Source: Bacteroidia bacterium (GTDB lineage: Bacteria > Bacteroidota > Bacteroidia > AKYH767-A > OLB10). From it: DNA of 64,000 nucleotides. Position numbers and translations under genes: made by a program. How positions within the stretch are numbered: the first letter of the stretch is position 1; the number at the start of each line of letters is the position of its first letter. Of the stretch, positions 1-64,000 are shown in pieces. Where the stretch lies: contig JBDTRM010000266.1 of assembly GCA_039931675.1 (NCBI GenBank), forward strand, positions 47 to 64,046. Reading direction: 5' to 3'. The notes beneath the pieces were generated by a model. The model was given only the letters and a program-made list of their open reading frames with translations. It was not told where the DNA came from and made no database searches.

Positions 1-702
1 AAGAGCAGCCAGATTATTACATGATGTGGCGTATTCAGGATGTTCCTTTCCTAATACTTTTTCCCGTATTTGCCTTGCCTCTATGTAGAGAGGCTCTGCT
101 TTCTCATACAGTCCCATATGCGAATAAAGAGCAGCAAGATTATTACATGATGTGGCGTATTCAGGATGTCCCTTTCCTAATGCCTGTTCCCATATTTGCT
201 TTGCCTCTAAGTATAGCTGCTCTGCTTTCTCATATTGCCCGATGTTTGTATAAAGGTTAGCAAGATTATTACAGGAACTTAAATAATCAGAATGTTGCTT
301 TCCCAATAATTTCGCTCGTATTTGCCTTGCCTCAAGTAATAATGGCTCAGCTTTCTCAAACTGCCCCATGTAATTGTAAGACAGACCAATATAATTACAG
401 GAATATGCATAATCCAGATTTTCCTTTCCAAGAAGCTTTTCATGAATTTGCTTTGCTTTGGACAAAATTTGTTCTGCTTCTTTGTATTTCTTTCTACGGT
501 AAAACAAAACACCAAGGCTATCACAGATCTGTGCATAAGTATTGGTACCCGCAGAGTCTATTTTCAATTTGATTAATTCTAAATAAAGCTCAGCTTCCTT
601 ATTGGTATTTTTATTATTCCCTTGTTCTTTAGACTGGCAATAGCAAAGAGTATTTAAACTCATGATGCAAATGAATAGGACGGAGGTAAATATATTTCTC
701 AT
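1..702 (-). CDS. TPR-repeat protein, N-terminal part; the gene runs off the left window edge. Paralog of the TPR region of the adjacent TPR-CHAT protein
   Basis: Absent from the ORF track because it has no stop in the window. Reverse-strand ATG at 702-700 gives MRNIFTSVLFICIMSLNTLCYCQS (signal-peptide-like). This is followed by 42-aa units such as AEPLYIEARQIREKVLGKEHPEYATSCNNLAALY..MG.YEK, and the frame stays open to position 1 (234 codons). Confidence 0.7.
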   Translation of the reverse strand, partial: MRNIFTSVLFICIMSLNTLCYCQSKEQGNNKNTNKEAELYLELIKLKIDSAGTNTYAQICDSLGVLFYRRKKYKEAEQILSKAKQIHEKLLGKENLDYAYSCNYIGLSYNYMGQFEKAEPLLLEARQIRAKLLGKQHSDYLSSCNNLANLYTNIGQYEKAEQLYLEAKQIWEQALGKGHPEYATSCNNLAALYSHMGLYEKAEPLYIEARQIREKVLGKEHPEYATSCNNLAAL

Positions 703-738
703 AAGAATAAGGTATTTGGCTGTTTGTTTGTATAAAAA

Positions 739-3700
739 TTATCTTACTAAAACCCACGCAGCCCATTTATAAGGCTCGTTGCGAAACTTGTTTTTCATCA
801 CTTGTTGTGCATCGTAAAACGCATTGCTTATAGTTTTTTTTGCAAAAAGGTTTTTGTAAAACAGTTGCATGAATTCTGCTGTTTCTGCATCCGGTACTTT
901 CCACAGACTCATGACTAAGTTTTGTGCACCTGCCATTTTAAAAGCCCGCTGCAATCCATACACTCCTTCACTGCCCTGTATATCTCCCAATGCAGTTTCG
1001 CAGGCAGAGAGCACCACTAATTTTGTATTTGGCAAGTACATATTTGATACTTCGTAAGCAGTAAGAATACCATCCTCTATACCTTCGATGGGTTTTCCAC
1101 TCCATGCATTATTAGCCCCAGCAAAAAGAATCCCTGATCTGAATAAAGGATCATCAGATTGCTTAAAGACTTTGCCGCTTGTAAACTTTTGCGAAGTGTC
1201 TGTTTTGATATCCTTTGGATCAGGAAAGAAAAAGCCATGCGAAGCAATATGCAAAACTACAGGAGCGTTTTTTCCATCTAACGCTTTCATAGATTCTTCT
1301 GTTGCATTGATGCCCGAGAGAAGAGAAACAGTATAGTTGGATGAAGATTCATTTTTAATTCCGTTGATCTCTTCTTGTGTGCCGGGAAGTTCCTTCCATA
1401 TTTCGCCTCGTGTAAGATCTGAAGGAAGCGAACGGCTATTATTATTCGCAATGGGATGGCTAATTACCATATTCTTTAAGGCAGTAGAATCAGCATCATA
1501 GTTAATGCCCCCATACAATTGTAATTTATCGGAAGCGCTTACATAATAAGGTTGCTGATCAGTAACAGAAGCAGTTGTTGCAAGTTGTACCAACTTATAC
1601 TTGTCGCTTAAAACTTCTTTATTGCTTACAGGCAAGGCAGCAAAGGCAATTCTATGCAGCAAGCCTGCCGGAGCAAAATAAACTGTTTTAATGCCTTTTA
1701 ACTCTTTCTCCAACGGCTTCCATATCAAATCATAAAGGGACTTATTTGCAGCGAGGTTACTATTCTCACCGCTACCGCTTTGGGTATATAACCAGTTAAT
1801 ACCTTCATTATTTGTTTTACTGCTATTGACAGATAATAAATCCGTTAGCTGCTTTTCATTAAAAAGACTGATAGTAGCAGGTAACAACATATCCTTTCTC
1901 AGCACAATTGCTATGTATAAAGTTGTATCCGTGTAACGTTTACTATTATAATATTGAAAAGACGCAAATTCAATTGACGCTTCATCAGCCTGTAATTTAT
2001 TCTGAATATCTTTCCAATCTGCCTGTTGTTGTTGTTTTTTAAAGCTTGACGAAAGGCGAGTAAGTTCTTTCTCCAGTTGGTTTGCATTTTCTTCTATTTT
2101 AGCTACATCTTCCTTTCTTTCATTTATTGGTTTTGAATATAAAACCGAGAGATGTTTTTTTAAATTGATCCATTCATAATATTTATTACTTAATGTGGTA
2201 TCATTTGAAGAAAGCAGTTGGTTTTTAACTGCCTGTGAAGAAGAAAGAATAAGATTACGATGAAATAGGGAGAGTGAATAAGGTTGTTCAGATTTTAGTT
2301 TCCCGGAAACATAAAAAGAGTATGGTATATCACCCTGACCCAATTTGTTTTTTATAAAAGCTGTTTTTTCTTTTTCATTAGTAAATAGAAAAATTGCTTT
2401 TAAGTTATAAGCCTTGACAAAAAATGATTCCTTAAACATTTCTTCCGCCTTTAATTGCTGATGCTTTAACCAATAAAGCCTTGCCAGATTAGCACACGAT
2501 AATCCATAATCGAGATGTTGTTTTCCCAATACTGTCCCAAATATTTCTTTTGACTCAAGGATAAGCAGCTCTGCTTTCTGAAATTCATCCATCTCCAGAT
2601 AAAGATCCGCAAGAATATAACAGGAACGTGCATAATCAGGATTTTCTATTCCTAAGGTCTTAGCTTTTATTTGTCTTGCTTGGATCAAAGCTGATTCCGC
2701 CTTCTTGTACTCCCCAATATGTCTGTAAAGATCAGCAAGATTAATACAGGATCCTGTATAGTACGGGTGCTCTTTACCAAATACTTTTTGTAATATTTGC
2801 TTTGACTCCAAGTATAGCGGCTCAGCTTTGTCATATTGCCCAATATCCTTGTAGAGATTAGCAAGATTATTACATGAAGCAGCGTAATCAGAATGCTCGC
2901 TCCCTAATACCTTTTTTCGTATTTGTATTGCCTCAATGTAAAGGGGTTCTGCTTTTGCATATTGGCCCATAGAATAATAAAGATTAGCTAGATTATCACA
3001 TGAACTTGCATACTCACGATTTTCCTTTCCAAGCAGTTTTGCCCGTGTTTGTTTCGCCTCAATGTACAGCAATTCTGATTTTTCATACTGACCGAGTTCC
3101 ATATAAACAAGAGCAAGATTATTACAGGACTTTGCATAATCAAGATGTTCTTTTCCATAAAACTTTTCACGTATTTGCTTTGCTTCTAAGTATAGCTTTT
3201 CTGCCCTATCATATTGGCCCATGTACCAGTAAAGACTTGCAAGATTATCACAGGAACCGGCATACTCTGGATGTTCTTTTCCAAATACCTTTTCAAGTAT
3301 TTGCTTTGCTTCTAAGTATAGTGGCTCAGCTTTATCATACTTCACAGTGGCACGATAAAAATTAGCAAGATTAAGACACGATCTCGCATAGTCAGAATGC
3401 TCGTTACCATACACTTTTTCTCTAATTTTTTTTGCCTCAATATATAGTGGCTCGGCTTTCTCAAATTGCTCCATATTCTTGTAAAGAGCAGCCAGAAAAT
3501 CGCATGAAGAAATATACTCAGGGTGTTCCCTTCCTATTACTTTTTCTTTTATCAGCTTTGCCTCAATATAAAATTTTTCCGCTTCTTTATATTGCCTTGT
3601 TTTGTAATACAAAACACCAAGGCTATCACATATCCCCGCATAAGTAATTGTAACTGCAGAGTCTTTTTTCAACTCTTCATTTGCTTTTGTATAGAACTCA

Positions 3701-3831
3701 ATAGACTTGTCGTTATCTTTTTTGATGTTGTATGCATTTGCACTATCAACATATTGTTTCCAAAGTTGACTATATGCCTCGTTTAAACTCATTATGCAAA
3801 TGAAAAAGATGATGATTGATAGATTTTTCAT
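739..3831 (-). CDS. Secreted TPR-repeat / CHAT-domain (caspase-like) protease family protein
   Basis: 1030 aa. N-terminal signal-like MKNLSIIIFFICIMSLNEAYSQ. Nine consecutive 42-aa KLC-type TPR units (AEPLYIEAKQIREKV.GKEH.DYA.SCNNLA.LY..MGQY.K). The C-terminus carries the CHAT His/Cys dyad context: HIASHGFF (His865 codon at 1237-1239) and VVLSACETALG (Cys944 codon at 1000-1002). Confidence 0.85.
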   Translation of the reverse strand: MKNLSIIIFFICIMSLNEAYSQLWKQYVDSANAYNIKKDNDKSIEFYTKANEELKKDSAVTITYAGICDSLGVLYYKTRQYKEAEKFYIEAKLIKEKVIGREHPEYISSCDFLAALYKNMEQFEKAEPLYIEAKKIREKVYGNEHSDYARSCLNLANFYRATVKYDKAEPLYLEAKQILEKVFGKEHPEYAGSCDNLASLYWYMGQYDRAEKLYLEAKQIREKFYGKEHLDYAKSCNNLALVYMELGQYEKSELLYIEAKQTRAKLLGKENREYASSCDNLANLYYSMGQYAKAEPLYIEAIQIRKKVLGSEHSDYAASCNNLANLYKDIGQYDKAEPLYLESKQILQKVFGKEHPYYTGSCINLADLYRHIGEYKKAESALIQARQIKAKTLGIENPDYARSCYILADLYLEMDEFQKAELLILESKEIFGTVLGKQHLDYGLSCANLARLYWLKHQQLKAEEMFKESFFVKAYNLKAIFLFTNEKEKTAFIKNKLGQGDIPYSFYVSGKLKSEQPYSLSLFHRNLILSSSQAVKNQLLSSNDTTLSNKYYEWINLKKHLSVLYSKPINERKEDVAKIEENANQLEKELTRLSSSFKKQQQQADWKDIQNKLQADEASIEFASFQYYNSKRYTDTTLYIAIVLRKDMLLPATISLFNEKQLTDLLSVNSSKTNNEGINWLYTQSGSGENSNLAANKSLYDLIWKPLEKELKGIKTVYFAPAGLLHRIAFAALPVSNKEVLSDKYKLVQLATTASVTDQQPYYVSASDKLQLYGGINYDADSTALKNMVISHPIANNNSRSLPSDLTRGEIWKELPGTQEEINGIKNESSSNYTVSLLSGINATEESMKALDGKNAPVVLHIASHGFFFPDPKDIKTDTSQKFTSGKVFKQSDDPLFRSGILFAGANNAWSGKPIEGIEDGILTAYEVSNMYLPNTKLVVLSACETALGDIQGSEGVYGLQRAFKMAGAQNLVMSLWKVPDAETAEFMQLFYKNLFAKKTISNAFYDAQQVMKNKFRNEPYKWAAWVLVR

Positions 3832-3888
3832 AAGTGAAATGGTATTTAGTTGTTTGTATATATTTTATCTTGGGAAAATCTAAGCGGA

Positions 3889-4806
3889 TTATTTCCAGGC
3901 TGCAATAGCTTCTTTTTCGAACCCGTATTTCAATAAAAATGAAACATAACTTCTCCGTAAAGCACTATCATTCTCATTTGCTTTTATTAAAGCTGCATAG
4001 CGCTCAGAGGCAGCATTGATAAAAGCATTTTTTTCTAACTTTTCAATTTGCTGCAATTGTATTTCTATATTTTTATTACTGCTATCAGCAATTAGTTGAT
4101 CTAATTGTTGCTTTTCGTCTTCAGGCGTGAGTATGTCAAACCAGATCGGAATTTCATCTTCACATCTTCCATCCTTACTGGTCACATTCCAAAAATATTT
4201 ACCTGTCTTACCTTGCAGTATTTCATTAACAATTACAACCTGAATGGTATCTCTTACATTCATCGTTTTAAGCTCTTTTGCTTTATCATCATAAATAACA
4301 AATGAATAATCTGATGCAGGGCTTGTGTTGTGCCATTTGAAAATAATGGAGGCAGCAGATGTTTTTAAACCGTTTAATGGGAATATCTTGTTGTTGCATT
4401 CATCACCACCGCGAGAAACTCCAGCACGTATCCCTGCTACAAACATTTCAAAATCAGAATTCGGATTGACTAATTCATCAAATAAAAACTTAAAGTATTT
4501 ACCGGTTGTTCCTTCGTTTTTTGTAAACCTTGCTTTAGCATTCACTTCACTAACTTTAAAAACCCCCGGTGTATTCAAAACCCAAAAATTGCCATCTTTA
4601 TCCGATAGCGTAACATCAGTTCCTTTTTTAAGAGTAACTACATCGTTTTTATAAATTAACTGTTTTTGTTTTATAATAACCGGTTTTTTACCGGGTTTTG
4701 TCAAGGTAGCATCACCCATTACCAGATAAACATAATAATCAGGTAACACCTGGGCATAGCTTTGCAAACTAAGTGTTGTGAGTATCAGGATGAATAAGTG
4801 TCTCAT
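3889..4806 (-). CDS. Secreted hypothetical protein, possibly FecR-like beta N-domain with a helical C-terminus
   Basis: 305 aa with signal peptide MRHLFILILTTLSLQSYAQ. It lies between the CHAT and CHASE2 genes with short gaps (57 and 9 nt) on the same strand. The N-terminal segment (GDATLTKPGKKPVIIKQKQLIYKNDVVTLKKGTDVTLSDKDGNFWVL) resembles FecR-type sensors. That functional call is weak. Confidence 0.45.
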   Translation of the reverse strand: MRHLFILILTTLSLQSYAQVLPDYYVYLVMGDATLTKPGKKPVIIKQKQLIYKNDVVTLKKGTDVTLSDKDGNFWVLNTPGVFKVSEVNAKARFTKNEGTTGKYFKFLFDELVNPNSDFEMFVAGIRAGVSRGGDECNNKIFPLNGLKTSAASIIFKWHNTSPASDYSFVIYDDKAKELKTMNVRDTIQVVIVNEILQGKTGKYFWNVTSKDGRCEDEIPIWFDILTPEDEKQQLDQLIADSSNKNIEIQLQQIEKLEKNAFINAASERYAALIKANENDSALRRSYVSFLLKYGFEKEAIAAWK

Positions 4807-4815
4807 GAGTTTTAT

Positions 4816-6033
4816 TTATTTAAAGATTGTTTTATACATGTATTTTTTATGCAGCCTTACTGCTATCATCTTGTATATATCTAACAATTCAACACACAAT
4901 GCCAATGCTATCATTATAGGCAATAGAGGAACCTTAACATGAAAACAGTCAAACACCTGCAGAAATAAATACAGTATTAAAAGAATGATAAGAAACTGCT
5001 GAAATAACAGCCAAATGTGTACGGGATGCTTTCGTTTTTTATGTTGAAGTAAAATAGAGTACAGAAATAAAAAAGTGATTATTCCGGCTAACAGGTAAGA
5101 AACAAATTCAGAAGTTTCACTGGCATACTCTCCACTCAATATCATAGAAAGAATATTGGCATGTATTACTATACCATACATATCAGGAAAACTTTTACCC
5201 GCAACCTGTTCATTCAATGGTGAAAAATGAAAGTCCTCCATAATCAATGGCACTTGTTTATCAAAATAACCTACAAGTACTATCTTTCCGGTCAGAATAT
5301 CTCTCAATTGATTTGAACCATCACTATAGAGTAATTCTTCTTTCGATAGGCTGGTATAGTTTTCAAGATTTCCGGTGTAATTAATAATCTCCCATTTTCG
5401 GTTTCGCCTTTTCAGTTCATTAAATTTTTCAGGTGCGAACCTTTCCGCAATAACTGAAGTAAATGCAGGATAAATAGAGTCACCTGCTTTAAGAAAGGGA
5501 AGATAATTTCTAGCCACAGCAAATTGATTTCCCTGAATGTTGGTATATCCGAAATGATAATGGTGATCATTGTCCTCAAAAAAATTATGAGTAAAGGCTG
5601 GCTGATCCAAGGAGGAGTTCATATCTAATTCTGAAGCAAGAATTATATTCCCGTATTGGCTGATTTCATGAAGTAATTTAATGTTCTCGAGGGAATCTCT
5701 TTGCTCCTTAAACACCGCATCAATACCAATTACGGCAGGCGTGTACTTTTCAATTATTCTTATTTGGTCAGCAATTGCATTTCTCTTGTCTGCAACCTGC
5801 ACTAATATTATATTGCTATCTCTTTTTGAGTTCTCCAAATGCTTGCCGGAATAATAGAGATCATATATGTCAAAACCGAGAAAACCCTGCCGGATTGGTT
5901 TGGCAAATTCAAACTTAAAAGGAATAAAGCTTATGCAGAATGTTATAATAAGCACCATTGTGGTGGCTACAAGACTTTCTTTCATGAGATCCTTCATGGG
6001 TTGTATTGGAGTGTTCGGTTTAAAACAGTTCAA
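4816..6033 (-). CDS. Stand-alone CHASE2-like membrane protein (N-terminal TM, extracytoplasmic domain, C-terminal TM bundle, no output domain)
   Basis: 405 aa. One N-terminal TM (VATTMVLIITFCISFIPF). CHASE2-like motifs are present (NIILVQVADKRN ... VIGIDAVFKE ... KIVLVGY). Three C-terminal hydrophobic helices follow. The start may instead be the internal Met at 5997. Confidence 0.6.
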   Translation of the reverse strand: MNCFKPNTPIQPMKDLMKESLVATTMVLIITFCISFIPFKFEFAKPIRQGFLGFDIYDLYYSGKHLENSKRDSNIILVQVADKRNAIADQIRIIEKYTPAVIGIDAVFKEQRDSLENIKLLHEISQYGNIILASELDMNSSLDQPAFTHNFFEDNDHHYHFGYTNIQGNQFAVARNYLPFLKAGDSIYPAFTSVIAERFAPEKFNELKRRNRKWEIINYTGNLENYTSLSKEELLYSDGSNQLRDILTGKIVLVGYFDKQVPLIMEDFHFSPLNEQVAGKSFPDMYGIVIHANILSMILSGEYASETSEFVSYLLAGIITFLFLYSILLQHKKRKHPVHIWLLFQQFLIILLILYLFLQVFDCFHVKVPLLPIMIALALCVELLDIYKMIAVRLHKKYMYKTIFK

Positions 6034-6246
6034 ATATAAATAAAAATGAATACAGCTAATTTAATTTTAGGATGAATTTATTAGTTCTTTTTTCGATTCA
6101 GTAATAACGATAAAATCGATATAACGTTAACTGTAATCCTAACTATTGGGGTTAGTTAAAATAAGATTGAGAGATGGGTAATTGGAATCGGTTTTTAAGG
6201 CCCGAATTCAATTGCCACAACAAGGCGAGGAGCTCCTTTAACTTTT

Positions 6247-6723
6247 TTACAATTCGATTTTGGCAACAAGCTCTTTTTCGTTCAGATACTTTATCACACT
6301 TTCCCAATCGGGAAACTTGTCTGAACCAAAATGAATAAACTCACCTTTAAATTTATCTGAACCATTATGTTTATCACGGTCATCAATCAGGTAATCTCCC
6401 TCATTAAGGTGTTTGTTGTGCGATAAAATTAATCTCTTATAAGCTTCTTTTCCTAAATATTTTTTTACCCATATCAATTTATCATGCCAGGCAGTTGGGT
6501 TCTCCCATGGGGCTGTAGAAAGAATATAAGTATCAAATCTGTCTGCAAGTTTCCTATAGCTTTCAATGGCATCTTCCATAGGTTTCATCAGTGAAAAAAT
6601 ATGAGGTACTTCATCCAGTCGTTCCGCATATTGCTTTTGAATTTCTTCGGATAATTGATTTATCCCTGATTGAAAATCAACCAAGACATTATCCATATCC
6701 ACATAAACTATTTTCTTTTTCAT
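6247..6723 (-). CDS. 5'(3')-deoxyribonucleotidase (NT5C-type, HAD superfamily)
   Basis: 158 aa. HAD motif I DxDxV in MKKKIVYVDMDNVLVDF. The size and the downstream pattern (ILSTAPWENP ... DYLIDDRDKHNG) are typical of the NT5C family. Confidence 0.75.
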   Translation of the reverse strand: MKKKIVYVDMDNVLVDFQSGINQLSEEIQKQYAERLDEVPHIFSLMKPMEDAIESYRKLADRFDTYILSTAPWENPTAWHDKLIWVKKYLGKEAYKRLILSHNKHLNEGDYLIDDRDKHNGSDKFKGEFIHFGSDKFPDWESVIKYLNEKELVAKIEL

Positions 6724-7062
6724 AATTCAATTTGCTTTTTTCACTTTTTCCACTTCTTCTCCCCACAGCCTCCGGCTGGTAGTTAACACAGGTTTGAGCT
6801 TTTGATATATGCTTTTCTTAATATATACCTAAGTTGATTAATATTTAACAATTGTTTTTTTCATTTAATGTTTTGTTGGAATGATACACAAAGAAAAAAG
6901 GAATTTGTGCTTTAGCAAAACGCATTAAGAATTTAACCCGTTTAAAAGAATTTGTTTCTATCTCAGCACAGCAGGATTGGCACTAAGCCAGGAGACTAAA
7001 GCAAGCTACTCTGCAGTGGGGGGAAAGCAAAGATTACATCCCATTTCACTTCGCTCTCAAAA

Positions 7063-9507
7063 TCAATAAGAAATCTTCGCATTTGGCAAAACCAATTTAA
7101 GGTTTTCAATTTGAAGCACTGGAATTTGCGGATTCCCACCTAAATAAATTGTTTTCAGGTTAGGAAGGTTCATCAGTACATCAATATTTTGCAAATTTGT
7201 GCATTGTCTTAAATCCAGAGAATTCAACGCTTTAAGTGCTTTTAATGCATTTATATTTTGTAATTTTAAACATGCCATTAATGATAAAGTAGATAGAGCA
7301 TTGAGTTCTTGCAAATTATCTATATTTTGCAATTCATCGCTATATGCTAAATGCAAATTAGTTAGTTGTTTAAGCCGCTTTAACCCATCAATATTTGACA
7401 ACTTTTTACAGCCTAATAATTCTAAATGATTTAGGTTTATTAATTCATCCAACCCATCTAGACTTTCCAAATGTTCAGCGAAATACAATTCCAAATCAGT
7501 TAGAGATCCTAATCGCCTTAGCGTAGTTAAATCTTTAAGGTTCTCACAATTATATAAAGTTAAATTTGTTAATGAAGTTAGGTTTCTTAAAAAATTGATA
7601 TTTTTAATCTCCCTTTGTTTTATTTGTAATTTTGATAGAAGCGAAAGTTTTTTAATGGGGTCAAAATTTTGGATTTCTCCACAATCTTCTAAGTATAAAC
7701 TACTCAGGTGAGTAAGGTCCTCCAACCCATTTACATTTTTTAAACTTAAACAATAAGTTAAACTTAACTTTTCTAAAGTTGAAAACCCTCTCAAGTCATC
7801 TAAATTAGTGATCCTACTACTATTAGAAATAGAAATGCATTTCAATGACTTTAAAGTATTAATTTTATCAAGCTTACTCATTTGATGAATGGTGTCATAA
7901 TAATCAAAATTAATTTTTAAGGTATCCGGCTGTAAAGCAAAGAAGGAAGGAACTAGACTCTGAAATAAACTGTCAGAAAGAAGTTGGATGTCACTTGAAC
8001 TTATTGTTTTTGTTTGCTCATTCCAAAGCAATCCAGCTCTATTAATTTCTTTAATGGCTTTGGTTTTTTCCCAATTATCAATATTTGTATAATAAGAAGC
8101 GCTGAACAATAAAAGAACACAAATCAAACCAGGTGCGATCCATGGTGTTGTTTTTTGCAACAATGTTTTGCTAATGCCATATACTACTTTTTCTAATTGA
8201 AGGGCAATGAAGTCGTGAGCAATTTGCCATTTTCTATTTCCCTGGGAAATTTCCATTGAATCAAGGCACCGCACTAATCCATGATGTTGCATAATCATCA
8301 TTTGATTATCTAATTGTGAAATGGTCAAACTTGAATTTTTACTCAATTGGCTAATTGTTCTAGGTTTAGCTGTATTGAAGTCCGTGAGCATCCCTTTAAT
8401 TATTGTTGCCCTTTCCATTCTCAATTCTTTACCTAAAGATTGAAGAATGTATTGCTTTATTAAATTTCCCTTCTGTTTTAGAGGATATTCTTTACTAATC
8501 ATCTGCTGTAAAATAATTCCTAAAAGGTTGAGTACTATTGGACGAAGTGTTATAGGAGAATCAATAGAGGCTGCTTCCTTAAGAATACGATTTAACTGAA
8601 GATCAGGTATATCTAATCCTGGACAGCTTTTCAAAAATTTGGATGCCTGTTTAAAAGTAAAAAGTTTTACTTCTTTGAAGTTTATATGTTCAATTCGTGC
8701 CGGTAGGTGAAGTTGATCAATCAGCTGCTGAAAATCATCTCGATATGATAAAAGAATCTGAATTCCTTTAGGTGGATTTTTGATGAAATTGTTGAAAAAA
8801 ATTTCTAACTCTTTTATTTCTTCTATTCCTTTGCTTGGTTTAGATGCTTCAGATTGATTTCTGATTAAGAAAAATTCCTCAAATTGATCGAGCACAATCA
8901 ATATTCTCTCATCAGGAAAAAGCATTTTGCTCGCTTCGTTAATTAAATCGTTTACAGTCTCTGCATTAATTGCTGTTTTGGTATTTTCTTCATTTTTTAA
9001 TTTTTCATACAAAATATTTAAGGGATCATGGTAACTTCGCAAAAAATAAACACGTGTTTTTTGTTGTTTTTGTTTTTCTAACTGTGGTATTAAATATGCT
9101 CTTATTAGTGAGGACTTACCCGCACCGGATGGGCCTGTTAAATAAAGAACAGGGGCTCTGGACTGTCTAAGCCATTCTACATATTGTTCATAACCAGCTA
9201 CGAAAAAATTATACTTATCATCAATCCGTGGGGTAGTTGTAAAATACTGTCCGTCTGGTATGCCAGTTGGCCTAAAATCAAGTTCCTTCTTTGCTTTTAG
9301 GGCAGGTCTTAACGTGAAAAAATAAACTGAAATAATTGCAAAAATTACTACAGTCGTGATAATCCATTTGAGGTAGTATAGGTCTTGAGGTATTTTTGAA
9401 ACATAATAGTATAAGTATAGTATTGCAGCAATAAGCATTGCAAACATTAATATGTATTCCTTCACCAGGTAAAGGAATCCAATATAGATATTCTTATTTT
9501 CTGACAC
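7063..9507 (-). CDS. Membrane-spanning STAND-like P-loop NTPase with C-terminal leucine-rich repeats (paralog A)
   Basis: 814 aa. Two N-terminal TM helices (about aa 17-36 and 45-65) are followed by a basic stretch, RPALKAKKE. Walker A is LYLTGPSGAGKSS (nt 9112-9135). Walker B is ILIVLDQFEEFF (nt 8869-8904). A wHTH-like region reads ISQLDNQMMIMQHHGLVRCL...RKWQIAHDFIA. A third TM sits at aa 454-473 (nt 8089-8148). About 11 cysteine-containing LRRs of 22-23 aa follow (L..L..L..L.L..C..L.NI..L; nt about 7123-7875). Confidence 0.75.
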   Translation of the reverse strand: MSENKNIYIGFLYLVKEYILMFAMLIAAILYLYYYVSKIPQDLYYLKWIITTVVIFAIISVYFFTLRPALKAKKELDFRPTGIPDGQYFTTTPRIDDKYNFFVAGYEQYVEWLRQSRAPVLYLTGPSGAGKSSLIRAYLIPQLEKQKQQKTRVYFLRSYHDPLNILYEKLKNEENTKTAINAETVNDLINEASKMLFPDERILIVLDQFEEFFLIRNQSEASKPSKGIEEIKELEIFFNNFIKNPPKGIQILLSYRDDFQQLIDQLHLPARIEHINFKEVKLFTFKQASKFLKSCPGLDIPDLQLNRILKEAASIDSPITLRPIVLNLLGIILQQMISKEYPLKQKGNLIKQYILQSLGKELRMERATIIKGMLTDFNTAKPRTISQLSKNSSLTISQLDNQMMIMQHHGLVRCLDSMEISQGNRKWQIAHDFIALQLEKVVYGISKTLLQKTTPWIAPGLICVLLLFSASYYTNIDNWEKTKAIKEINRAGLLWNEQTKTISSSDIQLLSDSLFQSLVPSFFALQPDTLKINFDYYDTIHQMSKLDKINTLKSLKCISISNSSRITNLDDLRGFSTLEKLSLTYCLSLKNVNGLEDLTHLSSLYLEDCGEIQNFDPIKKLSLLSKLQIKQREIKNINFLRNLTSLTNLTLYNCENLKDLTTLRRLGSLTDLELYFAEHLESLDGLDELINLNHLELLGCKKLSNIDGLKRLKQLTNLHLAYSDELQNIDNLQELNALSTLSLMACLKLQNINALKALKALNSLDLRQCTNLQNIDVLMNLPNLKTIYLGGNPQIPVLQIENLKLVLPNAKISY

Positions 9508-9771
9508 GTCCTTGTAATTGTTCTGTTATATTGTTAATCCCAAAATGCTAAGTGGAAAATTATCACTTGCATTTTTTTTTGAAACTTTACTTTTCCAATT
9601 GTCGCCTAAAATTGTTATTAGCCAAACTCTCTATTGTTTTTAAAAATAACTGATTATAAGTTCGAAAAACAAGAGTGTATTTTGTGACCTCTAACTCATA
9701 GATTTTCAAATATCTTATGAAGTTAATCTATTTAAACATTCAAATTACCGCACGATTTTTTCAGGACTGAA

Positions 9772-12198
9772 TCAATAAATCAAACCTTTCTTTAGTTTTT
9801 TAATTTGTATTTCAGGCACAGCAGTTCCTATTACAAATACTTCTTTCAAATTAGGAAGCCTCATCAACGCATCAATATTTTCTAAGTTTTTACACATCCC
9901 TAACTCTAAATCTGTTAAGGCTGTAAGTCCTTTTAATCCATCTATATTTTTTAATTGTCCGCAATCATTTAAATCCAAATGAGTCAAAGATTTCATAGCT
10001 TTCAACCCATCTACATTTTGCAACTCATCACATTCGGATAATTGTAAATCAGTTAAATTGATAAGTTCTTTTAACGCATCAACATTTTGTAACTGATCGG
10101 CACCTAAATCCAAACTAGTCAAATTGGTTAGTGCTTTTAATGGTCCAAAATCTTTTAATACCCAACAAGAACTTATTTCCAGATAACTCAAAGTAGTTAA
10201 TTCTTTTATTCCATCTATATTTTCCAATTTGTTGCAATTTCGCAACTCTAAATAAGTCAAAGTGTTGCATTGCTCTAAAGCATTAATATTTATCAAATTA
10301 TAGCAACCTGCTAAAAACAAATATCTCAAAGCTTTCAATCCTTTCAAGGGATCAAAACTTTTCAAATTTTTACAATTATTAATTTTCAAATTAGTTAACG
10401 TAGTTAGAGTTTTTAAGGCTTCAATATTTTGTAGGTTATTAACCTCATCTAAATTTAACCTTGTCAAGGTTGTAAGACCTTTTAAACCATCTAAATTTGA
10501 AATTTTATCATTGTTAGAAACGTAAATGCATTTCAATGATTTTACTTTGTTTAATCCATTAAGATGACTAATTTGGTGGACAGTATCTTCATGTAAGAAA
10601 TTTAATTTTAATGAATCTGGTTGTAATATAAACAAGTCAGAAATGAGACCTTGAAATAAACTATCAGTGAGTAATTGGACATTACTTATGCTTATTGTTT
10701 TTGTTTGCGTATTCCAAAGCAAACCAGCTTTATTAATATTTTCAATTGCTTTTTTCTCTTCCCAATTTTGAATATTTGCATAGTAAGTAGCGCTGAAAAA
10801 TAAAAGAACGCAAATCAGAGCTGGAGCAATCCATGGCGTTAATTTTTGCCAAAATGTCTTTCTGATGCCATGTACTACTTTCTCTAATTGTAAGGCAATG
10901 AAATCATGAGCAATTTGCCATTTTCTATTGCTTTGAGAAGTTTCATTTGGATTAAGGCACCTTACTAATCCATGACGTTGCATAATAATCATTTGATTAT
11001 CAAGTTGAGATATAGTAAGACTAGAGTTTTTGCACAATTCACTTATGCTACTAGGCCTTGCAGTGCTAAAGTCAGTGAGCATGGCTTTAATGATTGATGC
11101 GCGTTCCAACCTTAATTCTTTGCCTAAACATTCCACAATATAACGCTTAATAAGCTTTTCTCCGCGGTTAGGTAAAGATTGATATCCTAGCATTCTTTGC
11201 AAGATAATTCCTAAAAAATTAAGCACAATTGGACGTATTGTTACTGGCGTATCAATGGAGGCGGCCTCCTTCAAAATTCGACTTAATTGTAATTGGGGTA
11301 TCTCTAATCCAGGACATTCCTTAATAAATTTTTCTGCCCATACAAAAGTTAATGGGTTTAATTGCTTAAAATTAATATCTTCAGTTCGTGCCGGCAGTTG
11401 AAGTTGGTCAATCAGCTGTTGAAAATCGCTTCGGTATGATAAAAGAATTTGTATTCCTTCGGGAGGGTTATTAAGAAATCTCTGGAAAAAACTCTCTATT
11501 TCTTTTATTTCCTTTAGCTCTAATCTATTCTCTAAATCTTCCGGATGGTTATGAAGTAAGAAGAATTCTTCAAATTGATCAAGTATAACCAGTATCCGTT
11601 CCCCCGCAGAAAGCATTTTGCTTGCCTGAAGAAATACATTATACACAATTTCTTCCGTAATTAATGGGTTTGTATCATCTCCAATTTGCAATTCTTCATA
11701 TAGAGTTTTTAAGGGATCATGGTAACTTCTTATAGGATAAACATTTGTTAACGGATGCTTAGATTTTTGTAATTGCGGTGAGATGTATGCGTTAATAAGA
11801 GAAGACTTACCAGAACCAGAAGATCCGGTTAAGTATAGAATAGGTTCTTTAGTTTGTTTTAACCATTCTAAGTATTGCTCGTAACCAGAGGCAAAAAAAT
11901 TATATTTATCATCAATACGAGGAGAGGTTGTAAAATACTGTTCATCTGGCTCACCCTTTGGCCTGAGATTAAGCTCTTTCTTTTTTATTAAAGCTGGTCT
12001 CAATGTAAAAAAATAAGCTGAAAAAATGGTAAGAATAACTATCACTGAGACAATCCATTTAAGATAGAATAAATCATCGGGTATTTCTGCTACATAATTG
12101 GACAAGTATAATATTGCTGCAATAAGCATTGCAAAAATTAATATATACTCCTTTAGCTCGGATAGGAATCCAATATAGATATTCTTTTTTTCTGACAT
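9772..12198 (-). CDS. Membrane-spanning STAND-like P-loop NTPase with C-terminal leucine-rich repeats (paralog B)
   Basis: 808 aa and colinear with paralog A. It has the same TM-TM-NTPase-wHTH-TM-LRR order: Walker A LYLTGSSGSGKSS (nt 11803-11826), VILDQFEEFF, and RKWQIAHDFIALQLEKVV identical to A. The LRR part is visibly more diverged than the NTPase part. Confidence 0.75.
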   Translation of the reverse strand: MSEKKNIYIGFLSELKEYILIFAMLIAAILYLSNYVAEIPDDLFYLKWIVSVIVILTIFSAYFFTLRPALIKKKELNLRPKGEPDEQYFTTSPRIDDKYNFFASGYEQYLEWLKQTKEPILYLTGSSGSGKSSLINAYISPQLQKSKHPLTNVYPIRSYHDPLKTLYEELQIGDDTNPLITEEIVYNVFLQASKMLSAGERILVILDQFEEFFLLHNHPEDLENRLELKEIKEIESFFQRFLNNPPEGIQILLSYRSDFQQLIDQLQLPARTEDINFKQLNPLTFVWAEKFIKECPGLEIPQLQLSRILKEAASIDTPVTIRPIVLNFLGIILQRMLGYQSLPNRGEKLIKRYIVECLGKELRLERASIIKAMLTDFSTARPSSISELCKNSSLTISQLDNQMIIMQRHGLVRCLNPNETSQSNRKWQIAHDFIALQLEKVVHGIRKTFWQKLTPWIAPALICVLLFFSATYYANIQNWEEKKAIENINKAGLLWNTQTKTISISNVQLLTDSLFQGLISDLFILQPDSLKLNFLHEDTVHQISHLNGLNKVKSLKCIYVSNNDKISNLDGLKGLTTLTRLNLDEVNNLQNIEALKTLTTLTNLKINNCKNLKSFDPLKGLKALRYLFLAGCYNLININALEQCNTLTYLELRNCNKLENIDGIKELTTLSYLEISSCWVLKDFGPLKALTNLTSLDLGADQLQNVDALKELINLTDLQLSECDELQNVDGLKAMKSLTHLDLNDCGQLKNIDGLKGLTALTDLELGMCKNLENIDALMRLPNLKEVFVIGTAVPEIQIKKLKKGLIY

Positions 12199-12356
12199 GT
12201 GTTATAGTGTCAAATATTCTTTTCAAATTATTCCACAATTTTCTTGTTGTTATTTAGCAATTGAATCTGTTCTTGTAGAATTCAAACTTTTAAAACTATC
12301 TAATGTTCCTGATCTATCTTTTGTGCAGTACAAGATCAAATGAATGTTTTATTTGC

Positions 12357-13835
12357 TTATTTACTGTTCAATGCCGCTACAATTGTTTTAAAATTCAATA
12401 ACCCTGCTTCTAAGTTTTCAATTATTTCCATTGCCAAAATATCAGGGTCTGGTAAATTGTCTAAGTCGGCTAAAGAGCTGTCTTTAAGCCAGGTTATATC
12501 TAATGATGTTTTGTCTCTGGAAATTAATTCATCATAATCGAATTTTCTCCAGCGACCTTCAGTATTTGATACTGACCATGTTTCCTTTCGCTTGTGCCTG
12601 TTTTTAGGATTGTAACAGGCAATGAAATCCTGAAGGCTTTCAGCATTCAAAGGGTTTTTCTTTAGTGTGTGGTGTACGTTAGTTCTGTAATCATATACCC
12701 AAACTTCTTTCGTCCAAACATTTTTACTTGCTGGTTTACTATCGAAGAACAAAACATTTGCTTTAACTCCATTTGCGTAAAAAATTCCAGTTGGTAAACG
12801 AAGTATTGTGTGCAGGTCGGTTTTTTGTAAAAGTGCTTGTCTTACTTTTTCACCAACACCCCCTTCAAATAAAACATTATCAGGTAAAACAACAGCAGCC
12901 TTGCCTGTTGTGTTAAGCATGGACATAATGTGTTGCAGAAAGTTAAGTTGCTTGTTACTTGTAGTCACAATGAAATCCTGGCGATTGTAGATTAAATCAT
13001 CTTTTTCTTCTTCACCATCTTCGTTAGTAATGGTCATGCTACTTTTCTTGCCAAACGGAGGATTAGCTAGCACGTAATCAAAGGTTGTTTTAGGAGTTGA
13101 CAGTAAGGCATCCTCCGGTGAAATGAAACTTTCTTTTGCACTAATATCTCCTATGCCATGCAAGAAAAGATTCATTAGGCAAAGTCTTCTTGTGTTGGCA
13201 ACAATTTCGTTTCCGAAAAAGGTATTTGATTTTAAAAACTCTCTTTCTGATTTATCTAAATCCTGCCTGGCAATAAAATCATAAGAACCTAAGAAGAATC
13301 CACCGGTGCCGCAGGCCGGGTCTCCAATAGTTTTCTTAGGTTCAGGCCTTACACATGCTACCATGGCTGCTATTAATTCTCTTGGTGTGAAGTATTGCCC
13401 TGCACCACTCTTGGTATCTTCAGCATTCTTTTTTAAAATGCCTTCATAAATATCTCCTTTGTCCTTAACTCCCATGCCCACCCAATTTTCAGCGCCAATA
13501 AGTTGGATCAATTTATAGAGTTTGGCAGGGTCTTGAATTTTATTTTGGCTTTTGGTAAATATCTGACCCAGAATCCCTTTTTCTTTTCCAAGTGACCTTA
13601 GAATTTTATTATAATGGCGTTCTAATTCATCACCACTTTTATCAACCAGACTTTCCCAATTTAGTTCTTTAGGTATATTGATGTCTTTACGTTTGTGAGG
13701 TGGTTTTGAATATTCATCTGCCATTTTTAGAAACAGTAAATAGGTTAACTGCTCTAAATAATCTCCATAACTAACGCCATCATCACGAAGGGTGTTACAG
13801 AAATTCCAAATTTTTTGAACTATTGTGCTTGTCAT
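12357..13835 (-). CDS. hsdM: Type I restriction-modification system, N6-adenine DNA methyltransferase subunit M
   Basis: 492 aa. HsdM N-terminal domain (IWNFCNTLRDDGVSYGDYLEQLTYLLFLK). SAM motif DPACGTGGF. Catalytic motif NPPFG (VLANPPFGKK). Confidence 0.9.
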   Translation of the reverse strand: MTSTIVQKIWNFCNTLRDDGVSYGDYLEQLTYLLFLKMADEYSKPPHKRKDINIPKELNWESLVDKSGDELERHYNKILRSLGKEKGILGQIFTKSQNKIQDPAKLYKLIQLIGAENWVGMGVKDKGDIYEGILKKNAEDTKSGAGQYFTPRELIAAMVACVRPEPKKTIGDPACGTGGFFLGSYDFIARQDLDKSEREFLKSNTFFGNEIVANTRRLCLMNLFLHGIGDISAKESFISPEDALLSTPKTTFDYVLANPPFGKKSSMTITNEDGEEEKDDLIYNRQDFIVTTSNKQLNFLQHIMSMLNTTGKAAVVLPDNVLFEGGVGEKVRQALLQKTDLHTILRLPTGIFYANGVKANVLFFDSKPASKNVWTKEVWVYDYRTNVHHTLKKNPLNAESLQDFIACYNPKNRHKRKETWSVSNTEGRWRKFDYDELISRDKTSLDITWLKDSSLADLDNLPDPDILAMEIIENLEAGLLNFKTIVAALNSK

Positions 13836-13840
13836 AAATT

Positions 13841-14776
13841 TTAATTGGAAAGAGAGGGGATCAGATTAGGTAACCATTTGTTGTATATATCTCGCTTTTC
13901 GTGAGAGAAAATACAAGCCCATGCAACTTTTGAAAAAGGCGCGCTCGGAGAAGTCAATTCTTTGAGTCTAATACACGCCTTATTCAGAATTAATCTTTTA
14001 GCTTGTGCGTTTACTGGTTTTATAAGTTGTTTATTATATTCATATAACTCACCTTCGCACAGTCGCCATATTTCGGTTCTTTGATGTTTAAGTTGTTCCA
14101 AGTCTAAATGAAATAACTCTATGGAAATTTCAGCTCTGAATTTATCATCCTCAGGGGCATTACCAAATACAATGGTGGAGCCATCTTTATCAAAAGAAAT
14201 CAAGGTGGTATCGTATAATAGAAGAGGGTCTAGCAATAACGGAACTTCGACATCTAAATTATCGTTTGGTGGCTCTGTGCAATAAGAACCTCCGGTCAAG
14301 TCTAAAGGAAAATAGTCGCCTTTCCCATTAACTTCTTCCCCTTCTGAAAATCTGTCACTTCTTCGCATATTGACTAAGGAACCCACTAACCTATAATTTC
14401 TCCAGTTGTAAGCCAACCACCAGTAACCGTTTGTATTAATAACTTGCCCATTGTATATATTAGATAGTTCGTTGTTTTCCTCGGACACGTTAATATCATT
14501 TAGCTTATATTTATATTGCTTAGATCTATTTTTAGGTCGAAAGTGATCTATAACAAATTCACCAGCACCAATTGGGGCCTCGGAATACCAGCACTTTCTG
14601 TGTGATAAGCTATACATTATATTTTGAAGAATGTTCCAATCTGTATTTGTTCTAATAAACATCTTACGCTCTTCTGTCGTCATTGCTTGCATCTGTAGAA
14701 GATATTCCCGTTCGAGCTGCTTAAATTGTTGAACCTCTTCAGTATTTGCTATTGCTTCTATGTTTATATGTCTCAT
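13841..14776 (-). CDS. HNH-like (beta-beta-alpha-Me) nuclease family protein, PtuB/TIGR02646-like, lacking the Zn-binding cysteines
   Basis: 311 aa. KCWYSE...FVIDHFRPK (His78 codon at 14543-14545) ... YNWRNYRLVGSLVNMRR matches the C.YCE...IDHF.PK...W.NL...C..CN..K layout of ATPase-associated HNH proteins. Its start codon abuts the stop of the upstream ATPase (TAAATG at 14774-14779). Confidence 0.55.
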   Translation of the reverse strand: MRHINIEAIANTEEVQQFKQLEREYLLQMQAMTTEERKMFIRTNTDWNILQNIMYSLSHRKCWYSEAPIGAGEFVIDHFRPKNRSKQYKYKLNDINVSEENNELSNIYNGQVINTNGYWWLAYNWRNYRLVGSLVNMRRSDRFSEGEEVNGKGDYFPLDLTGGSYCTEPPNDNLDVEVPLLLDPLLLYDTTLISFDKDGSTIVFGNAPEDDKFRAEISIELFHLDLEQLKHQRTEIWRLCEGELYEYNKQLIKPVNAQAKRLILNKACIRLKELTSPSAPFSKVAWACIFSHEKRDIYNKWLPNLIPSLSN

Positions 14777-16384
14777 TTATTCGCCTTTTTCTCTCATTAT
14801 TTCATCTGCAACTTCCTTTGAAATTCTTTGAAGTTCCTCCTCCTCTTCTTTTGTAAGAATTGATTTTTGAAATATTTCATGACGACTCGTTAACTCGAGG
14901 TATTGATTATACCTCGAATCAAGTGTTACATCATAAAATCCCACATTTTCTAACTGATCAACAAGTAAATTATATTCTTCTATTTCATCTGGTTTTATTT
15001 TATCTGAATTTAAGATAGTTTGCAAGTATCGCTTACGGTTAAGATTATCTTCAACCTCTTTACTCATGATTGACGGAAGTCCAAATAATTCACTCGTTAA
15101 AATGCCAGAAACACTTCTTGCTTTAGGGTCAATTTCTGGCTGTTCAACTTTTATTTTACCTTCTTTAGTTGTTCGGAAAATTCTCACTTCTTCTTTTTTC
15201 AATCCACCAATTACTAAAGGGTCATGAGTATTTAAAATGATTTGGGTGGATGCGGGTCGTTGAACGACTTTATCCAAAAATTCCAGATAACGCCATTTCC
15301 AAATGGGATTTAAGTGCGTATCAGGCTCGTCTAATAAAATTAATGAATCTTCTTCTTTTGTAAATTTTAATAATCCCAACACCGTTAGGAGTTGTTGCTC
15401 TCCTTCACTCAATTCTTTGAAAGTGATGCTTCCGTCAACATTGGTCTTTTTTACTTTAATGCGAACCTCTGAAATTAATTTTGATATATAAGTACTTTCT
15501 AACGCTTTGAATAAAGCAGTATTACTGGTGTAAGTATTAGCAAGCTCTTTTAATTTATCTTTTCCTTTTAGATAAAGATAAAGTTGATCTTGGGAGTCAT
15601 ACTCATCAAAATCAACTTGAACATCTTTATGGAAATAGATTGGAGCCAATGACAATTTCCATAGTTTATCAAGAAAGGGACGAACTAATCCTTTCGCTGT
15701 CCAAAAGATATCATCCGGGTTATCTTTAATTTTACTCTTAGCCCATCCAGGCATTTTTAATACGAATAAAATTGATTCAATATCTTTTATATTCAAAACT
15801 TCATTTAGAAATTGAATACTTTCCTTTTCTTCATCTTCATGGGTAAAGTATGCCAAAAGCACAAAATATGAATGTACCAATTGAACGTAAAATAGCTTTC
15901 TTAAAGAATCCAATTCTGTTTCTTGAAAATCGTCACTAGTGATTCTTTTATAAAAATTATGTTGATGCTGCCAAAAGTGTTCCTTGAGTTTATTGCTTAA
16001 CCCTGAGTAATAAGTGAAAACGTATTTAGGCTGATATTGTGTTTTATTTGCCTCCGAGAAAAAAGACTTAAAGGTTTTAATTGGTTCACCATTTACTATA
16101 ATATTGTACTCCCTTTTTTTTGTTTTTTTATTTTCTGAAATAGCAACATCTATTTTGTTATCTCCAATACTGTAAATAATATTGTAATCGAATTCGGGGA
16201 GTACTCTTTTATTTTCTGTACTCAAATCAAGATATTTGAAAATCAGAATCAATGCTTCAATGAAATTCGATTTGCCTGTAGCGTTTTGCCCAAGTAAAAC
16301 GGTTTTCATTTCCTTTTCGTCAAGGTCAATGCTAAACTGCTTTAAGTTCTTGTAGTCTTCAATGTAAACCTTATCTATCCTCAT
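14777..16384 (-). CDS. ABC/SMC-like AAA ATPase (AAA_15/AAA_21 type, PtuA-like)
   Basis: 535 aa. Walker A GQNATGKSN (nt 16268-16291). ABC signature-like LSEGEQQ (aa 325-331). Walker B LILLDEPDTHLNP. H-loop LNTHDP. Its start overlaps the hsdS stop as ATGA at 16381-16384. Confidence 0.7.
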   Translation of the reverse strand: MRIDKVYIEDYKNLKQFSIDLDEKEMKTVLLGQNATGKSNFIEALILIFKYLDLSTENKRVLPEFDYNIIYSIGDNKIDVAISENKKTKKREYNIIVNGEPIKTFKSFFSEANKTQYQPKYVFTYYSGLSNKLKEHFWQHQHNFYKRITSDDFQETELDSLRKLFYVQLVHSYFVLLAYFTHEDEEKESIQFLNEVLNIKDIESILFVLKMPGWAKSKIKDNPDDIFWTAKGLVRPFLDKLWKLSLAPIYFHKDVQVDFDEYDSQDQLYLYLKGKDKLKELANTYTSNTALFKALESTYISKLISEVRIKVKKTNVDGSITFKELSEGEQQLLTVLGLLKFTKEEDSLILLDEPDTHLNPIWKWRYLEFLDKVVQRPASTQIILNTHDPLVIGGLKKEEVRIFRTTKEGKIKVEQPEIDPKARSVSGILTSELFGLPSIMSKEVEDNLNRKRYLQTILNSDKIKPDEIEEYNLLVDQLENVGFYDVTLDSRYNQYLELTSRHEIFQKSILTKEEEEELQRISKEVADEIMREKGE

Positions 16385-18156
16385 TTGGGTTCAACAATTT
16401 TTAAACGTGATTCCTTTCCGATTCTTGGTTCCTCTTCCTCAATTTCTCCATTTTCGATAAGTTTTTTCAACTCACTATAAAATGCATCAATATCATTTTT
16501 ATATATTGATGATTCCCATAGTTTTTTAGCTGAAACAGGTTCCTCGCTTTCTTTAATTATTTCTATGATGCGTTTTAATTCTTCTGCCATCTTTCTTGCT
16601 TTTATATGAAGTGGTTTCTCTGTTTTTTTTCTTTCTTTTTCAGCATTTAAATATTCTTCTCTTTCTTTTTTTATTCTTTCAAGCAATGCACTTGCCGGTC
16701 CATCATTGGGGTCCTGCTCAACCAATTTTCCTTGAAAAGCTTTTTGAAGAAGTCCTTGTCTTAAATTTTCAGAGTGTAATATGTTTTGATTTATAGTTTC
16801 TTCCATTTTGTCAGAGTTTGAAAACTTTAGTTCCATATCAATCACAATAAGTTCTTGCTCTTCAATTGAGCAGATTGCAAAAACAAGACTTTCAAATTTC
16901 GATTTATTTAAAATCGGGAGTGTTGTTGCAACTGCGTTAGATATTATCTGGTCTTGAAAGAATTGACCAATTGATTGGAAATAAATGAAATTAGGATTGA
17001 AGATTTCATGAGGAATTATTGCATTTATTTGTTGGTTACTTGCACCTGCAACTCTTATAATGCCAGTTTTCCCTATTGTAGCACCGATTGATGTAACAAG
17101 AATCGAATTTACAGGAAGCAATCTCGCTTGCCTAATTCCACTCTCAGTTAAATATTCTTTTGCATTTCGAACATTGAACCCTTCATTTAACTCAGTTGGT
17201 TTATAAAACGGATATTTGTCACCATAGTATTCAGGTTTTACTTTTGAAGGTGTTGTGCCTGTTTCAATTTCTCCTAATGAAGAAACTTTAACCCATGTCC
17301 AACCTTCGGGTAATAGTGGTAAGCCTCGAATATCGCCATTTGACAACGTTATTATTCCCCTTTGTTCTTTTGGCTTTTCCTTTCTTATTCCAGTTTTGTA
17401 TTCCGTTAGTTGCTTTTCGTATCGCTCTTTTCTATATGCTCTGATTTCATTAACCAAATCATCAGGAGTTTTCAGTTTCTTTTGTTTGCTTCTCCATTCT
17501 TCAGTCAATTTCCCTTCAAAAGCATGCTTCAAAATTGATTGCTTGTAAACCTTCAACTGCTCCGAAGACACTTGTAATTGCTCTTTCCCTTTTTCAAGTT
17601 CGCTCAGTAATTCATCTAATTTCAGTACAATTCGATTTTGTTCGTTTATTGGGGGAACTGGAAACTCAATTAATGATAGGTTACCTCTTGAAATTCTCTT
17701 TCGTGTTGTTCCACTTTGAAGAGCTTCAATTTTGTTTCGAATTAGCGGGCTATTAATAAAGTAGTTTAATAACTTGTTGTTTATACTATCTTCTCCAGTT
17801 CTAATAATAGCAACATCAACAGCCGTTACGAACTTACTTTCACCTTTTAAAGGAAATAAACAAGCTCTTCCAATTGGGTCAGGCATCCTGGCAACTAGAA
17901 TATCTCCTTCAACCAAAAATGTGCAACCAATTTCATTGGCTCTTTTTAACGTCAAAAACCTACTTGACTTATCTCTAAAGCTACCATCCCCTATGTCTGC
18001 AAGTTGAATCAAACGAACTTCCCCGTTCGGGTCTTGGTCTTTGCTTTCTATCCAATCACCATCTACAAAAACTCCATTAGCCGAAATCATTTCGGCAATA
18101 GTTGCTTTTGCCCAACCTTGCGGTAATTCTATATTTAGTAGTATATCTTTATCCAT
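16381..18156 (-). CDS. hsdS: Type I restriction-modification system specificity subunit S, with a roughly 110-aa C-terminal extension
   Basis: 591 aa. Two target-recognition domains are separated by conserved coiled-coil regions (PPINEQNRIVLKLDELLSELEKGKEQL and SIEEQELIVIDMELKFS...LLQKAFQGKLV). The start lies 1 nt after the hsdR stop. Confidence 0.85.
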   Translation of the reverse strand: MDKDILLNIELPQGWAKATIAEMISANGVFVDGDWIESKDQDPNGEVRLIQLADIGDGSFRDKSSRFLTLKRANEIGCTFLVEGDILVARMPDPIGRACLFPLKGESKFVTAVDVAIIRTGEDSINNKLLNYFINSPLIRNKIEALQSGTTRKRISRGNLSLIEFPVPPINEQNRIVLKLDELLSELEKGKEQLQVSSEQLKVYKQSILKHAFEGKLTEEWRSKQKKLKTPDDLVNEIRAYRKERYEKQLTEYKTGIRKEKPKEQRGIITLSNGDIRGLPLLPEGWTWVKVSSLGEIETGTTPSKVKPEYYGDKYPFYKPTELNEGFNVRNAKEYLTESGIRQARLLPVNSILVTSIGATIGKTGIIRVAGASNQQINAIIPHEIFNPNFIYFQSIGQFFQDQIISNAVATTLPILNKSKFESLVFAICSIEEQELIVIDMELKFSNSDKMEETINQNILHSENLRQGLLQKAFQGKLVEQDPNDGPASALLERIKKEREEYLNAEKERKKTEKPLHIKARKMAEELKRIIEIIKESEEPVSAKKLWESSIYKNDIDAFYSELKKLIENGEIEEEEPRIGKESRLKIVEPK

Positions 18157-18157
18157 T

Positions 18158-20932
18158 TTAAGCCGCTAAAGCTTCGTTTAATTCGTTAATAATTTCTTCC
18201 GTTTGTTCCCCAAACAAGTTCCACATTTTGGTTAAGCCACCATTAGCAATAAAGGGGCTAAGATCAAAATCATCCCGATCAATATGAAAGCTATTGGCAA
18301 CATAGTCCTTTATCATCCTCAGCCATTGCATTTGTTCTTCTGTAAATTTTAAGGTTCCTGCTTGTTTTCTAAACACCCAATCCTGAAAGTTTTTATCCAC
18401 TGTTTTATCAAATGCAGTAAGGTTGCTATCAATACCGCTTACTTTTCTGATCAAAGAAACCAAAGCAATCAATTCATTTTTAGCTGAGCCGTTGGTTTGT
18501 CCTAATTGCTCATAAGCCCGCCACACATGTAATGGAGCTAACAAAGGTTTTTCAGTTTTTAATTTTTCATATACATCTTTAATAATTTTATACGTCAATT
18601 CTCTTCTTCGATAGGGCTGACTATAAAAAATTTGCAGGGCTGTGATTTCGTCTTTATGATTTTCAATCCATGCCGTAAAATCCTGTATAAGAGTTAAAGC
18701 TTTATCCGTATTGTCTTTATCCCAACCAACATTTAATAATGTATCAGGATTAATATGGTCAATAATCTGTGAATGAACTTTTCGTACATTTTCAATGTAT
18801 TCATTCAATTCGCCATTAAAGATTGAAGCTGCTTTCTCTTGTAATGCAGTTGATAACTTATTATATTTTTCATCTTTCAATGCAGGTGCCTCGCCTGCAT
18901 ATTCTCTATCAATTTGCAAGCGTATATCCTGTAAGGTATCCGGGTCGTATGCATTCAATAATTCTTTTACTACTTGTGAAATTTGTTTACCGCATGCTTT
19001 CACCTGAAAAACTTCTTTCTCCTTTTCAGTAATTTGCTTTTCAATTCTTGCCAGCCTGCCTGCAAGAGTAGTAAATAAATCTTCGTCCCTAGCTCCAATG
19101 GCAATTGCTGCTAATAAGTCTTTTAGTGGCTCTCCTGGTTTTTTCTCTAATGGCCTGCTATCCGTTTTTAAACTTTTAGTAACACCTATTGCGTCAACAA
19201 TTACAAAATGGTCTTTTGTAAATTTTGCATTTGGAGTTACTTTTTTGAGTGTTTCTAAGTCAATAGTTCGGGTACCACGACCTTTCATTTGTTCAAAATA
19301 ATTACGACTTTTTACATCCCGCATAAATACCAAACATTCCAATGGTTTTACATCTGTTCCTGTTGCAATCATATCAACGGTAACTGCAATTCTAGGCATG
19401 TAGTCATTTCTGAATTGTGCCAGCGTGCCTTTCGGGTCTTCTGTGTTGTAAGTAATTTTTTTGCAGAACCTGTTTTCTTCTGCAAATTCTTCCCTTACAA
19501 TTTGAATGATGTCATCAGCATGGGAATCAGTTTTTGCAAAAATTAAAGTCTTAGGCACTTCAAATACTCCTAGTTCATCAAAACGGTCAGGAAACATTTC
19601 AGAGAAGTGCTCTTTGAAAGTTTTTATTATCAGCCTAATTTGATTTGGGCTGACAACCTCATCATCCAATTTTTTATTGCTGTATATTTTATCTTCATCT
19701 AATTGTTCCCACCGTCTTCTTCTTGTCAGTTTTTCTCGATGATCAACAAATTCACCCTTCCAAAGAGCAGTGCCTTTTTTAGAAATTTCAGTTTCTATCT
19801 GGTAAACATTATATCCTACGTTTACACCATCAGCTACTGCTTGCTCATGGGTATATTCACTCACAACATTTTGATTGAAGAAACCAAAAGTTCTGTTATC
19901 AGGTGTTGCAGTCAATCCGATTAAGAAACTATCAAAATAATCCAACACCTGTTTCCATAGATTGTAAATGCTGCGATGGCATTCATCAATGATTACAAAA
20001 TCAAAAAACTCAATCGGAACTTTTTGATTGTATGCTACAGGAATTGGCTCCCGTTTCTCCCATTTAATTTCTGCTGGATTAGTTTCTTCTGCTTTCTCAT
20101 CTAATTCTTCACCTTTTAAAATAGAATAGAATCTTTGAATGGTGGAAATATAGACTTTGCTGTCAGTAGGTATATAGCTTGCCTTTAACCGGTGAACACC
20201 ATATAATTCTGTAAACTTTCTGTTATCATCGTTCGGAACAAAAGCCATAAATTCCTGCTCGGCTTGCTCACCTAAGTTTTTGGTATCAACTAAAAACAGA
20301 ACTCTTTTTGCTTTAGCGAATTTCAATAAGCGATAAATAAAAGTGATTGCAGTAAAAGTTTTACCCGAACCAGTTGCCATTTGTATCAATGCCTTGGGCC
20401 GATTTTCCTTGAAAGAATTATCAAGGTTACAAATTGCATTAGTTTGGCAATCTCTTAAACCTTCAACATTTAATTGAGGCAAATCAAAGAATCTTGCTCT
20501 TAATGTTTTTTCTTCCTTAATCAACTTTGCAAAAGTCTCAGGCTTATGAAAAGTAAATACATTTCTTGAACGCGGTTTTGGATCCCGATAATCAGTGAAT
20601 CTTGTTACCTCACCAGTACTTTCATAAACGAACGGTAATTTATCATTATTCAAATATTTCAATTTTGCGGATGCATACTCAGTAGATTGGTCCTCAGCTA
20701 TAATTAGCCGAACGCCTTCTTCTTCGCGTTTCGCCTCAATAACTCCAACAGGTTTTTTGTCAACAAATAAAACATAATCAGCCGGTCCAACATCGGTCAA
20801 ATATTCTTTAACAGCGACACCAATACCAGCATTCAAATTTATCGTTTTAGTGCTTTGTATTAGCCACCCACAGGATGACAGTTGCCTGTCAATATTGTCT
20901 CTTGCTATTTGCTCGGGATTTTGGTTGGGCAT
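18158..20932 (-). CDS. hsdR: Type I restriction enzyme R subunit (helicase/nuclease), with EcoEI-type C-terminal tail
   Basis: 924 aa. N-terminal PD-(D/E)xK-like ADYVLFVD...GVIEAKRE. SF2 motif I MATGSGKT. Motif II IIDECHR. C-terminal DFDLSPFIANGGLTKMWNLFG. Confidence 0.9.
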   Translation of the reverse strand: MPNQNPEQIARDNIDRQLSSCGWLIQSTKTINLNAGIGVAVKEYLTDVGPADYVLFVDKKPVGVIEAKREEEGVRLIIAEDQSTEYASAKLKYLNNDKLPFVYESTGEVTRFTDYRDPKPRSRNVFTFHKPETFAKLIKEEKTLRARFFDLPQLNVEGLRDCQTNAICNLDNSFKENRPKALIQMATGSGKTFTAITFIYRLLKFAKAKRVLFLVDTKNLGEQAEQEFMAFVPNDDNRKFTELYGVHRLKASYIPTDSKVYISTIQRFYSILKGEELDEKAEETNPAEIKWEKREPIPVAYNQKVPIEFFDFVIIDECHRSIYNLWKQVLDYFDSFLIGLTATPDNRTFGFFNQNVVSEYTHEQAVADGVNVGYNVYQIETEISKKGTALWKGEFVDHREKLTRRRRWEQLDEDKIYSNKKLDDEVVSPNQIRLIIKTFKEHFSEMFPDRFDELGVFEVPKTLIFAKTDSHADDIIQIVREEFAEENRFCKKITYNTEDPKGTLAQFRNDYMPRIAVTVDMIATGTDVKPLECLVFMRDVKSRNYFEQMKGRGTRTIDLETLKKVTPNAKFTKDHFVIVDAIGVTKSLKTDSRPLEKKPGEPLKDLLAAIAIGARDEDLFTTLAGRLARIEKQITEKEKEVFQVKACGKQISQVVKELLNAYDPDTLQDIRLQIDREYAGEAPALKDEKYNKLSTALQEKAASIFNGELNEYIENVRKVHSQIIDHINPDTLLNVGWDKDNTDKALTLIQDFTAWIENHKDEITALQIFYSQPYRRRELTYKIIKDVYEKLKTEKPLLAPLHVWRAYEQLGQTNGSAKNELIALVSLIRKVSGIDSNLTAFDKTVDKNFQDWVFRKQAGTLKFTEEQMQWLRMIKDYVANSFHIDRDDFDLSPFIANGGLTKMWNLFGEQTEEIINELNEALAA

Positions 20933-21441
20933 TTATTACTTTAAATGTTGAAAGAGTGCTAATGTTTTTAGAGGGGTGAATGTAAAAACAAATTAATATC
21001 AAAAGATAAATGAGGAGATTGAATTTTAATTCCATCAAACAATTGTGATTATTCGAAGAATTGGGTTTCAAACACAGAAGGTCCTTCCAGGAGGACATGG
21101 TGCATTAAAGCGCCAGGAGCTTTTTTATTTCAAGTTCGTGAATAAACAAGTTACGATTTTTTGCCATCTCTTCATAAATTTCAAATTGTACTTCATTCCA
21201 TAGTCAATGATCAATGTTATTAATCCGGGAGGCAATATTATCCGTCACCGCTACAATAATTGAATGCTCTGCTTGTTTTAGTTTTAAAAGAATTTGAGAT
21301 ATTATATTTGTAAAATAGGCTAATGTTTCCAAATTGAGTCTCATATTAATTCAAGCAAGTCTTTAAAATTTATGCGCCTGAAATATTAAATGAATGATGT
21401 CTGCTATTTATTCGTTAATAAATTCTTTATTATGAAGCGCT

Positions 21442-21871
21442 TCATTTTTTCTGAATTAATACACTCCCCGAAGCTAAATCGTGCAATGCTCTTTTTTGGT
21501 TATTCATGTGTATGGTTATGAAAGAAAGCCAGCCAAGCAAAACTTTTACGAAAAAGCGTATGTATGACTGAAATATATTTATTCGTTTAGATTCGTCTTT
21601 ATGTTGTCTCACCTGAATTTTCCTGATGCGGTTGCCTATTGTACCACCTAATGTCATGCAGAGTGGTTCGTACACTCCGAAAAGCCCAATAAATAAAGCA
21701 CCACGTAACCAATCAGGTGCGCTTTCAAAATTATTCAAGAGTGCTGATAAGATGAACATTAGAAACAGTAAATATCAAATCTATAAAAATTGACTGAATT
21801 CTTCTTACCAATGTGGGGTAAATATTTTGCCCAATAGCTAATGTTTCTAATTGCTGTTCTGTAATATCCAT
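21442..21871 (-). pseudogene. RDD-family membrane protein, apparently split by a frameshift
   Basis: The ORF at 21442-21759 ends ...KRALHDLASGSVLIQKK, a typical RDD C-terminus. A separate frame starting at ATG 21871 encodes MDITEQQLETLAIGQNIYPTLVRRIQSIFIDLIFTVS, an RDD-type N-terminus, and stops just inside the other ORF. One indel near 21750-21765 would join them. Confidence 0.5.
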
Positions 21872-21982
21872 GTTTATTTGTTATTTCTTCCCTGCTTAGT
21901 CTCCCCAAAAAATAAAAACAACGCGGCCCCCGGCAGGTTGAGTAATATTTCTAATTTCTATAAGTTAGGTATCACTGATAGG

Positions 21983-22314
21983 TTATCCCTGATTCGTATT
22001 CATACTATTCAATACCTCTTGTGTAATGTCTTTTCCACCGGCTAAATTGGTATGCAAAGCTCCCACGGTATAAATGGGTCCCCAGGGTATGCCCCACCAG
22101 CCAGCAAGCAGTGTCAATAGCGTGTAGCCTATACTATGTTTTAAAGTTGAGTCGCCAGCCCGGATAAAATAACGCTGCTTCCGCGTTTAAAACTCATTAA
22201 AATGATTGAAATGCAATATTGGAATACAACAAATTTAGCACCGTTGCTTAATTCCCTGTTAATGTCATTTACAGTAAGTCCTTCAATGTTTTTGATTTCT
22301 GCTATTTGATTTTT
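21983..22314 (-). pseudogene. Small membrane protein (GWWGIPWGPIYT motif family), frameshifted and lacking an ATG
   Basis: The reverse strand reads ...IAEIKNIEGLTVNDINRELSNGAKFVVFQYCISIILMSFKRGSS. After a +2 frame shift near 22170-22185 it reads YFIRAGDSTLKHSIGYTLLTLLAGWWGIPWGPIYTVGALHTNLAGGKDITQEVLNSMNTNQG*. There is no ATG between the upstream TAA (22315-22317) and this sequence. Confidence 0.45.
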
Positions 22315-22377
22315 TTATTTGTTTTTATAGTGTGAGTTGACAAACATAGAAAAATTGTGGGAATTTTAGGCGGAAGG

Positions 22378-22419
22378 CGGAAGATGGAGGTTGGAAGTCG
22401 GAAGATGGAGGTTTCTTCC
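22378..22419. repeat. Two tandem 21-bp units sharing an exact 15-mer CGGAAGATGGAGGTT
   Basis: Exact 15-mer at 22378-22392 and 22399-22413, spaced 21 bp apart. Confidence 0.8.
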
Positions 22420-22571
22420 CGTAAAGGACACACCCCAGCCCCTCTCTCTTTCGCATAGGCCAGGCACAGAGGGGAGTGGATTGTTGTAATAATGGAGATT
22501 GTGCAAGGAGAAATGGAACAGGCGCTCAATAAAAAGAGATCGGGATAAGCTATTGGATTTTTACTCTGCAA

Positions 22572-22609
22572 TTTCACCTGACAGGGGCTTCGCGACCTGT
22601 CAGGTGAAA
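22572..22609. repeat. Perfect 14-bp-stem hairpin (REP-like palindromic element)
   Basis: TTTCACCTGACAGG (22572-22585), loop GGCTTCGCGA, then CCTGTCAGGTGAAA (22596-22609). Confidence 0.85.
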
Positions 22610-22641
22610 GCAAATTAGAATAAACACTATTTAAACCTGGC

Positions 22642-22914
22642 AAGAGACAGCTTAACCATAAGGGAAAAGTGCTTAACCTTGACAGGAGATAGCGCAAACA
22701 AGACCACAGACAGCTCAGCGTTTATTTAAGAGTGCTAAAACGCAAACAGAAAGAGTGGAAACTTAAGTGAAGAGAGCTTAACCTTAAATGTGGAGAGCGT
22801 AACTGCGAGCATTAACAGTATAACCAATCAATCTGATAACAGACCCACCACTGAAGAGGGCATATCCTTAACTGAAGAATGCAGGCCGGGATGTGTGAAG
22901 TGCAAAACTTTTAT
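22642..22914 (+). repeat. Degenerate tandem array of 13 units with exact 21-bp phase; consensus about tGAAGAGnGCttAACcTTaAn
   Basis: The core G-C(t/g)(t/a)AAC recurs at 22650, 22671, 22692, 22713, 22734, 22755, 22776, 22797, 22818, 22839, 22860, 22881 and 22902. Every step is exactly 21 bp and there are no indels. Confidence 0.8.
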
Positions 22915-23108
22915 CTTTGAGATGTGAACGTTGTTGATGGAGGATGGATCGTTGATGATGGATCATATATCAAAGTGGTAATGGGAAACCAAGAACAGAT
23001 TGCTTCGTTCCTCGCAATGACGAAAAGAAACCATGAACGCATTGCTTTCCCGAAGGTGCGGGACAGGTTGTTCCCCGCAATGACGGAAGAGGAAACACAG
23101 CAATAATA

Positions 23109-23621
23109 ATGAGCATTCGCGAAGCACTATTAAAGGAACATTCGAAGGCGCAAACTAATCGCATTGTAAATTATATTGGCGATGATGAAAAGAAATTTGC
23201 TGAACTGATGGATTTGTTTTTCAATGATGAATATCGTGTGGTTCAGCGATCAGCGTGGAGTGTAAGTAATTGTGCCGAAGCGCATCCGCAGTTGATTATG
23301 CCTTACCTGAAAAAAATGATTGAATTGCTCGGTGAAGATGTTCATAATGCAGTTAAGCGAAACATAGTGCGCGTGCTTCAGTTTATTGATATTCCGAAAA
23401 AACATTATGGAAAAGCTGCACAGGCTTGTTTTGATTTATTGCTTTCGAAAGATGAACCTGTTGCTGTAAAAGTTTTTGCTATGACAGTAATTGCAAACAT
23501 CAGCAAACATGAACCCGACTTGAAAAATGAATTACGTATTATTATTAATGATCAGCTACCTTATAGCAGCGCAGGTTTTAAATCGCGTGCAAAAAAAATA
23601 TTAATGGCAATTCAAAACTGA
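23109..23621 (+). CDS. Hypothetical helical-repeat (HEAT/ARM-like) protein, possibly of the DNA-alkylation-repair (AlkD-like) superfamily
   Basis: 170-aa clean ORF with helical-repeat-like composition (RVVQRSAWSVSNCAEAHPQLIMPYLKKMIELL...). The functional call is recollection-based only. Confidence 0.35.
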   Translation: MSIREALLKEHSKAQTNRIVNYIGDDEKKFAELMDLFFNDEYRVVQRSAWSVSNCAEAHPQLIMPYLKKMIELLGEDVHNAVKRNIVRVLQFIDIPKKHYGKAAQACFDLLLSKDEPVAVKVFAMTVIANISKHEPDLKNELRIIINDQLPYSSAGFKSRAKKILMAIQN

Positions 23622-23639
23622 AAAACATATTTTCGCACC

Positions 23640-23888
23640 ATGAAAATATTTGTAAAAAATATAGAGCGTTCAATTAATGAACTTATACTCGAATCGCTTT
23701 TTAAACCTTATGGTGAAATATTAAGCACTAAAATTATTTACGATCGCATAACCTGGGAGTCGAAAGGCTTTGGCTTTATCGAATTTGAAAAGAAAGCCGA
23801 TGCACAAAAAGCTATTGAAGCCATGAATGGCAAAGAGATAAAAGGTAAAGCGCTTGAAGTGATGGAAGCGGTGGAGAAGAAAAGATAA
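23640..23888 (+). CDS. RNA-binding protein with a single RRM domain
   Basis: 82 aa. RNP-2 KIFVKNI and RNP-1 KGFGFIEF. Confidence 0.9.
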   Translation: MKIFVKNIERSINELILESLFKPYGEILSTKIIYDRITWESKGFGFIEFEKKADAQKAIEAMNGKEIKGKALEVMEAVEKKR

Positions 23889-23900
23889 TATTGCAATGGT

Positions 23901-23952
23901 AGCCCTCCGAGGGTTGACTGCCCGCGCGGCTGCTAACCCTCGGAGGGCTTTT
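23901..23952 (+). terminator. Hairpin plus T-run downstream of the RRM gene
   Basis: AGCCCTCCGAGGGTT (23901-23915) pairs with AACCCTCGGAGGGCT (23935-23949), followed by TTT. The loop is long (19 nt), so this may be a REP-like element rather than a classical terminator. Confidence 0.55.
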
Positions 23953-23967
23953 GCCTGTGGTTCGTGT

Positions 23968-24014
23968 TTTTTTCACCAACCACTGACAGCGCCTCCCGAT
24001 GGTTGGTGAAAAAA
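23968..24014. terminator. Bidirectional terminator-like hairpin between convergent genes
   Basis: TTTTTTCACCAACCA (23968-23982) pairs with TGGTTGGTGAAAAAA (24000-24014). The T- and A-runs are part of the arms. It sits between the 3' ends of genes 23640-23888 (+) and 24092-24988 (-). Confidence 0.55.
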
Positions 24015-24091
24015 CACCAACCATACATATCCAAAAAGAAAAAGCCTCATTTCTATTGAAGTGAGGCTTTTCGCATATATTGAATGTTAGA

Positions 24092-24988
24092 TTACTTCAA
24101 ACTAAAACTACTTATACCGGCAATCTTACCGTCCACATAAATTTCGATTGAATAAGTTCCTGGTGCAAAGTTACGTGTAGCCTCTTCCCAGTTTAAAGAT
24201 AAGTCTTGTGTGGCATTGGCATATTGAATTGGAGTGGACGCAGTAAACAAAATATCCTCACCATTAGCTTTCATGCTCCCTGAGCCATCAGATTTACTTC
24301 CTAATACTTTTCCACCGGGTTCAGTAATGCGCAAGTAAACAGTTTTCTCTCCCGACTTGGCAATTTTATTTTCAAGAATCTTAAACTGCACTTCCATTTT
24401 ATTGGTGCGCTTAGCCATTGCAGTCTCGGAATATTTGGTAGTGCCGCGCTTTTTATAGGCAATCACTTTTATATACTCTGCCCGCAATAATGAGGCTGTA
24501 TTAACTGTGGAAGTAAGATTTTTATTCAGGCTGTCAACACGGGTTGTTAAATCCATTTTCTCGGTAGCAAGTTGTTGATTAACCATGATGAGTGAATCAA
24601 TTTTATCAAGATAATTATCCCTGAGCTTGCGCAACTCCACTAATTCTTCCTGCAATTTTTTATTCAGTTCATCTTTATTTTTTACAGTTTTTAAAATCTG
24701 GTTGATGCGGGTTTTCTGCTCATCAATTTTAACGTTGGCATCGTTAACCGTACTGTCTAACACAGCATTTTGCCCTTTATACTTTTCTAATTCGGCATAC
24801 GTGGCATTTAATTCTGTTTCAATTTCGGTGCGGGCAGTTTCAAGTGTATCCACACGGCTTTCATAGGTTGTTACAGTGGTCTGGCCTTTATTGAACTGGT
24901 AAAGGTTTGCACCTAACGAGCCTAACAGGGCTACCACTAATAAAATGATAGTTGCTTTTGATGACTTTTGCTGATCCTGATCTTCCAT
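24092..24988 (-). CDS. Membrane-anchored coiled-coil protein with C-terminal beta domain (hypothetical)
   Basis: 298 aa. N-terminal TM (ATIILLVVALLGSLGANLY), a long heptad-rich segment, and a beta-rich tail. Confidence 0.6.
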   Translation of the reverse strand: MEDQDQQKSSKATIILLVVALLGSLGANLYQFNKGQTTVTTYESRVDTLETARTEIETELNATYAELEKYKGQNAVLDSTVNDANVKIDEQKTRINQILKTVKNKDELNKKLQEELVELRKLRDNYLDKIDSLIMVNQQLATEKMDLTTRVDSLNKNLTSTVNTASLLRAEYIKVIAYKKRGTTKYSETAMAKRTNKMEVQFKILENKIAKSGEKTVYLRITEPGGKVLGSKSDGSGSMKANGEDILFTASTPIQYANATQDLSLNWEEATRNFAPGTYSIEIYVDGKIAGISSFSLK

Positions 24989-25162
24989 AGTTTGTGAGGG
25001 TTTTTAATTTTTAGTAAAAGCTTTACTTAAAATATCGGGCTTCTAAATACTGTGCCAAAGTTCTTATATGAATTGAATTGATTTTAGTCGCCTCATAAAG
25101 GTTACTAACAAGGTTTTGTTAAATTCAATTTATCGTTTTTGCAGTTTTATTTCATCCGTTTT

Positions 25163-26185
25163 TCAAATTGAGTAACGTGCCAGCGGAGTAACATCCTGCT
25201 GCACGAAATTATTTTGCAGAAACTTGTAATAGCCCGCAATGGCTATCATACCGGCATTATCAGTGCAATATTGAAAGGGAGGAATAAAAACAGTCCATCC
25301 TTTTTCTGCTACCTGCTCCTCTAATTTTTTGCGCAAACCACTGTTTGCTGAAACTCCACCGGCTATGGCAATATGTTTAATACCTGTTAACTCAGCAGCC
25401 TTAAACAACTTGTTAAACAGCACATCAATTATAGTTTTTTGTAATGATGCGCAGATATCGTTTTTGTTTTTTGCAATGAAATCAGCATCAGCTAAAACAT
25501 TCTTATTTATAAAATTCATAAAAGACGTTTTCAATCCGCTGAAACTATAATTCAATGCAGGCATGTCAGGATGAGGAAATTTAAAACGCAAAGCATCACC
25601 TTGTTGTGCAAATTGATCAATCAACGGACCACCTGGATATGGCAGTCCCATAACTTTTGCCGACTTATCAAAAGCTTCACCCGCAGCATCATCCATTGTT
25701 TCGCCTATTACTTCCATATCGAGATAGTCATTAATACGAACAATCTGCGTATGCCCGCCAGAAACTGTTAAGCATAAAAAAGGGAACTGCGGAAAAGTTT
25801 GATCATTGCTATTCTTTATAAAATGAGCGAGCACATGTGCCTGCATGTGATTAACTTCAATAAGTGGAAGATTTAATGCAAGTGCAAAAGATTTGGCAAA
25901 CGAGGTGCCCACAAGCAGTGATCCTAAAAGACCGGGGCCACGTGTAAACGCCACGCCATTAATCATGCTTTTATTTACATTAGCGCGCTCTAATGCTTCG
26001 GCAACAACGGGAACAATGTTTTGCTGATGAGCACGCGAAGCTAACTCAGGCACTACACCCCCATACTTCATGTGAACTTCCTGGTTAGCAGTAACGTTGG
26101 CAAGAATTTTGTCATCGCACGAAACGGCAGCAGAAGTATCATCGCAAGAAGATTCAATGGCAAGAAGATAAACAGGTATTGACAT
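25163..26185 (-). CDS. tsaD: tRNA N6-adenosine threonylcarbamoyltransferase TsaD (Kae1/Gcp family)
   Basis: 340 aa. LAIESSCDDTSAAV, NHMQAHV, TVSGGHTQI and the GGVSAN motifs are typical of TsaD. Confidence 0.92.
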   Translation of the reverse strand: MSIPVYLLAIESSCDDTSAAVSCDDKILANVTANQEVHMKYGGVVPELASRAHQQNIVPVVAEALERANVNKSMINGVAFTRGPGLLGSLLVGTSFAKSFALALNLPLIEVNHMQAHVLAHFIKNSNDQTFPQFPFLCLTVSGGHTQIVRINDYLDMEVIGETMDDAAGEAFDKSAKVMGLPYPGGPLIDQFAQQGDALRFKFPHPDMPALNYSFSGLKTSFMNFINKNVLADADFIAKNKNDICASLQKTIIDVLFNKLFKAAELTGIKHIAIAGGVSANSGLRKKLEEQVAEKGWTVFIPPFQYCTDNAGMIAIAGYYKFLQNNFVQQDVTPLARYSI

Positions 26186-26319
26186 TTTAAAATTTACTGA
26201 TTAACGTTTACAATATAGCATATTCATTAAAAATATAAATTCATACATTTTATTTGATGCAAAAATAAGTCCTTATTTGAAGACTCAAAAACCTTAGTAA
26301 AAAAATTGAAACAGGAATG

Positions 26320-26374
26320 AAAACCTTATTACCTTATTATTTTTGCGGTAGTGAAAATAAGGTAATAAGGTTTT
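26320..26374. repeat. Perfect 19-bp inverted repeat (17-nt spacer) in the tsaD-tamB divergent intergenic region
   Basis: AAAACCTTATTACCTTATT (26320-26338) pairs with AATAAGGTAATAAGGTTTT (26356-26374). It is nested inside an outer 10-bp inverted repeat: AACCTTAGTA (26290-26299) and TACTAAGGTT (26397-26406). Confidence 0.85.
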
Positions 26375-26615
26375 TGATGGTCTGCCGAAGTTTTCTACTA
26401 AGGTTAAAATAACAAAATAAGGTTGAATCCTGCGATAAATGAAGAGTGAAAATTTATGACGTTCAAAGTATAACATTTATTAATTCCAATTTATTTTGAA
26501 TCGCAAAAATAAATTCCGCAATAACAACACTTTTCAATTAAAATAAAATTTTAATAACACTTCTATCAGACGATTTTTAAAAATATTAAGCTACACCATA
26601 CTCACCTTCTTATTA

Positions 26616-29600
26616 TTGATGGCGGGTTTTACTATTGCAATACAGCATCCCCGTGTTCAAACAAAATTGGTTGACCTTGTTACCAACATACTTGAGGACA
26701 AGCTAAAAACAAGGGTGAGGATTGAAAGTGTAAGTATTAAATTTTTTAAAAGTATTGAGCTTAACGGAATATATATTGAGGACCAGCGTAAGGACACTTT
26801 GTTATTTGCAAAAAAACTTACTGCCGGCATTTCTCTTTTCGAATTGCGAAACAGAAATGTAACCATTGATGATATTACATTAACAGATGCAAGAATTAAA
26901 CTCAAGAGATTTAAAGATGTAAAAGGATTGAATTTTGATTTTATTGTAGATGCGTTTACGGATAACGATACTACTCCATCCACTTCAAAACCCTGGAATG
27001 TAAAACTCAAGCGTGTTAAGCTTATTGAAAATACTTTTAGCTACCAGGATCAGCGTTATAATGATTATACACCTTGTGTTGATTTTGAAGATGTGCATCT
27101 TGCTCATCTGAATATTGATGCTGATGATTTTAAAGTTTATGATGATTCCCTTTTTGCAAGCATCAATAATATTTCAGGTTTTGAAAAAAGTGGTTTCAGG
27201 TTAAATCATTTTGCTGCAAAAACAATGATTGCAGACAAGTACATGCGTTTCAATAATCTTAATATTCAAACTCCTCATAGCAATCTGAAGCTTGATTATG
27301 AAATGGATTTCGATTCGTACGATGATTTTGATGATTATATCAACAAAGTGAGAATGGTGGCCGATGTGGATGAAAGCAAATTATCATCAGATGACCTGCA
27401 ATATTTTGCGAGCGAGCTTTTCGGACTTAATAAAACCATTGATCTTTCAGGCAAAGCCAAGGGAACTGTAAGTCTGCTCAAAGCCAAAAAGTTAGATATT
27501 AAATACGGAAGCGTAAGTCATTTCAGGGGTAATGTAACTATGAACGGTTTGCCCGATTTTGATAAAACCTACTTTGATATCATTATTGATGACCTCACTA
27601 CAAACAGGGAGGATATTGAATCAGTGCCTGAATTTCCATTTACAGAAAACAGGAAAATTTCATTGCCTGATAATTTGGGGCTGCTTAAAACATGCAGGTT
27701 TAAAGGCAAGTTCACAGGATTTGATAATGACTTTGTAGCTTATGGAAATGCCAATACAGGTTTAGGTTTTGTATCGTCAGACATAAACCTTAAAATGGGC
27801 GGGAGCATTGAAGAATATTCTGGTCATATTTCGGCCAAAGATTTCAATATCGGTGCGCTTACAGGCACTTCTGATTATATGGGCAACATTACTATGAGTG
27901 CTTTGGTAAAAGGCCAGGGTTTTAAATTTGAAAACTTAATAAGCAAGGTGGAAGGAAATGTGGCAAGTATTACAGCAAATAATTATACCTATAAAAACAT
28001 AACAGTGAATGGCGAAATATCTAAAAAGCTATTTATGGGCTCATTGGCTGTTGACGAAAATAATATCAAATTGAAGTTTGATGGCAGCGTTGATTTAAGA
28101 AAACCCGAGCCGCAGTTTATTTGCACAGCATCAATCCGCGATTTACACCTGACAAATCTGAATCTTATAAAGCGCGATAGCAGCAGTAATATTTCTGCTT
28201 CGGTGAGAATGAACCTTAGTGGAAATGATATTGATAATCTTACCGGATCAATGGAAGTGTCAAATTTTGAATATGATGAATCAGGTCAGTCATTTACCAT
28301 TAACAACATTGAATTTAATTCCTATTTACAGGATAAATTGAAGCACCTTGATCTTATTTCTGATTATGCCGATATTAACATTAACGGTATAGGTCGTATT
28401 TCAACTATCGTAAAATCAATTCAGCAAATCATTGCCACTTATTTTCCTGTTGCAGCATCGGATATGATAACAGTGAGAGAAGAGGAACGGGGCAATTTTA
28501 AAATCAAGATAAAAGATATCAATCCACTGCTTGCTGTTTTTTATCCCGACCTGACCCTCGCTCCTAATTCAATTGTTGAAGGCGACATTAACACCTTCAC
28601 TAACCAGGTAACTATACATGCACAATCACCCGACATGATATTGCACGGTATAGAGTTTCGTGAATTAACTATCAGCGGTCAATCTGAGCAAAAAGAATTT
28701 ACTGCAAAGCTCAAAGCAGGTGAGTTTCTGCTTAACGATAGTCTCACCGTAAATAATTTTGAATTTATTGCCATTTCATCACGCGACTCTGCTTCATTCG
28801 GACTTTCAGCACAGGATAATGATACTTCAGTGGTATATCTCAGGTTAGCAGCGCAGGCATACTTTTATAAGGACAGTTCTACTTTGCAACTGGTTCCGCA
28901 ATCAGTTGTGATCATTGACAAAAATCAGTGGTACTTTAATAATAATAACCGCATACAACTTTATAATGGAGTAGCTTTTAATGATTTCAGAATTTTTAAA
29001 AACGATAATGAATCATTGCTCATCAGCGGAAAAACCGGTGAAAGCAACGAGGATGAACTGAAAGTCACTTTTCAGAATTTTGATCTTTCACCTCTGAATA
29101 ACATTTTCAGGAATTATGATTTTGAAGCGGGCGGTATAGCGAATGGCACTATCGGCTACAGGGTTGAAAATAAAAGCCCCTTACTTAATGCCGATCTTAA
29201 TATAACACGCTTTAGTTTTTATAATGACACGCTTGGCGATGCTACAATTAAATCAGGTTTTGATCCTGACAAAAAACGGATTATTGTAGATGCAAAAATA
29301 GCCGGGGGCGTAGCACGCGATGTAAACATAGATGGATATTACCAGATCGGGAAAGGTAAATTGCCCGATGAGTTGCATTTTGACGGACATTTTACCCGCA
29401 CATCCTTATCCACATTTGAACATTATTTTAAAGGTCTTGCTTCTGACATGCATGGCATGATAAGCGGTGATGTATCGCTGCGCGGATCGCCAGAAGAGCC
29501 GGTGCTTACAGGCACTGCATCATTACAAAAAGCCAACTTTACAATTGATTATCTTAATACGCATTATAGTTTAACTGATGTAATTACCTTTAATGAAAAA

Positions 29601-30992
29601 AGTATTTCATTTAATAATATCACTATAACTGATGAGCATGGAAATACTGCTAAACTGAACGGCCGGATCTTGCATAATCACCTAAAAGATTTCGGACTGG
29701 ATATTCACATTACCCCGAAAAAATTCATGGTGTTGAACACCACTGAATCACAGAATGATTTGTTTTACGGAAAAGCTTATGCAACAGGCGAAGTTGATAT
29801 CGGTGGCACATTTGAAAATGTGGATATGGACATTTCGTTAACTTCAAATAAAGGAACAAAAATTAATCTGCCTCTTTCGTCACCCGAAGAAGTTGGCGAA
29901 AGCAATTATATCACTTTTGTAAAACATGATTCAGTGGTGCAGGTTGTTGTTCCCAGGAAACCTGAGCTGACAGGAATAGAAATGAATATCAATTTAACGG
30001 TGACAAAAGACGCTGAAATCAATCTTATTTTTGATTCGAAGATTGGTGACATAATTACAGGAACAGGTGATGGTGATTTAAATATGGCAGTGCATAATGA
30101 TGGTGCATTTACCCTGCAGGGAGGTTACACCATTGACCAGGGCAGCTATTATTTTACCATGAAAAATTTAATCGGTAAATATTTTATTATTGAAAAAGGC
30201 GGCACCATACGCTGGAATGGCGATCCTTACGAAGGCATAATTGATATTCGCGCTATCTATACAAAGAATGCCGGTTTATATGATTTATTACAGGATACTT
30301 CGGCACAATACAAAAAGAAAGTGCCGGTAGAAGTTATATTAAGTCTTAAAAACAAGTTGTTTAATCCTGATATAAAGTTTGACATCAATGTGCCTAATGT
30401 GGATGCAGCCACAGCCAGTTTAATTAACCGATACCTGAATACAGAAGAAGAAAGAAACAAGCAGGCAATGAGTTTGATAGTGCTCAATACATTTTCGGCA
30501 CCATCATCGGTTGAAGGTAATTCCTCTGGCAATACCAACGCCAAAGCTACAGCAAGCTTATCTGAATTTGTAACGCATCAATTGAGCAACTGGGCATCGC
30601 AGATAAGCAGCAGTTTTAACGTGGATATTAATTACACACCCGGTGATGTAGTTACAAGTAATCAATTTGATGTAGGTATATCAACCAAAATTTTAAACGA
30701 CCGCGTAAAACTATCAGGCATGGTGGGTTATGCCGATAATACGAGTACTAATACCAATGCCGCTAACGTAGTGGGTGATTTTTATGTTGAAGTGGATGTT
30801 AGCAAAGATGGCCGTTTTAAAGTAAAAGCATTTAACAAATCTAATAACAACACGCTACTTACAAACACTTATGACGCAGCTTATACACAGGGTGTTGGTT
30901 GGTTTTATCGCCAGGAATTTGATAAGTTTGGCGACCTCTTTAAACGCAAGCAAAAAACTGTAACCCCGGCAGATTCAACAGGAACGCAGTAG
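26616..30992 (+). CDS. tamB: Translocation/assembly module protein TamB (AsmA-like, C-terminal DUF490-type region)
   Basis: 1458 aa. N-terminal membrane anchor, a long beta-rich body, and divergent placement to tsaD as commonly seen in Bacteroidota. The annotated start is TTG 26616 or ATG 26619, but the hydrophobic anchor (ILSYTILTFLLL) continues upstream in frame with no ATG. Confidence 0.75.
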   Translation: MMAGFTIAIQHPRVQTKLVDLVTNILEDKLKTRVRIESVSIKFFKSIELNGIYIEDQRKDTLLFAKKLTAGISLFELRNRNVTIDDITLTDARIKLKRFKDVKGLNFDFIVDAFTDNDTTPSTSKPWNVKLKRVKLIENTFSYQDQRYNDYTPCVDFEDVHLAHLNIDADDFKVYDDSLFASINNISGFEKSGFRLNHFAAKTMIADKYMRFNNLNIQTPHSNLKLDYEMDFDSYDDFDDYINKVRMVADVDESKLSSDDLQYFASELFGLNKTIDLSGKAKGTVSLLKAKKLDIKYGSVSHFRGNVTMNGLPDFDKTYFDIIIDDLTTNREDIESVPEFPFTENRKISLPDNLGLLKTCRFKGKFTGFDNDFVAYGNANTGLGFVSSDINLKMGGSIEEYSGHISAKDFNIGALTGTSDYMGNITMSALVKGQGFKFENLISKVEGNVASITANNYTYKNITVNGEISKKLFMGSLAVDENNIKLKFDGSVDLRKPEPQFICTASIRDLHLTNLNLIKRDSSSNISASVRMNLSGNDIDNLTGSMEVSNFEYDESGQSFTINNIEFNSYLQDKLKHLDLISDYADININGIGRISTIVKSIQQIIATYFPVAASDMITVREEERGNFKIKIKDINPLLAVFYPDLTLAPNSIVEGDINTFTNQVTIHAQSPDMILHGIEFRELTISGQSEQKEFTAKLKAGEFLLNDSLTVNNFEFIAISSRDSASFGLSAQDNDTSVVYLRLAAQAYFYKDSSTLQLVPQSVVIIDKNQWYFNNNNRIQLYNGVAFNDFRIFKNDNESLLISGKTGESNEDELKVTFQNFDLSPLNNIFRNYDFEAGGIANGTIGYRVENKSPLLNADLNITRFSFYNDTLGDATIKSGFDPDKKRIIVDAKIAGGVARDVNIDGYYQIGKGKLPDELHFDGHFTRTSLSTFEHYFKGLASDMHGMISGDVSLRGSPEEPVLTGTASLQKANFTIDYLNTHYSLTDVITFNEKSISFNNITITDEHGNTAKLNGRILHNHLKDFGLDIHITPKKFMVLNTTESQNDLFYGKAYATGEVDIGGTFENVDMDISLTSNKGTKINLPLSSPEEVGESNYITFVKHDSVVQVVVPRKPELTGIEMNINLTVTKDAEINLIFDSKIGDIITGTGDGDLNMAVHNDGAFTLQGGYTIDQGSYYFTMKNLIGKYFIIEKGGTIRWNGDPYEGIIDIRAIYTKNAGLYDLLQDTSAQYKKKVPVEVILSLKNKLFNPDIKFDINVPNVDAATASLINRYLNTEEERNKQAMSLIVLNTFSAPSSVEGNSSGNTNAKATASLSEFVTHQLSNWASQISSSFNVDINYTPGDVVTSNQFDVGISTKILNDRVKLSGMVGYADNTSTNTNAANVVGDFYVEVDVSKDGRFKVKAFNKSNNNTLLTNTYDAAYTQGVGWFYRQEFDKFGDLFKRKQKTVTPADSTGTQ

Positions 30993-31103
30993 GTTTAAGG
31001 TTTCACGTTTCAAAAAAAATTCGCACGGACGAACGGAGAAGCACGGAGGGATTAAAATGCTTCATGTTTTTTAGTTTCGGGGCAATCATTCAATTACGCA
31101 TAT

Positions 31104-31127
31104 ACCCAATTACCCATTTACCCAATG
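31104..31127. repeat. Three tandem 8-bp units (ACCCAATT ACCCATTT ACCCAATG) running into the start codon of the DUF4834 gene
   Basis: Direct reading of the sequence. The ATG at 31125 is part of the third unit. Confidence 0.7.
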
Positions 31128-31358
31128 AAAACATTCCTCATCACCTTCCTTGTATTTGTTGTTTTATATAAAATGCTTAACGGCTTAATTTTTCGTTCAG
31201 TTAATGAAAAAGTAAATCAGCGCATGAAAGATCAAATGAGAAATCAACAACAACCTAAACAAGAAGGAGAAATCACCATTGAACAAACCAACACCTCAAA
31301 AAACAAAAACCGCAATAACGATGATGGTGAATATGTAGATTATGAGGAAGTGAAATAA
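31125..31358 (+). CDS. DUF4834-family small membrane protein
   Basis: 77 aa. N-terminal TM, a Q/N/K-rich linker, and a C-terminal GEYVDYEEV motif typical of this Bacteroidota family. Confidence 0.65.
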   Translation: MKTFLITFLVFVVLYKMLNGLIFRSVNEKVNQRMKDQMRNQQQPKQEGEITIEQTNTSKNKNRNNDDGEYVDYEEVK

Positions 31359-31408
31359 GTTCCGTCATTTCCTGCCAATCGTCACTGCGAGCAACGAAGC
31401 AGTCCGTC

Positions 31409-31520
31409 ATTCCCATATACCCGCATTTCCACATTTCCATATATCCATATTCCCATATATCCTTATTTCCATATTCCCATATATCCATATTCCATATATC
31501 CTTATTTCCATTTTTCCAAT
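31409..31520. repeat. Degenerate short-period (about 8 bp) array of CCATAT(T/A)T-type units
   Basis: ...TTCCCATATACCCGCATTTCCACATTTCCATATATCCATATTCCCATATATCCTTATTTCCATATTCCCATATATCCATATTCCATATATCCTTATTTCCATTTTTCC... The 90-aa reverse ORF at 31273-31545 (...DIWEYGNKDIWEYGYMEMW...) is simply its translation. Confidence 0.8.
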
Positions 31521-31649
31521 ACCTATCCAACTGACAGCATTTCATGTTTCACTTTTACCAACACCTATCCAACTGCCCTCCGTGCCTCCGATGCAGGCGT
31601 ATTAGGCGACCTTGGTGTATTAAATCTCAATGCGCCAACAACAGGCTAC

Positions 31650-32750
31650 ATGTATATATACGTAACCAACGAAAGTCTCACTGATGTCAGTTTCGATAAC
31701 CTGCAAATACAACAGCGCACAGGCGTGGTGCTGCAAATGAATGAGTATTATCCATTCGGGTTATTATGGGACGGAAACGGCAATGCAAACTATTCTTCAG
31801 GAAATAAATATCTTTACAATTCAAAGGAATTGCAAACTGATATGAACTTGAATTTCGAAGATTATGGGGCCAGAATGTTTGACCCACAAATTGGAAGATG
31901 GCATTGTACAGACGGCAAAGCTGAATTGTATCAAAATATAACACCCTTTGCATATGCAGCTAATCAACCAACTAATGCAATAGACCCCGATGGTAAAGTA
32001 GTAATCTTTATTAACGGAATGGCAGATGCTTCGAACCAAGGCAATAGTAGCTATTGGCGTCATTATGAAAAGTATACGTCATATGTTAGATATGCTTGTG
32101 GATATGGTGGAGCCGTTGATAATTATAAAGAGTATGCCTTTGATAAAGAAGTTATGAATCAATTGCGTGATAATAAGGCAAGATATTATGATGGTTGCGT
32201 TGGCGGGACTAGCAGTTGGCTAAGCGAACCCGATTTAATATTTTCAGGAGAACTCGGAAGTTTATCTTCTGCTTTTCGTGATAATGCAGGCTATGAAACA
32301 GGTAAAGCGGAAGCTGCAGGAATAATTGAAAGCTTACAAAGAACGGGTGGTGTAATTACGGAGACAATAAAAATTATCACTCATAGTATGGGGGGCGCAT
32401 TTGGCAAAGGTTTTGTAAAAGCATTAAAAGAATACATCAAAACACTACCCATAGGTCTGCAAAAACAAATCAAAATAACTCTTGTGGCCGATTTTGACCC
32501 TTATCAAGGAGGAGAATTAACAGCTGATCCAGATATTAAAACCATGCAGTTCAAACATACAAATTTTTTGAACTTTTTTTGTTTAGGATGGTTAGCAAAT
32601 GAGGATGAAAAAGGGTTAAATAAGGATAAAGATATTACTACCAATACAGGTACTAGTAGCGACCATGCAATCACTACATTTTCTATTGATGTGGGATCTT
32701 TGTCTGAAGGTACATATAAATGGAATGGTAGTAAGTGGGTGAAACAATAA
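31650..32750 (+). CDS. 5'-truncated Rhs/YD-repeat core fragment fused to an alpha/beta-hydrolase (GxSxG lipase/esterase-like) C-terminal toxin domain
   Basis: GYMYIYVTNESLTDVSFDNLQIQQ...YYPFGL...YGARMFDPQIGRWHCTD...PFAYAANQPTNAIDPDGK is the RHS-repeat-associated core signature. After DPDGK comes a roughly 250-aa domain with ITHSMGG (Ser246 codon at 32385-32387). Candidate Asp and His residues are at DFDPYQG and SSDHAI. Homologous sequence continues upstream in frame to about 31581 and then runs into the 8-bp repeat array, with no YD-repeat body or credible start. Confidence 0.7.
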   Translation: MYIYVTNESLTDVSFDNLQIQQRTGVVLQMNEYYPFGLLWDGNGNANYSSGNKYLYNSKELQTDMNLNFEDYGARMFDPQIGRWHCTDGKAELYQNITPFAYAANQPTNAIDPDGKVVIFINGMADASNQGNSSYWRHYEKYTSYVRYACGYGGAVDNYKEYAFDKEVMNQLRDNKARYYDGCVGGTSSWLSEPDLIFSGELGSLSSAFRDNAGYETGKAEAAGIIESLQRTGGVITETIKIITHSMGGAFGKGFVKALKEYIKTLPIGLQKQIKITLVADFDPYQGGELTADPDIKTMQFKHTNFLNFFCLGWLANEDEKGLNKDKDITTNTGTSSDHAITTFSIDVGSLSEGTYKWNGSKWVKQ

Positions 32751-32762
32751 TAATCTTTTATC

Positions 32763-33413
32763 ATGAATAAATTTTTAATTATGTTACAAATACTTTTGAT
32801 TGCACTTCTTAGTTTTTTCAGTTCATGTGGACAATTTAGAGAAAAGAAAATTACACCTAATGAGTTTTTAAATCATACAGTAATCAAAAAAGAAAGATAT
32901 TCTAAGGATAGCCTTGAGATTCTTATCCAGCTTAAGATTTTTTTATCTAAACATGAGGATTTTTTTTATAATAAAGCTTATTTTGATAAAACACTATTAA
33001 TAATTGACACTATTATCTATAGCCCTGACTTTAATAAATTAGCTGTATTTGTAATAACAAAGAATCCGATGTATAGACAGCCATATTCCGATGGGAAGAA
33101 TGAGTGGTATTATGATGCAACGTGTTATTTAGGTCTTAGACAAAGTGATACCATTAGTTTAAGTTGGTGGGGACCCAATTTTACTAACTCTACTGATGAA
33201 GAGGAGTTATCACTCATAATAAGAGATAGTTATTTTACTGAACAGGCAAGAGGTGACACAATTAAGGCCAATACTTATAAATACAATCTAAATGATGTAC
33301 GTTTTTGGGGGAGCTATGTCTGGAATGAAATTGAAGAAGAAGAAATAAAAAAGAAGGAGTTTGAACTTGAAAAAATAAATCATCCAGAAAATGTGTTTGA
33401 ACCAAAACATTGA
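32763..33413 (+). CDS. Putative cognate immunity lipoprotein of the Rhs-tip toxin
   Basis: 216 aa, starting 12 nt after the toxin stop. Signal peptide plus lipobox (LLSFFSSC). No recognisable enzymatic motif. The position is typical of polymorphic-toxin immunity genes. Confidence 0.5.
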   Translation: MNKFLIMLQILLIALLSFFSSCGQFREKKITPNEFLNHTVIKKERYSKDSLEILIQLKIFLSKHEDFFYNKAYFDKTLLIIDTIIYSPDFNKLAVFVITKNPMYRQPYSDGKNEWYYDATCYLGLRQSDTISLSWWGPNFTNSTDEEELSLIIRDSYFTEQARGDTIKANTYKYNLNDVRFWGSYVWNEIEEEEIKKKEFELEKINHPENVFEPKH

Positions 33414-33498
33414 TTATCAAACCCGCCCCGCTCTTGCCAAGTTTCTCTCTGTTGACGCTGCCGCAATGCGTCCACGCTTGCGCGCGCGCAATGCTCTG

Positions 33499-33684
33499 AA
33501 CCATTATTATTTTTACCAATCCCTTTTTGCCTGCATGATCTCTCGCACTAGCATATAAGTACTCCCATTCATTTTCAACAAAACCAGCTTCAACCGGATT
33601 ATAATGAGTATAGTTTATCTTTTGATCTATTACTTCATTGCTCCATAACTCTATTGGTTTATTGTGCTGTTGCCTCCCCACCAT
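33499..33684 (-). pseudogene. C-terminal fragment of an IS200-like / REP-associated (RAYT-like) Y1 transposase
   Basis: The reverse strand reads ...RQQHNKPIELWSNEVIDQKINYTHYNPVEAGFVENEWEYLYASARDHAGKKGLVKIIMV, the typical C-terminal third of this roughly 180-aa family. The rest of ORF 33262-33684 overlaps the immunity gene and is not homologous. Confidence 0.6.
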
Positions 33685-33857
33685 CGTTCGGGATGGTAAT
33701 GTGTGTTATTAGAGTTTTTCTTTCCTGCTTTTGCAAAAGCATTCAAAAGCCATTCGCCCCTCACTGTCGCCAGTCTTCCCAGGCCTTGTGCATCTGCCCG
33801 ACTGGTGACGCAACAACGCCCCGCCAGCAAATTAATTTGAAAATATATCTTTGTTCA

Positions 33858-34240
33858 ATGAGCAGCGCTTACAAATTTCATAATCCTAATGGAATATACT
33901 TCATTTCTTCCGCTGTGGTATTTTGGATAGATGTATTTACAAGAAGACTTTATAAGGAAATTTTTACAGAGAGTTTAGCTCATTGTATTCAATATAAGGG
34001 CTTAGTGGTTCATGGTTGGGTTTTGATGCCCAGTCACTTCCATTTAATAATTAGCCGAAGTAGCCAGCCAAAGCTCGAAGAAATAATAATGCGTGATTTC
34101 AAAAAATTCACTTCAACCCAAATTACCGAGGCAATAAAAAACAATGTATAGGAAAGCCGCAGGGAATGGATGATGAATGCATTCTGAAAAGCGGGTGCTG
34201 CAAATGCAAACAATAAAATAAATCATCCCGATAGCTATCG
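33858..34240 (+). pseudogene. N-terminal two-thirds of an IS200-like / RAYT-like Y1 transposase with in-frame stops
   Basis: MSSAYKFHNPNGIYFISSAVVFWIDVFTRRLYKEIF...GWVLMPSHFHLIIS carries the HUH motif (HFH). The frame continues ...IKNNV*ESRREWMMNAF*KAGAANANNK through TAG (34149) and TGA, then ends in a CGATAGCTATCG palindrome (34229-34240). Confidence 0.6.
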
Positions 34241-34351
34241 CATTAGCGTCAAGCTAAGCTGCAAGATTAAATTGAAATTGTTTTGCATTCACCCTGTCCT
34301 TGCGCTTGTCGTAGGTGCAGTGCATTTTTATTTGTTCGATAATTTCTTTGT

Positions 34352-36955
34352 TTGATGTTGATGTTATTAGTTACTTCAGGCCAGGGAGACATAATTATTT
34401 ACAATGCAATCGGAGATTTTATTTCATCTGCGACAGATTTTGCAAGTGCTGTTTCAGGTTCGGATTATGATTTCAGCACAGGGTCCACTTATCTGGTAAA
34501 ATACAAAAGTGGTATATTAAAGGATGGCATAATATATATAAATGGATATTTTAAAGTAAACCATAACATTACCTTTGAGGAATGTCAAATACAATTTGGA
34601 GAGCAAGCAGAAGTGCACGTTGATAAAGGAATAACACTAAGATTTACAGGCTGCGAGATTGCAGGCTGTAGCGATTATACCTGGCGCGGAATTTTTGTTG
34701 AAGACGATAACTCAAAAGTAATTGTTGAGGATGGGTCAGCAGGCACTATAATTGCCGATGCCGATACTGCTCTAAACCTCAGTAACGATGCCCAATTTTA
34801 TGTGGTGAACAGCGATTTTAATGACAATTATACAGGCATGTACTTTTTTAATTATAATAAAGAAGCGAAACCCGACAACGATAAAGAAACTGGACTTATT
34901 TACGGCTGTACGTTCCGAAAAGAATCCGGCCTTAAAATACCACCTTCCGGTAGCGCACCATCTTATGGGCTAAGCGGTATCAGCTTGAATTATTGCGAGG
35001 AGATACACATAGGTCATCCGTCCTACGATGAGAATACTTTCCAGGATTTATATACAGGTATTAAAGCGAACAACGGAAACATGACGGTGTATAATAATGT
35101 GTTTAATAATATGCAGGCATCGAATTTCCCGGAGGCAGGTTCGGGAATTTATTCATTCTCAGATTTTGATTACAATAACAGGAATGTGGTAATAGGAAGT
35201 GGCAATACAAACGGTAAGAATATATTTGAATCTTCCACAGCAGGAGTATTTTGTTTTGGAGAACAAAACATTACCATAAACAAAAATGATTTTGGGAATA
35301 GTCCTAATAACCTGACCACTGCAGATATTATTATTTCCAAAAACGATAAGGAGATTGAAATAACCGCTAATCACCATTATGATTATCAGATAGGGATAAA
35401 AATGCCAGGTATGCAAACCGGGAGCGTAATCAACATACATGATGAACTATTTGAAACGGCAGATTTAACTAATCCAACTTCTTTTTACGGTACAGCTATA
35501 ATGGTACAGAACACTGCTCCCCAAAGCCCCGCGGTTAACATTTATGGCAATACCATGAATGGCCCGAGGATTGGGATATTTGCAAGAAATGTGAATGGGA
35601 TAAAGATTGGTGTTGATGCAAATGATAATCTAGATGAGAATACTGTTAATTTTGAAGTGGGAGACGGCTCTGCCTTAACAGATAATTATTCGGGCATTTG
35701 GTTACAGCAATGCAATCAAGCAATAGTAAAAATAAATGAGATTACTAACGATGACGTAATTTCCAGGAACGAAGATAAATTACGAGGCATTGCTGCTGAT
35801 AACTCAGCAGATTTGAATGTTTGCGGTAATCAATTGACTAATATGGGATATGCCATGCGGTTTGAAGGAAATTGCCAAACAACACGATTGAAAAATAATA
35901 CAATGACGGATTATGTTGAAGGAGTGAATTTTAATTTAGCCGATTTTTCGGCACAAGGTACTACTGGTGTTGCGTGGGATAATCGATGGGTTCAAACCTA
36001 TTCGCTAAATTATCCTAACTTTATGAAAGTGAACGGCACATTTAACTCTGCGCTTGGTATAGATTGGTTTTTTCAAAATACGGATATTTCTTCCAATCCA
36101 TTTAGCCCAAATCCTTATAACTTAGCATTAATATTCCCAAACATAAATACTGCCAGTGGTTCAATAAATTGTGAACTTGCAATGCGTCCCATAACTGATT
36201 TTAACCGCGATAGTGTATTTGGGCCTATCGTAGGCGATTCTGCTGTTTATAATAATAATCATGACGAAGCAGCCTATCTTGCCAAAGCAGCATTGTTTAA
36301 ACGTTTGACTGATAACCCTGACTTGCTCACCATAGGCAGTGATGCAGATGAATCGTTCGCAGAATTTTATGAAACCATGCTTGCTGCCAACATTGGAAAG
36401 TTCGATTCCGTGGGTATTGCCTTACGTGTAAATGACTTTGCAACTGCGGCTAATCTTAATGATAATATTACTGAGGCCAATGACATAGAAACAAACAATA
36501 AAATTATAAATGACCTTGTAATTAATAAAGTTGTGCTCGACAGTATATTAAATTCTACTGATACTGCAACTCTGGAAGAAATAGTTAGCCAGCATTGGCT
36601 TGTTGCCGGAAATAGTGTTTACGATGCTGCCGCCATTCTGTTCAGGGAATACTATTCTCCCACACTTGCATTAAGACTTATGCCTTCGCAACAACAGCAT
36701 TTAAAACTAAGTGAGATTAATAATATTGGAGTTTATCCAAATCCTGCAAAGAATAAGGTGTATGTTACAGGGTTAACCGGAAACAATAATCTAATTGAAA
36801 TTTACAACTCCTACGGCCAGTTGTTATACAGGAAAACCGGAGTTGATTCAAACGCTGCCATTGACGTTTTATCTCTTGTTAACGGTATCTATAATTTGAG
36901 AATTGTAAACAATGAAGGGAAGGATTATAAAACAAGATTTGTTTTACTTAAGTAG
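34352..36955 (+). CDS. Right-handed beta-helix repeat protein with T9SS type-A C-terminal sorting domain
   Basis: 867 aa. Parallel beta-helix-like repeats (NNG..V.NN.F.N, IYGNTMNG...). C-terminal GVYPNPAKNKVYV...IEIYNSYGQLLY...LSLVNGIYNLRIVN. The N-terminus (MMLMLLVTSGQG) is not a convincing signal peptide, and the start is uncertain (34352, 34355 or 34361). Confidence 0.7.
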   Translation: MMLMLLVTSGQGDIIIYNAIGDFISSATDFASAVSGSDYDFSTGSTYLVKYKSGILKDGIIYINGYFKVNHNITFEECQIQFGEQAEVHVDKGITLRFTGCEIAGCSDYTWRGIFVEDDNSKVIVEDGSAGTIIADADTALNLSNDAQFYVVNSDFNDNYTGMYFFNYNKEAKPDNDKETGLIYGCTFRKESGLKIPPSGSAPSYGLSGISLNYCEEIHIGHPSYDENTFQDLYTGIKANNGNMTVYNNVFNNMQASNFPEAGSGIYSFSDFDYNNRNVVIGSGNTNGKNIFESSTAGVFCFGEQNITINKNDFGNSPNNLTTADIIISKNDKEIEITANHHYDYQIGIKMPGMQTGSVINIHDELFETADLTNPTSFYGTAIMVQNTAPQSPAVNIYGNTMNGPRIGIFARNVNGIKIGVDANDNLDENTVNFEVGDGSALTDNYSGIWLQQCNQAIVKINEITNDDVISRNEDKLRGIAADNSADLNVCGNQLTNMGYAMRFEGNCQTTRLKNNTMTDYVEGVNFNLADFSAQGTTGVAWDNRWVQTYSLNYPNFMKVNGTFNSALGIDWFFQNTDISSNPFSPNPYNLALIFPNINTASGSINCELAMRPITDFNRDSVFGPIVGDSAVYNNNHDEAAYLAKAALFKRLTDNPDLLTIGSDADESFAEFYETMLAANIGKFDSVGIALRVNDFATAANLNDNITEANDIETNNKIINDLVINKVVLDSILNSTDTATLEEIVSQHWLVAGNSVYDAAAILFREYYSPTLALRLMPSQQQHLKLSEINNIGVYPNPAKNKVYVTGLTGNNNLIEIYNSYGQLLYRKTGVDSNAAIDVLSLVNGIYNLRIVNNEGKDYKTRFVLLK

Positions 36956-36964
36956 TTAGTACAA

Positions 36965-39379
36965 ATGCAAACGAGGTATTTAATAATGACAGCAATGCTG
37001 TGTTGTTGTCATTTTTTCTCTCTTTCTCAAAACAGGAATTCTGTTTGGTGTTTTGGGGACAGTGCGTTGATTGATTTTAGTGATACTACCAATATCCTTG
37101 TCAAGTCGAGCAGTGTTGATTCAAGAGGTTCTTGTACTTCAATGAGCGATATAAGCGGAAAGTTATTGTTTTATACAGCGACTATGCCATACTCAGCGGC
37201 CAATAGTTTTTATGCCACTTTTGTTTTCGACTCTATCAATGCAATTATGCAAAATAGTGATTCAATTTTTGGGCATGCATGGTATAATGAATTAGTTACC
37301 ATTCTCAATCCGGCTAATGATAGTACTTATTATCTATTTTCAGTGGGTGTAACAACTATTTTTGGATTATATTACAGCATAATTGATATGAGGTTGAATA
37401 ATGGTTTAGGGGCAGTTACACAAAAAAACATTCAATTGCAAAGTTTTGAGCAGGTAGATTGTATAACTGCAATAAAGCATGGCAATGGAAGAGACTGGTG
37501 GCTTTTGTTTAGAAAATCACAGGCATCAACAGCCGGCTCCAACAATAAATGGTACAGATATTTAATAACCCCAGATAGCATTCAGAATTTCTCTGTTCAA
37601 TCTATCGGTTCTCAAAATAGGACTAACATTGGAAAAATATGTTTTTCTCCATCCGGAGATAAATTAGTTTTTACCAATGTAAATGGCGTATTAGAGTTGT
37701 TTGATTTTGACAGGTGTACGGGTTTACTTAGCAATCCTGTTACCATTGAACAAGACCCGGGAGTGTCTCCTTTCCCATATTTATGGAGTTGTGCATTTTC
37801 CCCTGATGCAAGTAAATTGTATGTAACTACAGATGACCAGACAACCCGACTTTTTCAATATGATTTGAACGCTCCGAATATTGCTGCAAGCAAGGATACC
37901 CTTTGGACAATAAGTAACCCACCTTATGCTGGCGGAGCATTAAAGCTTGCACCTGATAATAAAATTTATATGTCATCATGGTTTACTGATGGATTTAATT
38001 TTCCGTATCCATACCCCGATAGTGTATATAATATGTACAACATGAACCTCTCAGTAATAAATCAACCTGATAGCTTGGGAATAGCATCTGATTTCCAACC
38101 ATACAGTTTTTATTTGGGTGGTAAACGCACTTACCTGGGATTGCCAAACAATCCAGATTACGAATTAAGTCCTCTGATAGGTTCTTCCTGTGATAGTTTG
38201 CGCCCTGCTATAAACTTTGCTGCAACAGATACAACTCTTTGTGGCAGCCAATGCATTTCATTTAATGATTCATCAACAAAAAGCCCCAACAAGTGGCAAT
38301 GGTTTTTTTCAGGTGCTGTACCGGATACATCAACACTGCAAAACCCGGTTAATATATGCTACAACACCCCCGGCAGCTATGATGTAAAGCTCATAGCCTG
38401 CAATGAGGTGGGTTGTGATACACTGCTGTTGAGTAATTATATTCATGTTTATTCTTTGCCAACGTTAGAACTTGGCAATGATACCAGCACATGCAGTGCG
38501 CTTGTGCTCTTAGATGCAGGTACTGGCAATGCAGGGTATCAATGGAGCACCGGAGATTCAACGCAAATGGTAATGGCAGGTATAAGTTCAACATATACAG
38601 TAACCGTTACAGATGGTAATGGTTGCAGTAATATGGATTCTGTTTTGGTAACAATTAATCCATTACCTGTAGTCCAACTTGGCAACGATACAAACACCTG
38701 CAATTGGCCTGTACTGTTAGATGCAGGGGTACTAAATGCTGCTTACCAGTGGAGTACAGGAGCTACGACACAAACCATTACAGCCGCTGCAACTAATCTT
38801 TATACGGTTGTGGTTACAGACAGCAACAATTGCAGCAACAGCGATTCTGTTTTTGTTACTATTAATCCCTTGCCTGTGGTTACTTTCAATGCCTTTGCAG
38901 CAGATACCCTTTGCATACCGCACGGCATTGATACCATCAACGATGGTAATCCACCCGGTGGCACATTTTCAGGCACAGGTGTAACCGGCAATCTCTTTGA
39001 CCCCAATGTAGCAGGCGTGGGATGGAGTTATATTATATACCATTACACTGATTCATTTGGCTGCACCAATACAGTAACGGATAGTGTATGGGTTGATTTG
39101 TGTGCGGGTATTGCATTCATCAGCAACGTTAACGGAATAAAAATACTCTCAAATCCTGTATCCGGTTTACTTACCATTGTCGCACAACACTTAAAGGGCA
39201 AAACCTATACGCTAACTGTTACAGATATTATAGGCAGGCAGGTTTTTAAAGAAAAAGGTGGGCTGCACCCGCCTTACTTTACTAAGGATTTGGATTGCAG
39301 GGGTTTTGCAAATGGGATGTATATTGTAACCCTTACAACAAACAAAGAGCAGGTAAGCCAAAAGTTTATCATAAACTAA
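36965..39379 (+). CDS. T9SS-sorted surface protein with a beta-propeller-like N-region, a PKD domain, tandem cysteine-containing repeats and a T9SS C-terminal domain
   Basis: 804 aa. PKD-like segment INFAATDTTLCGSQCISFNDSS...GSYDVKLIACNEVGCD. Two and a half copies of LP...LGNDT.TC...VLLDAG..NA.YQWSTG..TQ......YTV.VTD.N.CSN.DSV.VTINP. C-terminal ILSNPVSGLLTIV...YTLTVTDIIGRQV...NGMYIVTLTT. Confidence 0.75.
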   Translation: MQTRYLIMTAMLCCCHFFSLSQNRNSVWCFGDSALIDFSDTTNILVKSSSVDSRGSCTSMSDISGKLLFYTATMPYSAANSFYATFVFDSINAIMQNSDSIFGHAWYNELVTILNPANDSTYYLFSVGVTTIFGLYYSIIDMRLNNGLGAVTQKNIQLQSFEQVDCITAIKHGNGRDWWLLFRKSQASTAGSNNKWYRYLITPDSIQNFSVQSIGSQNRTNIGKICFSPSGDKLVFTNVNGVLELFDFDRCTGLLSNPVTIEQDPGVSPFPYLWSCAFSPDASKLYVTTDDQTTRLFQYDLNAPNIAASKDTLWTISNPPYAGGALKLAPDNKIYMSSWFTDGFNFPYPYPDSVYNMYNMNLSVINQPDSLGIASDFQPYSFYLGGKRTYLGLPNNPDYELSPLIGSSCDSLRPAINFAATDTTLCGSQCISFNDSSTKSPNKWQWFFSGAVPDTSTLQNPVNICYNTPGSYDVKLIACNEVGCDTLLLSNYIHVYSLPTLELGNDTSTCSALVLLDAGTGNAGYQWSTGDSTQMVMAGISSTYTVTVTDGNGCSNMDSVLVTINPLPVVQLGNDTNTCNWPVLLDAGVLNAAYQWSTGATTQTITAAATNLYTVVVTDSNNCSNSDSVFVTINPLPVVTFNAFAADTLCIPHGIDTINDGNPPGGTFSGTGVTGNLFDPNVAGVGWSYIIYHYTDSFGCTNTVTDSVWVDLCAGIAFISNVNGIKILSNPVSGLLTIVAQHLKGKTYTLTVTDIIGRQVFKEKGGLHPPYFTKDLDCRGFANGMYIVTLTTNKEQVSQKFIIN

Positions 39380-39403
39380 TCTGTGTAATCCGTGTTTTCA
39401 CGT

Positions 39404-39435
39404 GTGGTTGGTTTTCTTCACACCAACCACTTTTT
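39404..39435 (+). terminator. Rho-independent terminator-like hairpin after the T9SS gene
   Basis: GTGGTTGGT (39404-39412), 9-nt loop, ACCAACCAC (39422-39430), then TTTTT (39431-39435). Confidence 0.65.
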
Positions 39436-39520
39436 GCACAGATGTGAAATAAGAAGAGGCAAAGAGACAGTTGAAGAAAAAAGGCAAGAATTAACGAAAG
39501 GCTAAGTCTAACCCGACAAC

Positions 39521-39577
39521 TCCAAATTTCCATTTTCATATTTCAAATTTCAAACCTCGCCAATTCCCAAATTTTCT
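39521..39577. repeat. Degenerate AT-rich short-period repeat (CAAATTTC-like units) upstream of the YfhO-like gene
   Basis: TCCAAATTTCCATTTTCATATTTCAAATTTCAAACCTCGCCAATTCCCAAATTTTC. It is weaker than the arrays at 31409 and 42447. Confidence 0.4.
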
Positions 39578-39618
39578 TTCCTTTGACCGCTCACATTTTT
39601 TAAATAGAAAACGATCAG

Positions 39619-42081
39619 ATGAACTTCGACTTCAAAAAAATTCTTCCTCACCTTATAGCAATTGTAATTTTTGCAGTATTGGTTTTTGCCTATTTCATGC
39701 CGTTGTTCCAGGGCAAAAGTTTGGCGCAGCATGATATTGCACAGTGGCAGGGCATGAGTAAATCCATTGCAGACTTTCGTACAAAAACAGGCCAGGAACC
39801 ATTGTGGACCAACAGCATGTTTTCGGGTATGCCTGCTTACCAGATTTCTGTTCTTTATCCTGCCAACCTCATGAGTTATGTAAACAGTATAATTTCTCTT
39901 GGTCTCACAGCTCCGGCAAGTTTTATTTTTATGGCCATGCTTTGCTTTTATATTTTAATGATCACATTAAAAATTGATTATCGTTTAGCTATAGGTGGAG
40001 CAATTGCTTACGCTTTCGTTTCGTATAATCTTGTCGCATTACATGCCGGGCATAATTCTAAAGTACATGCAATATCATTGTTTCCATTAGTGATAGCAGG
40101 TGTGCTCATGGTGTTCAATAAAAAATATTTATTGGGCGCTGCTCTTACTGCACTTGCACTTTCACTTGAAATTTATGCCAATCACTTGCAGATTACTTAC
40201 TACCTAACCATAACTATACTTTGTTTGGTGATAGCAAAAAGCATTTCAATAATTCTCGAAAAAGATTTTGCTCATCTTTTCAAAACTGCTGCATTACTTG
40301 GTGTTGCAGTTGCACTTGCTATTTTGCCAAACATCACTAACCTGCTCGCTACCGAAGAGTATGGAAAAGCATCTACACGCGGACCAAGTGAGTTATCTTC
40401 TAAAAAAGCTTCTACAGGCTTGGACGAAGACTATGCATTATCTTACAGCAATGGTAAGACCGATGCCTTCTCGCTTTTAGTTCCTAATATAACAGGCGGT
40501 GCATCACAAACACCGCTTGATGAAAAGTCTGCATTGTATAAAGCATTAGAATCAAACGGAGTATTAAGCCAGGCACAAAGTTTATTAGATGGTGCGCCAA
40601 CTTATTGGGGAGGGCTTTACAGTACTGCAGGTCCGGTTTATGTAGGTGCAATAATTATTTTTCTCTTTATCTTAGGATTGATACTTGTAAAAGGCCCTGA
40701 TAAATGGTGGTTGCTCATTGCAACATTACTTTCAATCACATTATCATTTGGTAAGTACTTTATGCCGCTTACTGATTTTTTCTTCCATTACTTTCCTGCA
40801 TACAATAAATTTCGCGCAGTGAGTATGACGCTCGTTATTGCATCATTCACTATTCCTTTACTGGCATTTATGGGGTTGCAAAAATTATTTGATGATAAAA
40901 TTCCAATCGCAGAACGAACCAAAGCTTTATTGTATTCGTTTTATGCTGTAGCCGGATTGTGCGTTTTGATTTTGGTAAGCTCGCTTTTCTTTAAATATAA
41001 TGCTGAGTCTGACAATCAACTTGCAAAGTATCCCTACATTGTTAATGCCCTTAAAGAAGACCGCGCTTCAATGCTTCGCATGGATACATTGCGCTCATTG
41101 GTATTCATTGCACTTGCATTCGGTCTGTTGTGGTTTACGTTGAAAGGAAAAATAAAATCAAATGTTGCTTACATCTGTCTTGCATTTTTGTTTTTGGTGG
41201 ATGCATGGCCTGTTGCAAAAAGATATTTGAACAGTAATGATTTTACAGATAAACAATCTGTTGAAGTTCCGTTTCAACCTACAAATGCTGATTTGCAAAT
41301 TGACCAGGATAAGTCGCTCGGCTTTCGTGTTATGAATACTTCGGTAAGCACGTTTAATGATGCAAGCACTTCCTACTTTCATAATTCCATTGGCGGTTAT
41401 CACGGTGCAAAACTGAAACGCTACCAGGAGCTAATCGAAAATCAAATAAGCAATGGCAACCAGTCTGTGCTTGATATGCTGAACACAAAATATTTCATCA
41501 TGCAAAACCGCCAAACCGGTCAGCCCGAAGCACAGATGAATCCCGGTGCCTGTGGCAGTGCATGGTTTGTTCCCGAAATTAAATATGTAGCTAACGCAGA
41601 TTCAGAAATAAAAGCATTAGATAAATTTAATCCCAAGGAAATCGTTTTTATTGATGAGCGTTTTAAAAAAGATGTAGGTGATTTTAAGCCTGCCTTTGAC
41701 AGCACAGCTTCAATAACGCTTACCGTATATGATCCTAATCATGTAGCTTATAAAAGCAATGCAACGAGCGAGCAGTTTGCAGTGCTCTCCGAAATTTACT
41801 ATGACAAAGGATGGAATGCATACATTGATGACAAGCCAACAACTTATGTGCGATGCAACTATGTATTGCGCGGCATGAAAGTACCCGCAGGAAATCACAA
41901 AATTGATTTCCGTTTTGAACCGGCAGTTTATATAACAGGTGAGAGAATAGCATTTGCAGGATCAATATTACTTATTGCAGGATTTTTAATTATCGTGTTT
42001 TTAGAATTACGAAAACTTCCACCGCCTGCACCACCTGCACCTAAACCTGTGGTTGAAAAAGTTGTGAGCAAGAAAAAATAA
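39619..42081 (+). CDS. YfhO-family polytopic membrane protein (glycosyltransferase-like)
   Basis: 820 aa. More than 10 TM helices in the N-terminal 530 aa, with a large C-terminal soluble part and a final TM. The N-terminal motif FQGKSLAQHDIAQWQGMSKSIADFRTKTGQEPLWTNSMFSGMPAYQIS is recalled as typical of Bacteroidota YfhO-like proteins. Confidence 0.6.
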   Translation: MNFDFKKILPHLIAIVIFAVLVFAYFMPLFQGKSLAQHDIAQWQGMSKSIADFRTKTGQEPLWTNSMFSGMPAYQISVLYPANLMSYVNSIISLGLTAPASFIFMAMLCFYILMITLKIDYRLAIGGAIAYAFVSYNLVALHAGHNSKVHAISLFPLVIAGVLMVFNKKYLLGAALTALALSLEIYANHLQITYYLTITILCLVIAKSISIILEKDFAHLFKTAALLGVAVALAILPNITNLLATEEYGKASTRGPSELSSKKASTGLDEDYALSYSNGKTDAFSLLVPNITGGASQTPLDEKSALYKALESNGVLSQAQSLLDGAPTYWGGLYSTAGPVYVGAIIIFLFILGLILVKGPDKWWLLIATLLSITLSFGKYFMPLTDFFFHYFPAYNKFRAVSMTLVIASFTIPLLAFMGLQKLFDDKIPIAERTKALLYSFYAVAGLCVLILVSSLFFKYNAESDNQLAKYPYIVNALKEDRASMLRMDTLRSLVFIALAFGLLWFTLKGKIKSNVAYICLAFLFLVDAWPVAKRYLNSNDFTDKQSVEVPFQPTNADLQIDQDKSLGFRVMNTSVSTFNDASTSYFHNSIGGYHGAKLKRYQELIENQISNGNQSVLDMLNTKYFIMQNRQTGQPEAQMNPGACGSAWFVPEIKYVANADSEIKALDKFNPKEIVFIDERFKKDVGDFKPAFDSTASITLTVYDPNHVAYKSNATSEQFAVLSEIYYDKGWNAYIDDKPTTYVRCNYVLRGMKVPAGNHKIDFRFEPAVYITGERIAFAGSILLIAGFLIIVFLELRKLPPPAPPAPKPVVEKVVSKKK

Positions 42082-42102
42082 ACCGGTTTAAGGTTTCGTC
42101 AA

Positions 42103-42133
42103 TGTAGAGACGTTGCAATGCAACGTCTCTACA
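42103..42133 (+). terminator. 31-nt perfect palindrome (hairpin) downstream of the YfhO-like gene; either a terminator or a REP-like element
   Basis: TGTAGAGACGTTGCA-A-TGCAACGTCTCTACA. A weak T-run (ATTTTTA) lies about 10 nt downstream. Confidence 0.5.
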
Positions 42134-42446
42134 CGACAACGATTTTTAATTCGCTGGCTGTGAAATATTACGGCAATGAACTTTCGGAAAGTTCCTTCAA
42201 CTTTCCGAAAGTTTACCGCGACTAAACTTTGACAAAGTGAAAGAACTTTGTCAAAGTTTTACAGAAAGACAAGACCCACGCGCAGCCTGTAACAGCGAAC
42301 TTCAGTTCGCTCTAAAACAAAAGCTATTTATTGAACAAACTAATTCCGATAGCTATCGGAAGTTGTTACAAGCTTACGTATGCAATTTTAACCGTTCTAT
42401 CCTATACAAAAACGTTAATGTGATTTTTGTTTTCTTTGACAACTCT

Positions 42447-42508
42447 TATTCCCATATTCCCATATTCCCATATTCCCATATTTCCATATTTCCATATTCC
42501 CTTATTTC
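42447..42508. repeat. About 7 tandem 8-bp units (CCCATATT/CCATATTT) ending 11 nt before the start codon of the AddB-like gene
   Basis: TTATTCCCATATTCCCATATTCCCATATTCCCATATTTCCATATTTCCATATTCCCTTATTTC. ORF 42237-42536 (...HIPIFPYSHISIFPYS...) is simply its translation. Confidence 0.85.
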
Positions 42509-42519
42509 AATAATTACCC

Positions 42520-45471
42520 ATGACAACCTTCATTGACCAACTGATTGAAGAAATTAAAAACGGAAGTGAAAAAGATTTCAGTAAGATACAAGTTGTGTTT
42601 CCAACACGAAGGGCTTGCCTGATTTTTAAAAACCGTTTTGCTAATCATTTTGATAAACCGCAATGGTTGCCTGGTGTGGTGAGCATTGAAGATTTTATTT
42701 TAAGCCACAGCAAGTTTCCTTTGGCTGATGATATAACGTTGCTGCTTGAGTTATACGAAGTGTATGTAAAGTATTATCCGCAAATGAATGTGGATGATTT
42801 TTATCAGTGGGGAAAAATATTGCTGAATGATTTTGATGAAACGGACAGCAACTTAGTTGATCAGCAAAAATTATATTCAACTATTCAAGACCTTGCTGAC
42901 ATAGCAAATATGTTTGCACCTGGCGATGAAGAATTACAATTTCTCGAAGACTTCTGGAAAAGTATTTTCTCCTCTCCCCCAACTGACCTTCGCAAAAACT
43001 TTATTGAAAATTGGAAATTGCTTCCGCAGATAATTATTGATTTCAAAAAAAATCTTTTTGATAAAAAATTATTGTATCGAGGTCTTGCATATCGCACAGT
43101 TGCACAGCAAATCACTGAAGGAAAATTTGAAAGTAAGTTTTCGAAAATATTATTTGCAAGTTTCTATGCTTTATCAAAATCAGAAGAACTCATCATCAAA
43201 AATCTTGTGGAGCAAAATCGCGCAAAAATTTATTGGGATGCCGATAAATATTATGTGGAAGACAAAGTGCAGGAAGCCGGAGCTTATTTAAGGAATAATG
43301 CGCTGACTCACCTCACTCCTAACCCCTCTCCAAAGGAGAGGGGAACAGTCGCAGAGAAACGCCTCTCCGCTGGAGAGGAACTTGAAGAAGGGAAAAAAAT
43401 AAGCAGCAATGCACGTGCGAAGCCCCACCTCTCCTTTGGAGAGGGGGCAGGGGGTGAGGTGAGCACAGGCGACTATTTCAACACCATTCCAAAGCAAATT
43501 ACCTTAACAGGAATTCCATTACGCATTGGACAGGCAAAATATCTTGGACAAATGTTGCAAGAGTTGCATGACAAAAACGAATTAGATATTCAATCAACAG
43601 TTGTGGTTTTACCTGATGAACAATTGCTGTTTCCTGTTTTATATGGGTTGCCTGATTGCATTACTGATGTAAATATCACCATGGGATTTCCTGCAAAGAA
43701 CACAGCGCTTTTCAGTTTGCCAAATTCATATCTGATGTTGCTTAAACATAAAAGAGCAGCAAAAAAAATTGTTTATACGCGCATTGAGTTTTTTGATTTT
43801 ATCTCACATCCTTTTCTGAAGAACTACCTGAATAAACACAACAGGAATTTTTATTACGAGTGGGAACAAATGCAACTCACTTCGGTTGATATGAAAACAA
43901 TGAGTGAGAATTTTAAGAATGAAATTTTTGTGCTGCTCGATATCAAAGTTGAAACAATCAATGATTTGTTCAGCACATTACTTAAACTCTTAAATATTTT
44001 TTTGAATGAAGATAAAAATAAAAGATCGCTTTCACGCATTGAACGTGAAACGATAAAGTATTTTATTGATGCAATAAAAAATCACGAAGCATTGCTTGCC
44101 CCCCACCTATCCAAATTAAGTTTGAACAATGGCTTCACCATCATAAAAGATTTAGTAAAAACCATTCGCATTCCGTTTACGGGCGAACCCGTTAAAGGTT
44201 TGCAGGTGATGGGATTTCTTGAAACGCGCGTATTGGATTTTGAACGTGTCATCATTCTTTCTGTTAATGAAGATTTTCTTCCGGCAGCTAAGGCTTCAAA
44301 AACTTATATCCCCTACTCGCTTCGCAGAGCATTTGGTTTGCCAACCGATGAAAACCAGGATGCCATTTATGCTTATCACTTTTATCGTTTGCTGCAACGT
44401 GCAAAAAATATTCACCTTATTTATAATACTGAAGTCAAAAGCAACGGTGGTGGTGAACCAAGTCGTTATCTTTTACAGATTGAGCATGAACTGAAAAATA
44501 AACTATCCAATACGGTAACAGTTACACGCGAAATTATTTCGACTGATGTAGTCACCTATCCTGACAAAGAAATTACTATTAAGAAAGATGATGATGTATT
44601 GAAACTATTGCATGAAAAATATTTCAAGACTGAAGAACAAGAGGGCAAATCATTTTCAGCATCTTCTTTAAATACATATATCAATTGCTCACTTCAATTT
44701 TATTTCAAGTATGTGGCACAGATAAAAGAGAAAGAAGATTTTGAAGAAAATATTGATGCTGCTACATTTGGTAAAATATTGCATGGTGCAATGGAACACT
44801 TGTATGAATCAGGAAAGGAATATAACAAAGATGATATAAAGAGCTTGTATAAAAATGTTGATGTAGCAGTTAATGAATCAATAACCAAAGAATTTACTGA
44901 AGCGCAATTGGAAGGAAAAAATCTCCTTACAAAAAAAATAATCACTGAATTAGTAAATAAAATTTTGCGCAATGATGCTGATGATGTACCTTTCAAAATA
45001 CTCGAACTTGAAAAAGAATTTACAACACAAATTAATTTTGATGAAAACAATTCTGTTGTCGTAAGAGGTTTCATTGACCGTTTTGATTTTAAAGATAATG
45101 CAACACGAATATTAGATTACAAATCGGGAAAGGTTGATTTGCTGAGTGGGAAAAATAATTCAATTGAATTACTTTTTAATGATCCAAAATACAAAGGTGT
45201 TTTTCAATTGTATTTGTATGTGCTTATTGCAAGTAAAAATTTTCCTGGACAAAAATTCAAAGCAGCATTTTATCACCTGAAAGAATTGAATGAAGGGATG
45301 AAATACATTAATGACGAAAACATCTTCACCCAGGAACAAATTGATGAGTATGAAACACTCTTGAAAAAAATGCTTAGTGATATTTTTAATCCTGAAATTG
45401 CATTTACTCAGACTGATGATACTAACCGATGTGGTTATTGCGGTTATAAAGATATTTGCAACAGGCCATAA
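42520..45471 (+). CDS. AddB-like PD-(D/E)XK nuclease family protein with C-terminal Fe-S cysteine cluster, carrying an in-frame repeat-element insertion
   Basis: 983 aa. Nuclease motif GFIDRFD...RILDYKSGK. Cysteines at NCSLQFYF and CGYCGYKDIC form a Cas4/AddB-type 4Cys arrangement. See the insertion at 43307-43463. Confidence 0.75.
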   Translation: MTTFIDQLIEEIKNGSEKDFSKIQVVFPTRRACLIFKNRFANHFDKPQWLPGVVSIEDFILSHSKFPLADDITLLLELYEVYVKYYPQMNVDDFYQWGKILLNDFDETDSNLVDQQKLYSTIQDLADIANMFAPGDEELQFLEDFWKSIFSSPPTDLRKNFIENWKLLPQIIIDFKKNLFDKKLLYRGLAYRTVAQQITEGKFESKFSKILFASFYALSKSEELIIKNLVEQNRAKIYWDADKYYVEDKVQEAGAYLRNNALTHLTPNPSPKERGTVAEKRLSAGEELEEGKKISSNARAKPHLSFGEGAGGEVSTGDYFNTIPKQITLTGIPLRIGQAKYLGQMLQELHDKNELDIQSTVVVLPDEQLLFPVLYGLPDCITDVNITMGFPAKNTALFSLPNSYLMLLKHKRAAKKIVYTRIEFFDFISHPFLKNYLNKHNRNFYYEWEQMQLTSVDMKTMSENFKNEIFVLLDIKVETINDLFSTLLKLLNIFLNEDKNKRSLSRIERETIKYFIDAIKNHEALLAPHLSKLSLNNGFTIIKDLVKTIRIPFTGEPVKGLQVMGFLETRVLDFERVIILSVNEDFLPAAKASKTYIPYSLRRAFGLPTDENQDAIYAYHFYRLLQRAKNIHLIYNTEVKSNGGGEPSRYLLQIEHELKNKLSNTVTVTREIISTDVVTYPDKEITIKKDDDVLKLLHEKYFKTEEQEGKSFSASSLNTYINCSLQFYFKYVAQIKEKEDFEENIDAATFGKILHGAMEHLYESGKEYNKDDIKSLYKNVDVAVNESITKEFTEAQLEGKNLLTKKIITELVNKILRNDADDVPFKILELEKEFTTQINFDENNSVVVRGFIDRFDFKDNATRILDYKSGKVDLLSGKNNSIELLFNDPKYKGVFQLYLYVLIASKNFPGQKFKAAFYHLKELNEGMKYINDENIFTQEQIDEYETLLKKMLSDIFNPEIAFTQTDDTNRCGYCGYKDICNRP
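43307..43463. repeat. MITE/REP-like GC-rich palindromic element inserted in frame inside the nuclease gene
   Basis: Terminal inverted repeat CTCACCTCAC (43307-43316) and GTGAGGTGAG (43454-43463). Three CCTCTCC-N3-GGAGAGG hairpins lie at about 43324, 43371 and 43427. It translates as LTHLTPNPSPKERG...PHLSFGEGAGGEVS. Local GC is clearly above the flanks. Confidence 0.75.
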
Positions 45472-45529
45472 CGATAGTTTCCAACATTATAAAGAGAATA
45501 CTATTTTGGCATCATAAAAAACATTAATT

Positions 45530-46303
45530 ATGATTCGAAAAATATTTGGTTCTAAACAACGCAAACATGCAGGGATAAGATGGAGGGCACACGATATTTA
45601 TCGCATTGAAGCATTAAGCGATGCTGTGTTTGCTTTTGCAGTTACGCTGCTTGTAGTATCGCTCGAAGTGCCGAAAACTTTTCATGAGCTGTATGCAAGT
45701 TTGTTTCCGGGTATCATTGGTTTCGCTATTGGTTTTTTATTTCTGATGTTGATTCGGCATGATCATTATCTTTTTTTCAGAATGTATGGATTGAAAGATA
45801 CTACAACAATTTTCTGGACATGCGTATTGCTTTTCGTGGTTTTATTTTACATATATCCAACCAAATTTCTCTTTACTTTAATGTTTAGCGGTACCGGCAT
45901 TATTGAAGAGCATGGCGTGATGGTTAAGATGATTGAATCAGCGGATGAATGGCGAAAGCTGATGATGTTATATGGTTTCGGATTTTCTATGGTTTATTTT
46001 ACGCTTTGGCAATTATATCATCATGCTTTTAAAATGCGCGAACACTTAAAATTGACTCCTGTTGAAGTTTTTCTTACGAAAAGTTCAGAGTTTCACCAGT
46101 TGGCAATGTGTGCAATCGGTTGTTTATCTTTTGGCCTTGCTTATTTTTTACCACCGGAGAAATGCGGTAATGCAGGCATGATATTTATGTTGATTTGGCC
46201 CGTACTCACCATTTTACATACCATAAGACGAAAACAATTAAACAGTAAATTTTCGGCTGAAGAAATTTTAAAACACACAGAGCATCTTAATGAAAAGCCA
46301 TAA
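45530..46303 (+). CDS. TMEM175-family (DUF1211) potassium channel-like membrane protein
   Basis: 257 aa. Signature RIEALSDAVFAFAVTLLV in TM1, and six hydrophobic helices. Confidence 0.75.
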   Translation: MIRKIFGSKQRKHAGIRWRAHDIYRIEALSDAVFAFAVTLLVVSLEVPKTFHELYASLFPGIIGFAIGFLFLMLIRHDHYLFFRMYGLKDTTTIFWTCVLLFVVLFYIYPTKFLFTLMFSGTGIIEEHGVMVKMIESADEWRKLMMLYGFGFSMVYFTLWQLYHHAFKMREHLKLTPVEVFLTKSSEFHQLAMCAIGCLSFGLAYFLPPEKCGNAGMIFMLIWPVLTILHTIRRKQLNSKFSAEEILKHTEHLNEKP

Positions 46304-46330
46304 AATAAAATGATTTTGAGTGATTAAAGT

Positions 46331-47302
46331 TTAATGCTTCAGTGCTCGTTTTTTAATCATGCCCCCTTTAGTATCCTTCACACTGTTCATCACCACAAAA
46401 GCATTGGGATCAATTTTTTCAATTTCAGTATTAAGTTTATTTAATTCAAGACGAGTGATTACAGTGTAGATAATATCAATCTCACCTGTTTCACCTTTCT
46501 TGCCGTAGCCGCGTTTACCCCTGTAAACAGTTACACCGCGTCCCATTTTATTTATAATCATCAATCGTATTTCATTGCTGTGAGATGAAATAATAGTAAC
46601 GCCTGTGTATTCATCAATACCTTCAATTACAAAGTCGAGAGTTCTGGATGCAGCGAGGTAAGTGATCATCGAATACAAAGCAGTTTCAATGGAAAGCAAA
46701 TAAGTAGCTGCAGAAAAAATAATCACATTAATGATGATAATGATATCGCCAATGGTTGTACCTAATTTTCGGCTGAGAAAAATTGCAAGCACTTCTGTTC
46801 CGTCAATCACAGCACCTCCTCTTACTGAAAGACCAATGCCTGCACCAAGAAAAAATCCACCGAATACAGCTACTAATAATTTATCATGTGTTACGTCAGG
46901 AAAATGTACGAACGCCACGCATAATGCAAGACCACCTATTGCAAGCGCAGTTTTAATTGCAAATTGAGATCCTATAATTTTGTAACCTAAAAAAACAAAC
47001 GGAATATTTATTATAACAAGTAAAAGATAAAGTGGCATAGAAGTAATTTCAGTTATGAGCAGCGATATTCCGGTTGCACCACCATCAATAAATTTATTGG
47101 GCAATAAAAAACTCTCTAAACCAAAAGCTGCTGAAAATATTCCTGTTGAAATCAATAACACATCTTTGAATGATCGCACAACGACAATCTTTAACTCGCG
47201 AAAGCCTTTCGCAATAATAAACGGGGAATGTTCCTTTTCATCAGGTTGCTTCTTATCCCTGAGAACTGTTTGAATAACTACTTGCGTCCAGAATGGGTCC
47301 AT
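46331..47302 (-). CDS. YitT-family membrane protein with C-terminal DUF2179 domain
   Basis: 323 aa. GGATGISLL motif, multiple TMs, and a C-terminal soluble domain (VTIISSHSNEI...YTVITRLELNKL...VVMNSVKDTKGG). Confidence 0.8.
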   Translation of the reverse strand: MDPFWTQVVIQTVLRDKKQPDEKEHSPFIIAKGFRELKIVVVRSFKDVLLISTGIFSAAFGLESFLLPNKFIDGGATGISLLITEITSMPLYLLLVIINIPFVFLGYKIIGSQFAIKTALAIGGLALCVAFVHFPDVTHDKLLVAVFGGFFLGAGIGLSVRGGAVIDGTEVLAIFLSRKLGTTIGDIIIIINVIIFSAATYLLSIETALYSMITYLAASRTLDFVIEGIDEYTGVTIISSHSNEIRLMIINKMGRGVTVYRGKRGYGKKGETGEIDIIYTVITRLELNKLNTEIEKIDPNAFVVMNSVKDTKGGMIKKRALKH

Positions 47303-47470
47303 ATCAGATGAATGTTGGCAAATTTTTAAATGCCTGATTAAACTGCTGCAAAATAAATTTTTTCTACACTAAAACTTTAAAAGCGCTTACAAAAAACTTT
47401 TCCTTCCCTGCTTTGATTAAGGTGTTTAACAATTATATTCGCTTCCTACACTTTTAAATTTTACACCATT

Positions 47471-49099
47471 ATGCCACGTACCTCATTAATGCAAGTTGTA
47501 AGGCGAGCCTTTCACATAGCAAAACAAGCCAGCAATTCCTCATCAACTGATAAGGAAGAAGTTGTAGAACAGATTTATGCATCGGGTTATTCACGAAGAC
47601 AATTTATCGGCAACACTGTAAAGAGCGCTGCTGTGTTAGGTTTAGGTTTACCGTTATTACAGTCATGTGCCAGAGAAGAAATTAAACCTGGCGACACAGG
47701 GGTTGATTTCTTAAGCAACCGCCTTATTGGTTGTCCTAAAATAGTAATTGTAGGTGCAGGTGTGGCCGGCCTTAATTGCGCATTTACATTGCGTGATGTT
47801 GGCATAGCTTCTACTGTTTATGAAGCAAGCACGCGCCACGGAGGGCGCATGAACACAGCAAAAAATATTTTAGCACCAGGACTTACCACAGAAATGGGTG
47901 GAGAGTTTATTGACTCAGGCCATCATCATATTTTAAAATTAGCGCAGCGTTTCGGTTTAAACTTAATTGATACTAATGATTCACAGATCAATGGTTTGAC
48001 TAAAGATGTTTTCTTTTTTGATAACACTTCATATACCGAGGCTGATGTTATAAACGCCCTCCTTCCCATTGCGGCAACTATCCAGGCAGATATAGATACA
48101 CTGCCAGATACCATTACTGCCTGGAATCCAGGTGGCGCTACGGCTTTTGACAATGTAAGCCTTGAGCAATACATCAATAATCTCAACTGCGTGCAGTGGT
48201 TAAAAGAATTACTTACTGTAGCCTACGTTACTGAATACGGGCTTGATGCCGCAGAACAATGCTGCATCAATATGCTTTACCTGATATCGGTTGATACTTC
48301 AAACGGCTTTCAAATTTTTGGAGATAGTGACGAACGTTATAAAATTGAAGGTGGTAATCATCACATTCCAAACAAACTTGCAAAGGCATTGTGCCAGCAA
48401 ATTGAATACGATCGCAAGTTGGTAGAAGTTGATTTAAAAAATAATGGCAAGTATCGTTTGCATTTTGAATCATCTTGCGCACCAACTACAACTGTAAATG
48501 CTGATATAGTAGTATTCGCATTGCCCTTTACATTGCTCCGTGAAGTCACGTTTAATTTTCCATTGCCTGCATGGAAAACCAATGCAATTCAAAATTTAGG
48601 TTATGGAACTAATGCAAAAGTTATGGCAGGATTTAACACCCGTTACTGGCAAACATTTAATAAAGCAGGCCAGGTTTTTACAGATGAAAGTTTCCAGTTG
48701 GGTTGGGACAACAGCGAATTGCAAGGCGGTACTGCCGGAGGCTATACTTTTTATTCAGGTGGTACTGCTGGCGTTACTGTGGGTAATGGAAGCGCAGTAT
48801 CGCAATACAACAATTTAATTACAGGTTTGGAAAAAGTTTATCCGGGCATTACTGCACAGCATAATGGAAATGTTGTACGGTTCCATTGGCCAACCTTTCA
48901 ATATACAAAAGGAAGTTACGCCTGTTATAAAACCGGACAGTACACCACTATTACAGGTTATGAACGCAAACCGGTTGACAATTTATTTTTCTGTGGAGAG
49001 CACTGCAGTCTTAGTTTTCAAGGTTATATGAATGGCGGTGCTGAAACGGGTGAAAAAGCGGCTAAAAAGATTTTGGAAAAAATTGGTGTAACAGTTTAA
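47471..49099 (+). CDS. Flavin-dependent amine oxidase family protein with Tat-type signal and lipobox
   Basis: 542 aa. SRRQFIGNTVKSAAVLGLGLPLLQSC (twin-arginine plus Cys). FAD dinucleotide fold IVIVGAGVAGLNCA...YEASTRHGGR. C-terminal FFCGEHCS. Confidence 0.8.
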   Translation: MPRTSLMQVVRRAFHIAKQASNSSSTDKEEVVEQIYASGYSRRQFIGNTVKSAAVLGLGLPLLQSCAREEIKPGDTGVDFLSNRLIGCPKIVIVGAGVAGLNCAFTLRDVGIASTVYEASTRHGGRMNTAKNILAPGLTTEMGGEFIDSGHHHILKLAQRFGLNLIDTNDSQINGLTKDVFFFDNTSYTEADVINALLPIAATIQADIDTLPDTITAWNPGGATAFDNVSLEQYINNLNCVQWLKELLTVAYVTEYGLDAAEQCCINMLYLISVDTSNGFQIFGDSDERYKIEGGNHHIPNKLAKALCQQIEYDRKLVEVDLKNNGKYRLHFESSCAPTTTVNADIVVFALPFTLLREVTFNFPLPAWKTNAIQNLGYGTNAKVMAGFNTRYWQTFNKAGQVFTDESFQLGWDNSELQGGTAGGYTFYSGGTAGVTVGNGSAVSQYNNLITGLEKVYPGITAQHNGNVVRFHWPTFQYTKGSYACYKTGQYTTITGYERKPVDNLFFCGEHCSLSFQGYMNGGAETGEKAAKKILEKIGVTV

Positions 49100-49112
49100 C
49101 CGCGTTTCACCA

Positions 49113-49520
49113 TCAACTGAATACTCTCAAAGAAGTACCGGTAAGTGCTGTATTATATTTTGTAAGTGATGATGATGCAGGCCCGTTTATTACTGCACCT
49201 GTTTCAGAAAAATTGCTGCCATGATTAGGACAATGAAAACGGTTTTGACTCCCTTCATAGCTTATAGTAGTTCCTTCATGCGTGCATGTTTGTGAAACAG
49301 CAATAAAATTTCCTGTTGTTGATTTTGCTACAATCACTCCATCCTGATAAATAAATCCACCAATATTATTAAGTGCGCTGTTAGCACTTTGTGTAAGGTC
49401 TAAAGTGAAGTCAACAATTGCAGGTGTGCTATCACTTTTTTTACAACTGTTTAAGCATGAGGCAAGCACAAATGCTCCTGCACTCATGCCTGTCAGTTTT
49501 AAGAATTCCTTCCTGTTCAT
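49113..49520 (-). CDS. Rieske [2Fe-2S] domain protein with Tat-like signal and lipobox
   Basis: CTHEGTTISY...FHCPNHGSNF is the CxH...CxxH Rieske motif. I chose the start at internal Met 49520 (MNRKEFLKLTGMSAGAFVLASC). The track ORF extends to 49655 without support. Confidence 0.8.
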   Translation of the reverse strand: MNRKEFLKLTGMSAGAFVLASCLNSCKKSDSTPAIVDFTLDLTQSANSALNNIGGFIYQDGVIVAKSTTGNFIAVSQTCTHEGTTISYEGSQNRFHCPNHGSNFSETGAVINGPASSSLTKYNTALTGTSLRVFS

Positions 49521-49687
49521 AAATTTGAATTTTTGCGAAAGGTAACAGCATGAATTAAACAATAAACATGAATTAAGAAAAATTTCAGTTAACTGACTTT
49601 GATAACCCGATAATTTTAAAACAAATTTTATTCTATTTATGCACTTTCTTTTCATTCATTAAAACTATAGTGAGATAAAACAAGTAG

Positions 49688-50491
49688 GTGAGCAAAAATT
49701 ATTTTTCAGGAAAAACTATTTTAATAACGGGTGCCTCATCAGGTATCGGCAAAGCGCTGGCCGAAGGCTTGGCCGCCCATGATGTGCAATTAATTTTAAC
49801 AGCGCGCAGAACAGATGAACTCAAATCGCTCAGTAATGCCTGCACTGAAAAAGGTTCAACTTGTTTTTGCTTTTATTTAGACCTGGGCAACAGTAACAGC
49901 ATTGATGATTTTTGCAATACCATAAAAAAAGATTTTAAAAGCCTGGATATTCTTATTAATAATGCCGGCATAAGTCAGCGCTCGCTTGCTGAGGAAACTG
50001 AATTAAAAGTTGATCGCATGTTGATGGAAGTAAATTTTTTTGGCACTGTTCATCTTACCAAGGCATTGTGGCCATTGCTAATACATTCTCAACAAGGACA
50101 AATTGTTTTGATGAGCAGCCTCACCGGAACATTCGGATTCCCGCTCAGAAGTGCTTACGCAGCCTCCAAACATGCCATTGAAGGCTTTTTTGAATCGTGG
50201 TTTTTAGAAAATAAGCATCATAAAATTTTTTTTTCCGTTATTGCACCCGGACGCATTCAAACAAACATTTCGTTTTCGGCTTTAAAGAGTGATGGCTCTG
50301 CCCATGCTTTATTAGATAAAGGGCAGGAAAAAGGAATTCCTGTAGCGATTTGCGCAGCTAAAATTATCAGGGGAATTAAAAAACGGAAACGAAAAGTTTA
50401 CATTATTAAAAATGAATGGGTGCTCCTGTTCCTTCATAAATATTTCCCCCGGCTCTTCGAGCGATTAGTAATAAAGTTAAAACTGTTATAA
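49688..50491 (+). CDS. Short-chain dehydrogenase/reductase (SDR) family oxidoreductase
   Basis: 267 aa with a GTG start. TGASSGIGKA, NNAG and the YAASKHA catalytic motif. Confidence 0.85.
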   Translation: MSKNYFSGKTILITGASSGIGKALAEGLAAHDVQLILTARRTDELKSLSNACTEKGSTCFCFYLDLGNSNSIDDFCNTIKKDFKSLDILINNAGISQRSLAEETELKVDRMLMEVNFFGTVHLTKALWPLLIHSQQGQIVLMSSLTGTFGFPLRSAYAASKHAIEGFFESWFLENKHHKIFFSVIAPGRIQTNISFSALKSDGSAHALLDKGQEKGIPVAICAAKIIRGIKKRKRKVYIIKNEWVLLFLHKYFPRLFERLVIKLKLL

Positions 50492-50492
50492 T

Positions 50493-51536
50493 ATGAATTT
50501 AGTTTCAGGAATACAGCAGGTAGGTATTGGTGTTCACAATGCTGAGGATGCTTTTAAATGGTTCAGGCAAACTTTTGGTATCAATGCAAAAATATTTGAT
50601 GATGAAGCAGAAGCCACATTAATGAAATCCTATACAGGCAATGCTGTCCACAAACGCAGAGCCATACTTGCTTATAATATGAATGGCGGTGGCGGGACTG
50701 AAATATGGCAATTTACTTCGCGCAAATCTGCAGAGTCAAAACAAGTAGTTAAATGGGGGGATTTAGGTATCAATGCTGTTAAGTTAAAAAGCAACAATGT
50801 TGAAAAAAGTCATCTTCAAATAAAATCAAAAGATAAAACTGAATTGTTTGATGATCCGGGTAAAAACAAAAGTTTTTTTGTTTCAGATAATCTCCAGAAT
50901 GCATACCAGGTGGTTGACGATAATTCATGGTTTAAACGACAATCATATATGCAGGGTGGTGTGTGCGGTGCTATAATAGGTGTAAGCAACATGGATAAAT
51001 CGCTTGCATTTTATAAAGATGCATTTAATTTAAATGAAGTGGTGTATGATGTTACCGGCACTTTTGATGATCTTGGAAAAGATTCGGCTGGCAAACGTTA
51101 CAGGCGGGTTTTGCTCAAATTGGAAAATGATTATAAAGCTGCTTTCAGCAAATTACTTGGCGATATTCAGATTGAATTAATTCAGTCATTTGATGATGTG
51201 CCTCATAAAACTTACGATAACCGTTATTGGGGAGATATAGGTTTTATTCATTTATGTTTTGATGTTCCCGATATGCAGGCTTTAAAATCAAAACTGCATA
51301 AATCAGGATATTTGTTTACAGTTGACAGTGCAGATACCTTTGATATGGGCGATAGCGGTGGCCGCTTTGGTTATGTTGAAGACCCTGACGGAACATTAAT
51401 TGAAATGGTGGAAATACATAAATTGCCTGTAATGAAAAAATTAGGCATTTATTTTAATGTCAAAAACCGTAAGCGCCAAAAACCGCTGCCTGACTGGATG
51501 GTAGGACTGCTCCGTTTAAACAAAGTGGCGGATTAA
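50493..51536 (+). CDS. Two-domain VOC (glyoxalase/bleomycin-resistance/dioxygenase) family protein
   Basis: 347 aa. Two beta-alpha-beta-beta-beta starts (IQQVGIGVHNAEDAFKWF; AIIGVSNMDKSLAFYKDAF) and GYVEDPDGTLIEMVE. Confidence 0.65.
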   Translation: MNLVSGIQQVGIGVHNAEDAFKWFRQTFGINAKIFDDEAEATLMKSYTGNAVHKRRAILAYNMNGGGGTEIWQFTSRKSAESKQVVKWGDLGINAVKLKSNNVEKSHLQIKSKDKTELFDDPGKNKSFFVSDNLQNAYQVVDDNSWFKRQSYMQGGVCGAIIGVSNMDKSLAFYKDAFNLNEVVYDVTGTFDDLGKDSAGKRYRRVLLKLENDYKAAFSKLLGDIQIELIQSFDDVPHKTYDNRYWGDIGFIHLCFDVPDMQALKSKLHKSGYLFTVDSADTFDMGDSGGRFGYVEDPDGTLIEMVEIHKLPVMKKLGIYFNVKNRKRQKPLPDWMVGLLRLNKVAD

Positions 51537-52484
51537 AAAATAAATTCCAATTAAGATCAGCACATAGAAAGGCAACAGAAAAACAAGCAGTCCAAACAAA
51601 ACTGAATCGTAATGTACAGTGCCTTTTGTAAACTTACCGGTTAAAAAACTACATATCCAATAATGTGGTATTAAAATTATTGAAGCATGTATAGCTGATG
51701 GAATAAATTTCTTTGTGGGTTTAATCTCCTTCTCATTAAATCCTTGTTTGATTTTTGATAGCAATTCAACACCATTATATTTTTTTTCAAGATTGTTCCA
51801 GTTGGTTATAAACTTTTGTTGCCTTATTGAACCATCAACAAGTTCATCATCTGTAAAAATTAATTCTTCGAGGCTTGATCTTAATTGCCGATTAAACTGC
51901 GAACTGAAATTTGGCTGATCTAATATCTCTATAAAATCATTTCTCGATAGCGGAGATCCGAAATTTATGATCATTGATTTGCCGGCTCCTTTGTAATGCT
52001 GGTAAGTGAGACCTACAGGAATTACAACTGTATGCATTGTGTTTTCATATTGCCAGGCTTGTTGCGCTAATCGCATCACTCCTTTTTTAAGCGGACGCAA
52101 CTTCCAATTGTTTATGCAAAGCCCTTCTACAAAAATCAATACTGTTCCATTAGCATTAAAAATTGATTGACATACTTGAAATGTCTCCAGATTTTTGCTG
52201 ACATTTTCTATACCCTCGCTCAAACGATAAACAGGAATCATGTGGCTGGCTCTCAAAATTCCGGCTGCAATTTTATTTTTAAAAGCATCGCCCCGCGTAA
52301 GTGAATTTACAGGTTCATCTAAATTCACAGCAACTATCATTGCATCCATAAATGAATTAGGATGATTAATTGCAAGTATAATGGGTGTGTTAGCCAAAAC
52401 ATTTTCTTTGCCTATAACAGTTACCTTCTGATAAAAAACTGAAAATGCTTTTTTAAAAATATACCGCGTTATATAATAAAACAT
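51516..52484 (-). CDS. 1-acyl-sn-glycerol-3-phosphate acyltransferase family protein (PlsC-like) with C-terminal TM extension
   Basis: HX4D motif NHPNSFMDA and motif FVEG. Start chosen at ATG 52484 (MFYYITRY...). The track ORF begins at an upstream TTG (52526). Confidence 0.7.
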   Translation of the reverse strand: MFYYITRYIFKKAFSVFYQKVTVIGKENVLANTPIILAINHPNSFMDAMIVAVNLDEPVNSLTRGDAFKNKIAAGILRASHMIPVYRLSEGIENVSKNLETFQVCQSIFNANGTVLIFVEGLCINNWKLRPLKKGVMRLAQQAWQYENTMHTVVIPVGLTYQHYKGAGKSMIINFGSPLSRNDFIEILDQPNFSSQFNRQLRSSLEELIFTDDELVDGSIRQQKFITNWNNLEKKYNGVELLSKIKQGFNEKEIKPTKKFIPSAIHASIILIPHYWICSFLTGKFTKGTVHYDSVLFGLLVFLLPFYVLILIGIYFLIRHFV

Positions 52485-52604
52485 TGTTAATTCGTTTGAA
52501 AAATCCCCTGCAAGATAAGACCGCAAGATGCAAAAGCCAGGACAAAACGGAAAACGTAAGTTTTGATAACCTACATAAAATTAAAGGATTATTATCACTA
52601 AATT

Positions 52605-52640
52605 AAAAAAGCCTTCGCTGGTTTTAAAACCAGCGAAGGC
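52605..52640 (-). terminator. Rho-independent terminator downstream of the SGDH/PA14 gene pair
   Basis: GCCTTCGCTGGTT (52611-52623), loop TTAA, AACCAGCGAAGGC (52628-52640). On the minus strand the stem is followed by TTTTTT (A6 at 52605-52610 on plus). Confidence 0.8.
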
Positions 52641-52790
52641 AAGAAAAAAATTTATACTCATTCGGTTTCTTTCTCCTTTGTTCTTGGTTAAAAACCTGTC
52701 AAGCAAATCGGGAACTTTTTCAAACGCTCCGCTTAATCCTTTTGATGAGCGTGAAGGAATAAATTCAATTTCACTAATTTATAATAAAAT

Positions 52791-55700
52791 CTATTCCCGT
52801 ATCACTGTTAGCTTTTGACGAAAGATTCCATTTTCATTTTCGATGTTTATTAAATAAACACCTGAAGGCAGATCATTAATATTTATTGTTTGCTCATCAT
52901 TGCCTTTCAGTATTACTGTTTTTGTAAGTTCACCTGTAACCCCGTATATTCTTAATATGCTGCTGACATCAAAAACTGATTGCACCGTTATATGATCAGA
53001 TGCAGGATCAGGAAACACGCTTATACCGCTACCTGGTGCTTTGTTATCCATTACATTTTCAACGGTAAATTCTTTTGGCATAGGCGTTCCTCCTGTAATA
53101 ATAATCAACTGTGGCCGGTTATCTGCTGCCTCTTTTGTGTTAAACTTTGAACGTGTTGCCGGTGTTTCCCATTTATTACGCAACATAATGGAAATCAGGT
53201 TCGCTCCTGAAATTTGTTTAGCTGCAAAATATTCAGTCAGATCCCATGAATAATACTGTCGTGTTATGCCAACTGTTTTAGCCTGCACAACATCGTTATC
53301 ATGCGAAGGCTGATTTGCATTGGTAATTCCAGTCTCTGTCCAGTTATTATTATTCACATTATGCACTTCCACTATTGCAGATCCGTCTTTTACATTTCCA
53401 TACAGGCGCAACTTAGCTGAAGTAATAACCCCTGTTATACCTGATATATCAAACTTAAGAAATGATTTTTGATTGTAATCAGTACCTATAGCTCTCTTGG
53501 TAATCATATACCCGGCACTGCCATAATTGTTATTAGCATATATCCCGCTTTGCACATAAGCATCGGCCAGAAAGTTTAAATTTATGCTTTGTATGCCTGG
53601 CAATATTGATAAAACTGAAGCCGGAACAATCTTTTTAATAATGCCTGGCCCTTCATATTTTACAATTAGTTTATTACCGGTTGCCCTGTCAAAGTAATCC
53701 AGTGTAATGGCATGCTTGCCTGCTTTCAATCCAATACGTCCCGTTTTTTCAATAGAAGCGTGTATCCCATCATTATCTACAACTAAATCATTTCCGATAT
53801 ATAGCCTGCTGCCATCATTTGATGTTGTATAAAATGTATAAATGCCATCGGTGAGTATGCGGATAAACCCGGTAAATCTAAAGCCAAAAAAGTCAGCCTG
53901 CGTAGCGGGTGTTAAATCAAAATTGTTTACTGTGCCTGTAGCCGCAGGTGTGAGCACGTCAAAATCCGGAATCTTTGTCCATGTGCCGGTAAAGAAGTCG
54001 TAATTCAAGCCGGCTATTGTACTGCCTGGTATGTTCGGATCGCGGAGCTGCGCTTCATAGTTGGCCGTGTATGTTTTATTATTAACAGGAATGGCAATGT
54101 CATGAGTCTTTGCACCACCTGTTGTCCAGTTGATATAATTATACGTCAGCGCATTGTCTATTGTTTGGTGAGAAATTGCACCTATCGGGATAAGCATGCC
54201 TTCCACTGCCTGTATAGTATATGGTGCGTAAAATGGCTGTCCGTCAAATGTGATTTTTAAACCAGGTGGATTGGAGGCAATGATGACGGTAGTTAGCCGG
54301 GGATCAATATCAACAAAATCAGTGTCAGTTTCATTTTGTGAATCTTTTACAACTAATACTAACCTGTAATAAACCGTGGCTTCAATTTCACCGCTGTTTG
54401 GAATATAAAACGAACCGCCTTTTACACCGTCAGGTGCGACAGGACCGGGATGTATATGCATATCATGATGAAACTCCACATACCATGTAAAGGCACTTGC
54501 AGGAAGTGTTCCGTCTTCGGGATCAGTGCCTGTGCCTGCAAACGTTATCGTTGTGCCTGCCATATAAGTAGTGCCTGCTGCGGGCGAAGTTATACTTGCC
54601 AGAGGTGGATTATTGGCGCCCGTAACTGTTAGTGTAGCCGTATTACTTGTGGCAGTGCCTGAACTGTTAGTTACCGTTACACTATAGTTTCCTGCATCAG
54701 CAGCTATTACTGATGTTATGGTATATGATGAGTTAACCGCTCCGCCTATGTTTGTTCCGTTCTTTTTCCATTGATAATTAAGCGGTGCTGTACCGGTTGC
54801 TGTAACGCTGAAAGTAACAGGATTTCCTTGTGCCTTAGTAATGCTGTTAGGCTGGTTGGTAATAACAGGTGCCCCAGATGAGCTATAAACTATTTTAAAA
54901 ACTGCGCCAGCGGTTCTTGATAAAAAATAAAGATTGCCGTCATTACCTGTAATAAGTCCTACAGTTCCATTTGCTATGCCCGTGGCAAAGCCGCTCTCTG
55001 TCCAAGCACTGCCATTAGGTGTAAGCATGCCAATCCAGTTATTGCAATGCTCAAGAAAAAAATAACATCCGATATATTGAGATGGATAGTTGGTTGAGGG
55101 AGGATTAAGAAATGTGCCCCCTGTAATGGCACACCCTTCAGTATTAGAGCTGCCATGCATGTAACTATAAACAGGGCTGACAAAATTTGTCCCCTGTCCT
55201 TCTTCAGCTGGCCAACCAAAATTACGGCCGGGAAGAGTTGCATTGTCAATTTCTTCGTAGGTAGCTTGTCCAACATCGTTTACAAATATTTTCCCTGTGC
55301 CGGGTTGCACGGCTAATGTAAATGGATTTCTCAAACCATAACTCCATATTCTTCTTCTCTGGGCAGAGCCTGTTGTAAAAGGATTTCCGGGAGGAATGCC
55401 TCCATCGGTTTTAATTCTCAATATTTTTCCAAGATAAGTGTCAAGGTTCTGAGAATTAGCAGAATTGGCATTTTCACCTACACCAACATAAAGGAATCCA
55501 TCTACTCCAAACTGCAAATTACCGCCATTGTGATTAGTGGCAGTGCTGAGCGGATCAAGATCAAGCAATACCATTTCGCTGCCAGGTACTGCAACATCAC
55601 CGTTGGCAGTAAACCTGCTTATGCGATTATTGGCAGCCGATGCAAGCGTATAATACAGATAGATATAATGGTTGGAGTTAAAAGCAGGATCGAAAGCAAT

Positions 55701-56018
55701 GCCTAACAGTCCGCGTTCGCCCGATTCATCAACACTCAAAGAAATAAATGGTTGCGCAAGCATGTTACCATTTTTAATCACCATTAATGCACCATTTTGC
55801 TGCGCTACAAACAAACGTCCGTCAGGGGCAAATGCCATTACAGTAGGGCTTCCTAAACCATTAGAAACCTGCACCTGGCTAAATCCGGGTGGCAGATTTT
55901 GCGCATTAAGAAAATTGTCAACTGACAACATCACTAATAATAAAGAGATCAAAATAGATAATAGTGACATTTTAAAAATAGCAGTTAATCTTAACCGCGG
56001 AGAAATAATAATTTTCAT
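52791..56018 (-). CDS. PQQ-dependent sugar dehydrogenase (SGDH beta-propeller) fused to Ig-like, PA14, DNRLRE/CBM-like and T9SS C-terminal domains (copy 1)
   Basis: 1075 aa. SGDH motifs GLLGIAFDPAFNSNHYIYLYYT, NHNGGNLQFGVDGFLYVGVGE, ILRIKTDGGIPPGNPF and GLRNPF. Ig-like APVITNQP...LNYQWKKNG...AGNYSVTVTN. PA14 GLNYDFFTGTW...FGFRFTGFI...TSNDGSRLYIGNDLVVDNDG. SFLKFDISGITGVITSAKLRLYG. T9SS tail ISVFPDPASDHITV...GVYLINIENENGIFRQKLTV. Confidence 0.85.
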   Translation of the reverse strand: MKIIISPRLRLTAIFKMSLLSILISLLLVMLSVDNFLNAQNLPPGFSQVQVSNGLGSPTVMAFAPDGRLFVAQQNGALMVIKNGNMLAQPFISLSVDESGERGLLGIAFDPAFNSNHYIYLYYTLASAANNRISRFTANGDVAVPGSEMVLLDLDPLSTATNHNGGNLQFGVDGFLYVGVGENANSANSQNLDTYLGKILRIKTDGGIPPGNPFTTGSAQRRRIWSYGLRNPFTLAVQPGTGKIFVNDVGQATYEEIDNATLPGRNFGWPAEEGQGTNFVSPVYSYMHGSSNTEGCAITGGTFLNPPSTNYPSQYIGCYFFLEHCNNWIGMLTPNGSAWTESGFATGIANGTVGLITGNDGNLYFLSRTAGAVFKIVYSSSGAPVITNQPNSITKAQGNPVTFSVTATGTAPLNYQWKKNGTNIGGAVNSSYTITSVIAADAGNYSVTVTNSSGTATSNTATLTVTGANNPPLASITSPAAGTTYMAGTTITFAGTGTDPEDGTLPASAFTWYVEFHHDMHIHPGPVAPDGVKGGSFYIPNSGEIEATVYYRLVLVVKDSQNETDTDFVDIDPRLTTVIIASNPPGLKITFDGQPFYAPYTIQAVEGMLIPIGAISHQTIDNALTYNYINWTTGGAKTHDIAIPVNNKTYTANYEAQLRDPNIPGSTIAGLNYDFFTGTWTKIPDFDVLTPAATGTVNNFDLTPATQADFFGFRFTGFIRILTDGIYTFYTTSNDGSRLYIGNDLVVDNDGIHASIEKTGRIGLKAGKHAITLDYFDRATGNKLIVKYEGPGIIKKIVPASVLSILPGIQSINLNFLADAYVQSGIYANNNYGSAGYMITKRAIGTDYNQKSFLKFDISGITGVITSAKLRLYGNVKDGSAIVEVHNVNNNNWTETGITNANQPSHDNDVVQAKTVGITRQYYSWDLTEYFAAKQISGANLISIMLRNKWETPATRSKFNTKEAADNRPQLIIITGGTPMPKEFTVENVMDNKAPGSGISVFPDPASDHITVQSVFDVSSILRIYGVTGELTKTVILKGNDEQTININDLPSGVYLINIENENGIFRQKLTVIRE

Positions 56019-56164
56019 GTTATTAAAATTAAATTTATGAGTTTAAAAAAAAGTGAGCGGGTAATTGTTTTGATAAAAAATCGAACAAAAATTCCAGAGT
56101 GATTATAAAGCACCCCACTTGTTAAACTCTAAAATTATATGCCATGTTAATCCGTTACATAAAT

Positions 56165-59100
56165 CTATTCCCTGATAACAGTTAGCTTTTGACGAAAGAT
56201 TCCATTTTCATTTGCGATGTTTATCAAATAAACACCTGGAGGCATATCATTAATATTTATTGTTTGTTCACTTTTAGCTTTAAGTGCTGCAGTTTTTATA
56301 AGTTCACCTGTAATCCCGTATATTTTTATTATGCTACTTACATCTAAAACTGACTGCACAGTTATATAATCAGATGCAGGATCAGGAAACAGGCTTATAC
56401 CAACATGCGATTCATTATTATCTATTGCATTTTCTGCCGGAAGTTGTTTAGGGATAGGTGCTGGTTTGGTAATAATAATCAACTGCGGTTGATAATTGGC
56501 AGCCTCTTTTGTATTAAACTTTGCACGTGTTGCCGGTGTTTCCTTGTCATTATACAACATAATTGACACCAGGCTTTCTCCTGAACTTTGTTTAGCTGCA
56601 AAATATGATAAAAGGTCCCATGAATAATACTGTAGTGAATCACCAACTGTTTTAGCCTGTACGATATTGCTATCATGAGGAGGCTGATTTGCAGCGGTAA
56701 TGGCAGTTTCAGCCCAGTTGTTGTCACTCACATTATATACCTCAACATTTGCAGATGCATCTTTTATGTTGCCATATAAACGCAACTTAGCTGAAATAAT
56801 AACACCAGTTAAAGCTGATATATCAAACTTAAGAAATGATTTTTGAATATCATCAGTTAATGAAGTTTGCTTTGTTTTCATTAACGCAACGCTGCCATAA
56901 TTGATTGTATCATAAATCCCGTCCTGTACATAAGCATCTGCCGTAGTACTTAAATAAAAGCGCTGTGTGCCCGGCAATATTGATAATGCTGATGCGGGAA
57001 TACTTTTTTTATTAATACCGGGACCTTCATATTTTACAATTAATTTATGAATAGTTACCCTGTCAAAGTAATCAACTGTAATTGCATGTTTGCCAGCTTT
57101 CAATCCAATACGCCCCATTTTTTCGACAGCAATGTGCAGGCCATCATTATCCACTACTAAATCGTCTCCGATATACAACCTGCTGCCATCATTAGATGTG
57201 GTATAAAAGGTGTAAATACCATCTGAGGGCACATGAATAAAACCGTTAAATCTAAATCCAAAAAAGTCGGCTTGTGTAGCCTGCGTTAAGTCAAAATTAT
57301 TTACTGTGCCTGCTGCCACGGGCGTGAGTAAGTCGAAATCGGGAATCTTTGTCCATGTGCCGGTATAAAAATCATAATTCAAACCAGCTACTGTAATGCC
57401 CGGTGAATTTGGATTGCGAAGCTGCACCTCATAGTTGGCGGTGTAAGTTTTATCATTAACAGGAATGGTAATATTATGCGTCATTGCACCACCCGGTGTC
57501 CAGTTGGTATAATTATACGTTAGGGCATTGTCAATTGTTTGGGGAAAAATTGCACCAATAGGCACCACCATGCCTTCAACCATATCTATCGAGTATGGAG
57601 TAATAAATGGCTGACCGTTAAAGGTGACTTTTAACCCCGGTGGATTAGAAGCCATGGTAACGGTAGTAAGTCGCGGCATAATATCAACAAAAGCAGTATC
57701 CGTTGCACTATGTGCATCTGTTACAACAAGTACTAACCTGTAATAAACCATGGTTGCAATTTCACCGATGTCAGGAATATAAAACGAACCGCTTTTTAAG
57801 CCATCAGGTGCAGTGGGACCGGGATGTAAATGCGTATCATGATGAAACTCAACATACCACCTAAATGCACTTGCCGGAAGTATTCCGTCCTGTGGATCGG
57901 TGCCTGTGCCTGTAAACGAAATTGAGGAGCCGGCTGCATAAGTAGTGCCTGCTGCGGGCGAGGTAATCACAGCTACAGGAGGATTATTGGGACCTGTAAC
58001 TGTAAGCGTAACCGTTTTACTAAAAACAGTATCTACACTGTTGCTTACTTTTACACGATAATTTCCTGAATCAGCAGGTACAACTGATGCTATGGTATAT
58101 GATGGGTTAACCGCACCGGTTATTTTTATTCCGTTCTTTGACCATTGATAATTAAGGGCTGCTGCACCTTTGGCTGATACACTAAACGTAGCAGCATTAC
58201 CCAGTGACTTTGAAATGCTTTTAGGTTGATTTGTTATAACAGGCGCCCCGGTAGGATTATAAATTATTTTATAAACTGCGCCACCGCTTCTTGATAGAAA
58301 ATAAAGATTACCATCATTGCCGGTTATAATTCCTATAGATCCGAGTGCTATGCCTGTGGCAAAGGTGCTGTCCGTCCATGAACTTCCGTTAGGTGTAAGC
58401 ATGCCAATCCAGTCATTACAATGTTCAACAAAAAAATAACATCCAGTATATTTTGCAGGATAGTTTGTTGAGGGAGGATTAAAAAAAGTTCCGCCTGTTA
58501 TGGCACAGCCTTCATTATTGGCGCTGCCATGCCCGTAACTATAAACAGGGCTGACAAAATTTGTACCCGGTCCTTCTTCGGCAGGCCAGCCAAAATTATG
58601 GCCCGGTAAGGTTGCATTATCAATTTCCTCGTAGGTCACCTGTCCCACATCGTTTACAAATATTTTCCCGGTACCGGGTTGCACAGCTAATGTAAACGGA
58701 TTTCTCACACCATAACTCCATATTCTTTTTTTCTGGGCAGTGCCCGTTGTAAAAGGATTTCCGGTAGGAATGCCTCCATCGGTTTTAATTCTTAATATCT
58801 TGCCATGATAAGTGTTCAAATTCTGGGAGTTAGCAGGATAGTCATTTTCACCTACGCCAACGTAAAGATATCCGTCAGTTCCAAACTGCAAACTACCACC
58901 ATTGTGATTAGTAGCTGTACTAAGCGGATCAAGATCAAGCAATACCATTTCGCTTCCCGGCACAGCAACATCACCGTCAGCAGTAAACCTGCTTATGCGA
59001 TTATTGGCACCAGAAAGAAGCGTATAATAAAGATAAATATATTGATTGGTGTTAAAATCAGGGTCGAAAGCAATGCCTAAGAATCCTCGCCCACCCGATT

Positions 59101-59395
59101 CATCAACGCTGAGAAAAACAAATGGTTGCATAAGTATGTTACCGTTTTTAATGACCTTTAATGCGCCATTCTGTTGAGCTACAAACAAGCGTCCGTCAGG
59201 AGCAAATGCCATTACAGTGGGGTTAATTAAACCGGTAACCACCTGCACCTGTGCAAAACCCGGAGGCAGATTTAGTGCATTAAGGAAATTGCCAACTGAA
59301 AATACAACTAATGAAATTGAAATGATGAAAGTGAATAATACTGACATTTTAAAAACATCAGTTAATCTTAACCTCTGGTAAGTAAGAACGTTCAT
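56165..59395 (-). CDS. PQQ-dependent sugar dehydrogenase / Ig-like / PA14 / DNRLRE-like / T9SS protein (copy 2, tandem paralog)
   Basis: 1076 aa, colinear with copy 1 over the whole length with the same motif set. Most positions are visibly identical or conservative. Confidence 0.85.
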   Translation of the reverse strand: MNVLTYQRLRLTDVFKMSVLFTFIISISLVVFSVGNFLNALNLPPGFAQVQVVTGLINPTVMAFAPDGRLFVAQQNGALKVIKNGNILMQPFVFLSVDESGGRGFLGIAFDPDFNTNQYIYLYYTLLSGANNRISRFTADGDVAVPGSEMVLLDLDPLSTATNHNGGSLQFGTDGYLYVGVGENDYPANSQNLNTYHGKILRIKTDGGIPTGNPFTTGTAQKKRIWSYGVRNPFTLAVQPGTGKIFVNDVGQVTYEEIDNATLPGHNFGWPAEEGPGTNFVSPVYSYGHGSANNEGCAITGGTFFNPPSTNYPAKYTGCYFFVEHCNDWIGMLTPNGSSWTDSTFATGIALGSIGIITGNDGNLYFLSRSGGAVYKIIYNPTGAPVITNQPKSISKSLGNAATFSVSAKGAAALNYQWSKNGIKITGAVNPSYTIASVVPADSGNYRVKVSNSVDTVFSKTVTLTVTGPNNPPVAVITSPAAGTTYAAGSSISFTGTGTDPQDGILPASAFRWYVEFHHDTHLHPGPTAPDGLKSGSFYIPDIGEIATMVYYRLVLVVTDAHSATDTAFVDIMPRLTTVTMASNPPGLKVTFNGQPFITPYSIDMVEGMVVPIGAIFPQTIDNALTYNYTNWTPGGAMTHNITIPVNDKTYTANYEVQLRNPNSPGITVAGLNYDFYTGTWTKIPDFDLLTPVAAGTVNNFDLTQATQADFFGFRFNGFIHVPSDGIYTFYTTSNDGSRLYIGDDLVVDNDGLHIAVEKMGRIGLKAGKHAITVDYFDRVTIHKLIVKYEGPGINKKSIPASALSILPGTQRFYLSTTADAYVQDGIYDTINYGSVALMKTKQTSLTDDIQKSFLKFDISALTGVIISAKLRLYGNIKDASANVEVYNVSDNNWAETAITAANQPPHDSNIVQAKTVGDSLQYYSWDLLSYFAAKQSSGESLVSIMLYNDKETPATRAKFNTKEAANYQPQLIIITKPAPIPKQLPAENAIDNNESHVGISLFPDPASDYITVQSVLDVSSIIKIYGITGELIKTAALKAKSEQTININDMPPGVYLINIANENGIFRQKLTVIRE

Positions 59396-59556
59396 GTTAT
59401 TAAATTTATGTTTTTTAAAATAATGAGAGAATGATTTTTGTCGTTAAAATACAAATGATTTTTCTGAGAAGCGTATATAAAATACCTCACTTGCTAAACT
59501 ATATAAAACCATACCGCGTTAATCCGGTAAAATGAACCTGAATTTATCAGCGAAAC

Positions 59557-59967
59557 TTAAAAAGCAAAATCATCCTTCTTAAAATCAAAACTGAGTATCT
59601 TATTAAGCGCTTCTATCAAAAAAGTAAAATTATTTGGTTTAGTCAGGAAGAGCGATGCTCCCAACTTTTTTGATCGTTCCACATCGTTGGGTTGACTGGA
59701 GGTGGAGTAAATTATTACAGGTATATCTTTATAACGGTCCTGCCTCTTTAAAATTGAAAGGCACTCAAAACCATCCATTACAGGCATATTAATATCAAGA
59801 AAAATAATATCAGGTGGTGGTGGCCAGGCAATTTTTTCAAGTGCATCAAGTCCATTGTTGGCAATAATACATTCAGGAACGTTCTGCAGTTCGCTTAACG
59901 CATCTTTAAACAGATACTGATCATCTGCATCATCATCAACAAATAAAACCTTTTTTGCGTAGTTCAT
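59557..59967 (-). CDS. Single-domain response regulator (REC only)
   Basis: 136 aa. VLFVDDDADD, phospho-acceptor context IIFLDINMPVMDG, then STSS...K. Confidence 0.85.
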   Translation of the reverse strand: MNYAKKVLFVDDDADDQYLFKDALSELQNVPECIIANNGLDALEKIAWPPPPDIIFLDINMPVMDGFECLSILKRQDRYKDIPVIIYSTSSQPNDVERSKKLGASLFLTKPNNFTFLIEALNKILSFDFKKDDFAF

Positions 59968-60128
59968 AAGTTTAGGTTTAGTGCAAACGTAAAAAATTTA
60001 ACTAACCAATTTATCGAAATTTAAAATTAAATTAATCAATTAACTATGAATAACATTTTTTATCGCATTTAATTGAATGCAATTTGTTGCATAGAATTTG
60101 CAATACATCATTATGGTTGGTTTAGGTT

Positions 60129-60161
60129 CGGGGCAGTGTGGTTACTGCCCCGCTTTTATTT
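60129..60161 (+). terminator. Plus-strand Rho-independent terminator-like hairpin with no annotated plus-strand gene upstream
   Basis: CGGGGCAGT (60129-60137), loop GTGGTT, ACTGCCCCG (60144-60152), then CTTTTATTT. Confidence 0.5.
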
Positions 60162-60353
60162 ATGACATCTGCAATTGCTTTTTAACGCCCTGCTGTAGCC
60201 ACTTTCCAAAATAATTTCCTTACAGATTTAAAGTTCAGAAAAACAAATTTTAAGCCAATTAGTTTTCAATAATCAAAAGTATCGGCATTTTATTTCGCAA
60301 TTACTTCACCCCAAATCGGGAAATAAATTCCCACACTGCTGGTTGGTACTTAA

Positions 60354-60767
60354 TCAGTCAATTGCTGCATAATCTGAAAAGTGTTTTTTTACAATTCTTT
60401 TAATCATTTCTTGCGAAAGTGGCTTGTTTTCAAAACCATTGATACGATTAAACTTTTTTGCTTTTTCCTCATCATCAGGATTCAATGAAGTAGTGAGCAT
60501 GATAATAACATTTTTAGCTTTCAGATCAAAAGATAGTTTCTCATATTCCCCAAGAAACTCCCAGCCATTCATTTTTGGCATATTGATATCTAAAAAAATC
60601 AGATCAGGGGAAGGAGTTTCATTAGCCAGTATTTCTAATGCCTCAAAACCACTTACCGCAATCCTTAGATGATGAGTAACATCTGCTTCATTAATTATGA
60701 GCTGGTGAAAATAATTATCATCTTCATCATCATCAATCAGCATAATAAGATTTAGTTTCTTTTTCAT
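60354..60767 (-). CDS. Single-domain response regulator (REC only)
   Basis: Start chosen at ATG 60767 (MKKKLNLIMLIDDDEDDNYF). LIFLDINMPKMNGWEF; LTTS...K. The track ORF extends to 60845. Confidence 0.85.
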   Translation of the reverse strand: MKKKLNLIMLIDDDEDDNYFHQLIINEADVTHHLRIAVSGFEALEILANETPSPDLIFLDINMPKMNGWEFLGEYEKLSFDLKAKNVIIMLTTSLNPDDEEKAKKFNRINGFENKPLSQEMIKRIVKKHFSDYAAID

Positions 60768-60859
60768 CAGATTTTGTTTTTTTCTATTATAAAATAAATT
60801 ATCCATCCCATTTTTACCCGCAAAAAAAATCAAAATATCATTCAATTCGTTTTGAAATT

Positions 60860-61204
60860 TTATGCCTTAGCCTGAGTTATCCTGATCAATTCATTTCTTC
60901 TTGTTACAAGTGCTTCGATAGTTTCAAAGAATTCCATACTTTCTTTATTATTCAAATATTTTACACCTTCATTTCCCAACTGGATAACATATTCAGAATA
61001 AAACATTACAAAAGGCCTTGGTTTACCTGAACCTTGCTCATCAATCACGCCCTGGTAAATAGTTTCAATTGAATATACACAACTGTTTATTATAGCAAGA
61101 TATTCGGGCAATACATAATTTTCCATTTCATATAAAGCCCACAGTTCATAATCCTGTTCTGAAACTTCTGTGAGTTTATTATGTTTATAAATAAAATATT
61201 TCAT
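60860..61204 (-). CDS. Hypothetical protein
   Basis: Clean ORF 15 nt upstream of the response regulator gene on the same strand. Start chosen at ATG 61204 (MKYFIYKHNK...). No recognisable motif. Confidence 0.5.
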   Translation of the reverse strand: MKYFIYKHNKLTEVSEQDYELWALYEMENYVLPEYLAIINSCVYSIETIYQGVIDEQGSGKPRPFVMFYSEYVIQLGNEGVKYLNNKESMEFFETIEALVTRRNELIRITQAKA

Positions 61205-61615
61205 GCAAATAATTTGTCCATTGAAATGATGAATCAAACTGCACCAATAAGTCTTACAAGAAACGGACGCATAAAAACCGGGTAATATTTTAGTTGAATA
61301 AATTTTAAACTTCCTGATTTAAATTATCATTCAGTTAAGACTACCCTTCATAGAATAACCCTGAAAAGCAATCATACTTTAAGAAGATAAAATTTCACTC
61401 CCCTACTCTACTATATATCATTTGCTGTTATTGTCAGCAACATAAGCATGGCCTCTCTTCATCAGATTCTTTAACAAATGCCTGGGTTATTATTTATCCT
61501 TTAATTAAAGACCATAAAAAAACCGTGCCTGATATTGGAATGACATCAAGAACTCAAAAGAAAAGCCGTTATATGTTTATTGACAACGGCTTCACTTTTT
61601 AATTTTACAATTTAA

Positions 61616-62275
61616 TTATTGCACTGCAATGCGAATGGTTTTTGTTTTTATTCCATTGCGTTCCAATGTGAGCAAGTAAATTCCCTGCGACAACCTTGCA
61701 AGTCAAGTACCGTTGAGTTAGTTCCCTCAACAGATGTATTTTCTTTCCTGATAAGAACATTACCAATCATGTCTGCAATTTTAATTGTAATTTTCTTTCG
61801 CAGCAGTTTCAAATGAAACATTTAATATGCCCGATGAAGGATTGGGATATGCGCTTACATTATCATCATCAACTGTTACTTCATCACTATCAAGAGTGCG
61901 GCAATTAAGATTTACTGCAATTGTCTTGTAGTGAATGATGATGAACTACAAGAATTATTTGCCTTCACGCTTAAAGTGACAGAAGCTGATGTTGGATAAG
62001 TATATTTAACCGTTACTGATGATCCTGTTGTTGAACCCACAAAAGTAGCACCACCAGTAACTGTCTATGAGTATGATGCGGCACCTCTAACTGTGCTGAT
62101 TGAATAACCAACTGATGTGTTCGATTTGCAAACTGAAGCATTTCCTGTAATTGATCCGGGTTGTGTTAGCGCAGCGTGACATTAACAATGAAACTGCACT
62201 TGAACCGCAACTGTTGTTTGCCTTAACGGTGATGTTTCCTGAATTTGCTCCTGCTGGATTTACAGTTGCTTAAGT
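61616..62275 (-). pseudogene. Multiply frameshifted relic of a T9SS-sorted protein with Ig/PKD-like modules
   Basis: Reverse-strand pieces lie in three frames. They are ATVNPAGANSGNITVKANNSCGSSAVS; GSITGNASVCKSNTSVGYSISTVRGAASYSWTVTGGATFVGSTTGSSVTVKYTYPTSASVTLSVKANNSCSSSS; VSAYPNPSSGILNVSFETAAKENY; TIKIADMIGNVLIRKENTSVEGTNSTVLDLQG; and LSQGIYLLTLERNGIKTKTIRIAVQ* (stop at 61616-61618). A hairpin at 61564-61591 plus a T-run follows on the minus strand. Confidence 0.6.
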
Positions 62276-62281
62276 GCCAGG

Positions 62282-62707
62282 TTATTTATCGGGAAATAAT
62301 TTCCAAAGTAAATAATCAAGCGACCCGAAAATAAGACTGCCGCCCACAGTATTTGCACCGGTTGGATTTGCAGGATTATAGCCATAATACAAATCAGGTT
62401 TCATTAAAGAATTGTAATTAGCCTGATTTAAGTAAGGTGTGAAAATTGGTCTGAAAAAGTCCTGTTGGGGTTGGTAGGTATTCAAACTTAATTTGGGAAT
62501 ACTGAATGGATCTGTTTTGTTAAGGTAATGTTTAAATGAAGAATAACTTCTGAAAGAAAATTGTGAGTGACTACTGAAAACGTTTAAACTATATGAGGGC
62601 GCATGGTTTTGAGAAGTATCTGTATGATAAATACTATCCTGTTGTGCCTGGCAAAAAACAATCGTCATAGCAATTAATAATGTCAATGGGAGCTTAGTGT
62701 GTGCCAT
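62282..62707 (-). CDS. Hypothetical secreted protein
   Basis: 141 aa with signal peptide MAHTKLPLTLLIAMTIVFCQAQ. Low-complexity, Y/N/P/S-rich. It could be the detached 5' part of the decayed T9SS gene immediately downstream. Confidence 0.45.
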   Translation of the reverse strand: MAHTKLPLTLLIAMTIVFCQAQQDSIYHTDTSQNHAPSYSLNVFSSHSQFSFRSYSSFKHYLNKTDPFSIPKLSLNTYQPQQDFFRPIFTPYLNQANYNSLMKPDLYYGYNPANPTGANTVGGSLIFGSLDYLLWKLFPDK

Positions 62708-63225
62708 TTTTTTTGCAAATGGTAATTAATTATCAAAGGTAGCATAATTTATAAATGCACAATTCCTTTTGAAAAACTAACTGTAAAAACCACTTCAATT
62801 TTTCTTCAAGGCACTATGGGGAAGTAGCTAACCGTAAAAAATTATGCTTTTGAATTTCTTCGTAAAACATCCAGCAGAATTGTCATTCTGAAAAAAATCA
62901 TGACTGTCCAACTGTTGACCGCGCAAATCTATTGAAAGTATTGCTATTATTGGATTTGAATTATGCTCTTTGATTTTTCGATTTGAATATGGCAGAAAAA
63001 TCCACGCTGTGACAAGGTGACTCAGTTACTCCCGCTTTAGGAGAGTGTCCTGTGTCGCAGTGCAATTAGTACCCAATGCATTTTGCTAAACCACAAATCC
63101 TTTTTTTGTGTATCACTGCATCACTGCATTAAATAAAAAAATAATTGCTTAATGTTAATCAACTTAGGTATTCCTGGTTCCTCTTATTCTCAATTGCTGT
63201 GGTAATGTGTCACAAGCTAATTAAA

Positions 63226-63816
63226 TCAATGAAACTTTTCACCCTTCCTGAGCATTTCAAGAATTACTTTCATCCGTTTTTCTCTTGTTTCAGGTTTCTT
63301 TGCCGTTTGCAGTCTCCATGTTATGGCAAAAGTGTTTGCCTTGTTAAGTGAATTAAAAAATTCCAATGCCTTTTTATTCTTTGAAAGCGCTTTTAGAAAA
63401 TCATCCGGTATCTGCATGTTTGCCGGAGAGTCATAAGCTTTATCAAGTCTGCCATCTTTTTTAGCTTCTTCAAATGCTTTTATACCGGCAGGTTTCATTC
63501 TGCCTTCTTTTTCAAGGCGGTTGATATGCTCTATATTTATTTTCGACCAGATGCTCCGTGCCCTGCGTGGCGTGAATTTCTGTATCCACGATTGATCATC
63601 GTTGCTCTTAGCCTGTCCATCAATCCAGCCATAACATAGTGCTTCATCGAGGGCTTCAGCCCGGCTAACTGAGTTAATATCCGAATCTTTTTTAAAGAGC
63701 TTTATCCACACTCCATTAATTTTGTCGTGATTCCGTTCAAGCCAGCGGTGCCATTCTTTTTGGGTTTTAAATGCCATTACAGCGAAGTCAATTTTGTTTT
63801 TAGATTTTTCTGCCAT
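63226..63816 (-). CDS. YdeI/OmpD-associated family protein
   Basis: 196 aa. WHRWLERNH...GVWIKLFKK...EALDEALCYGWIDGQ...FTPRRARSIWSKIN... and C-terminal PDDF...AL..N..A..FF..L......AI.W.L..AKKPETR.KRM are typical of this family. Confidence 0.8.
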   Translation of the reverse strand: MAEKSKNKIDFAVMAFKTQKEWHRWLERNHDKINGVWIKLFKKDSDINSVSRAEALDEALCYGWIDGQAKSNDDQSWIQKFTPRRARSIWSKINIEHINRLEKEGRMKPAGIKAFEEAKKDGRLDKAYDSPANMQIPDDFLKALSKNKKALEFFNSLNKANTFAITWRLQTAKKPETREKRMKVILEMLRKGEKFH

Positions 63817-64000
63817 AGATGAGTGTTAATTATTCGAAGTAATAATGAGGGCTTCAAATATAAAGGGATTTAGAGATGCGATGACGAAATGATAAAGTTT
63901 CCGCCCGCTGTAGCAAAGTATCCCGTGCCGCTGTGGTAAGATGTCCCACATACCCGGCTCCTGTTTTACGGGACAAATCGTGCAGTGCAATTAGTACACG

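Follow-up and report, generated by a model that had tools for sequence, protein, structure and literature searches.

Two adjacent genes beside a type I R-M operon share one architecture

The window (the whole stretch of DNA analysed, 64,000 nt) contains, within a low-GC stretch, two adjacent genes on the same strand that encode proteins of one architecture: a two-helix N-terminal transmembrane (TM) hairpin, an NTPase, a third TM helix (TM3) and leucine-rich repeats (LRRs).

9772..12198, minus strand: copy B (upstream copy), ORF with ATG start, 808 aa; 2TM hairpin, nSTAND1 NTPase, TM3, LRR
7063..9507, minus strand: copy A (downstream copy), ORF with GTG start, 814 aa; architecture as copy B

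Copy B is identical to database protein P0001, titled 'MAG: Bacteroidia bacterium leucine-rich repeat protein'. The GTG codon of copy A is precisely where its homology with copy B sets in; the database version of this protein, P0003 (791 aa), starts 23 codons later and thereby loses TM1. The two proteins align end to end with 59% identity (E = 0) and their genes are separated by a 264 nt spacer. The locus adjoins a type I R-M operon with an embedded Septu system (PADLOC): hsdM ends at 12357, 158 nt from copy B, and on the other side an NT5C-like ORF starts at 6723, 339 nt from copy A. The gene pair itself, with its sizes, strand and common architecture, and the distances to the type I R-M/Septu operon and to a deoxyribonucleotidase gene had all been given in an earlier sequence-only reading, and our coordinates agree with them.

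The NTPase is a STAND module of the nSTAND1 clade

Between the hairpin and TM3, both proteins carry a P-loop module with the following elements.

10855..11949, minus strand: copy B STAND module (P-loop NBD, helical domain, winged helix), aa 84-448; from Pfam nSTAND1, AlphaFold and Foldseek
8164..9258, minus strand: copy A STAND module, aa 84-448; Pfam nSTAND1 at 70.3 bits, aligned with copy B
11803..11826, minus strand: copy B Walker A, GSSGSGKS, aa 125-132; read from the sequence
11566..11592, minus strand: copy B Walker B, LVILDQFEE, aa 203-211; read from the sequence
10900..10908, minus strand: copy B H431-D432-F433 (HDF), at the C-terminal end of the winged helix, ~20 residues before TM3

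The NTPase of both copies is a STAND NTPase of the nSTAND1 clade with an NLR/Apaf-1/Cdc6-like fold. Pfam nSTAND1 (PF20703) matched copy A with 70.3 bits (3.2e-19) and copy B with 61.0 bits (2.1e-16), against a cut-off of 27.1. The match spans profile positions 25-172 of 379 in the window proteins and positions 25-340 in the relatives L053 and L040. AlphaFold modelled aa 84-448 of copy B alone with a pLDDT of 88.6 and a pTM of 0.86, and Foldseek matched this module to Cdc6/Orc1, SSO1545, Apaf-1, CED-4, ZAR1, NRC2 and NLRP14 (E 1e-6 to 8e-10; TM-scores of 0.50 for Apaf-1 and 0.51 for NLRP14). With the whole chain, the matches were ZAR1, NLRP3, NLRP14, NRC2, RPP1 and Sr35; the whole-chain model of copy B has a mean pLDDT of 90.4 but a pTM of only 0.59, so the relative placement of its domains is uncertain. 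The profile and the structural matches, for both module and whole chain, thus bear out the STAND-like NTPase proposed earlier.

Walker A reads GPSGAGKSS in copy A and GSSGSGKSS in copy B, Walker B reads (L)IVLDQFEEFF and (L)VILDQFEEFF, respectively, and RKWQIAHDFIALQLEKVV was found in both, so that every motif quoted in the sequence-only reading is present in the two copies. In an alignment of 66 family members (A1), Walker A residues G125, S127, G128, G130 and K131, Walker B residues D207, Q208, F209 and E210 (copy B numbering) and R256 are invariant. The HDF columns are invariant both in A1 and in alignment A3. HDF follows a predicted beta wing (E426-429 in the AlphaFold model of copy B), and we infer that it occupies a position analogous to that of the MHD/LHD motif in plant NLRs and Apaf-1, whose histidine touches the bound ADP when the switch is off.

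Other NTPase families fitted less well. No KAP_NTPase Pfam match was found at E <= 1 in either copy, and ABC_tran matched only 19-21 residues (E = 0.04-0.05); PDB sequence matches were limited to UvrA, over ~25 residues in the Walker A region. YobI/Tmn was rejected because there was no Tmn PADLOC match and the TM helices flank the whole NBD-HD-WHD module without interrupting it. For NACHT (PF05729), copy A reached 19.5 bits against a cut-off of 26.7 and copy B had no match listed. In PADLOC-DB v2, no Avs, bNACHT or Tmn model matched either copy, and the similarity there was at P-loop level (mad3, E = 4e-4, 44 residues). Profile searches therefore place the NTPase of both copies in nSTAND1 and not in KAP, Tmn or an ABC-type transporter ATPase family.

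Three predicted membrane helices probably place the sensor on the periplasmic side

11968..12198, minus strand: copy B N-terminal tail and TM1-TM2 hairpin, then basic stretch RPALIKKKELNLRPKG, aa 1-77; hydropathy and AlphaFold
9277..9507, minus strand: copy A N-terminal tail and TM hairpin, aa 1-77; hydropathy, 71% identity with copy B
10780..10842, minus strand: copy B TM3, aa 453-473; hydropathy 1.87, within helix 449-490
8089..8151, minus strand: copy A TM3, aa 453-473; hydropathy 1.57, weaker than copy B

Kyte-Doolittle hydropathy peaked at aa 19-37 (2.05 in copy A and 2.23 in copy B), aa 48-66 (2.32 and 2.27) and aa 453-471 (1.57 and 1.87), and 5-6 Lys/Arg occur in the 20 residues after TM2 in both copies. 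AlphaFold placed the hairpin helices of copy B at residues 7-38 and 41-77, and TM3 in one uninterrupted 42-residue helix (449-490). The hairpin with its strongly basic continuation and the third helix, both recognised at first reading, are thus recovered, and the latter is kept family-wide.

An exhaustive family search returned 838 representatives, and the predicted membrane-spanning layout is a family trait shared by several hundred bacterial proteins. Among 210 members, TM3 was present in 189/200 that were testable, TM2 in 181/185 and TM1 in 143/185. TM3 is a hydrophobic segment of at least 19 residues that lies at a fixed distance after HDF, down to ~25% identity.

From hydropathy, charge bias and domain logic, the NTPase is probably cytoplasmic and the LRR sensor is probably on the periplasmic side of the inner membrane. 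Lys and Arg are enriched at the NTPase side of all three helices in the family, with mean K+R of 4.24 after TM2 and 4.23 before TM3, while the TM1-TM2 loop averages 1.74 and the flank after TM3 2.47; across TM3, the family-wide bias toward the NTPase side has a p of about 4e-8 (Wilcoxon). Some relatives carry a TIR domain N-terminal to the hairpin, which argues for a cytoplasmic N-terminus: since TIR depends on cytoplasmic NAD+ and the NTPase on ATP, both would be inside and the domain after TM3 outside. YbbR, which stands in the C-terminal position in some relatives, is extracytoplasmic in CdaR, and the best 79 genomic loci of the family all come from diderm phyla. The receptor-like layout suggested earlier (cytoplasmic NTPase, outside LRR) is still a prediction but better supported than at first reading, on the strength of TM3 conservation, the family charge bias and the N-terminal TIR of relatives.

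Taken by themselves, the two window proteins would also fit a membrane-tethered intracellular sensor of the NLR/Avs type, because copy A has a TM3 of borderline hydrophobicity (1.57) and the Lys/Arg counts before and after TM3 differ little (4 vs 2 and 3 vs 3). TM3 would then be interfacial, re-entrant or packed on the hairpin, the LRR would be a cytoplasmic detector of phage proteins, and the N-terminal helices would be a pore-forming effector, as in Avs and TM-effector bNACHT proteins. The cysteine-rich LRRs point the same way, this cysteine-consensus type being typical of cytosolic LRRs, as do the ankyrin repeats found after TM3 in one relative, given that most known ankyrin proteins are cytoplasmic. 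It also agrees with this arrangement that the characterised bacterial STAND sensors all act in the cytoplasm (PMC13001434; 10.1101/2022.07.19.500537). We nevertheless consider it quite unlikely: the hydrophobic segment after HDF persists in nearly all testable members and into distant homologs, positive charge is enriched before TM3 and not after it family-wide, the continuous TM3 helix in the AlphaFold model has no re-entrant loop, and YbbR and FGE-sulfatase domains occur as C-terminal alternatives to the LRR.

The two copies differ most in their LRR surfaces

9781..10722, minus strand: copy B C-terminal domain, a cap and eleven 23-residue LRRs, predicted extracytoplasmic, aa 493-806; Pfam, AlphaFold and Foldseek
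7072..8031, minus strand: copy A C-terminal LRR domain, aa 493-812; Pfam LRR families

Several Pfam LRR families scored above threshold over aa ~540-805 (LRR_4 at 4.2e-21 in copy B). The AlphaFold model of copy B has 11 beta-strands at 22-23 residue spacing between aa 557 and 788 (pLDDT >95), the DNA has a 69-nt periodicity that matches the repeats, and Foldseek matched the copy B domain to internalin A. Cys occupies the consensus LxxLxLxxC position in 7/10 central repeats of copy B, and the LRRs contain 6-7 consensus cysteines. These data fit the initial count of about 11 cysteine-containing repeats of 22-23 aa.

Amino acid identity between copies A and B varies by region:

N-terminus and hairpin: 71%
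NTPase core: 58%
Helical/winged-helix part: 71%
TM3 (aa 451-475 region containing TM3): 80%
LRR: 42%

Divergence is therefore unequal across the domains, as the sequence-only reading had noted, with the LRR at 42% and the other regions at 58-80%. Within the LRR, identity was 72% at scaffold positions, 20% on the concave-face surface and 29% at other surface positions; the concave face was not significantly more diverged between the copies than the other surface positions (p = 0.32). The LRR dN/dS was 0.37 with saturated dS (about 1.2-1.6), so positive selection in the LRR is not demonstrated. Of the suggestion of a diversifying sensor, the stronger divergence of the LRR thus stands, while diversifying selection does not. 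Similarly, the description of the copies as nearly identical in places applies to short protein stretches only, as DNA identity is 68-83% without long identical tracts. We conclude that the copies are old duplicates with the same switch and membrane core and almost entirely different LRR surfaces, and this LRR divergence shows what are, as judged from sequence, diverged specificities. With different surfaces, the two copies would recognise two different ligands.

Paired plant NLRs and NAIP-NLRC4 offer another model, in which the tandem copies are an obligate sensor/helper pair, one binding the ligand and the other executing the response in hetero-oligomers. The genes are adjacent on the same strand, the copies are mutual best matches, and the 67% identity of the switch and TM core (aa 1-475) would permit mixed oligomers. 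This model appears very unlikely, because a second tandem copy was found in only 2/87 sequences (86 fetched loci plus the window); tandem duplication is rare and single copies must be functional. In addition, Walker A, Walker B and HDF are intact and the LRRs full-length in both copies, and the spacer between the genes suggests separate promoters.

Relatives vary at both ends around a constant core

In some relatives, additional domains precede the hairpin: TIR (TIR_2), SEFIR, EAD11, DUF4062, SMEK_N or trypsin (Trypsin_2). In others, the C-terminal LRR is replaced by FGE-sulfatase, YbbR plus TPR, or ankyrin repeats. TIR, SEFIR, EAD11, trypsin and DUF4062 were each added upstream of the hairpin and none replaced it; hence the predicted hairpin is a constant membrane core and not a swappable effector. 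The proposal that the hairpin is the sole effector candidate accordingly fails in the sense of a modular effector, and an effector role in the two copies is still inferred. As these add-on domains are joined to it, the hairpin may serve for nothing more than anchoring and transduction, in which case the window proteins might need a further partner or output.

Cultured Paraburkholderia, Bradyrhizobium and Pararobbsia are among the hosts of the family. A tyrosine integrase gene immediately precedes each of two closer homologs, which are 46% and 32% identical to copy B, and one of these two belongs to an element that also has a relaxase. In 51 other genomes, the 119 genes next to family members gave only about 8 PADLOC matches at E <= 1e-10 (raw counts), most of which look housekeeping (trypsin-type proteases, TatD, RtcR); a Pfam scan found PDZ domains in the same neighbour set as the trypsin-type proteases. 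No conserved partner gene was detected, with no Pfam family in more than 3 of the 119 neighbours. The defence-island setting therefore holds at the window locus, with its type I R-M and Septu genes, and does not extend to the neighbours of relatives; an association of homologs with defence loci was largely not seen in these 51 genomes.

These neighbourhoods bear on whether the family is immune at all. A periplasmic LRR could bind a self or environmental ligand (a cell-wall fragment, polysaccharide or partner protein), and the STAND switch could organise envelope-stress signalling, adhesion or social behaviour as a non-immune receptor or scaffold, without suicide or phage defence. Homolog neighbours that are metabolic or housekeeping without defence enrichment, several closer homologs in ordinary gene contexts, and the 94% of family members that have no recognisable effector domain are all consistent with this, as is the failure to find family homologs in plasmid and phage collections. 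MalT and AfsR are examples of STAND NTPases with a regulatory and not an immune function. We still regard a non-immune role as unlikely. The family has no DNA-binding or enzymatic output domain to suit regulation, its distribution is patchy with sensor swapping, the LRR surface diverges rapidly, and R-M/Septu or integrase-linked elements contain the window locus and the two closer homologs. Further, nSTAND1 was defined in counter-invader systems, and TIR, SEFIR, EAD11, DUF4062 and trypsin add-ons are a conflict-system set (PMC8195603). The variable N- and C-terminal domains around a constant core support a putative conflict or immune role.

A proposed transmembrane NLR-like receptor

The copy A/B pair is a new variant of bacterial NLR-like STAND proteins, with topology and function that are predicted from sequence. 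We propose, with moderate confidence, that each gene encodes a self-contained inner-membrane NLR-like receptor of the nSTAND1 clade with an immune-type mechanism. Each protein would comprise, in order, a cytoplasmic N-terminus, the TM1-TM2 hairpin, a cytoplasmic STAND module ending in HDF, TM3 ~20 residues further on and a periplasmic eleven-repeat LRR. A periplasmic ligand would bind the LRR, with phage entry proteins, envelope-damage products and competitor toxins as candidates, and the movement would be relayed via TM3 directly to the winged helix. This would release the ADP-locked state, allowing ATP binding and lateral oligomerisation within the membrane. Once clustered, the units of three membrane helices would then be the output, most likely through ion leak or depolarisation that leads to growth arrest or death, and in relatives the output would instead come from clustered N-terminal TIR, SEFIR, EAD11 or protease domains. 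Envelope sensing has precedents in Kiwa, Zorya and SNIPE (PMC13434031) and in Tmn (PMC13001434).

The window proteins belong to the same clade as the nSTAND1 counter-invader NTPases, with Pfam matches above threshold (PF20703; Kaur, Iyer, Burroughs & Aravind 2021, PMC8195603), and share the logic of those systems, i.e. a variable TIR/EAD/trypsin N-terminus and an FGE-sulfatase or repeat C-terminus around a constant switch (PMC8195603; DGR-targeted nSTAND1-FGE, PMC10907252). Unlike the nSTAND1 counter-invader proteins, they have neither an EAD nor an enzymatic effector. In the published descriptions searched, nSTAND1 sensors are intracellular, whereas the sensor of the window proteins is predicted to be outside, and those descriptions include no subfamily with the NTPase between a 2-TM hairpin and a third TM helix. 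Avs/bNACHT proteins (Kibby et al., 10.1101/2022.07.19.500537) likewise combine effector, NTPase and sensor in one polypeptide with repeat sensors that include LRRs, and some have TM regions (10.1101/2022.07.19.500537). However, their characterised members are soluble and sense cytoplasmic phage proteins, whereas in the window proteins a conserved TM helix precedes the LRR.

Plant CC-NLR resistosomes (ZAR1, Sr35, NRC; PDB 6j5t) were the best whole-chain structural matches, with NBD-HD-WHD followed by the LRR and a conserved His-Asp motif that closes the winged helix (MHD in plants, HDF in the window proteins), at 12-14% sequence identity. In ZAR1, oligomerised N-terminal helices breach the membrane, which is the output proposed here; ZAR1 is soluble until activated and has a cytosolic LRR, whereas the window proteins are predicted to be constitutively membrane-integrated with the LRR on the opposite side. 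Toll-like receptors (TLRs) and plant LRR receptor kinases (RLKs) resemble the window proteins in their outside LRR ectodomain, membrane span and cytoplasmic signalling part, and in the TIR-bearing relatives a TIR on the inside is even predicted to accompany an LRR on the outside. A single TM helix and the lack of an NTPase switch set TLRs and RLKs apart from the window proteins, in which three TM helices bracket a STAND ATPase, and homology is limited to generic LRR and TIR folds.

Tmn/YobI, KAP, Kiwa, Zorya and SNIPE (PMC13001434, PMC13434031) share an inner-membrane location and proposed envelope sensing of infection. In Tmn and PifA, a P-loop NTPase is coupled to changes in membrane physiology, as proposed for the window proteins. 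Tmn/YobI has TM helices inside the P-loop domain and KAP has four TM helices, both unlike the window proteins; the sensing arms of Tmn are cytosolic, in contrast to the predicted LRR side, and Kiwa, Zorya and SNIPE fall outside the STAND class.

More broadly, and only tentatively, the family may represent a bacterial receptor class that unites both arms of eukaryotic innate immunity within a single chain, fusing a TLR/RLK-like outside LRR to an NLR-type STAND switch, with a cytoplasmic TIR in some relatives. The periplasm would be where such receptors pick up phage entry machinery, competitor toxins or envelope-damage products, at a stage when no invader molecule has reached the cytoplasm or in cases where none ever does, and they would oligomerise into a membrane-breaching or TIR-activating assembly. 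If true, a family with such an outside sensor would bring periplasmic surveillance within the scope of the STAND switch. It would also pose a mechanistic question without known precedent, namely how a ligand signal from beyond the membrane reaches the winged-helix/ADP lock by way of one helix. The family is a natural test set, with a constant core, swappable outside sensors (LRR, FGE-sulfatase, YbbR plus TPR, ankyrin) and swappable inside add-ons (TIR, SEFIR, EAD11, protease). Should its role lie outside immunity, the family would nonetheless amount to a novel kind of ATP-gated transmembrane receptor.

Two tandem nSTAND1-LRR genes

Two adjacent genes in the window encode proteins that align end to end with 59% identity:

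9772..12198, - strand: copy B, the upstream paralog (ATG start, 808 aa)
7063..9507, - strand: copy A, the downstream paralog (GTG start, 814 aa)

The sequence-only reading had described an N-terminal membrane hairpin, a STAND-like NTPase, a third membrane helix and leucine-rich repeats (LRRs). Its motifs were all read in the ORFs, i.e. both Walker A forms (GPSGAGKSS and GSSGSGKSS), both Walker B forms (VLDQFEEFF and ILDQFEEFF) and, in both copies as claimed, the segment RKWQIAHDFIALQLEKVV. Kyte–Doolittle hydropathy was maximal at aa 19-37 and 48-66 (the hairpin, TM1-TM2) and at 453-471 (TM3), and the basic stretch expected after the hairpin lies directly behind TM2. Resemblance to copy B sets in precisely with the GTG codon at 9507, with none upstream of it, and this GTG is the correct start of copy A. 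In the public annotation, copy A is P0003 (791 aa), which begins 23 codons late and drops TM1 (window 9439-9507, - strand). A scan of 6000-12600 for sigma-70 promoters returned fewer promoter-like sites than shuffled sequence, and a terminator scan of the same range gave one weak candidate, within a gene. As the promoter consensus of Bacteroidota differs from sigma-70, the scan is uninformative.

The NTPase is of the STAND type

In Pfam, nSTAND1 (PF20703) matched aa ~108-267 of the two copies with 70.3 and 61.0 bits (cut-off 27.1), and several LRR families matched aa ~540-805. Scores for NACHT, AAA_16 and ATPase_2 were sub-threshold. Membership of the KAP, Tmn and NACHT groups was ruled out by profile scores (PADLOC, and Pfam without a KAP match); PADLOC gave no model for either copy.

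An AlphaFold2 model built from a 66-sequence family alignment (mean pLDDT 90.4, pTM 0.59) starts with two long helices (7-38 and 41-77) and continues with an alpha/beta NTPase, which leads into a helical and then a winged-helix domain, an uninterrupted helix at 449-490 and an LRR solenoid with one strand per 22-23 residues. Searched whole against the PDB with Foldseek, it matched plant and animal NLRs (ZAR1 6j5t, NLRP14, NLRP3, NRC2, RPP1 and Sr35), and its LRR part matched internalin A. The isolated NTPase module (aa 84-448; pLDDT 88.6, pTM 0.86) matched Cdc6/Orc1, the archaeal ATPases SSO1545 and PABY2304, Apaf-1, CED-4, ZAR1, NRC2 and NLRP14, and is modelled as a STAND/Orc-type NBD-HD-WHD arrangement. 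A profile search of the module sequence against the PDB found no solved homolog, only UvrA matches at the level of Walker A and weak ArsR/GntR winged-helix ones; with the UvrA resemblance confined to Walker A, an ABC/transporter assignment was rejected. The STAND-like assignment was therefore upheld, by the nSTAND1 scores and the NLR/Orc-type folds.

Invariant across the family alignments are Walker A, D207-Q-F-E210, R256, R322-P323 and H431-D432-F433 (HDF; copy B numbering). HDF lies where the winged helix ends, ~20 residues ahead of TM3, and by its position would correspond to the histidine of the MHD/LHD motif in plant NLRs and Apaf-1. A STAND NBD-HD-WHD core between the two-helix hairpin and TM3, with the LRR beyond TM3, is directly seen or strongly predicted.

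The membrane layout is shared across the family

Relatives with nSTAND1 numbered 92 in a word-indexed search. When 1.84 billion representatives were searched exhaustively by phmmer with aa 1-480 as the query, 838 proteins passed E <= 1e-3, of which 478 also passed 1e-10 and 183 passed 1e-30, and among the best 150 most alignments run from the hairpin to TM3. In a sample of 210 members with both Walker A and HDF, TM3 (a hydrophobic segment 15-60 residues past HDF) was present in 189 of the 200 with enough sequence, TM2 in 181/185 and TM1 in 143/185. Positive charge is enriched on the NTPase side of the helices: across the 66-sequence alignment, mean K+R was 4.24 after TM2 and 4.23 before TM3, whereas the TM1-TM2 loop averaged 1.74 and the stretch behind TM3 2.47 (Wilcoxon p ~4e-8, which describes a trend rather than an independent-sample probability, as the sequences are related).

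Relatives with additional domains indicate the orientation. At least 100 residues precede TM1 in 12 members, and in those scanned the extra domain is TIR_2, SEFIR/TIR, EAD11, SMEK_N, DUF4062 or Trypsin_2. The order in all such cases is domain, TM1, TM2, Walker A, HDF, TM3, C-terminal domain. Since a TIR NADase and an ATPase are necessarily cytoplasmic and exactly two helices separate them, the N-terminus should lie inside and the domain after TM3 outside. The LRR itself is replaced in relatives by FGE-sulfatase, YbbR plus TPR, ankyrin repeats or unassigned domains. YbbR domains of CdaR are extracytoplasmic. The architecture TIR, 2TM, nSTAND1, TM, YbbR, TPR occurs at L040 4227-7541, likewise at a second locus (L043), and in the database relative P0128; here one protein unites a TIR on the cytoplasmic side with a YbbR domain after TM3. 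A scan of one genome per species gave at least 224 family loci, of which the best 79 belong throughout to diderm phyla (Bacteroidota, Planctomycetota, Verrucomicrobiota, Acidobacteriota, and Alpha-, Beta- and Gammaproteobacteria).

Some features of the window proteins count against a spanning topology with outside LRRs. TM3 of copy A is of marginal hydrophobicity (1.57), the two window proteins themselves differ little in charge between the two sides of TM3, and in 6-7 of their repeats a cysteine fills the consensus position, a pattern more usual for cytosolic LRRs. The frequency of TM3, the family-wide charge bias and the logic of the pre-hairpin TIR domains support the predicted receptor-like layout, with a cytoplasmic NTPase and an outside LRR, and we regard the proposed architecture and topology as likely.

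The two copies are old duplicates

Copies A and B are mutual best matches and are 67% identical in aa 1-475 and 46% in the C-terminal part; the database relative P0002 is nearly as close as they are to each other. Divergence differs by region, at a saturated dS of ~1.2-1.6.

Regional divergence of copies A and B (region, aa identity, dN/dS)
N-terminus and hairpin, 71%, 0.19
Linker, 72%, 0.10
NTPase core, 58%, 0.21
Helical/winged helix, 71%, 0.13
TM3, 80%, 0.19
Juxtamembrane, 64%, 0.29
LRR, 42%, 0.37

Within the LRR, identity was 72% at scaffold sites, 20% at variable sites of the concave face and 29% at other variable sites. A concentration of differences on the concave face was not significant (20% vs 29%, Fisher p = 0.32). 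At the DNA level, 300-nt blocks share 68-74% identity and long identical tracts are absent, so recent gene conversion between the copies was rejected. Together with the regional divergence, this shows that the duplication is old, and that the copies have kept the same switch but differ in most of their LRR surface. The proposal of a diversifying sensor holds in that the LRR has diverged most, but its dN/dS of 0.37 at a saturated dS does not demonstrate positive selection. Tandem pairs are rare among relatives: a second copy was present in 2 of the 87 sequences examined, the window and a Thermoanaerobaculia MAG (L025 7504-12091), the sole other locus with two tandem family copies.

Defence genes flank the pair in the window but not in the family

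The pair is flanked by the following genes:

18158-20932, - strand: hsdR (PADLOC)
16381-18156, - strand: hsdS (PADLOC)
14777-16384, - strand: ptuA of Septu (PADLOC)
13841-14776, - strand: ptuB of Septu (PADLOC)
12357-13835, - strand: hsdM (PADLOC)
6247-6723, - strand: NT5C-like (5'-deoxynucleotidase) ORF, 158 aa
4816-6033, - strand: stand-alone CHASE2 membrane protein
3889-4806, - strand: 305-aa protein with no family match
739-3831, - strand: TPR+CHAT protease, 1030 aa

Upstream on the same strand lies a type I R-M operon (12357-20932, - strand) with Septu inserted between hsdS and hsdM; its five genes are tightly packed or overlap. The spacers are as the sequence-only reading gave them: hsdM is 158 nt away and the NT5C-like ORF, downstream, 339 nt. 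The NT5C match spans profile positions 60-153 of 180, and part of the N-terminal catalytic region may be missing from the predicted protein. Further downstream, the row of TPR-CHAT, 305-aa and CHASE2 proteins (739-6033, - strand) resembles a conflict-type module of its own, of the caspase-like/CHASE2 kind. Over the pair (6-12 kb), 31.7-32.4% of bases are G or C; the values are 33.5-35.4% over the R-M/Septu operon and mostly 34-41% in the remaining window, with peaks of ~40-43% at 22-24, 38-40 and 54-56 kb. The low GC of the pair is compatible with horizontal acquisition. No tRNA gene was found in a scan of the whole window, which thus has no tRNA-linked island boundary, and the identifiable genes past 21 kb are non-defence (TsaD, TamB and a protein with a T9SS sorting tail).

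Neighbours of the homologs were collected from 51 species genomes (up to two ORFs of at least 150 aa per side, within 3.5 kb; 119 proteins). Only ~8 of the 119 had PADLOC matches at E <= 1e-10, namely trypsin-type proteases (three, with PDZ domains in the same set by Pfam), PLD proteins (two), an RtcR/PspF-like protein, a TatD and a methyltransferase, and an association of the homologs with defence genes was not borne out. The description 'inside a defence island' is therefore fair for the window locus, with its type I R-M and Septu genes, but is not a property of the family. No conserved partner gene or operon was found, the commonest Pfam family occurring in 3 of the 119 neighbours; without a recurrent neighbour family, the gene is a stand-alone unit.

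At two loci (L001 7738-12514 and L004 5008-9622), a tyrosine integrase and a small ORF (82 or 63 aa) precede the nSTAND1-LRR gene, and L001 additionally carries a relaxase and a NikA-like gene. This suggests that the gene travels in an integrative element, carried at the end next to the integrase. Other homologs are surrounded by ordinary genes, and plasmid and phage collections, which are biased to cultured hosts, contained zero homologs and so gave no support from known mobile elements. In a long-read Chitinophagaceae MAG (L087 10001-12424), the homolog is broken into ORFs of 477 and 316 aa. Many of its housekeeping neighbours are fragmented as well (DNA pol III, carbamoyl-phosphate synthase and ComEC), indicating assembly frameshifts rather than real truncation.

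Relation to known systems and a proposed mechanism

The name nSTAND1 goes back to Kaur et al. 2021, who gave it in counter-invader systems whose FGS lectin domains they term 'intracellular invader-sensing' (PMC8195603), and DGR targets include nSTAND1-FGE proteins (PMC10907252). Kiwa, Zorya and SNIPE (PMC13434031) and Tmn (PMC13001434) sense phage at the membrane, yet are unrelated to the nSTAND1 family. Full-text literature searches returned neither a conserved 2TM-nSTAND1-TM-sensor family nor a STAND protein that places an LRR outside, although Aravind-lab supplementary architecture tables may list such proteins.

In the proposed mechanism, the LRR would bind a periplasmic ligand and TM3 would carry the change directly to the adjoining winged helix and HDF, leading to nucleotide exchange and then to oligomerisation in the membrane. 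On the model of ZAR1 and of the TM effectors known from Avs, bNACHT and CBASS, clustered TM helices would provide the output by letting ions leak or depolarising the membrane. In relatives, the output could instead come from TIR, SEFIR, EAD or protease domains brought into clusters. The hairpin had been put forward as the effector candidate, and for the window proteins this is the least secure step: extra domains are added ahead of the hairpin and not in its place, so it is a constant core, as anchor or transducer. By analogy, a hairpin pore as the output is conceivable but somewhat doubtful, whereas a role for these proteins in conflict or immunity is the reading we favour with reasonable confidence.

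Follow-up and report, generated by a model that had tools for sequence, protein, structure and literature searches.

Septu is a common defence system for which several triggers have been proposed and are debated (the ATP level, the tail fibre and, in retrons, the loss of msDNA), and stand-alone Septu is functional without partners. We take type I Septu to be this stand-alone PtuA/PtuB pair (Doron et al. 2018), represented by the E. coli Septu structures PDB 8EE4, 8EE7 and 8EEA. In retrons, by comparison, PtuAB is sequestered by the retron, and it is in PtuA that the adaptation to this partner lies (PMC12819146). Embedded genes are also frequent in type I restriction-modification (R-M) systems, in which PrrC lies latent under EcoprrI (10.1101/2024.01.29.577857); in the established model, the R-M enzyme masks PrrC until a phage anti-restriction peptide sets it free (10.1101/2024.01.29.577857, 10.1101/2023.04.06.535777). 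A further precedent for a type I core tied to an effector is Ronin, which consists of hsdS and hsdM without hsdR, plus the RonA toxin (Silas et al.; 10.1101/2023.04.06.535777).

We analysed a 64,000-nucleotide stretch of Bacteroidia DNA (the window) in which a Septu pair lies within a type I R-M operon. Five consecutive open reading frames, all intact in the ORF listing of the window and all on the minus strand, as are the features described below, encode in order HsdR (18158-20932, 924 aa), HsdS (16381-18156, 591 aa), PtuA (14777-16384, 535 aa), PtuB (13841-14776, 311 aa) and HsdM (12357-13835, 492 aa). Direct reading of the sequence bore out the tight packing claimed in an earlier note on this DNA: hsdR and hsdS are separated by 1 nt (gctTAAaATGgat), hsdS and ptuA share a 4-nt ATGA stop/start overlap (cccaaATGAgg, 16381-16384), ptuA and ptuB abut at TAAATG (gaaTAAATGaga, 14774-14779), and 5 nt separate ptuB from hsdM (aatTAAaatttATGaca). 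Related loci show overlapping junctions too, and thus the packing is not a local accident: the hsdS-ptuA junction overlaps in 42 of 55 related loci (by 4 nt in 34), and ptuA and ptuB overlap by 4 nt in 48 of the 55, compared to the abutment in the window. All five proteins would presumably be made from one transcript, and hsdM expression would then be coupled to transcription through ptuAB, an unusual regulatory coupling. Consensus scans detected no conspicuous internal promoter or terminator in the operon, with totals so near expectation as to be uninformative: between 11900 and 21600 there were 36 sigma-70 promoter-like sites (33.9 +- 6.4 expected) and 7 terminator-like sites (6.0 expected), and the Bacteroidota-type pattern TTTG-N17-21-TAnnTTTG matched 7 times (5 expected), with no match on the minus strand of the operon.

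The outer genes do form an intact type I R-M set, as had been claimed from their sequences. HsdR, apparently intact, matches ResIII (1.7e-40), EcoEI_R_C (1.5e-39) and HSDR_N in Pfam and REase_I in PADLOC (2.9e-56), and contains a PD-(D/E)xK-like D..ExK motif at residues 47-68, MATGSGKT, and DECH at residues 316-319. HsdM, an apparently intact N6-adenine methyltransferase, matches N6_Mtase (1.3e-69) and HsdM_N in Pfam and MTase_I in PADLOC (4.7e-193), with the SAM motif DPACGTG at residues 172-178 and NPPF at residues 258-261 (13053-13064). Pfam, PADLOC, NCBIfam and motif location together place an HsdR with helicase and nuclease, an HsdM with NPPF and an HsdS with two target recognition domains (TRDs) side by side.

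The proposal that the inner pair is Septu held up well. The best PADLOC models were PtuA PDLC00293 for the ATPase (577 bits, E 1.1e-173, residues 1-534 on profile positions 1-525 of 527) and PtuB PDLC00343 for the small protein (209 bits, E 2.8e-62), both at full length. PtuA also matches AAA_21, AAA_15 and SMC_N in Pfam, and its best PDB sequence matches are PtuA chains of Septu and retron-Septu. The motifs quoted in the earlier note were all found in the two proteins, including, in PtuA, the Walker A motif GQNATGKSN (residues 32-40; 16265-16291), the ABC signature LSEGEQQ (325-331; 15392-15412), the Walker B motif LILLDEPD (348-355; 15320-15343) and the H-loop THD (386-388; 15221-15229).

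Other assignments were examined and set aside. Neither of the outcomes that had been named as counting against Septu, an ATPase of the OLD, Gabija, RloA or AbiL families or a non-nuclease fold for the 311-aa protein, emerged; models for OLD, Gabija and AbiL were not among the top 25 PADLOC matches of PtuA. The PARIS models AriA/AriAB scored 66-69 bits, compared to 577 for PtuA, and the partner is an HNH protein; no Toprim match was fused to or paired with the ATPase in Pfam or PADLOC. PtuA reached 122.4 bits, in two stretches, against the 300-bit cut-off of TIGR04435 (restriction system-associated AAA ATPase), a related family of which it is not a member, and the MADS models were likewise far below their cut-offs (MAD3, 48 bits to 420; MAD2, 98 to 720; MAD5, 24 to 400). 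The NCBIfam equivalog cut-offs for PtuA (NF041760, 65.8 to 500 bits) and PtuB (NF041761, 25.9 to 150 bits), both models being built on retron Ec78, were also not reached, and thus the window pair falls outside the retron-type subfamily. A retron type I-A (Septu type II) system was rejected as well: the neighbours of ptuAB are hsdS and hsdM, with no reverse transcriptase (RT) domain in the operon or in the flanking genes scanned. We conclude that the two genes are almost certainly a genuine and apparently intact Septu pair within a type I operon.

For PtuB, there was no Pfam match, NCBIfam PtuB and TIGR02646 gave weak scores under the cut-off, and phmmer with the HNH core alone found no match among PDB sequences. 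The PtuB family profile matched the PtuB chain 8ee7_C in the PDB (E 0.0066), and the ten best Foldseek matches were all PtuB chains, with weak E-values (0.04-0.4); the AF2 model had a mean pLDDT of 70, and of 40-60 in the HNH core. The Zn-knuckle-depleted core contains KCWYSE (residues 61-66; 14579-14596), IDHFRPK (76-82; 14531-14551), YNWRNYRL (123-130; 14387-14410) and GSLVNMRR (132-139; 14360-14383). Its knuckles read CWYSE and GSLVN, with one of the four cysteines of the canonical CxxC...CxxC kept (C62). The description of this protein as "cysteine-less" is therefore right about the missing knuckle cysteines but goes too far, since C62, the first knuckle cysteine, is kept and invariant, and C240 and C288 are present and also conserved.

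We considered that PtuB might be a catalytically dead or decaying HNH relic, leaving the pair without function or with a structural role only. The replacement of three of the four canonical cysteines, the silence of the Pfam HNH models and the low AF2 confidence in the core all fit such a relic. However, the knuckle cysteine loss is a derived trait common to the whole Bacteroidota-centred PtuB subclade, in which the same substitutions recur and other positions are strongly conserved (K61, C62, W63, Y64, D77, H78, R80, P81, K82, N127, R129, N136, R139 and D141 are invariant in 29 PtuB sequences). Relatives in Streptomyces and an alphaproteobacterium have the full CxxC...CxxC and those in Firmicutes have three of the four cysteines, and this graded retention suggests that the loss was gradual and tolerated. 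Moreover, the first knuckle of the E. coli Septu PtuB in 8EE7 appears to read CCYSE in a low-scoring alignment (domain score -0.7), which hints that the canonical motif is not strictly defining for Septu, and the ptuB reading frame is intact, with overlapping neighbours. Since all 65 of 65 members of the clade have the catalytic His and both Asn (H78, N127, N136), the window PtuB is, judging from conservation, unlikely to be an inactive nuclease, contrary to the possibility raised earlier, and we regard a wholly dead relic as highly improbable.

The HsdS subunit (Pfam Methylase_S in two stretches; PADLOC Specificity_I PDLC03127, 4e-74, residues 10-576) carries a C-terminal extension beyond its two TRDs, and at 591 aa is much longer than the products of the other three hsdS open frames of the same genome (401-424 aa). 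The extension has two parts. Residues 481-527 (16576-16716), defined by alignment, form a generic "DPxDEPASxLLERI" helix and a basic linker, the only part of the extension to find HsdS matches in a further 63 genomes of the phylum. Residues 528-589 (16390-16575) form an extra winged-helix (wHTH) domain, identified by AF2, Foldseek and HMM: the AF2 model has an H-b-H-H-b-b topology with pLDDT 74-84, and the top Foldseek matches are all winged-helix domains (1tbx, PerR/Fur, MarR). An HMM of the wHTH domain alone, run over all ORFs of the loci, gave matches in 50 loci, always at the C-terminus of the ORF that precedes ptuA and nowhere else, and within the source genome only one of the four HsdS proteins carries the domain.

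We found the same restriction of the tail in a wider sample. A profile search of 401 genomes of the phylum revealed the generic HsdS motif in 64 but the full tail only in PtuAB-linked HsdS; it replaced a single-sequence search with the 92-aa tail, which was too insensitive and recovered only the source genome. The sole other genome in this sample with this PtuA type, G343, has the layout M-S-A-B (hsdM-hsdS-ptuA-ptuB) and a diverged yet alignable HsdS tail (hhalign probability 91%, E 1e-6). When HsdS proteins were chosen by tail similarity alone, an ATPase and a 263-290-aa protein came next in four of four look-ups. The wHTH HMM detected no tail in Firmicutes or Streptomyces loci; by eye, Firmicutes HsdS tails resemble winged helices. 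Our literature search returned Septu embedded in Hma and other modules embedded in type I R-M systems, but no description of a Septu-linked HsdS winged-helix tail, which is not proof that the link is unpublished.

The PtuB profile identified 77 genome loci. At about 60 of these, hsdS and/or hsdM flank ptuAB; in about 55 the gene immediately before ptuA is hsdS, and in Streptomyces it is hsdM. These roughly 60 loci span five or more phyla, including Bacteroidota, Proteobacteria, Desulfobacterota, Firmicutes and Actinomycetota. Thus, the survey proposed in the earlier note shows that the hsdS-ptuAB arrangement does recur, with the order R-S-A-B-M in many Bacteroidota and R-M-S-A-B in other phyla. 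Its view of a further defence module set between S and M was too simple, since the clade occurs almost only directly downstream of hsdS and with a dedicated wHTH domain; apart from truncated contigs or very distant matches, it is essentially never found away from hsdS/hsdM. We also note that some relatives nest further genes between ptuB and hsdM (a 604-aa protein without a family match; DUF4062 and SLFN/HATPase genes in locus L087), and that genes for ABC ATPase-Toprim proteins follow hsdS, without a wHTH tail, in six sampled genomes.

Comparison of the parts of HsdS with their neighbours separated the two halves of the extension. Over 54 loci, in pairs that are not phylogenetically independent, the wHTH domain gave a rho of 0.90 with PtuA and 0.50 with HsdM, the distal helix of HsdS gave 0.73 with HsdM and 0.52 with PtuA, and the 481-527 segment gave 0.67 with HsdM and 0.33 with PtuA. 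The adjacency control, PtuB against the neighbouring HsdM N-terminus, reached only 0.46-0.53, although the wHTH-PtuA co-variation could partly reflect the physical linkage of the hsdS 3' end with ptuA. As far as these sequence comparisons go, the wHTH domain evolves with PtuA and not with HsdM.

These results bear on whether PtuAB might be an independent Septu that senses phage alone, hitch-hiking with the R-M operon for co-transfer and co-expression from a recombination or insertion hot spot downstream of hsdS. The HsdS wHTH could then have a role internal to R-M, such as DNA binding or autoregulation; stand-alone Septu needs no partner, and both the further genes nested between ptuB and hsdM and the tail-less ATPase-Toprim genes after hsdS fit a permissive site. 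Unrelated defence genes are commonly embedded in type I R-M, BREX, DISARM and Hma, with Septu itself known within Hma (10.1101/2024.01.29.577857), and EPEC DarTG2 lies between hsdS and hsdR at a site proposed as a hot spot (PMC12255303). However, the wHTH was confined to PtuAB-linked HsdS in every sample examined and co-varies far better with PtuA than with HsdM, the PtuAB clade stays with hsdS/hsdM, and an in-frame domain on HsdS is not expected of a mere passenger. We therefore consider a merely nested Septu rather unlikely. Because the pair recurs after hsdS, with a dedicated wHTH domain that co-varies with PtuA, it is not a random insert, and hsdS wHTH-ptuA-ptuB is very probably a composite cassette inherited as a unit.

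PtuAB might instead serve the HsdM2S1 core as a restriction effector directed by sequence and methylation: the methyltransferase would read an unmodified bipartite site and, by way of the wHTH tether, allow the ABC ATPase/HNH pair to nick or cut DNA, doubling HsdR in the window and replacing it in HsdR-less relatives. Indeed, tblastn with eight diverse HsdR queries found no HsdR-like gene within about 6-10 kb in about half of the relatives whose +-10 kb flanks are complete, and G343 likewise has M-S-A-B only; nevertheless, a compatible hsdR may lie elsewhere in these genomes, and in the window an intact HsdR makes a second restriction nuclease unnecessary. Among pairs of HsdR-less cassettes with >60% PtuA identity, identity was <30% for TRD1 in 79% and for TRD2 in 91%, some pairs being mosaic, which suggests that DNA specificity stays under selection, although such shuffling can also arise passively, by recombination with other hsdS genes. 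In the window, HsdM has intact catalytic motifs, and released PtuAB nicks supercoiled DNA in vitro (PMC12819146), but the reported in vivo target of E. coli Septu and of retron-Eco7 PtuAB is tRNA-Tyr, which fits an abortive effector better (PMC13096335, PMC12673091). On balance, we think a directed restriction effector unlikely, and the corresponding proposal, that HsdM2-HsdS1(wHTH)-PtuA-PtuB is a distinct, widespread class of R-M-like immunity in which the methyltransferase core reads sequence and methylation and, through the wHTH adaptor, directs an ATPase/HNH machine that replaces HsdR in about half of the loci or doubles it, as in the window, is similarly doubtful.

We favour a composite type I/Septu system in which PtuAB would be docked on the methylase core as a back-up nuclease, the best explanation overall, if a tentative one. 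The wHTH-PtuA-PtuB unit may be a plug-in effector module, with the HsdS wHTH tethering the PtuA/PtuB complex to the HsdM2-HsdS1 methyltransferase core. PtuAB would be held inactive on the type I core, would be released or activated once a phage anti-restriction factor disables or occupies that core, and would from then on back up classical HsdR restriction as a nuclease. Coupling of PtuAB to HsdS through the wHTH, physical or functional, is probable; the guard trigger is more speculative, its logic being drawn by analogy with PrrC/EcoprrI, Ronin and retron-sequestered PtuAB. By the same analogies, the back-up role appears the most likely one and a second restriction effector less likely, but a sequence-directed nuclease would account at least equally well for the TRD reshuffling that goes on where a cassette has no hsdR close by.

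Since this Septu branch lies, across many bacteria, immediately behind an hsdS with an extra winged-helix domain, the R-M and Septu genes here resemble a single constructed unit more than neighbours by chance. A Septu branch apparently hard-wired to a type I methyltransferase core through an HsdS domain is a natural and testable case of PtuAB-sensor coupling, and carries what is known from retrons over to R-M systems. If PtuAB is a guard, an HNH/ABC-ATPase member joins the PrrC, Ronin and PARIS anti-anti-restriction devices; if it is the restriction arm of HsdR-less cassettes, the architecture is new for R-M, and an R-M-like class would make Septu effectors general plug-in nucleases for retrons, Hma or type I methylases. 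Annotation pipelines will report "type I R-M plus Septu" here and overlook the connection, which is simply recognised by an HsdS of unusual length that ends in a winged helix.

Compared to the described systems, the window pair shares with type I Septu an ABC ATPase (Walker A/B, signature, H-loop) followed directly by an HNH protein whose C-terminal domain is helical, full-length PADLOC matches to PtuA and PtuB, PDB sequence and fold matches to PtuA/PtuB chains and, in a weak alignment, the serine that 8EE7 PtuB apparently has at the second cysteine of the first knuckle. In contrast to type I Septu, the clade occurs almost only directly after hsdS (hsdM in Streptomyces), either within a type I R-M or M-S cassette or as its last genes; its partner HsdS bears a dedicated winged-helix domain; its PtuB is longer (about 290-311 aa, compared to about 205-260 for solved PtuB chains); and the window subclade has lost three of the four Zn ligands. 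Defence genes nested after hsdS, often ABC/AAA ATPases, are also seen in the EPEC DarTG2 locus (PMC12255303), the Rlo genes and TIGR04435, and in a sister group of ATPase-Toprim fusions in six sampled genomes. However, these embedded modules are not reported with an added HsdS domain, and in the ATPase-Toprim-linked HsdS that we examined (L128) a tail would not fit.

Like PrrC in the type Ic locus of EcoprrI, PtuAB is an ABC-ATPase-regulated nuclease encoded in an hsd operon beside hsdS; unlike PrrC, whose single chain ends in an anticodon-nuclease domain, it consists of two proteins, with an HNH nuclease. To our knowledge, no HsdS adaptor domain has been described for EcoprrI, and masking by the R-M enzyme is a feature of PrrC, whereas here the link consists of genetic placement after hsdS and wHTH/PtuA co-variation. 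Ronin similarly ties a type I M/S core to a toxic effector, and many relatives of the window cassette are without a nearby hsdR, but RonA is a 61-aa membrane peptide in place of PtuAB. The window locus is not Ronin: hsdR (18158-20932) is intact, and only ptuA and ptuB lie between hsdS and hsdM. Retron type I-A (Septu type II; Ec78 = Eco7, Ec83) differs in that its partner is an RT with msDNA rather than a wHTH-tailed type I methyltransferase core, in that no RT gene is present in the window operon, and in that retron PtuB keeps a canonical CAYCE knuckle. Nonetheless, as in the retron, PtuAB here would be coupled to a distinct sensing or sequestering module just upstream, and the location of partner adaptation in retron PtuA (PMC12819146) parallels the co-variation of the wHTH domain with PtuA here.

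The operon at 12357-20932 on the minus strand is filled by five open reading frames (ORF calling), in the order hsdR-hsdS-ptuA-ptuB-hsdM, and the junctions read from the sequence were those given in the earlier note: hsdR and hsdS stand 1 nt apart, hsdS and ptuA overlap by ATGA at 16381-16384, ptuA and ptuB abut as TAAATG at 14774-14779, and 5 nt (13836-13840) separate ptuB from hsdM. They encode HsdR (924 aa; ResIII, EcoEI_R_C and PADLOC REase_I), HsdS (591 aa; Methylase_S in two stretches), the ABC-type ATPase PtuA (535 aa; AAA_21, AAA_15 and SMC_N), PtuB (311 aa; no Pfam match) and HsdM (492 aa; N6_Mtase, 1.3e-69). Judged by sequence, all five genes look intact, with D..ExK (nuclease), GSGKT and DECH motifs present in HsdR, DPACGTG and NPPF in HsdM, and Walker A, signature, Walker B and H-loop in PtuA. 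The type I R-M set and the Septu pair, both intact, make up a single tightly packed string of genes.

The inner pair is Septu. The ATPase matched the PADLOC PtuA model PDLC00293 (E 1.1e-173, 577 bits) and the 311-aa protein the PtuB model PDLC00343 (E 2.8e-62), both end to end. PDB sequence matches of the ATPase were PtuA chains, from Septu and retron-Septu, and a profile of the 311-aa family matched E. coli Septu PtuB (8ee7_C, E 0.0066). The AF2 model of PtuB was moderate in quality, with a mean pLDDT of 70 and only 40-60 in the HNH core; its best ten Foldseek matches were all PtuB chains, at weak scores (E 0.04-0.4, probability 0.72-1.0), and the rows under these were noise. We also considered other assignments: AriA models gave the ATPase only about 66-69 bits, the best 25 PADLOC matches held no OLD, Gabija or AbiL model, and the NCBIfam equivalogs for retron-type PtuA/PtuB scored far under cut-off, as did TIGR04435 ("restriction system-associated AAA ATPase") and the MADS models. 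The Septu identity first proposed from the sequence was borne out by the PADLOC and PDB comparisons, and none of the searches pointed to a non-nuclease fold or to a rival ATPase family.

The earlier note had also allowed that the HNH protein, short of its usual cysteines, might be inactive. PtuB has KCWYSE and GSLVNMRR at the sites of CxYCE and CxxCN in canonical relatives, and these substitutions are common to 29 homologues, mostly from Bacteroidota, in which K61, C62, W63, Y64, D77, H78, R80, P81, K82, N127, R129, N136, R139 and D141 are invariant. Across the hsdS-linked clade (65 PtuB sequences), the number of knuckle cysteines falls from four in Streptomyces and one alphaproteobacterium (CWYCE...CKHCN) to three in Firmicutes and one in a Bacteroidota subclade, while H78, N127, N136, R80, P81 and K82 are kept in 65/65. 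Since the cysteines form such a gradient and the catalytic core is retained throughout, the zinc knuckles were lost stepwise under continuing purifying selection on the core, and on this sequence pattern it is very improbable that PtuB is an inactive relic. The first knuckle of E. coli Septu PtuB 8EE7 appears to read CCYSE, in a low-scoring alignment (domain score -0.7). The retained knuckle cysteine C62, together with H223, C240 and C288 (window 13913-14593), is a candidate replacement metal site; the latter three lie in the C-terminal helical domain and are highly conserved in the Bacteroidota subclade. Between DHFRPK and NGYWW, the window's PtuB carries about 20 extra residues, YKYKLNDINVSEENNELSNIY (14444-14512, residues about 89-111), which only its two closest relatives share and in which AF2 confidence is below 50.

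Relatives were collected by a PtuB-profile scan of genomes, which yielded 77 loci, followed by tblastn with the window's five proteins and ORF calling. With R, S, A, B, M and X standing for hsdR, hsdS, ptuA, ptuB, hsdM and an extra gene, the layout was R-S-A-B-(X)-M or S-A-B-(X)-M in Bacteroidota and a Desulfobacula MAG, and (R)-M-S-A-B in Proteobacteria, Firmicutes and some Bacteroidota; in Streptomyces loci, hsdM was followed directly by ptuA. We found ptuA directly 3' of hsdS in about 55 loci, the exceptions being truncated contigs or very distant matches. The S-to-A junction is an overlap in 42/55 loci (4-nt in 34/55), and the A-to-B junction a 4-nt overlap in 48/55. The inner pair is no chance insert. 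At 50% identity, the PtuB family is large, with 415 clusters reaching E <= 1e-30 and 2186 reaching E <= 1e-10.

We infer that the five genes share one transcript. Scans for promoter- or terminator-like signals within the operon, which are weak for this phylum, gave none above chance. It is plausible that hsdM relies for its expression on read-through of ptuAB. The S-A-B-M order, whose recurrence the earlier note had raised, was indeed found in more than 30 loci, and such reliance is consistent with this.

Although only 5 nt long in the window, the ptuB-hsdM junction is a hot spot for insertions in other loci. A conserved gene of about 604 aa, absent from the window, occupies it in many cassettes of Bacteroidota, both those with hsdR and those lacking it (in related locus L007 at 10898-12715; same position in L008, L013, L019, L022-L026, L028 and L029); it had no Pfam or PADLOC match, its sole signal being a faint one to the SfsA RE-domain (E 0.05). 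A close relative (L087:11998-14219) has at this junction a duplicated HsdM_N fragment with DUF4062 and SLFN_AlbA_2/HATPase_c_4 genes. In three Flavobacterium-type M-S-A-B loci that lack hsdR (L034, L035 and L037; e.g. L034:10837-12084), a gene for a 415-aa PLD-family (NgoFVII-like) nuclease abuts ptuB.

In the window's genome, the PtuAB-linked HsdS is about 591-594 aa long, compared to 401-424 aa for the three other hsdS open frames. Alignment showed that HsdS upstream of ptuA extends past the usual distal helix into a "DPxDEPASxLLERI" helix, a basic linker and a roughly 60-aa conserved domain with W547, I556, F559, Y560 and L563 nearly invariant. AF2 gave this domain an H-b-H-H-b-b topology (pLDDT 74-84), and its top Foldseek matches were all winged-helix proteins (SSV1 F-93, PerR/Fur, MarR). 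Across 401 genomes of the phylum, a whole-tail profile matched at full length once, in the window's genome alone; 63 others matched profile positions 1-50 only, a generic HsdS motif. The only PDLC00293-type PtuA elsewhere in this sample was in one genome (G343), in the layout M-S(557 aa)-A-B, and its diverged HsdS tail matched the tail profile (hhalign probability 91%, E 1e-6). HsdS proteins fetched by tail similarity alone had unrelated target recognition domains (TRDs) and lengths of 381-594 aa, and were followed by the ATPase, a 263-290-aa protein and hsdM in 4/4 loci inspected. We also ran an HMM of the winged-helix domain (wHTH) alone against all ORFs, on either strand, in the full set of loci. 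Its only matches, in 50 loci, fell at the C-terminus of the ORF that precedes ptuA; Firmicutes and Streptomyces loci gave no match, and the Firmicutes tails look winged-helix-like by eye.

We compared pairwise distances over 54 loci; the pairs are non-independent and linkage contributes, so the figures are descriptive: the distal helix of HsdS gave rho 0.73 with HsdM and 0.52 with PtuA, the DPxDEPAS helix 0.67 and 0.33, and the wHTH 0.50 and 0.90, as well as 0.71 with PtuB. The partial correlation of tail and PtuA given HsdM was 0.85, and the reverse 0.25; as an adjacency control, PtuB and the abutting HsdM N-terminus gave a rho of only 0.46-0.53. Even with non-independence and linkage, these values place a module boundary inside hsdS, and wHTH-PtuA-PtuB acts as a single plug-in unit that is joined in frame to HsdS subunits from different type I families. 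Were the pair instead a Septu that works by itself and sits at a known hot spot for insertions, it would act uncoupled from the R-M system; the exclusive association of the wHTH with PtuAB loci and its co-variation argue against this, and we consider it somewhat unlikely. The operon in the window belongs to a composite cassette that is conserved and widespread, and whose HsdS carries an adaptor-like domain.

Six sampled genomes (e.g. L128, G030:C5, 6394-8259) have a 620-640-aa ATPase directly 3' of an hsdS without the winged-helix tail. Its N-terminal half is nearest PtuA PDLC00293 (182 bits) and its C-terminal half is OLD/AriAB Toprim-like; these proteins may be a sister lineage of hsdS-linked ABC ATPases.

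In the window, hsdR lies immediately 5' of hsdS, as it does in the nearest relatives (L001, L007, L008, L015, L023, L038 and L085-L088). Among the loci whose flanks extend over the full +-10 kb, a tblastn search with eight diverse HsdR proteins revealed no HsdR-like gene in about half. TRD reshuffling is as extensive in cassettes that lack HsdR as in those that have it; in L022 and L025, PtuA is 95% identical, TRD1 89% and TRD2 22%. Both the HsdR-less loci and the shuffling still going on favor the main coupled alternative, in which the M2S1 (HsdM2-HsdS1) core would use PtuAB as its restriction arm, directed by site and methylation, a reading we nevertheless hold to be unlikely.

Directly downstream of hsdM, on the minus strand, lie two tandem paralogues of about 810 aa (7063-9507 and 9772-12198), each with an nSTAND1 NTPase domain and C-terminal leucine-rich repeats, and beyond them conflict-type genes (739-6723, minus strand) for a 1030-aa TPR-CHAT protease-like protein, a CHASE2-domain protein and a lone NT5C-type deoxyribonucleotidase. 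With the operon, these look like a defence island (0.7-21 kb), flanked by housekeeping tsaD and tamB.

We think that PtuAB probably docks on HsdM2S1 via the wHTH. The reading of the trigger that we favor, tentatively and by analogy, is a back-up or guard role: PtuAB would be kept silent on the type I core and would be unleashed when anti-restriction proteins block it. Septu, its embedding in Hma, and PrrC, DarTG2, Rlo genes and AAA ATPases in type I loci are already known (10.1101/2024.01.29.577857, PMC12255303, PMC8565338); our literature search found no description of an obligate link between a Septu clade and hsdS, or of the HsdS winged-helix tail. For a guard role, PrrC/EcoprrI and Ronin are precedents (10.1101/2023.04.06.535777; 10.1101/2024.01.29.577857). 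A further precedent is retron Ec78/Eco7, in which PtuAB is sequestered by RT-msDNA, with the adaptation in PtuA (PMC12819146), and once released, PtuAB is a toxic nuclease that acts on tRNA-Tyr and nicks DNA (PMC12673091, PMC13096335).
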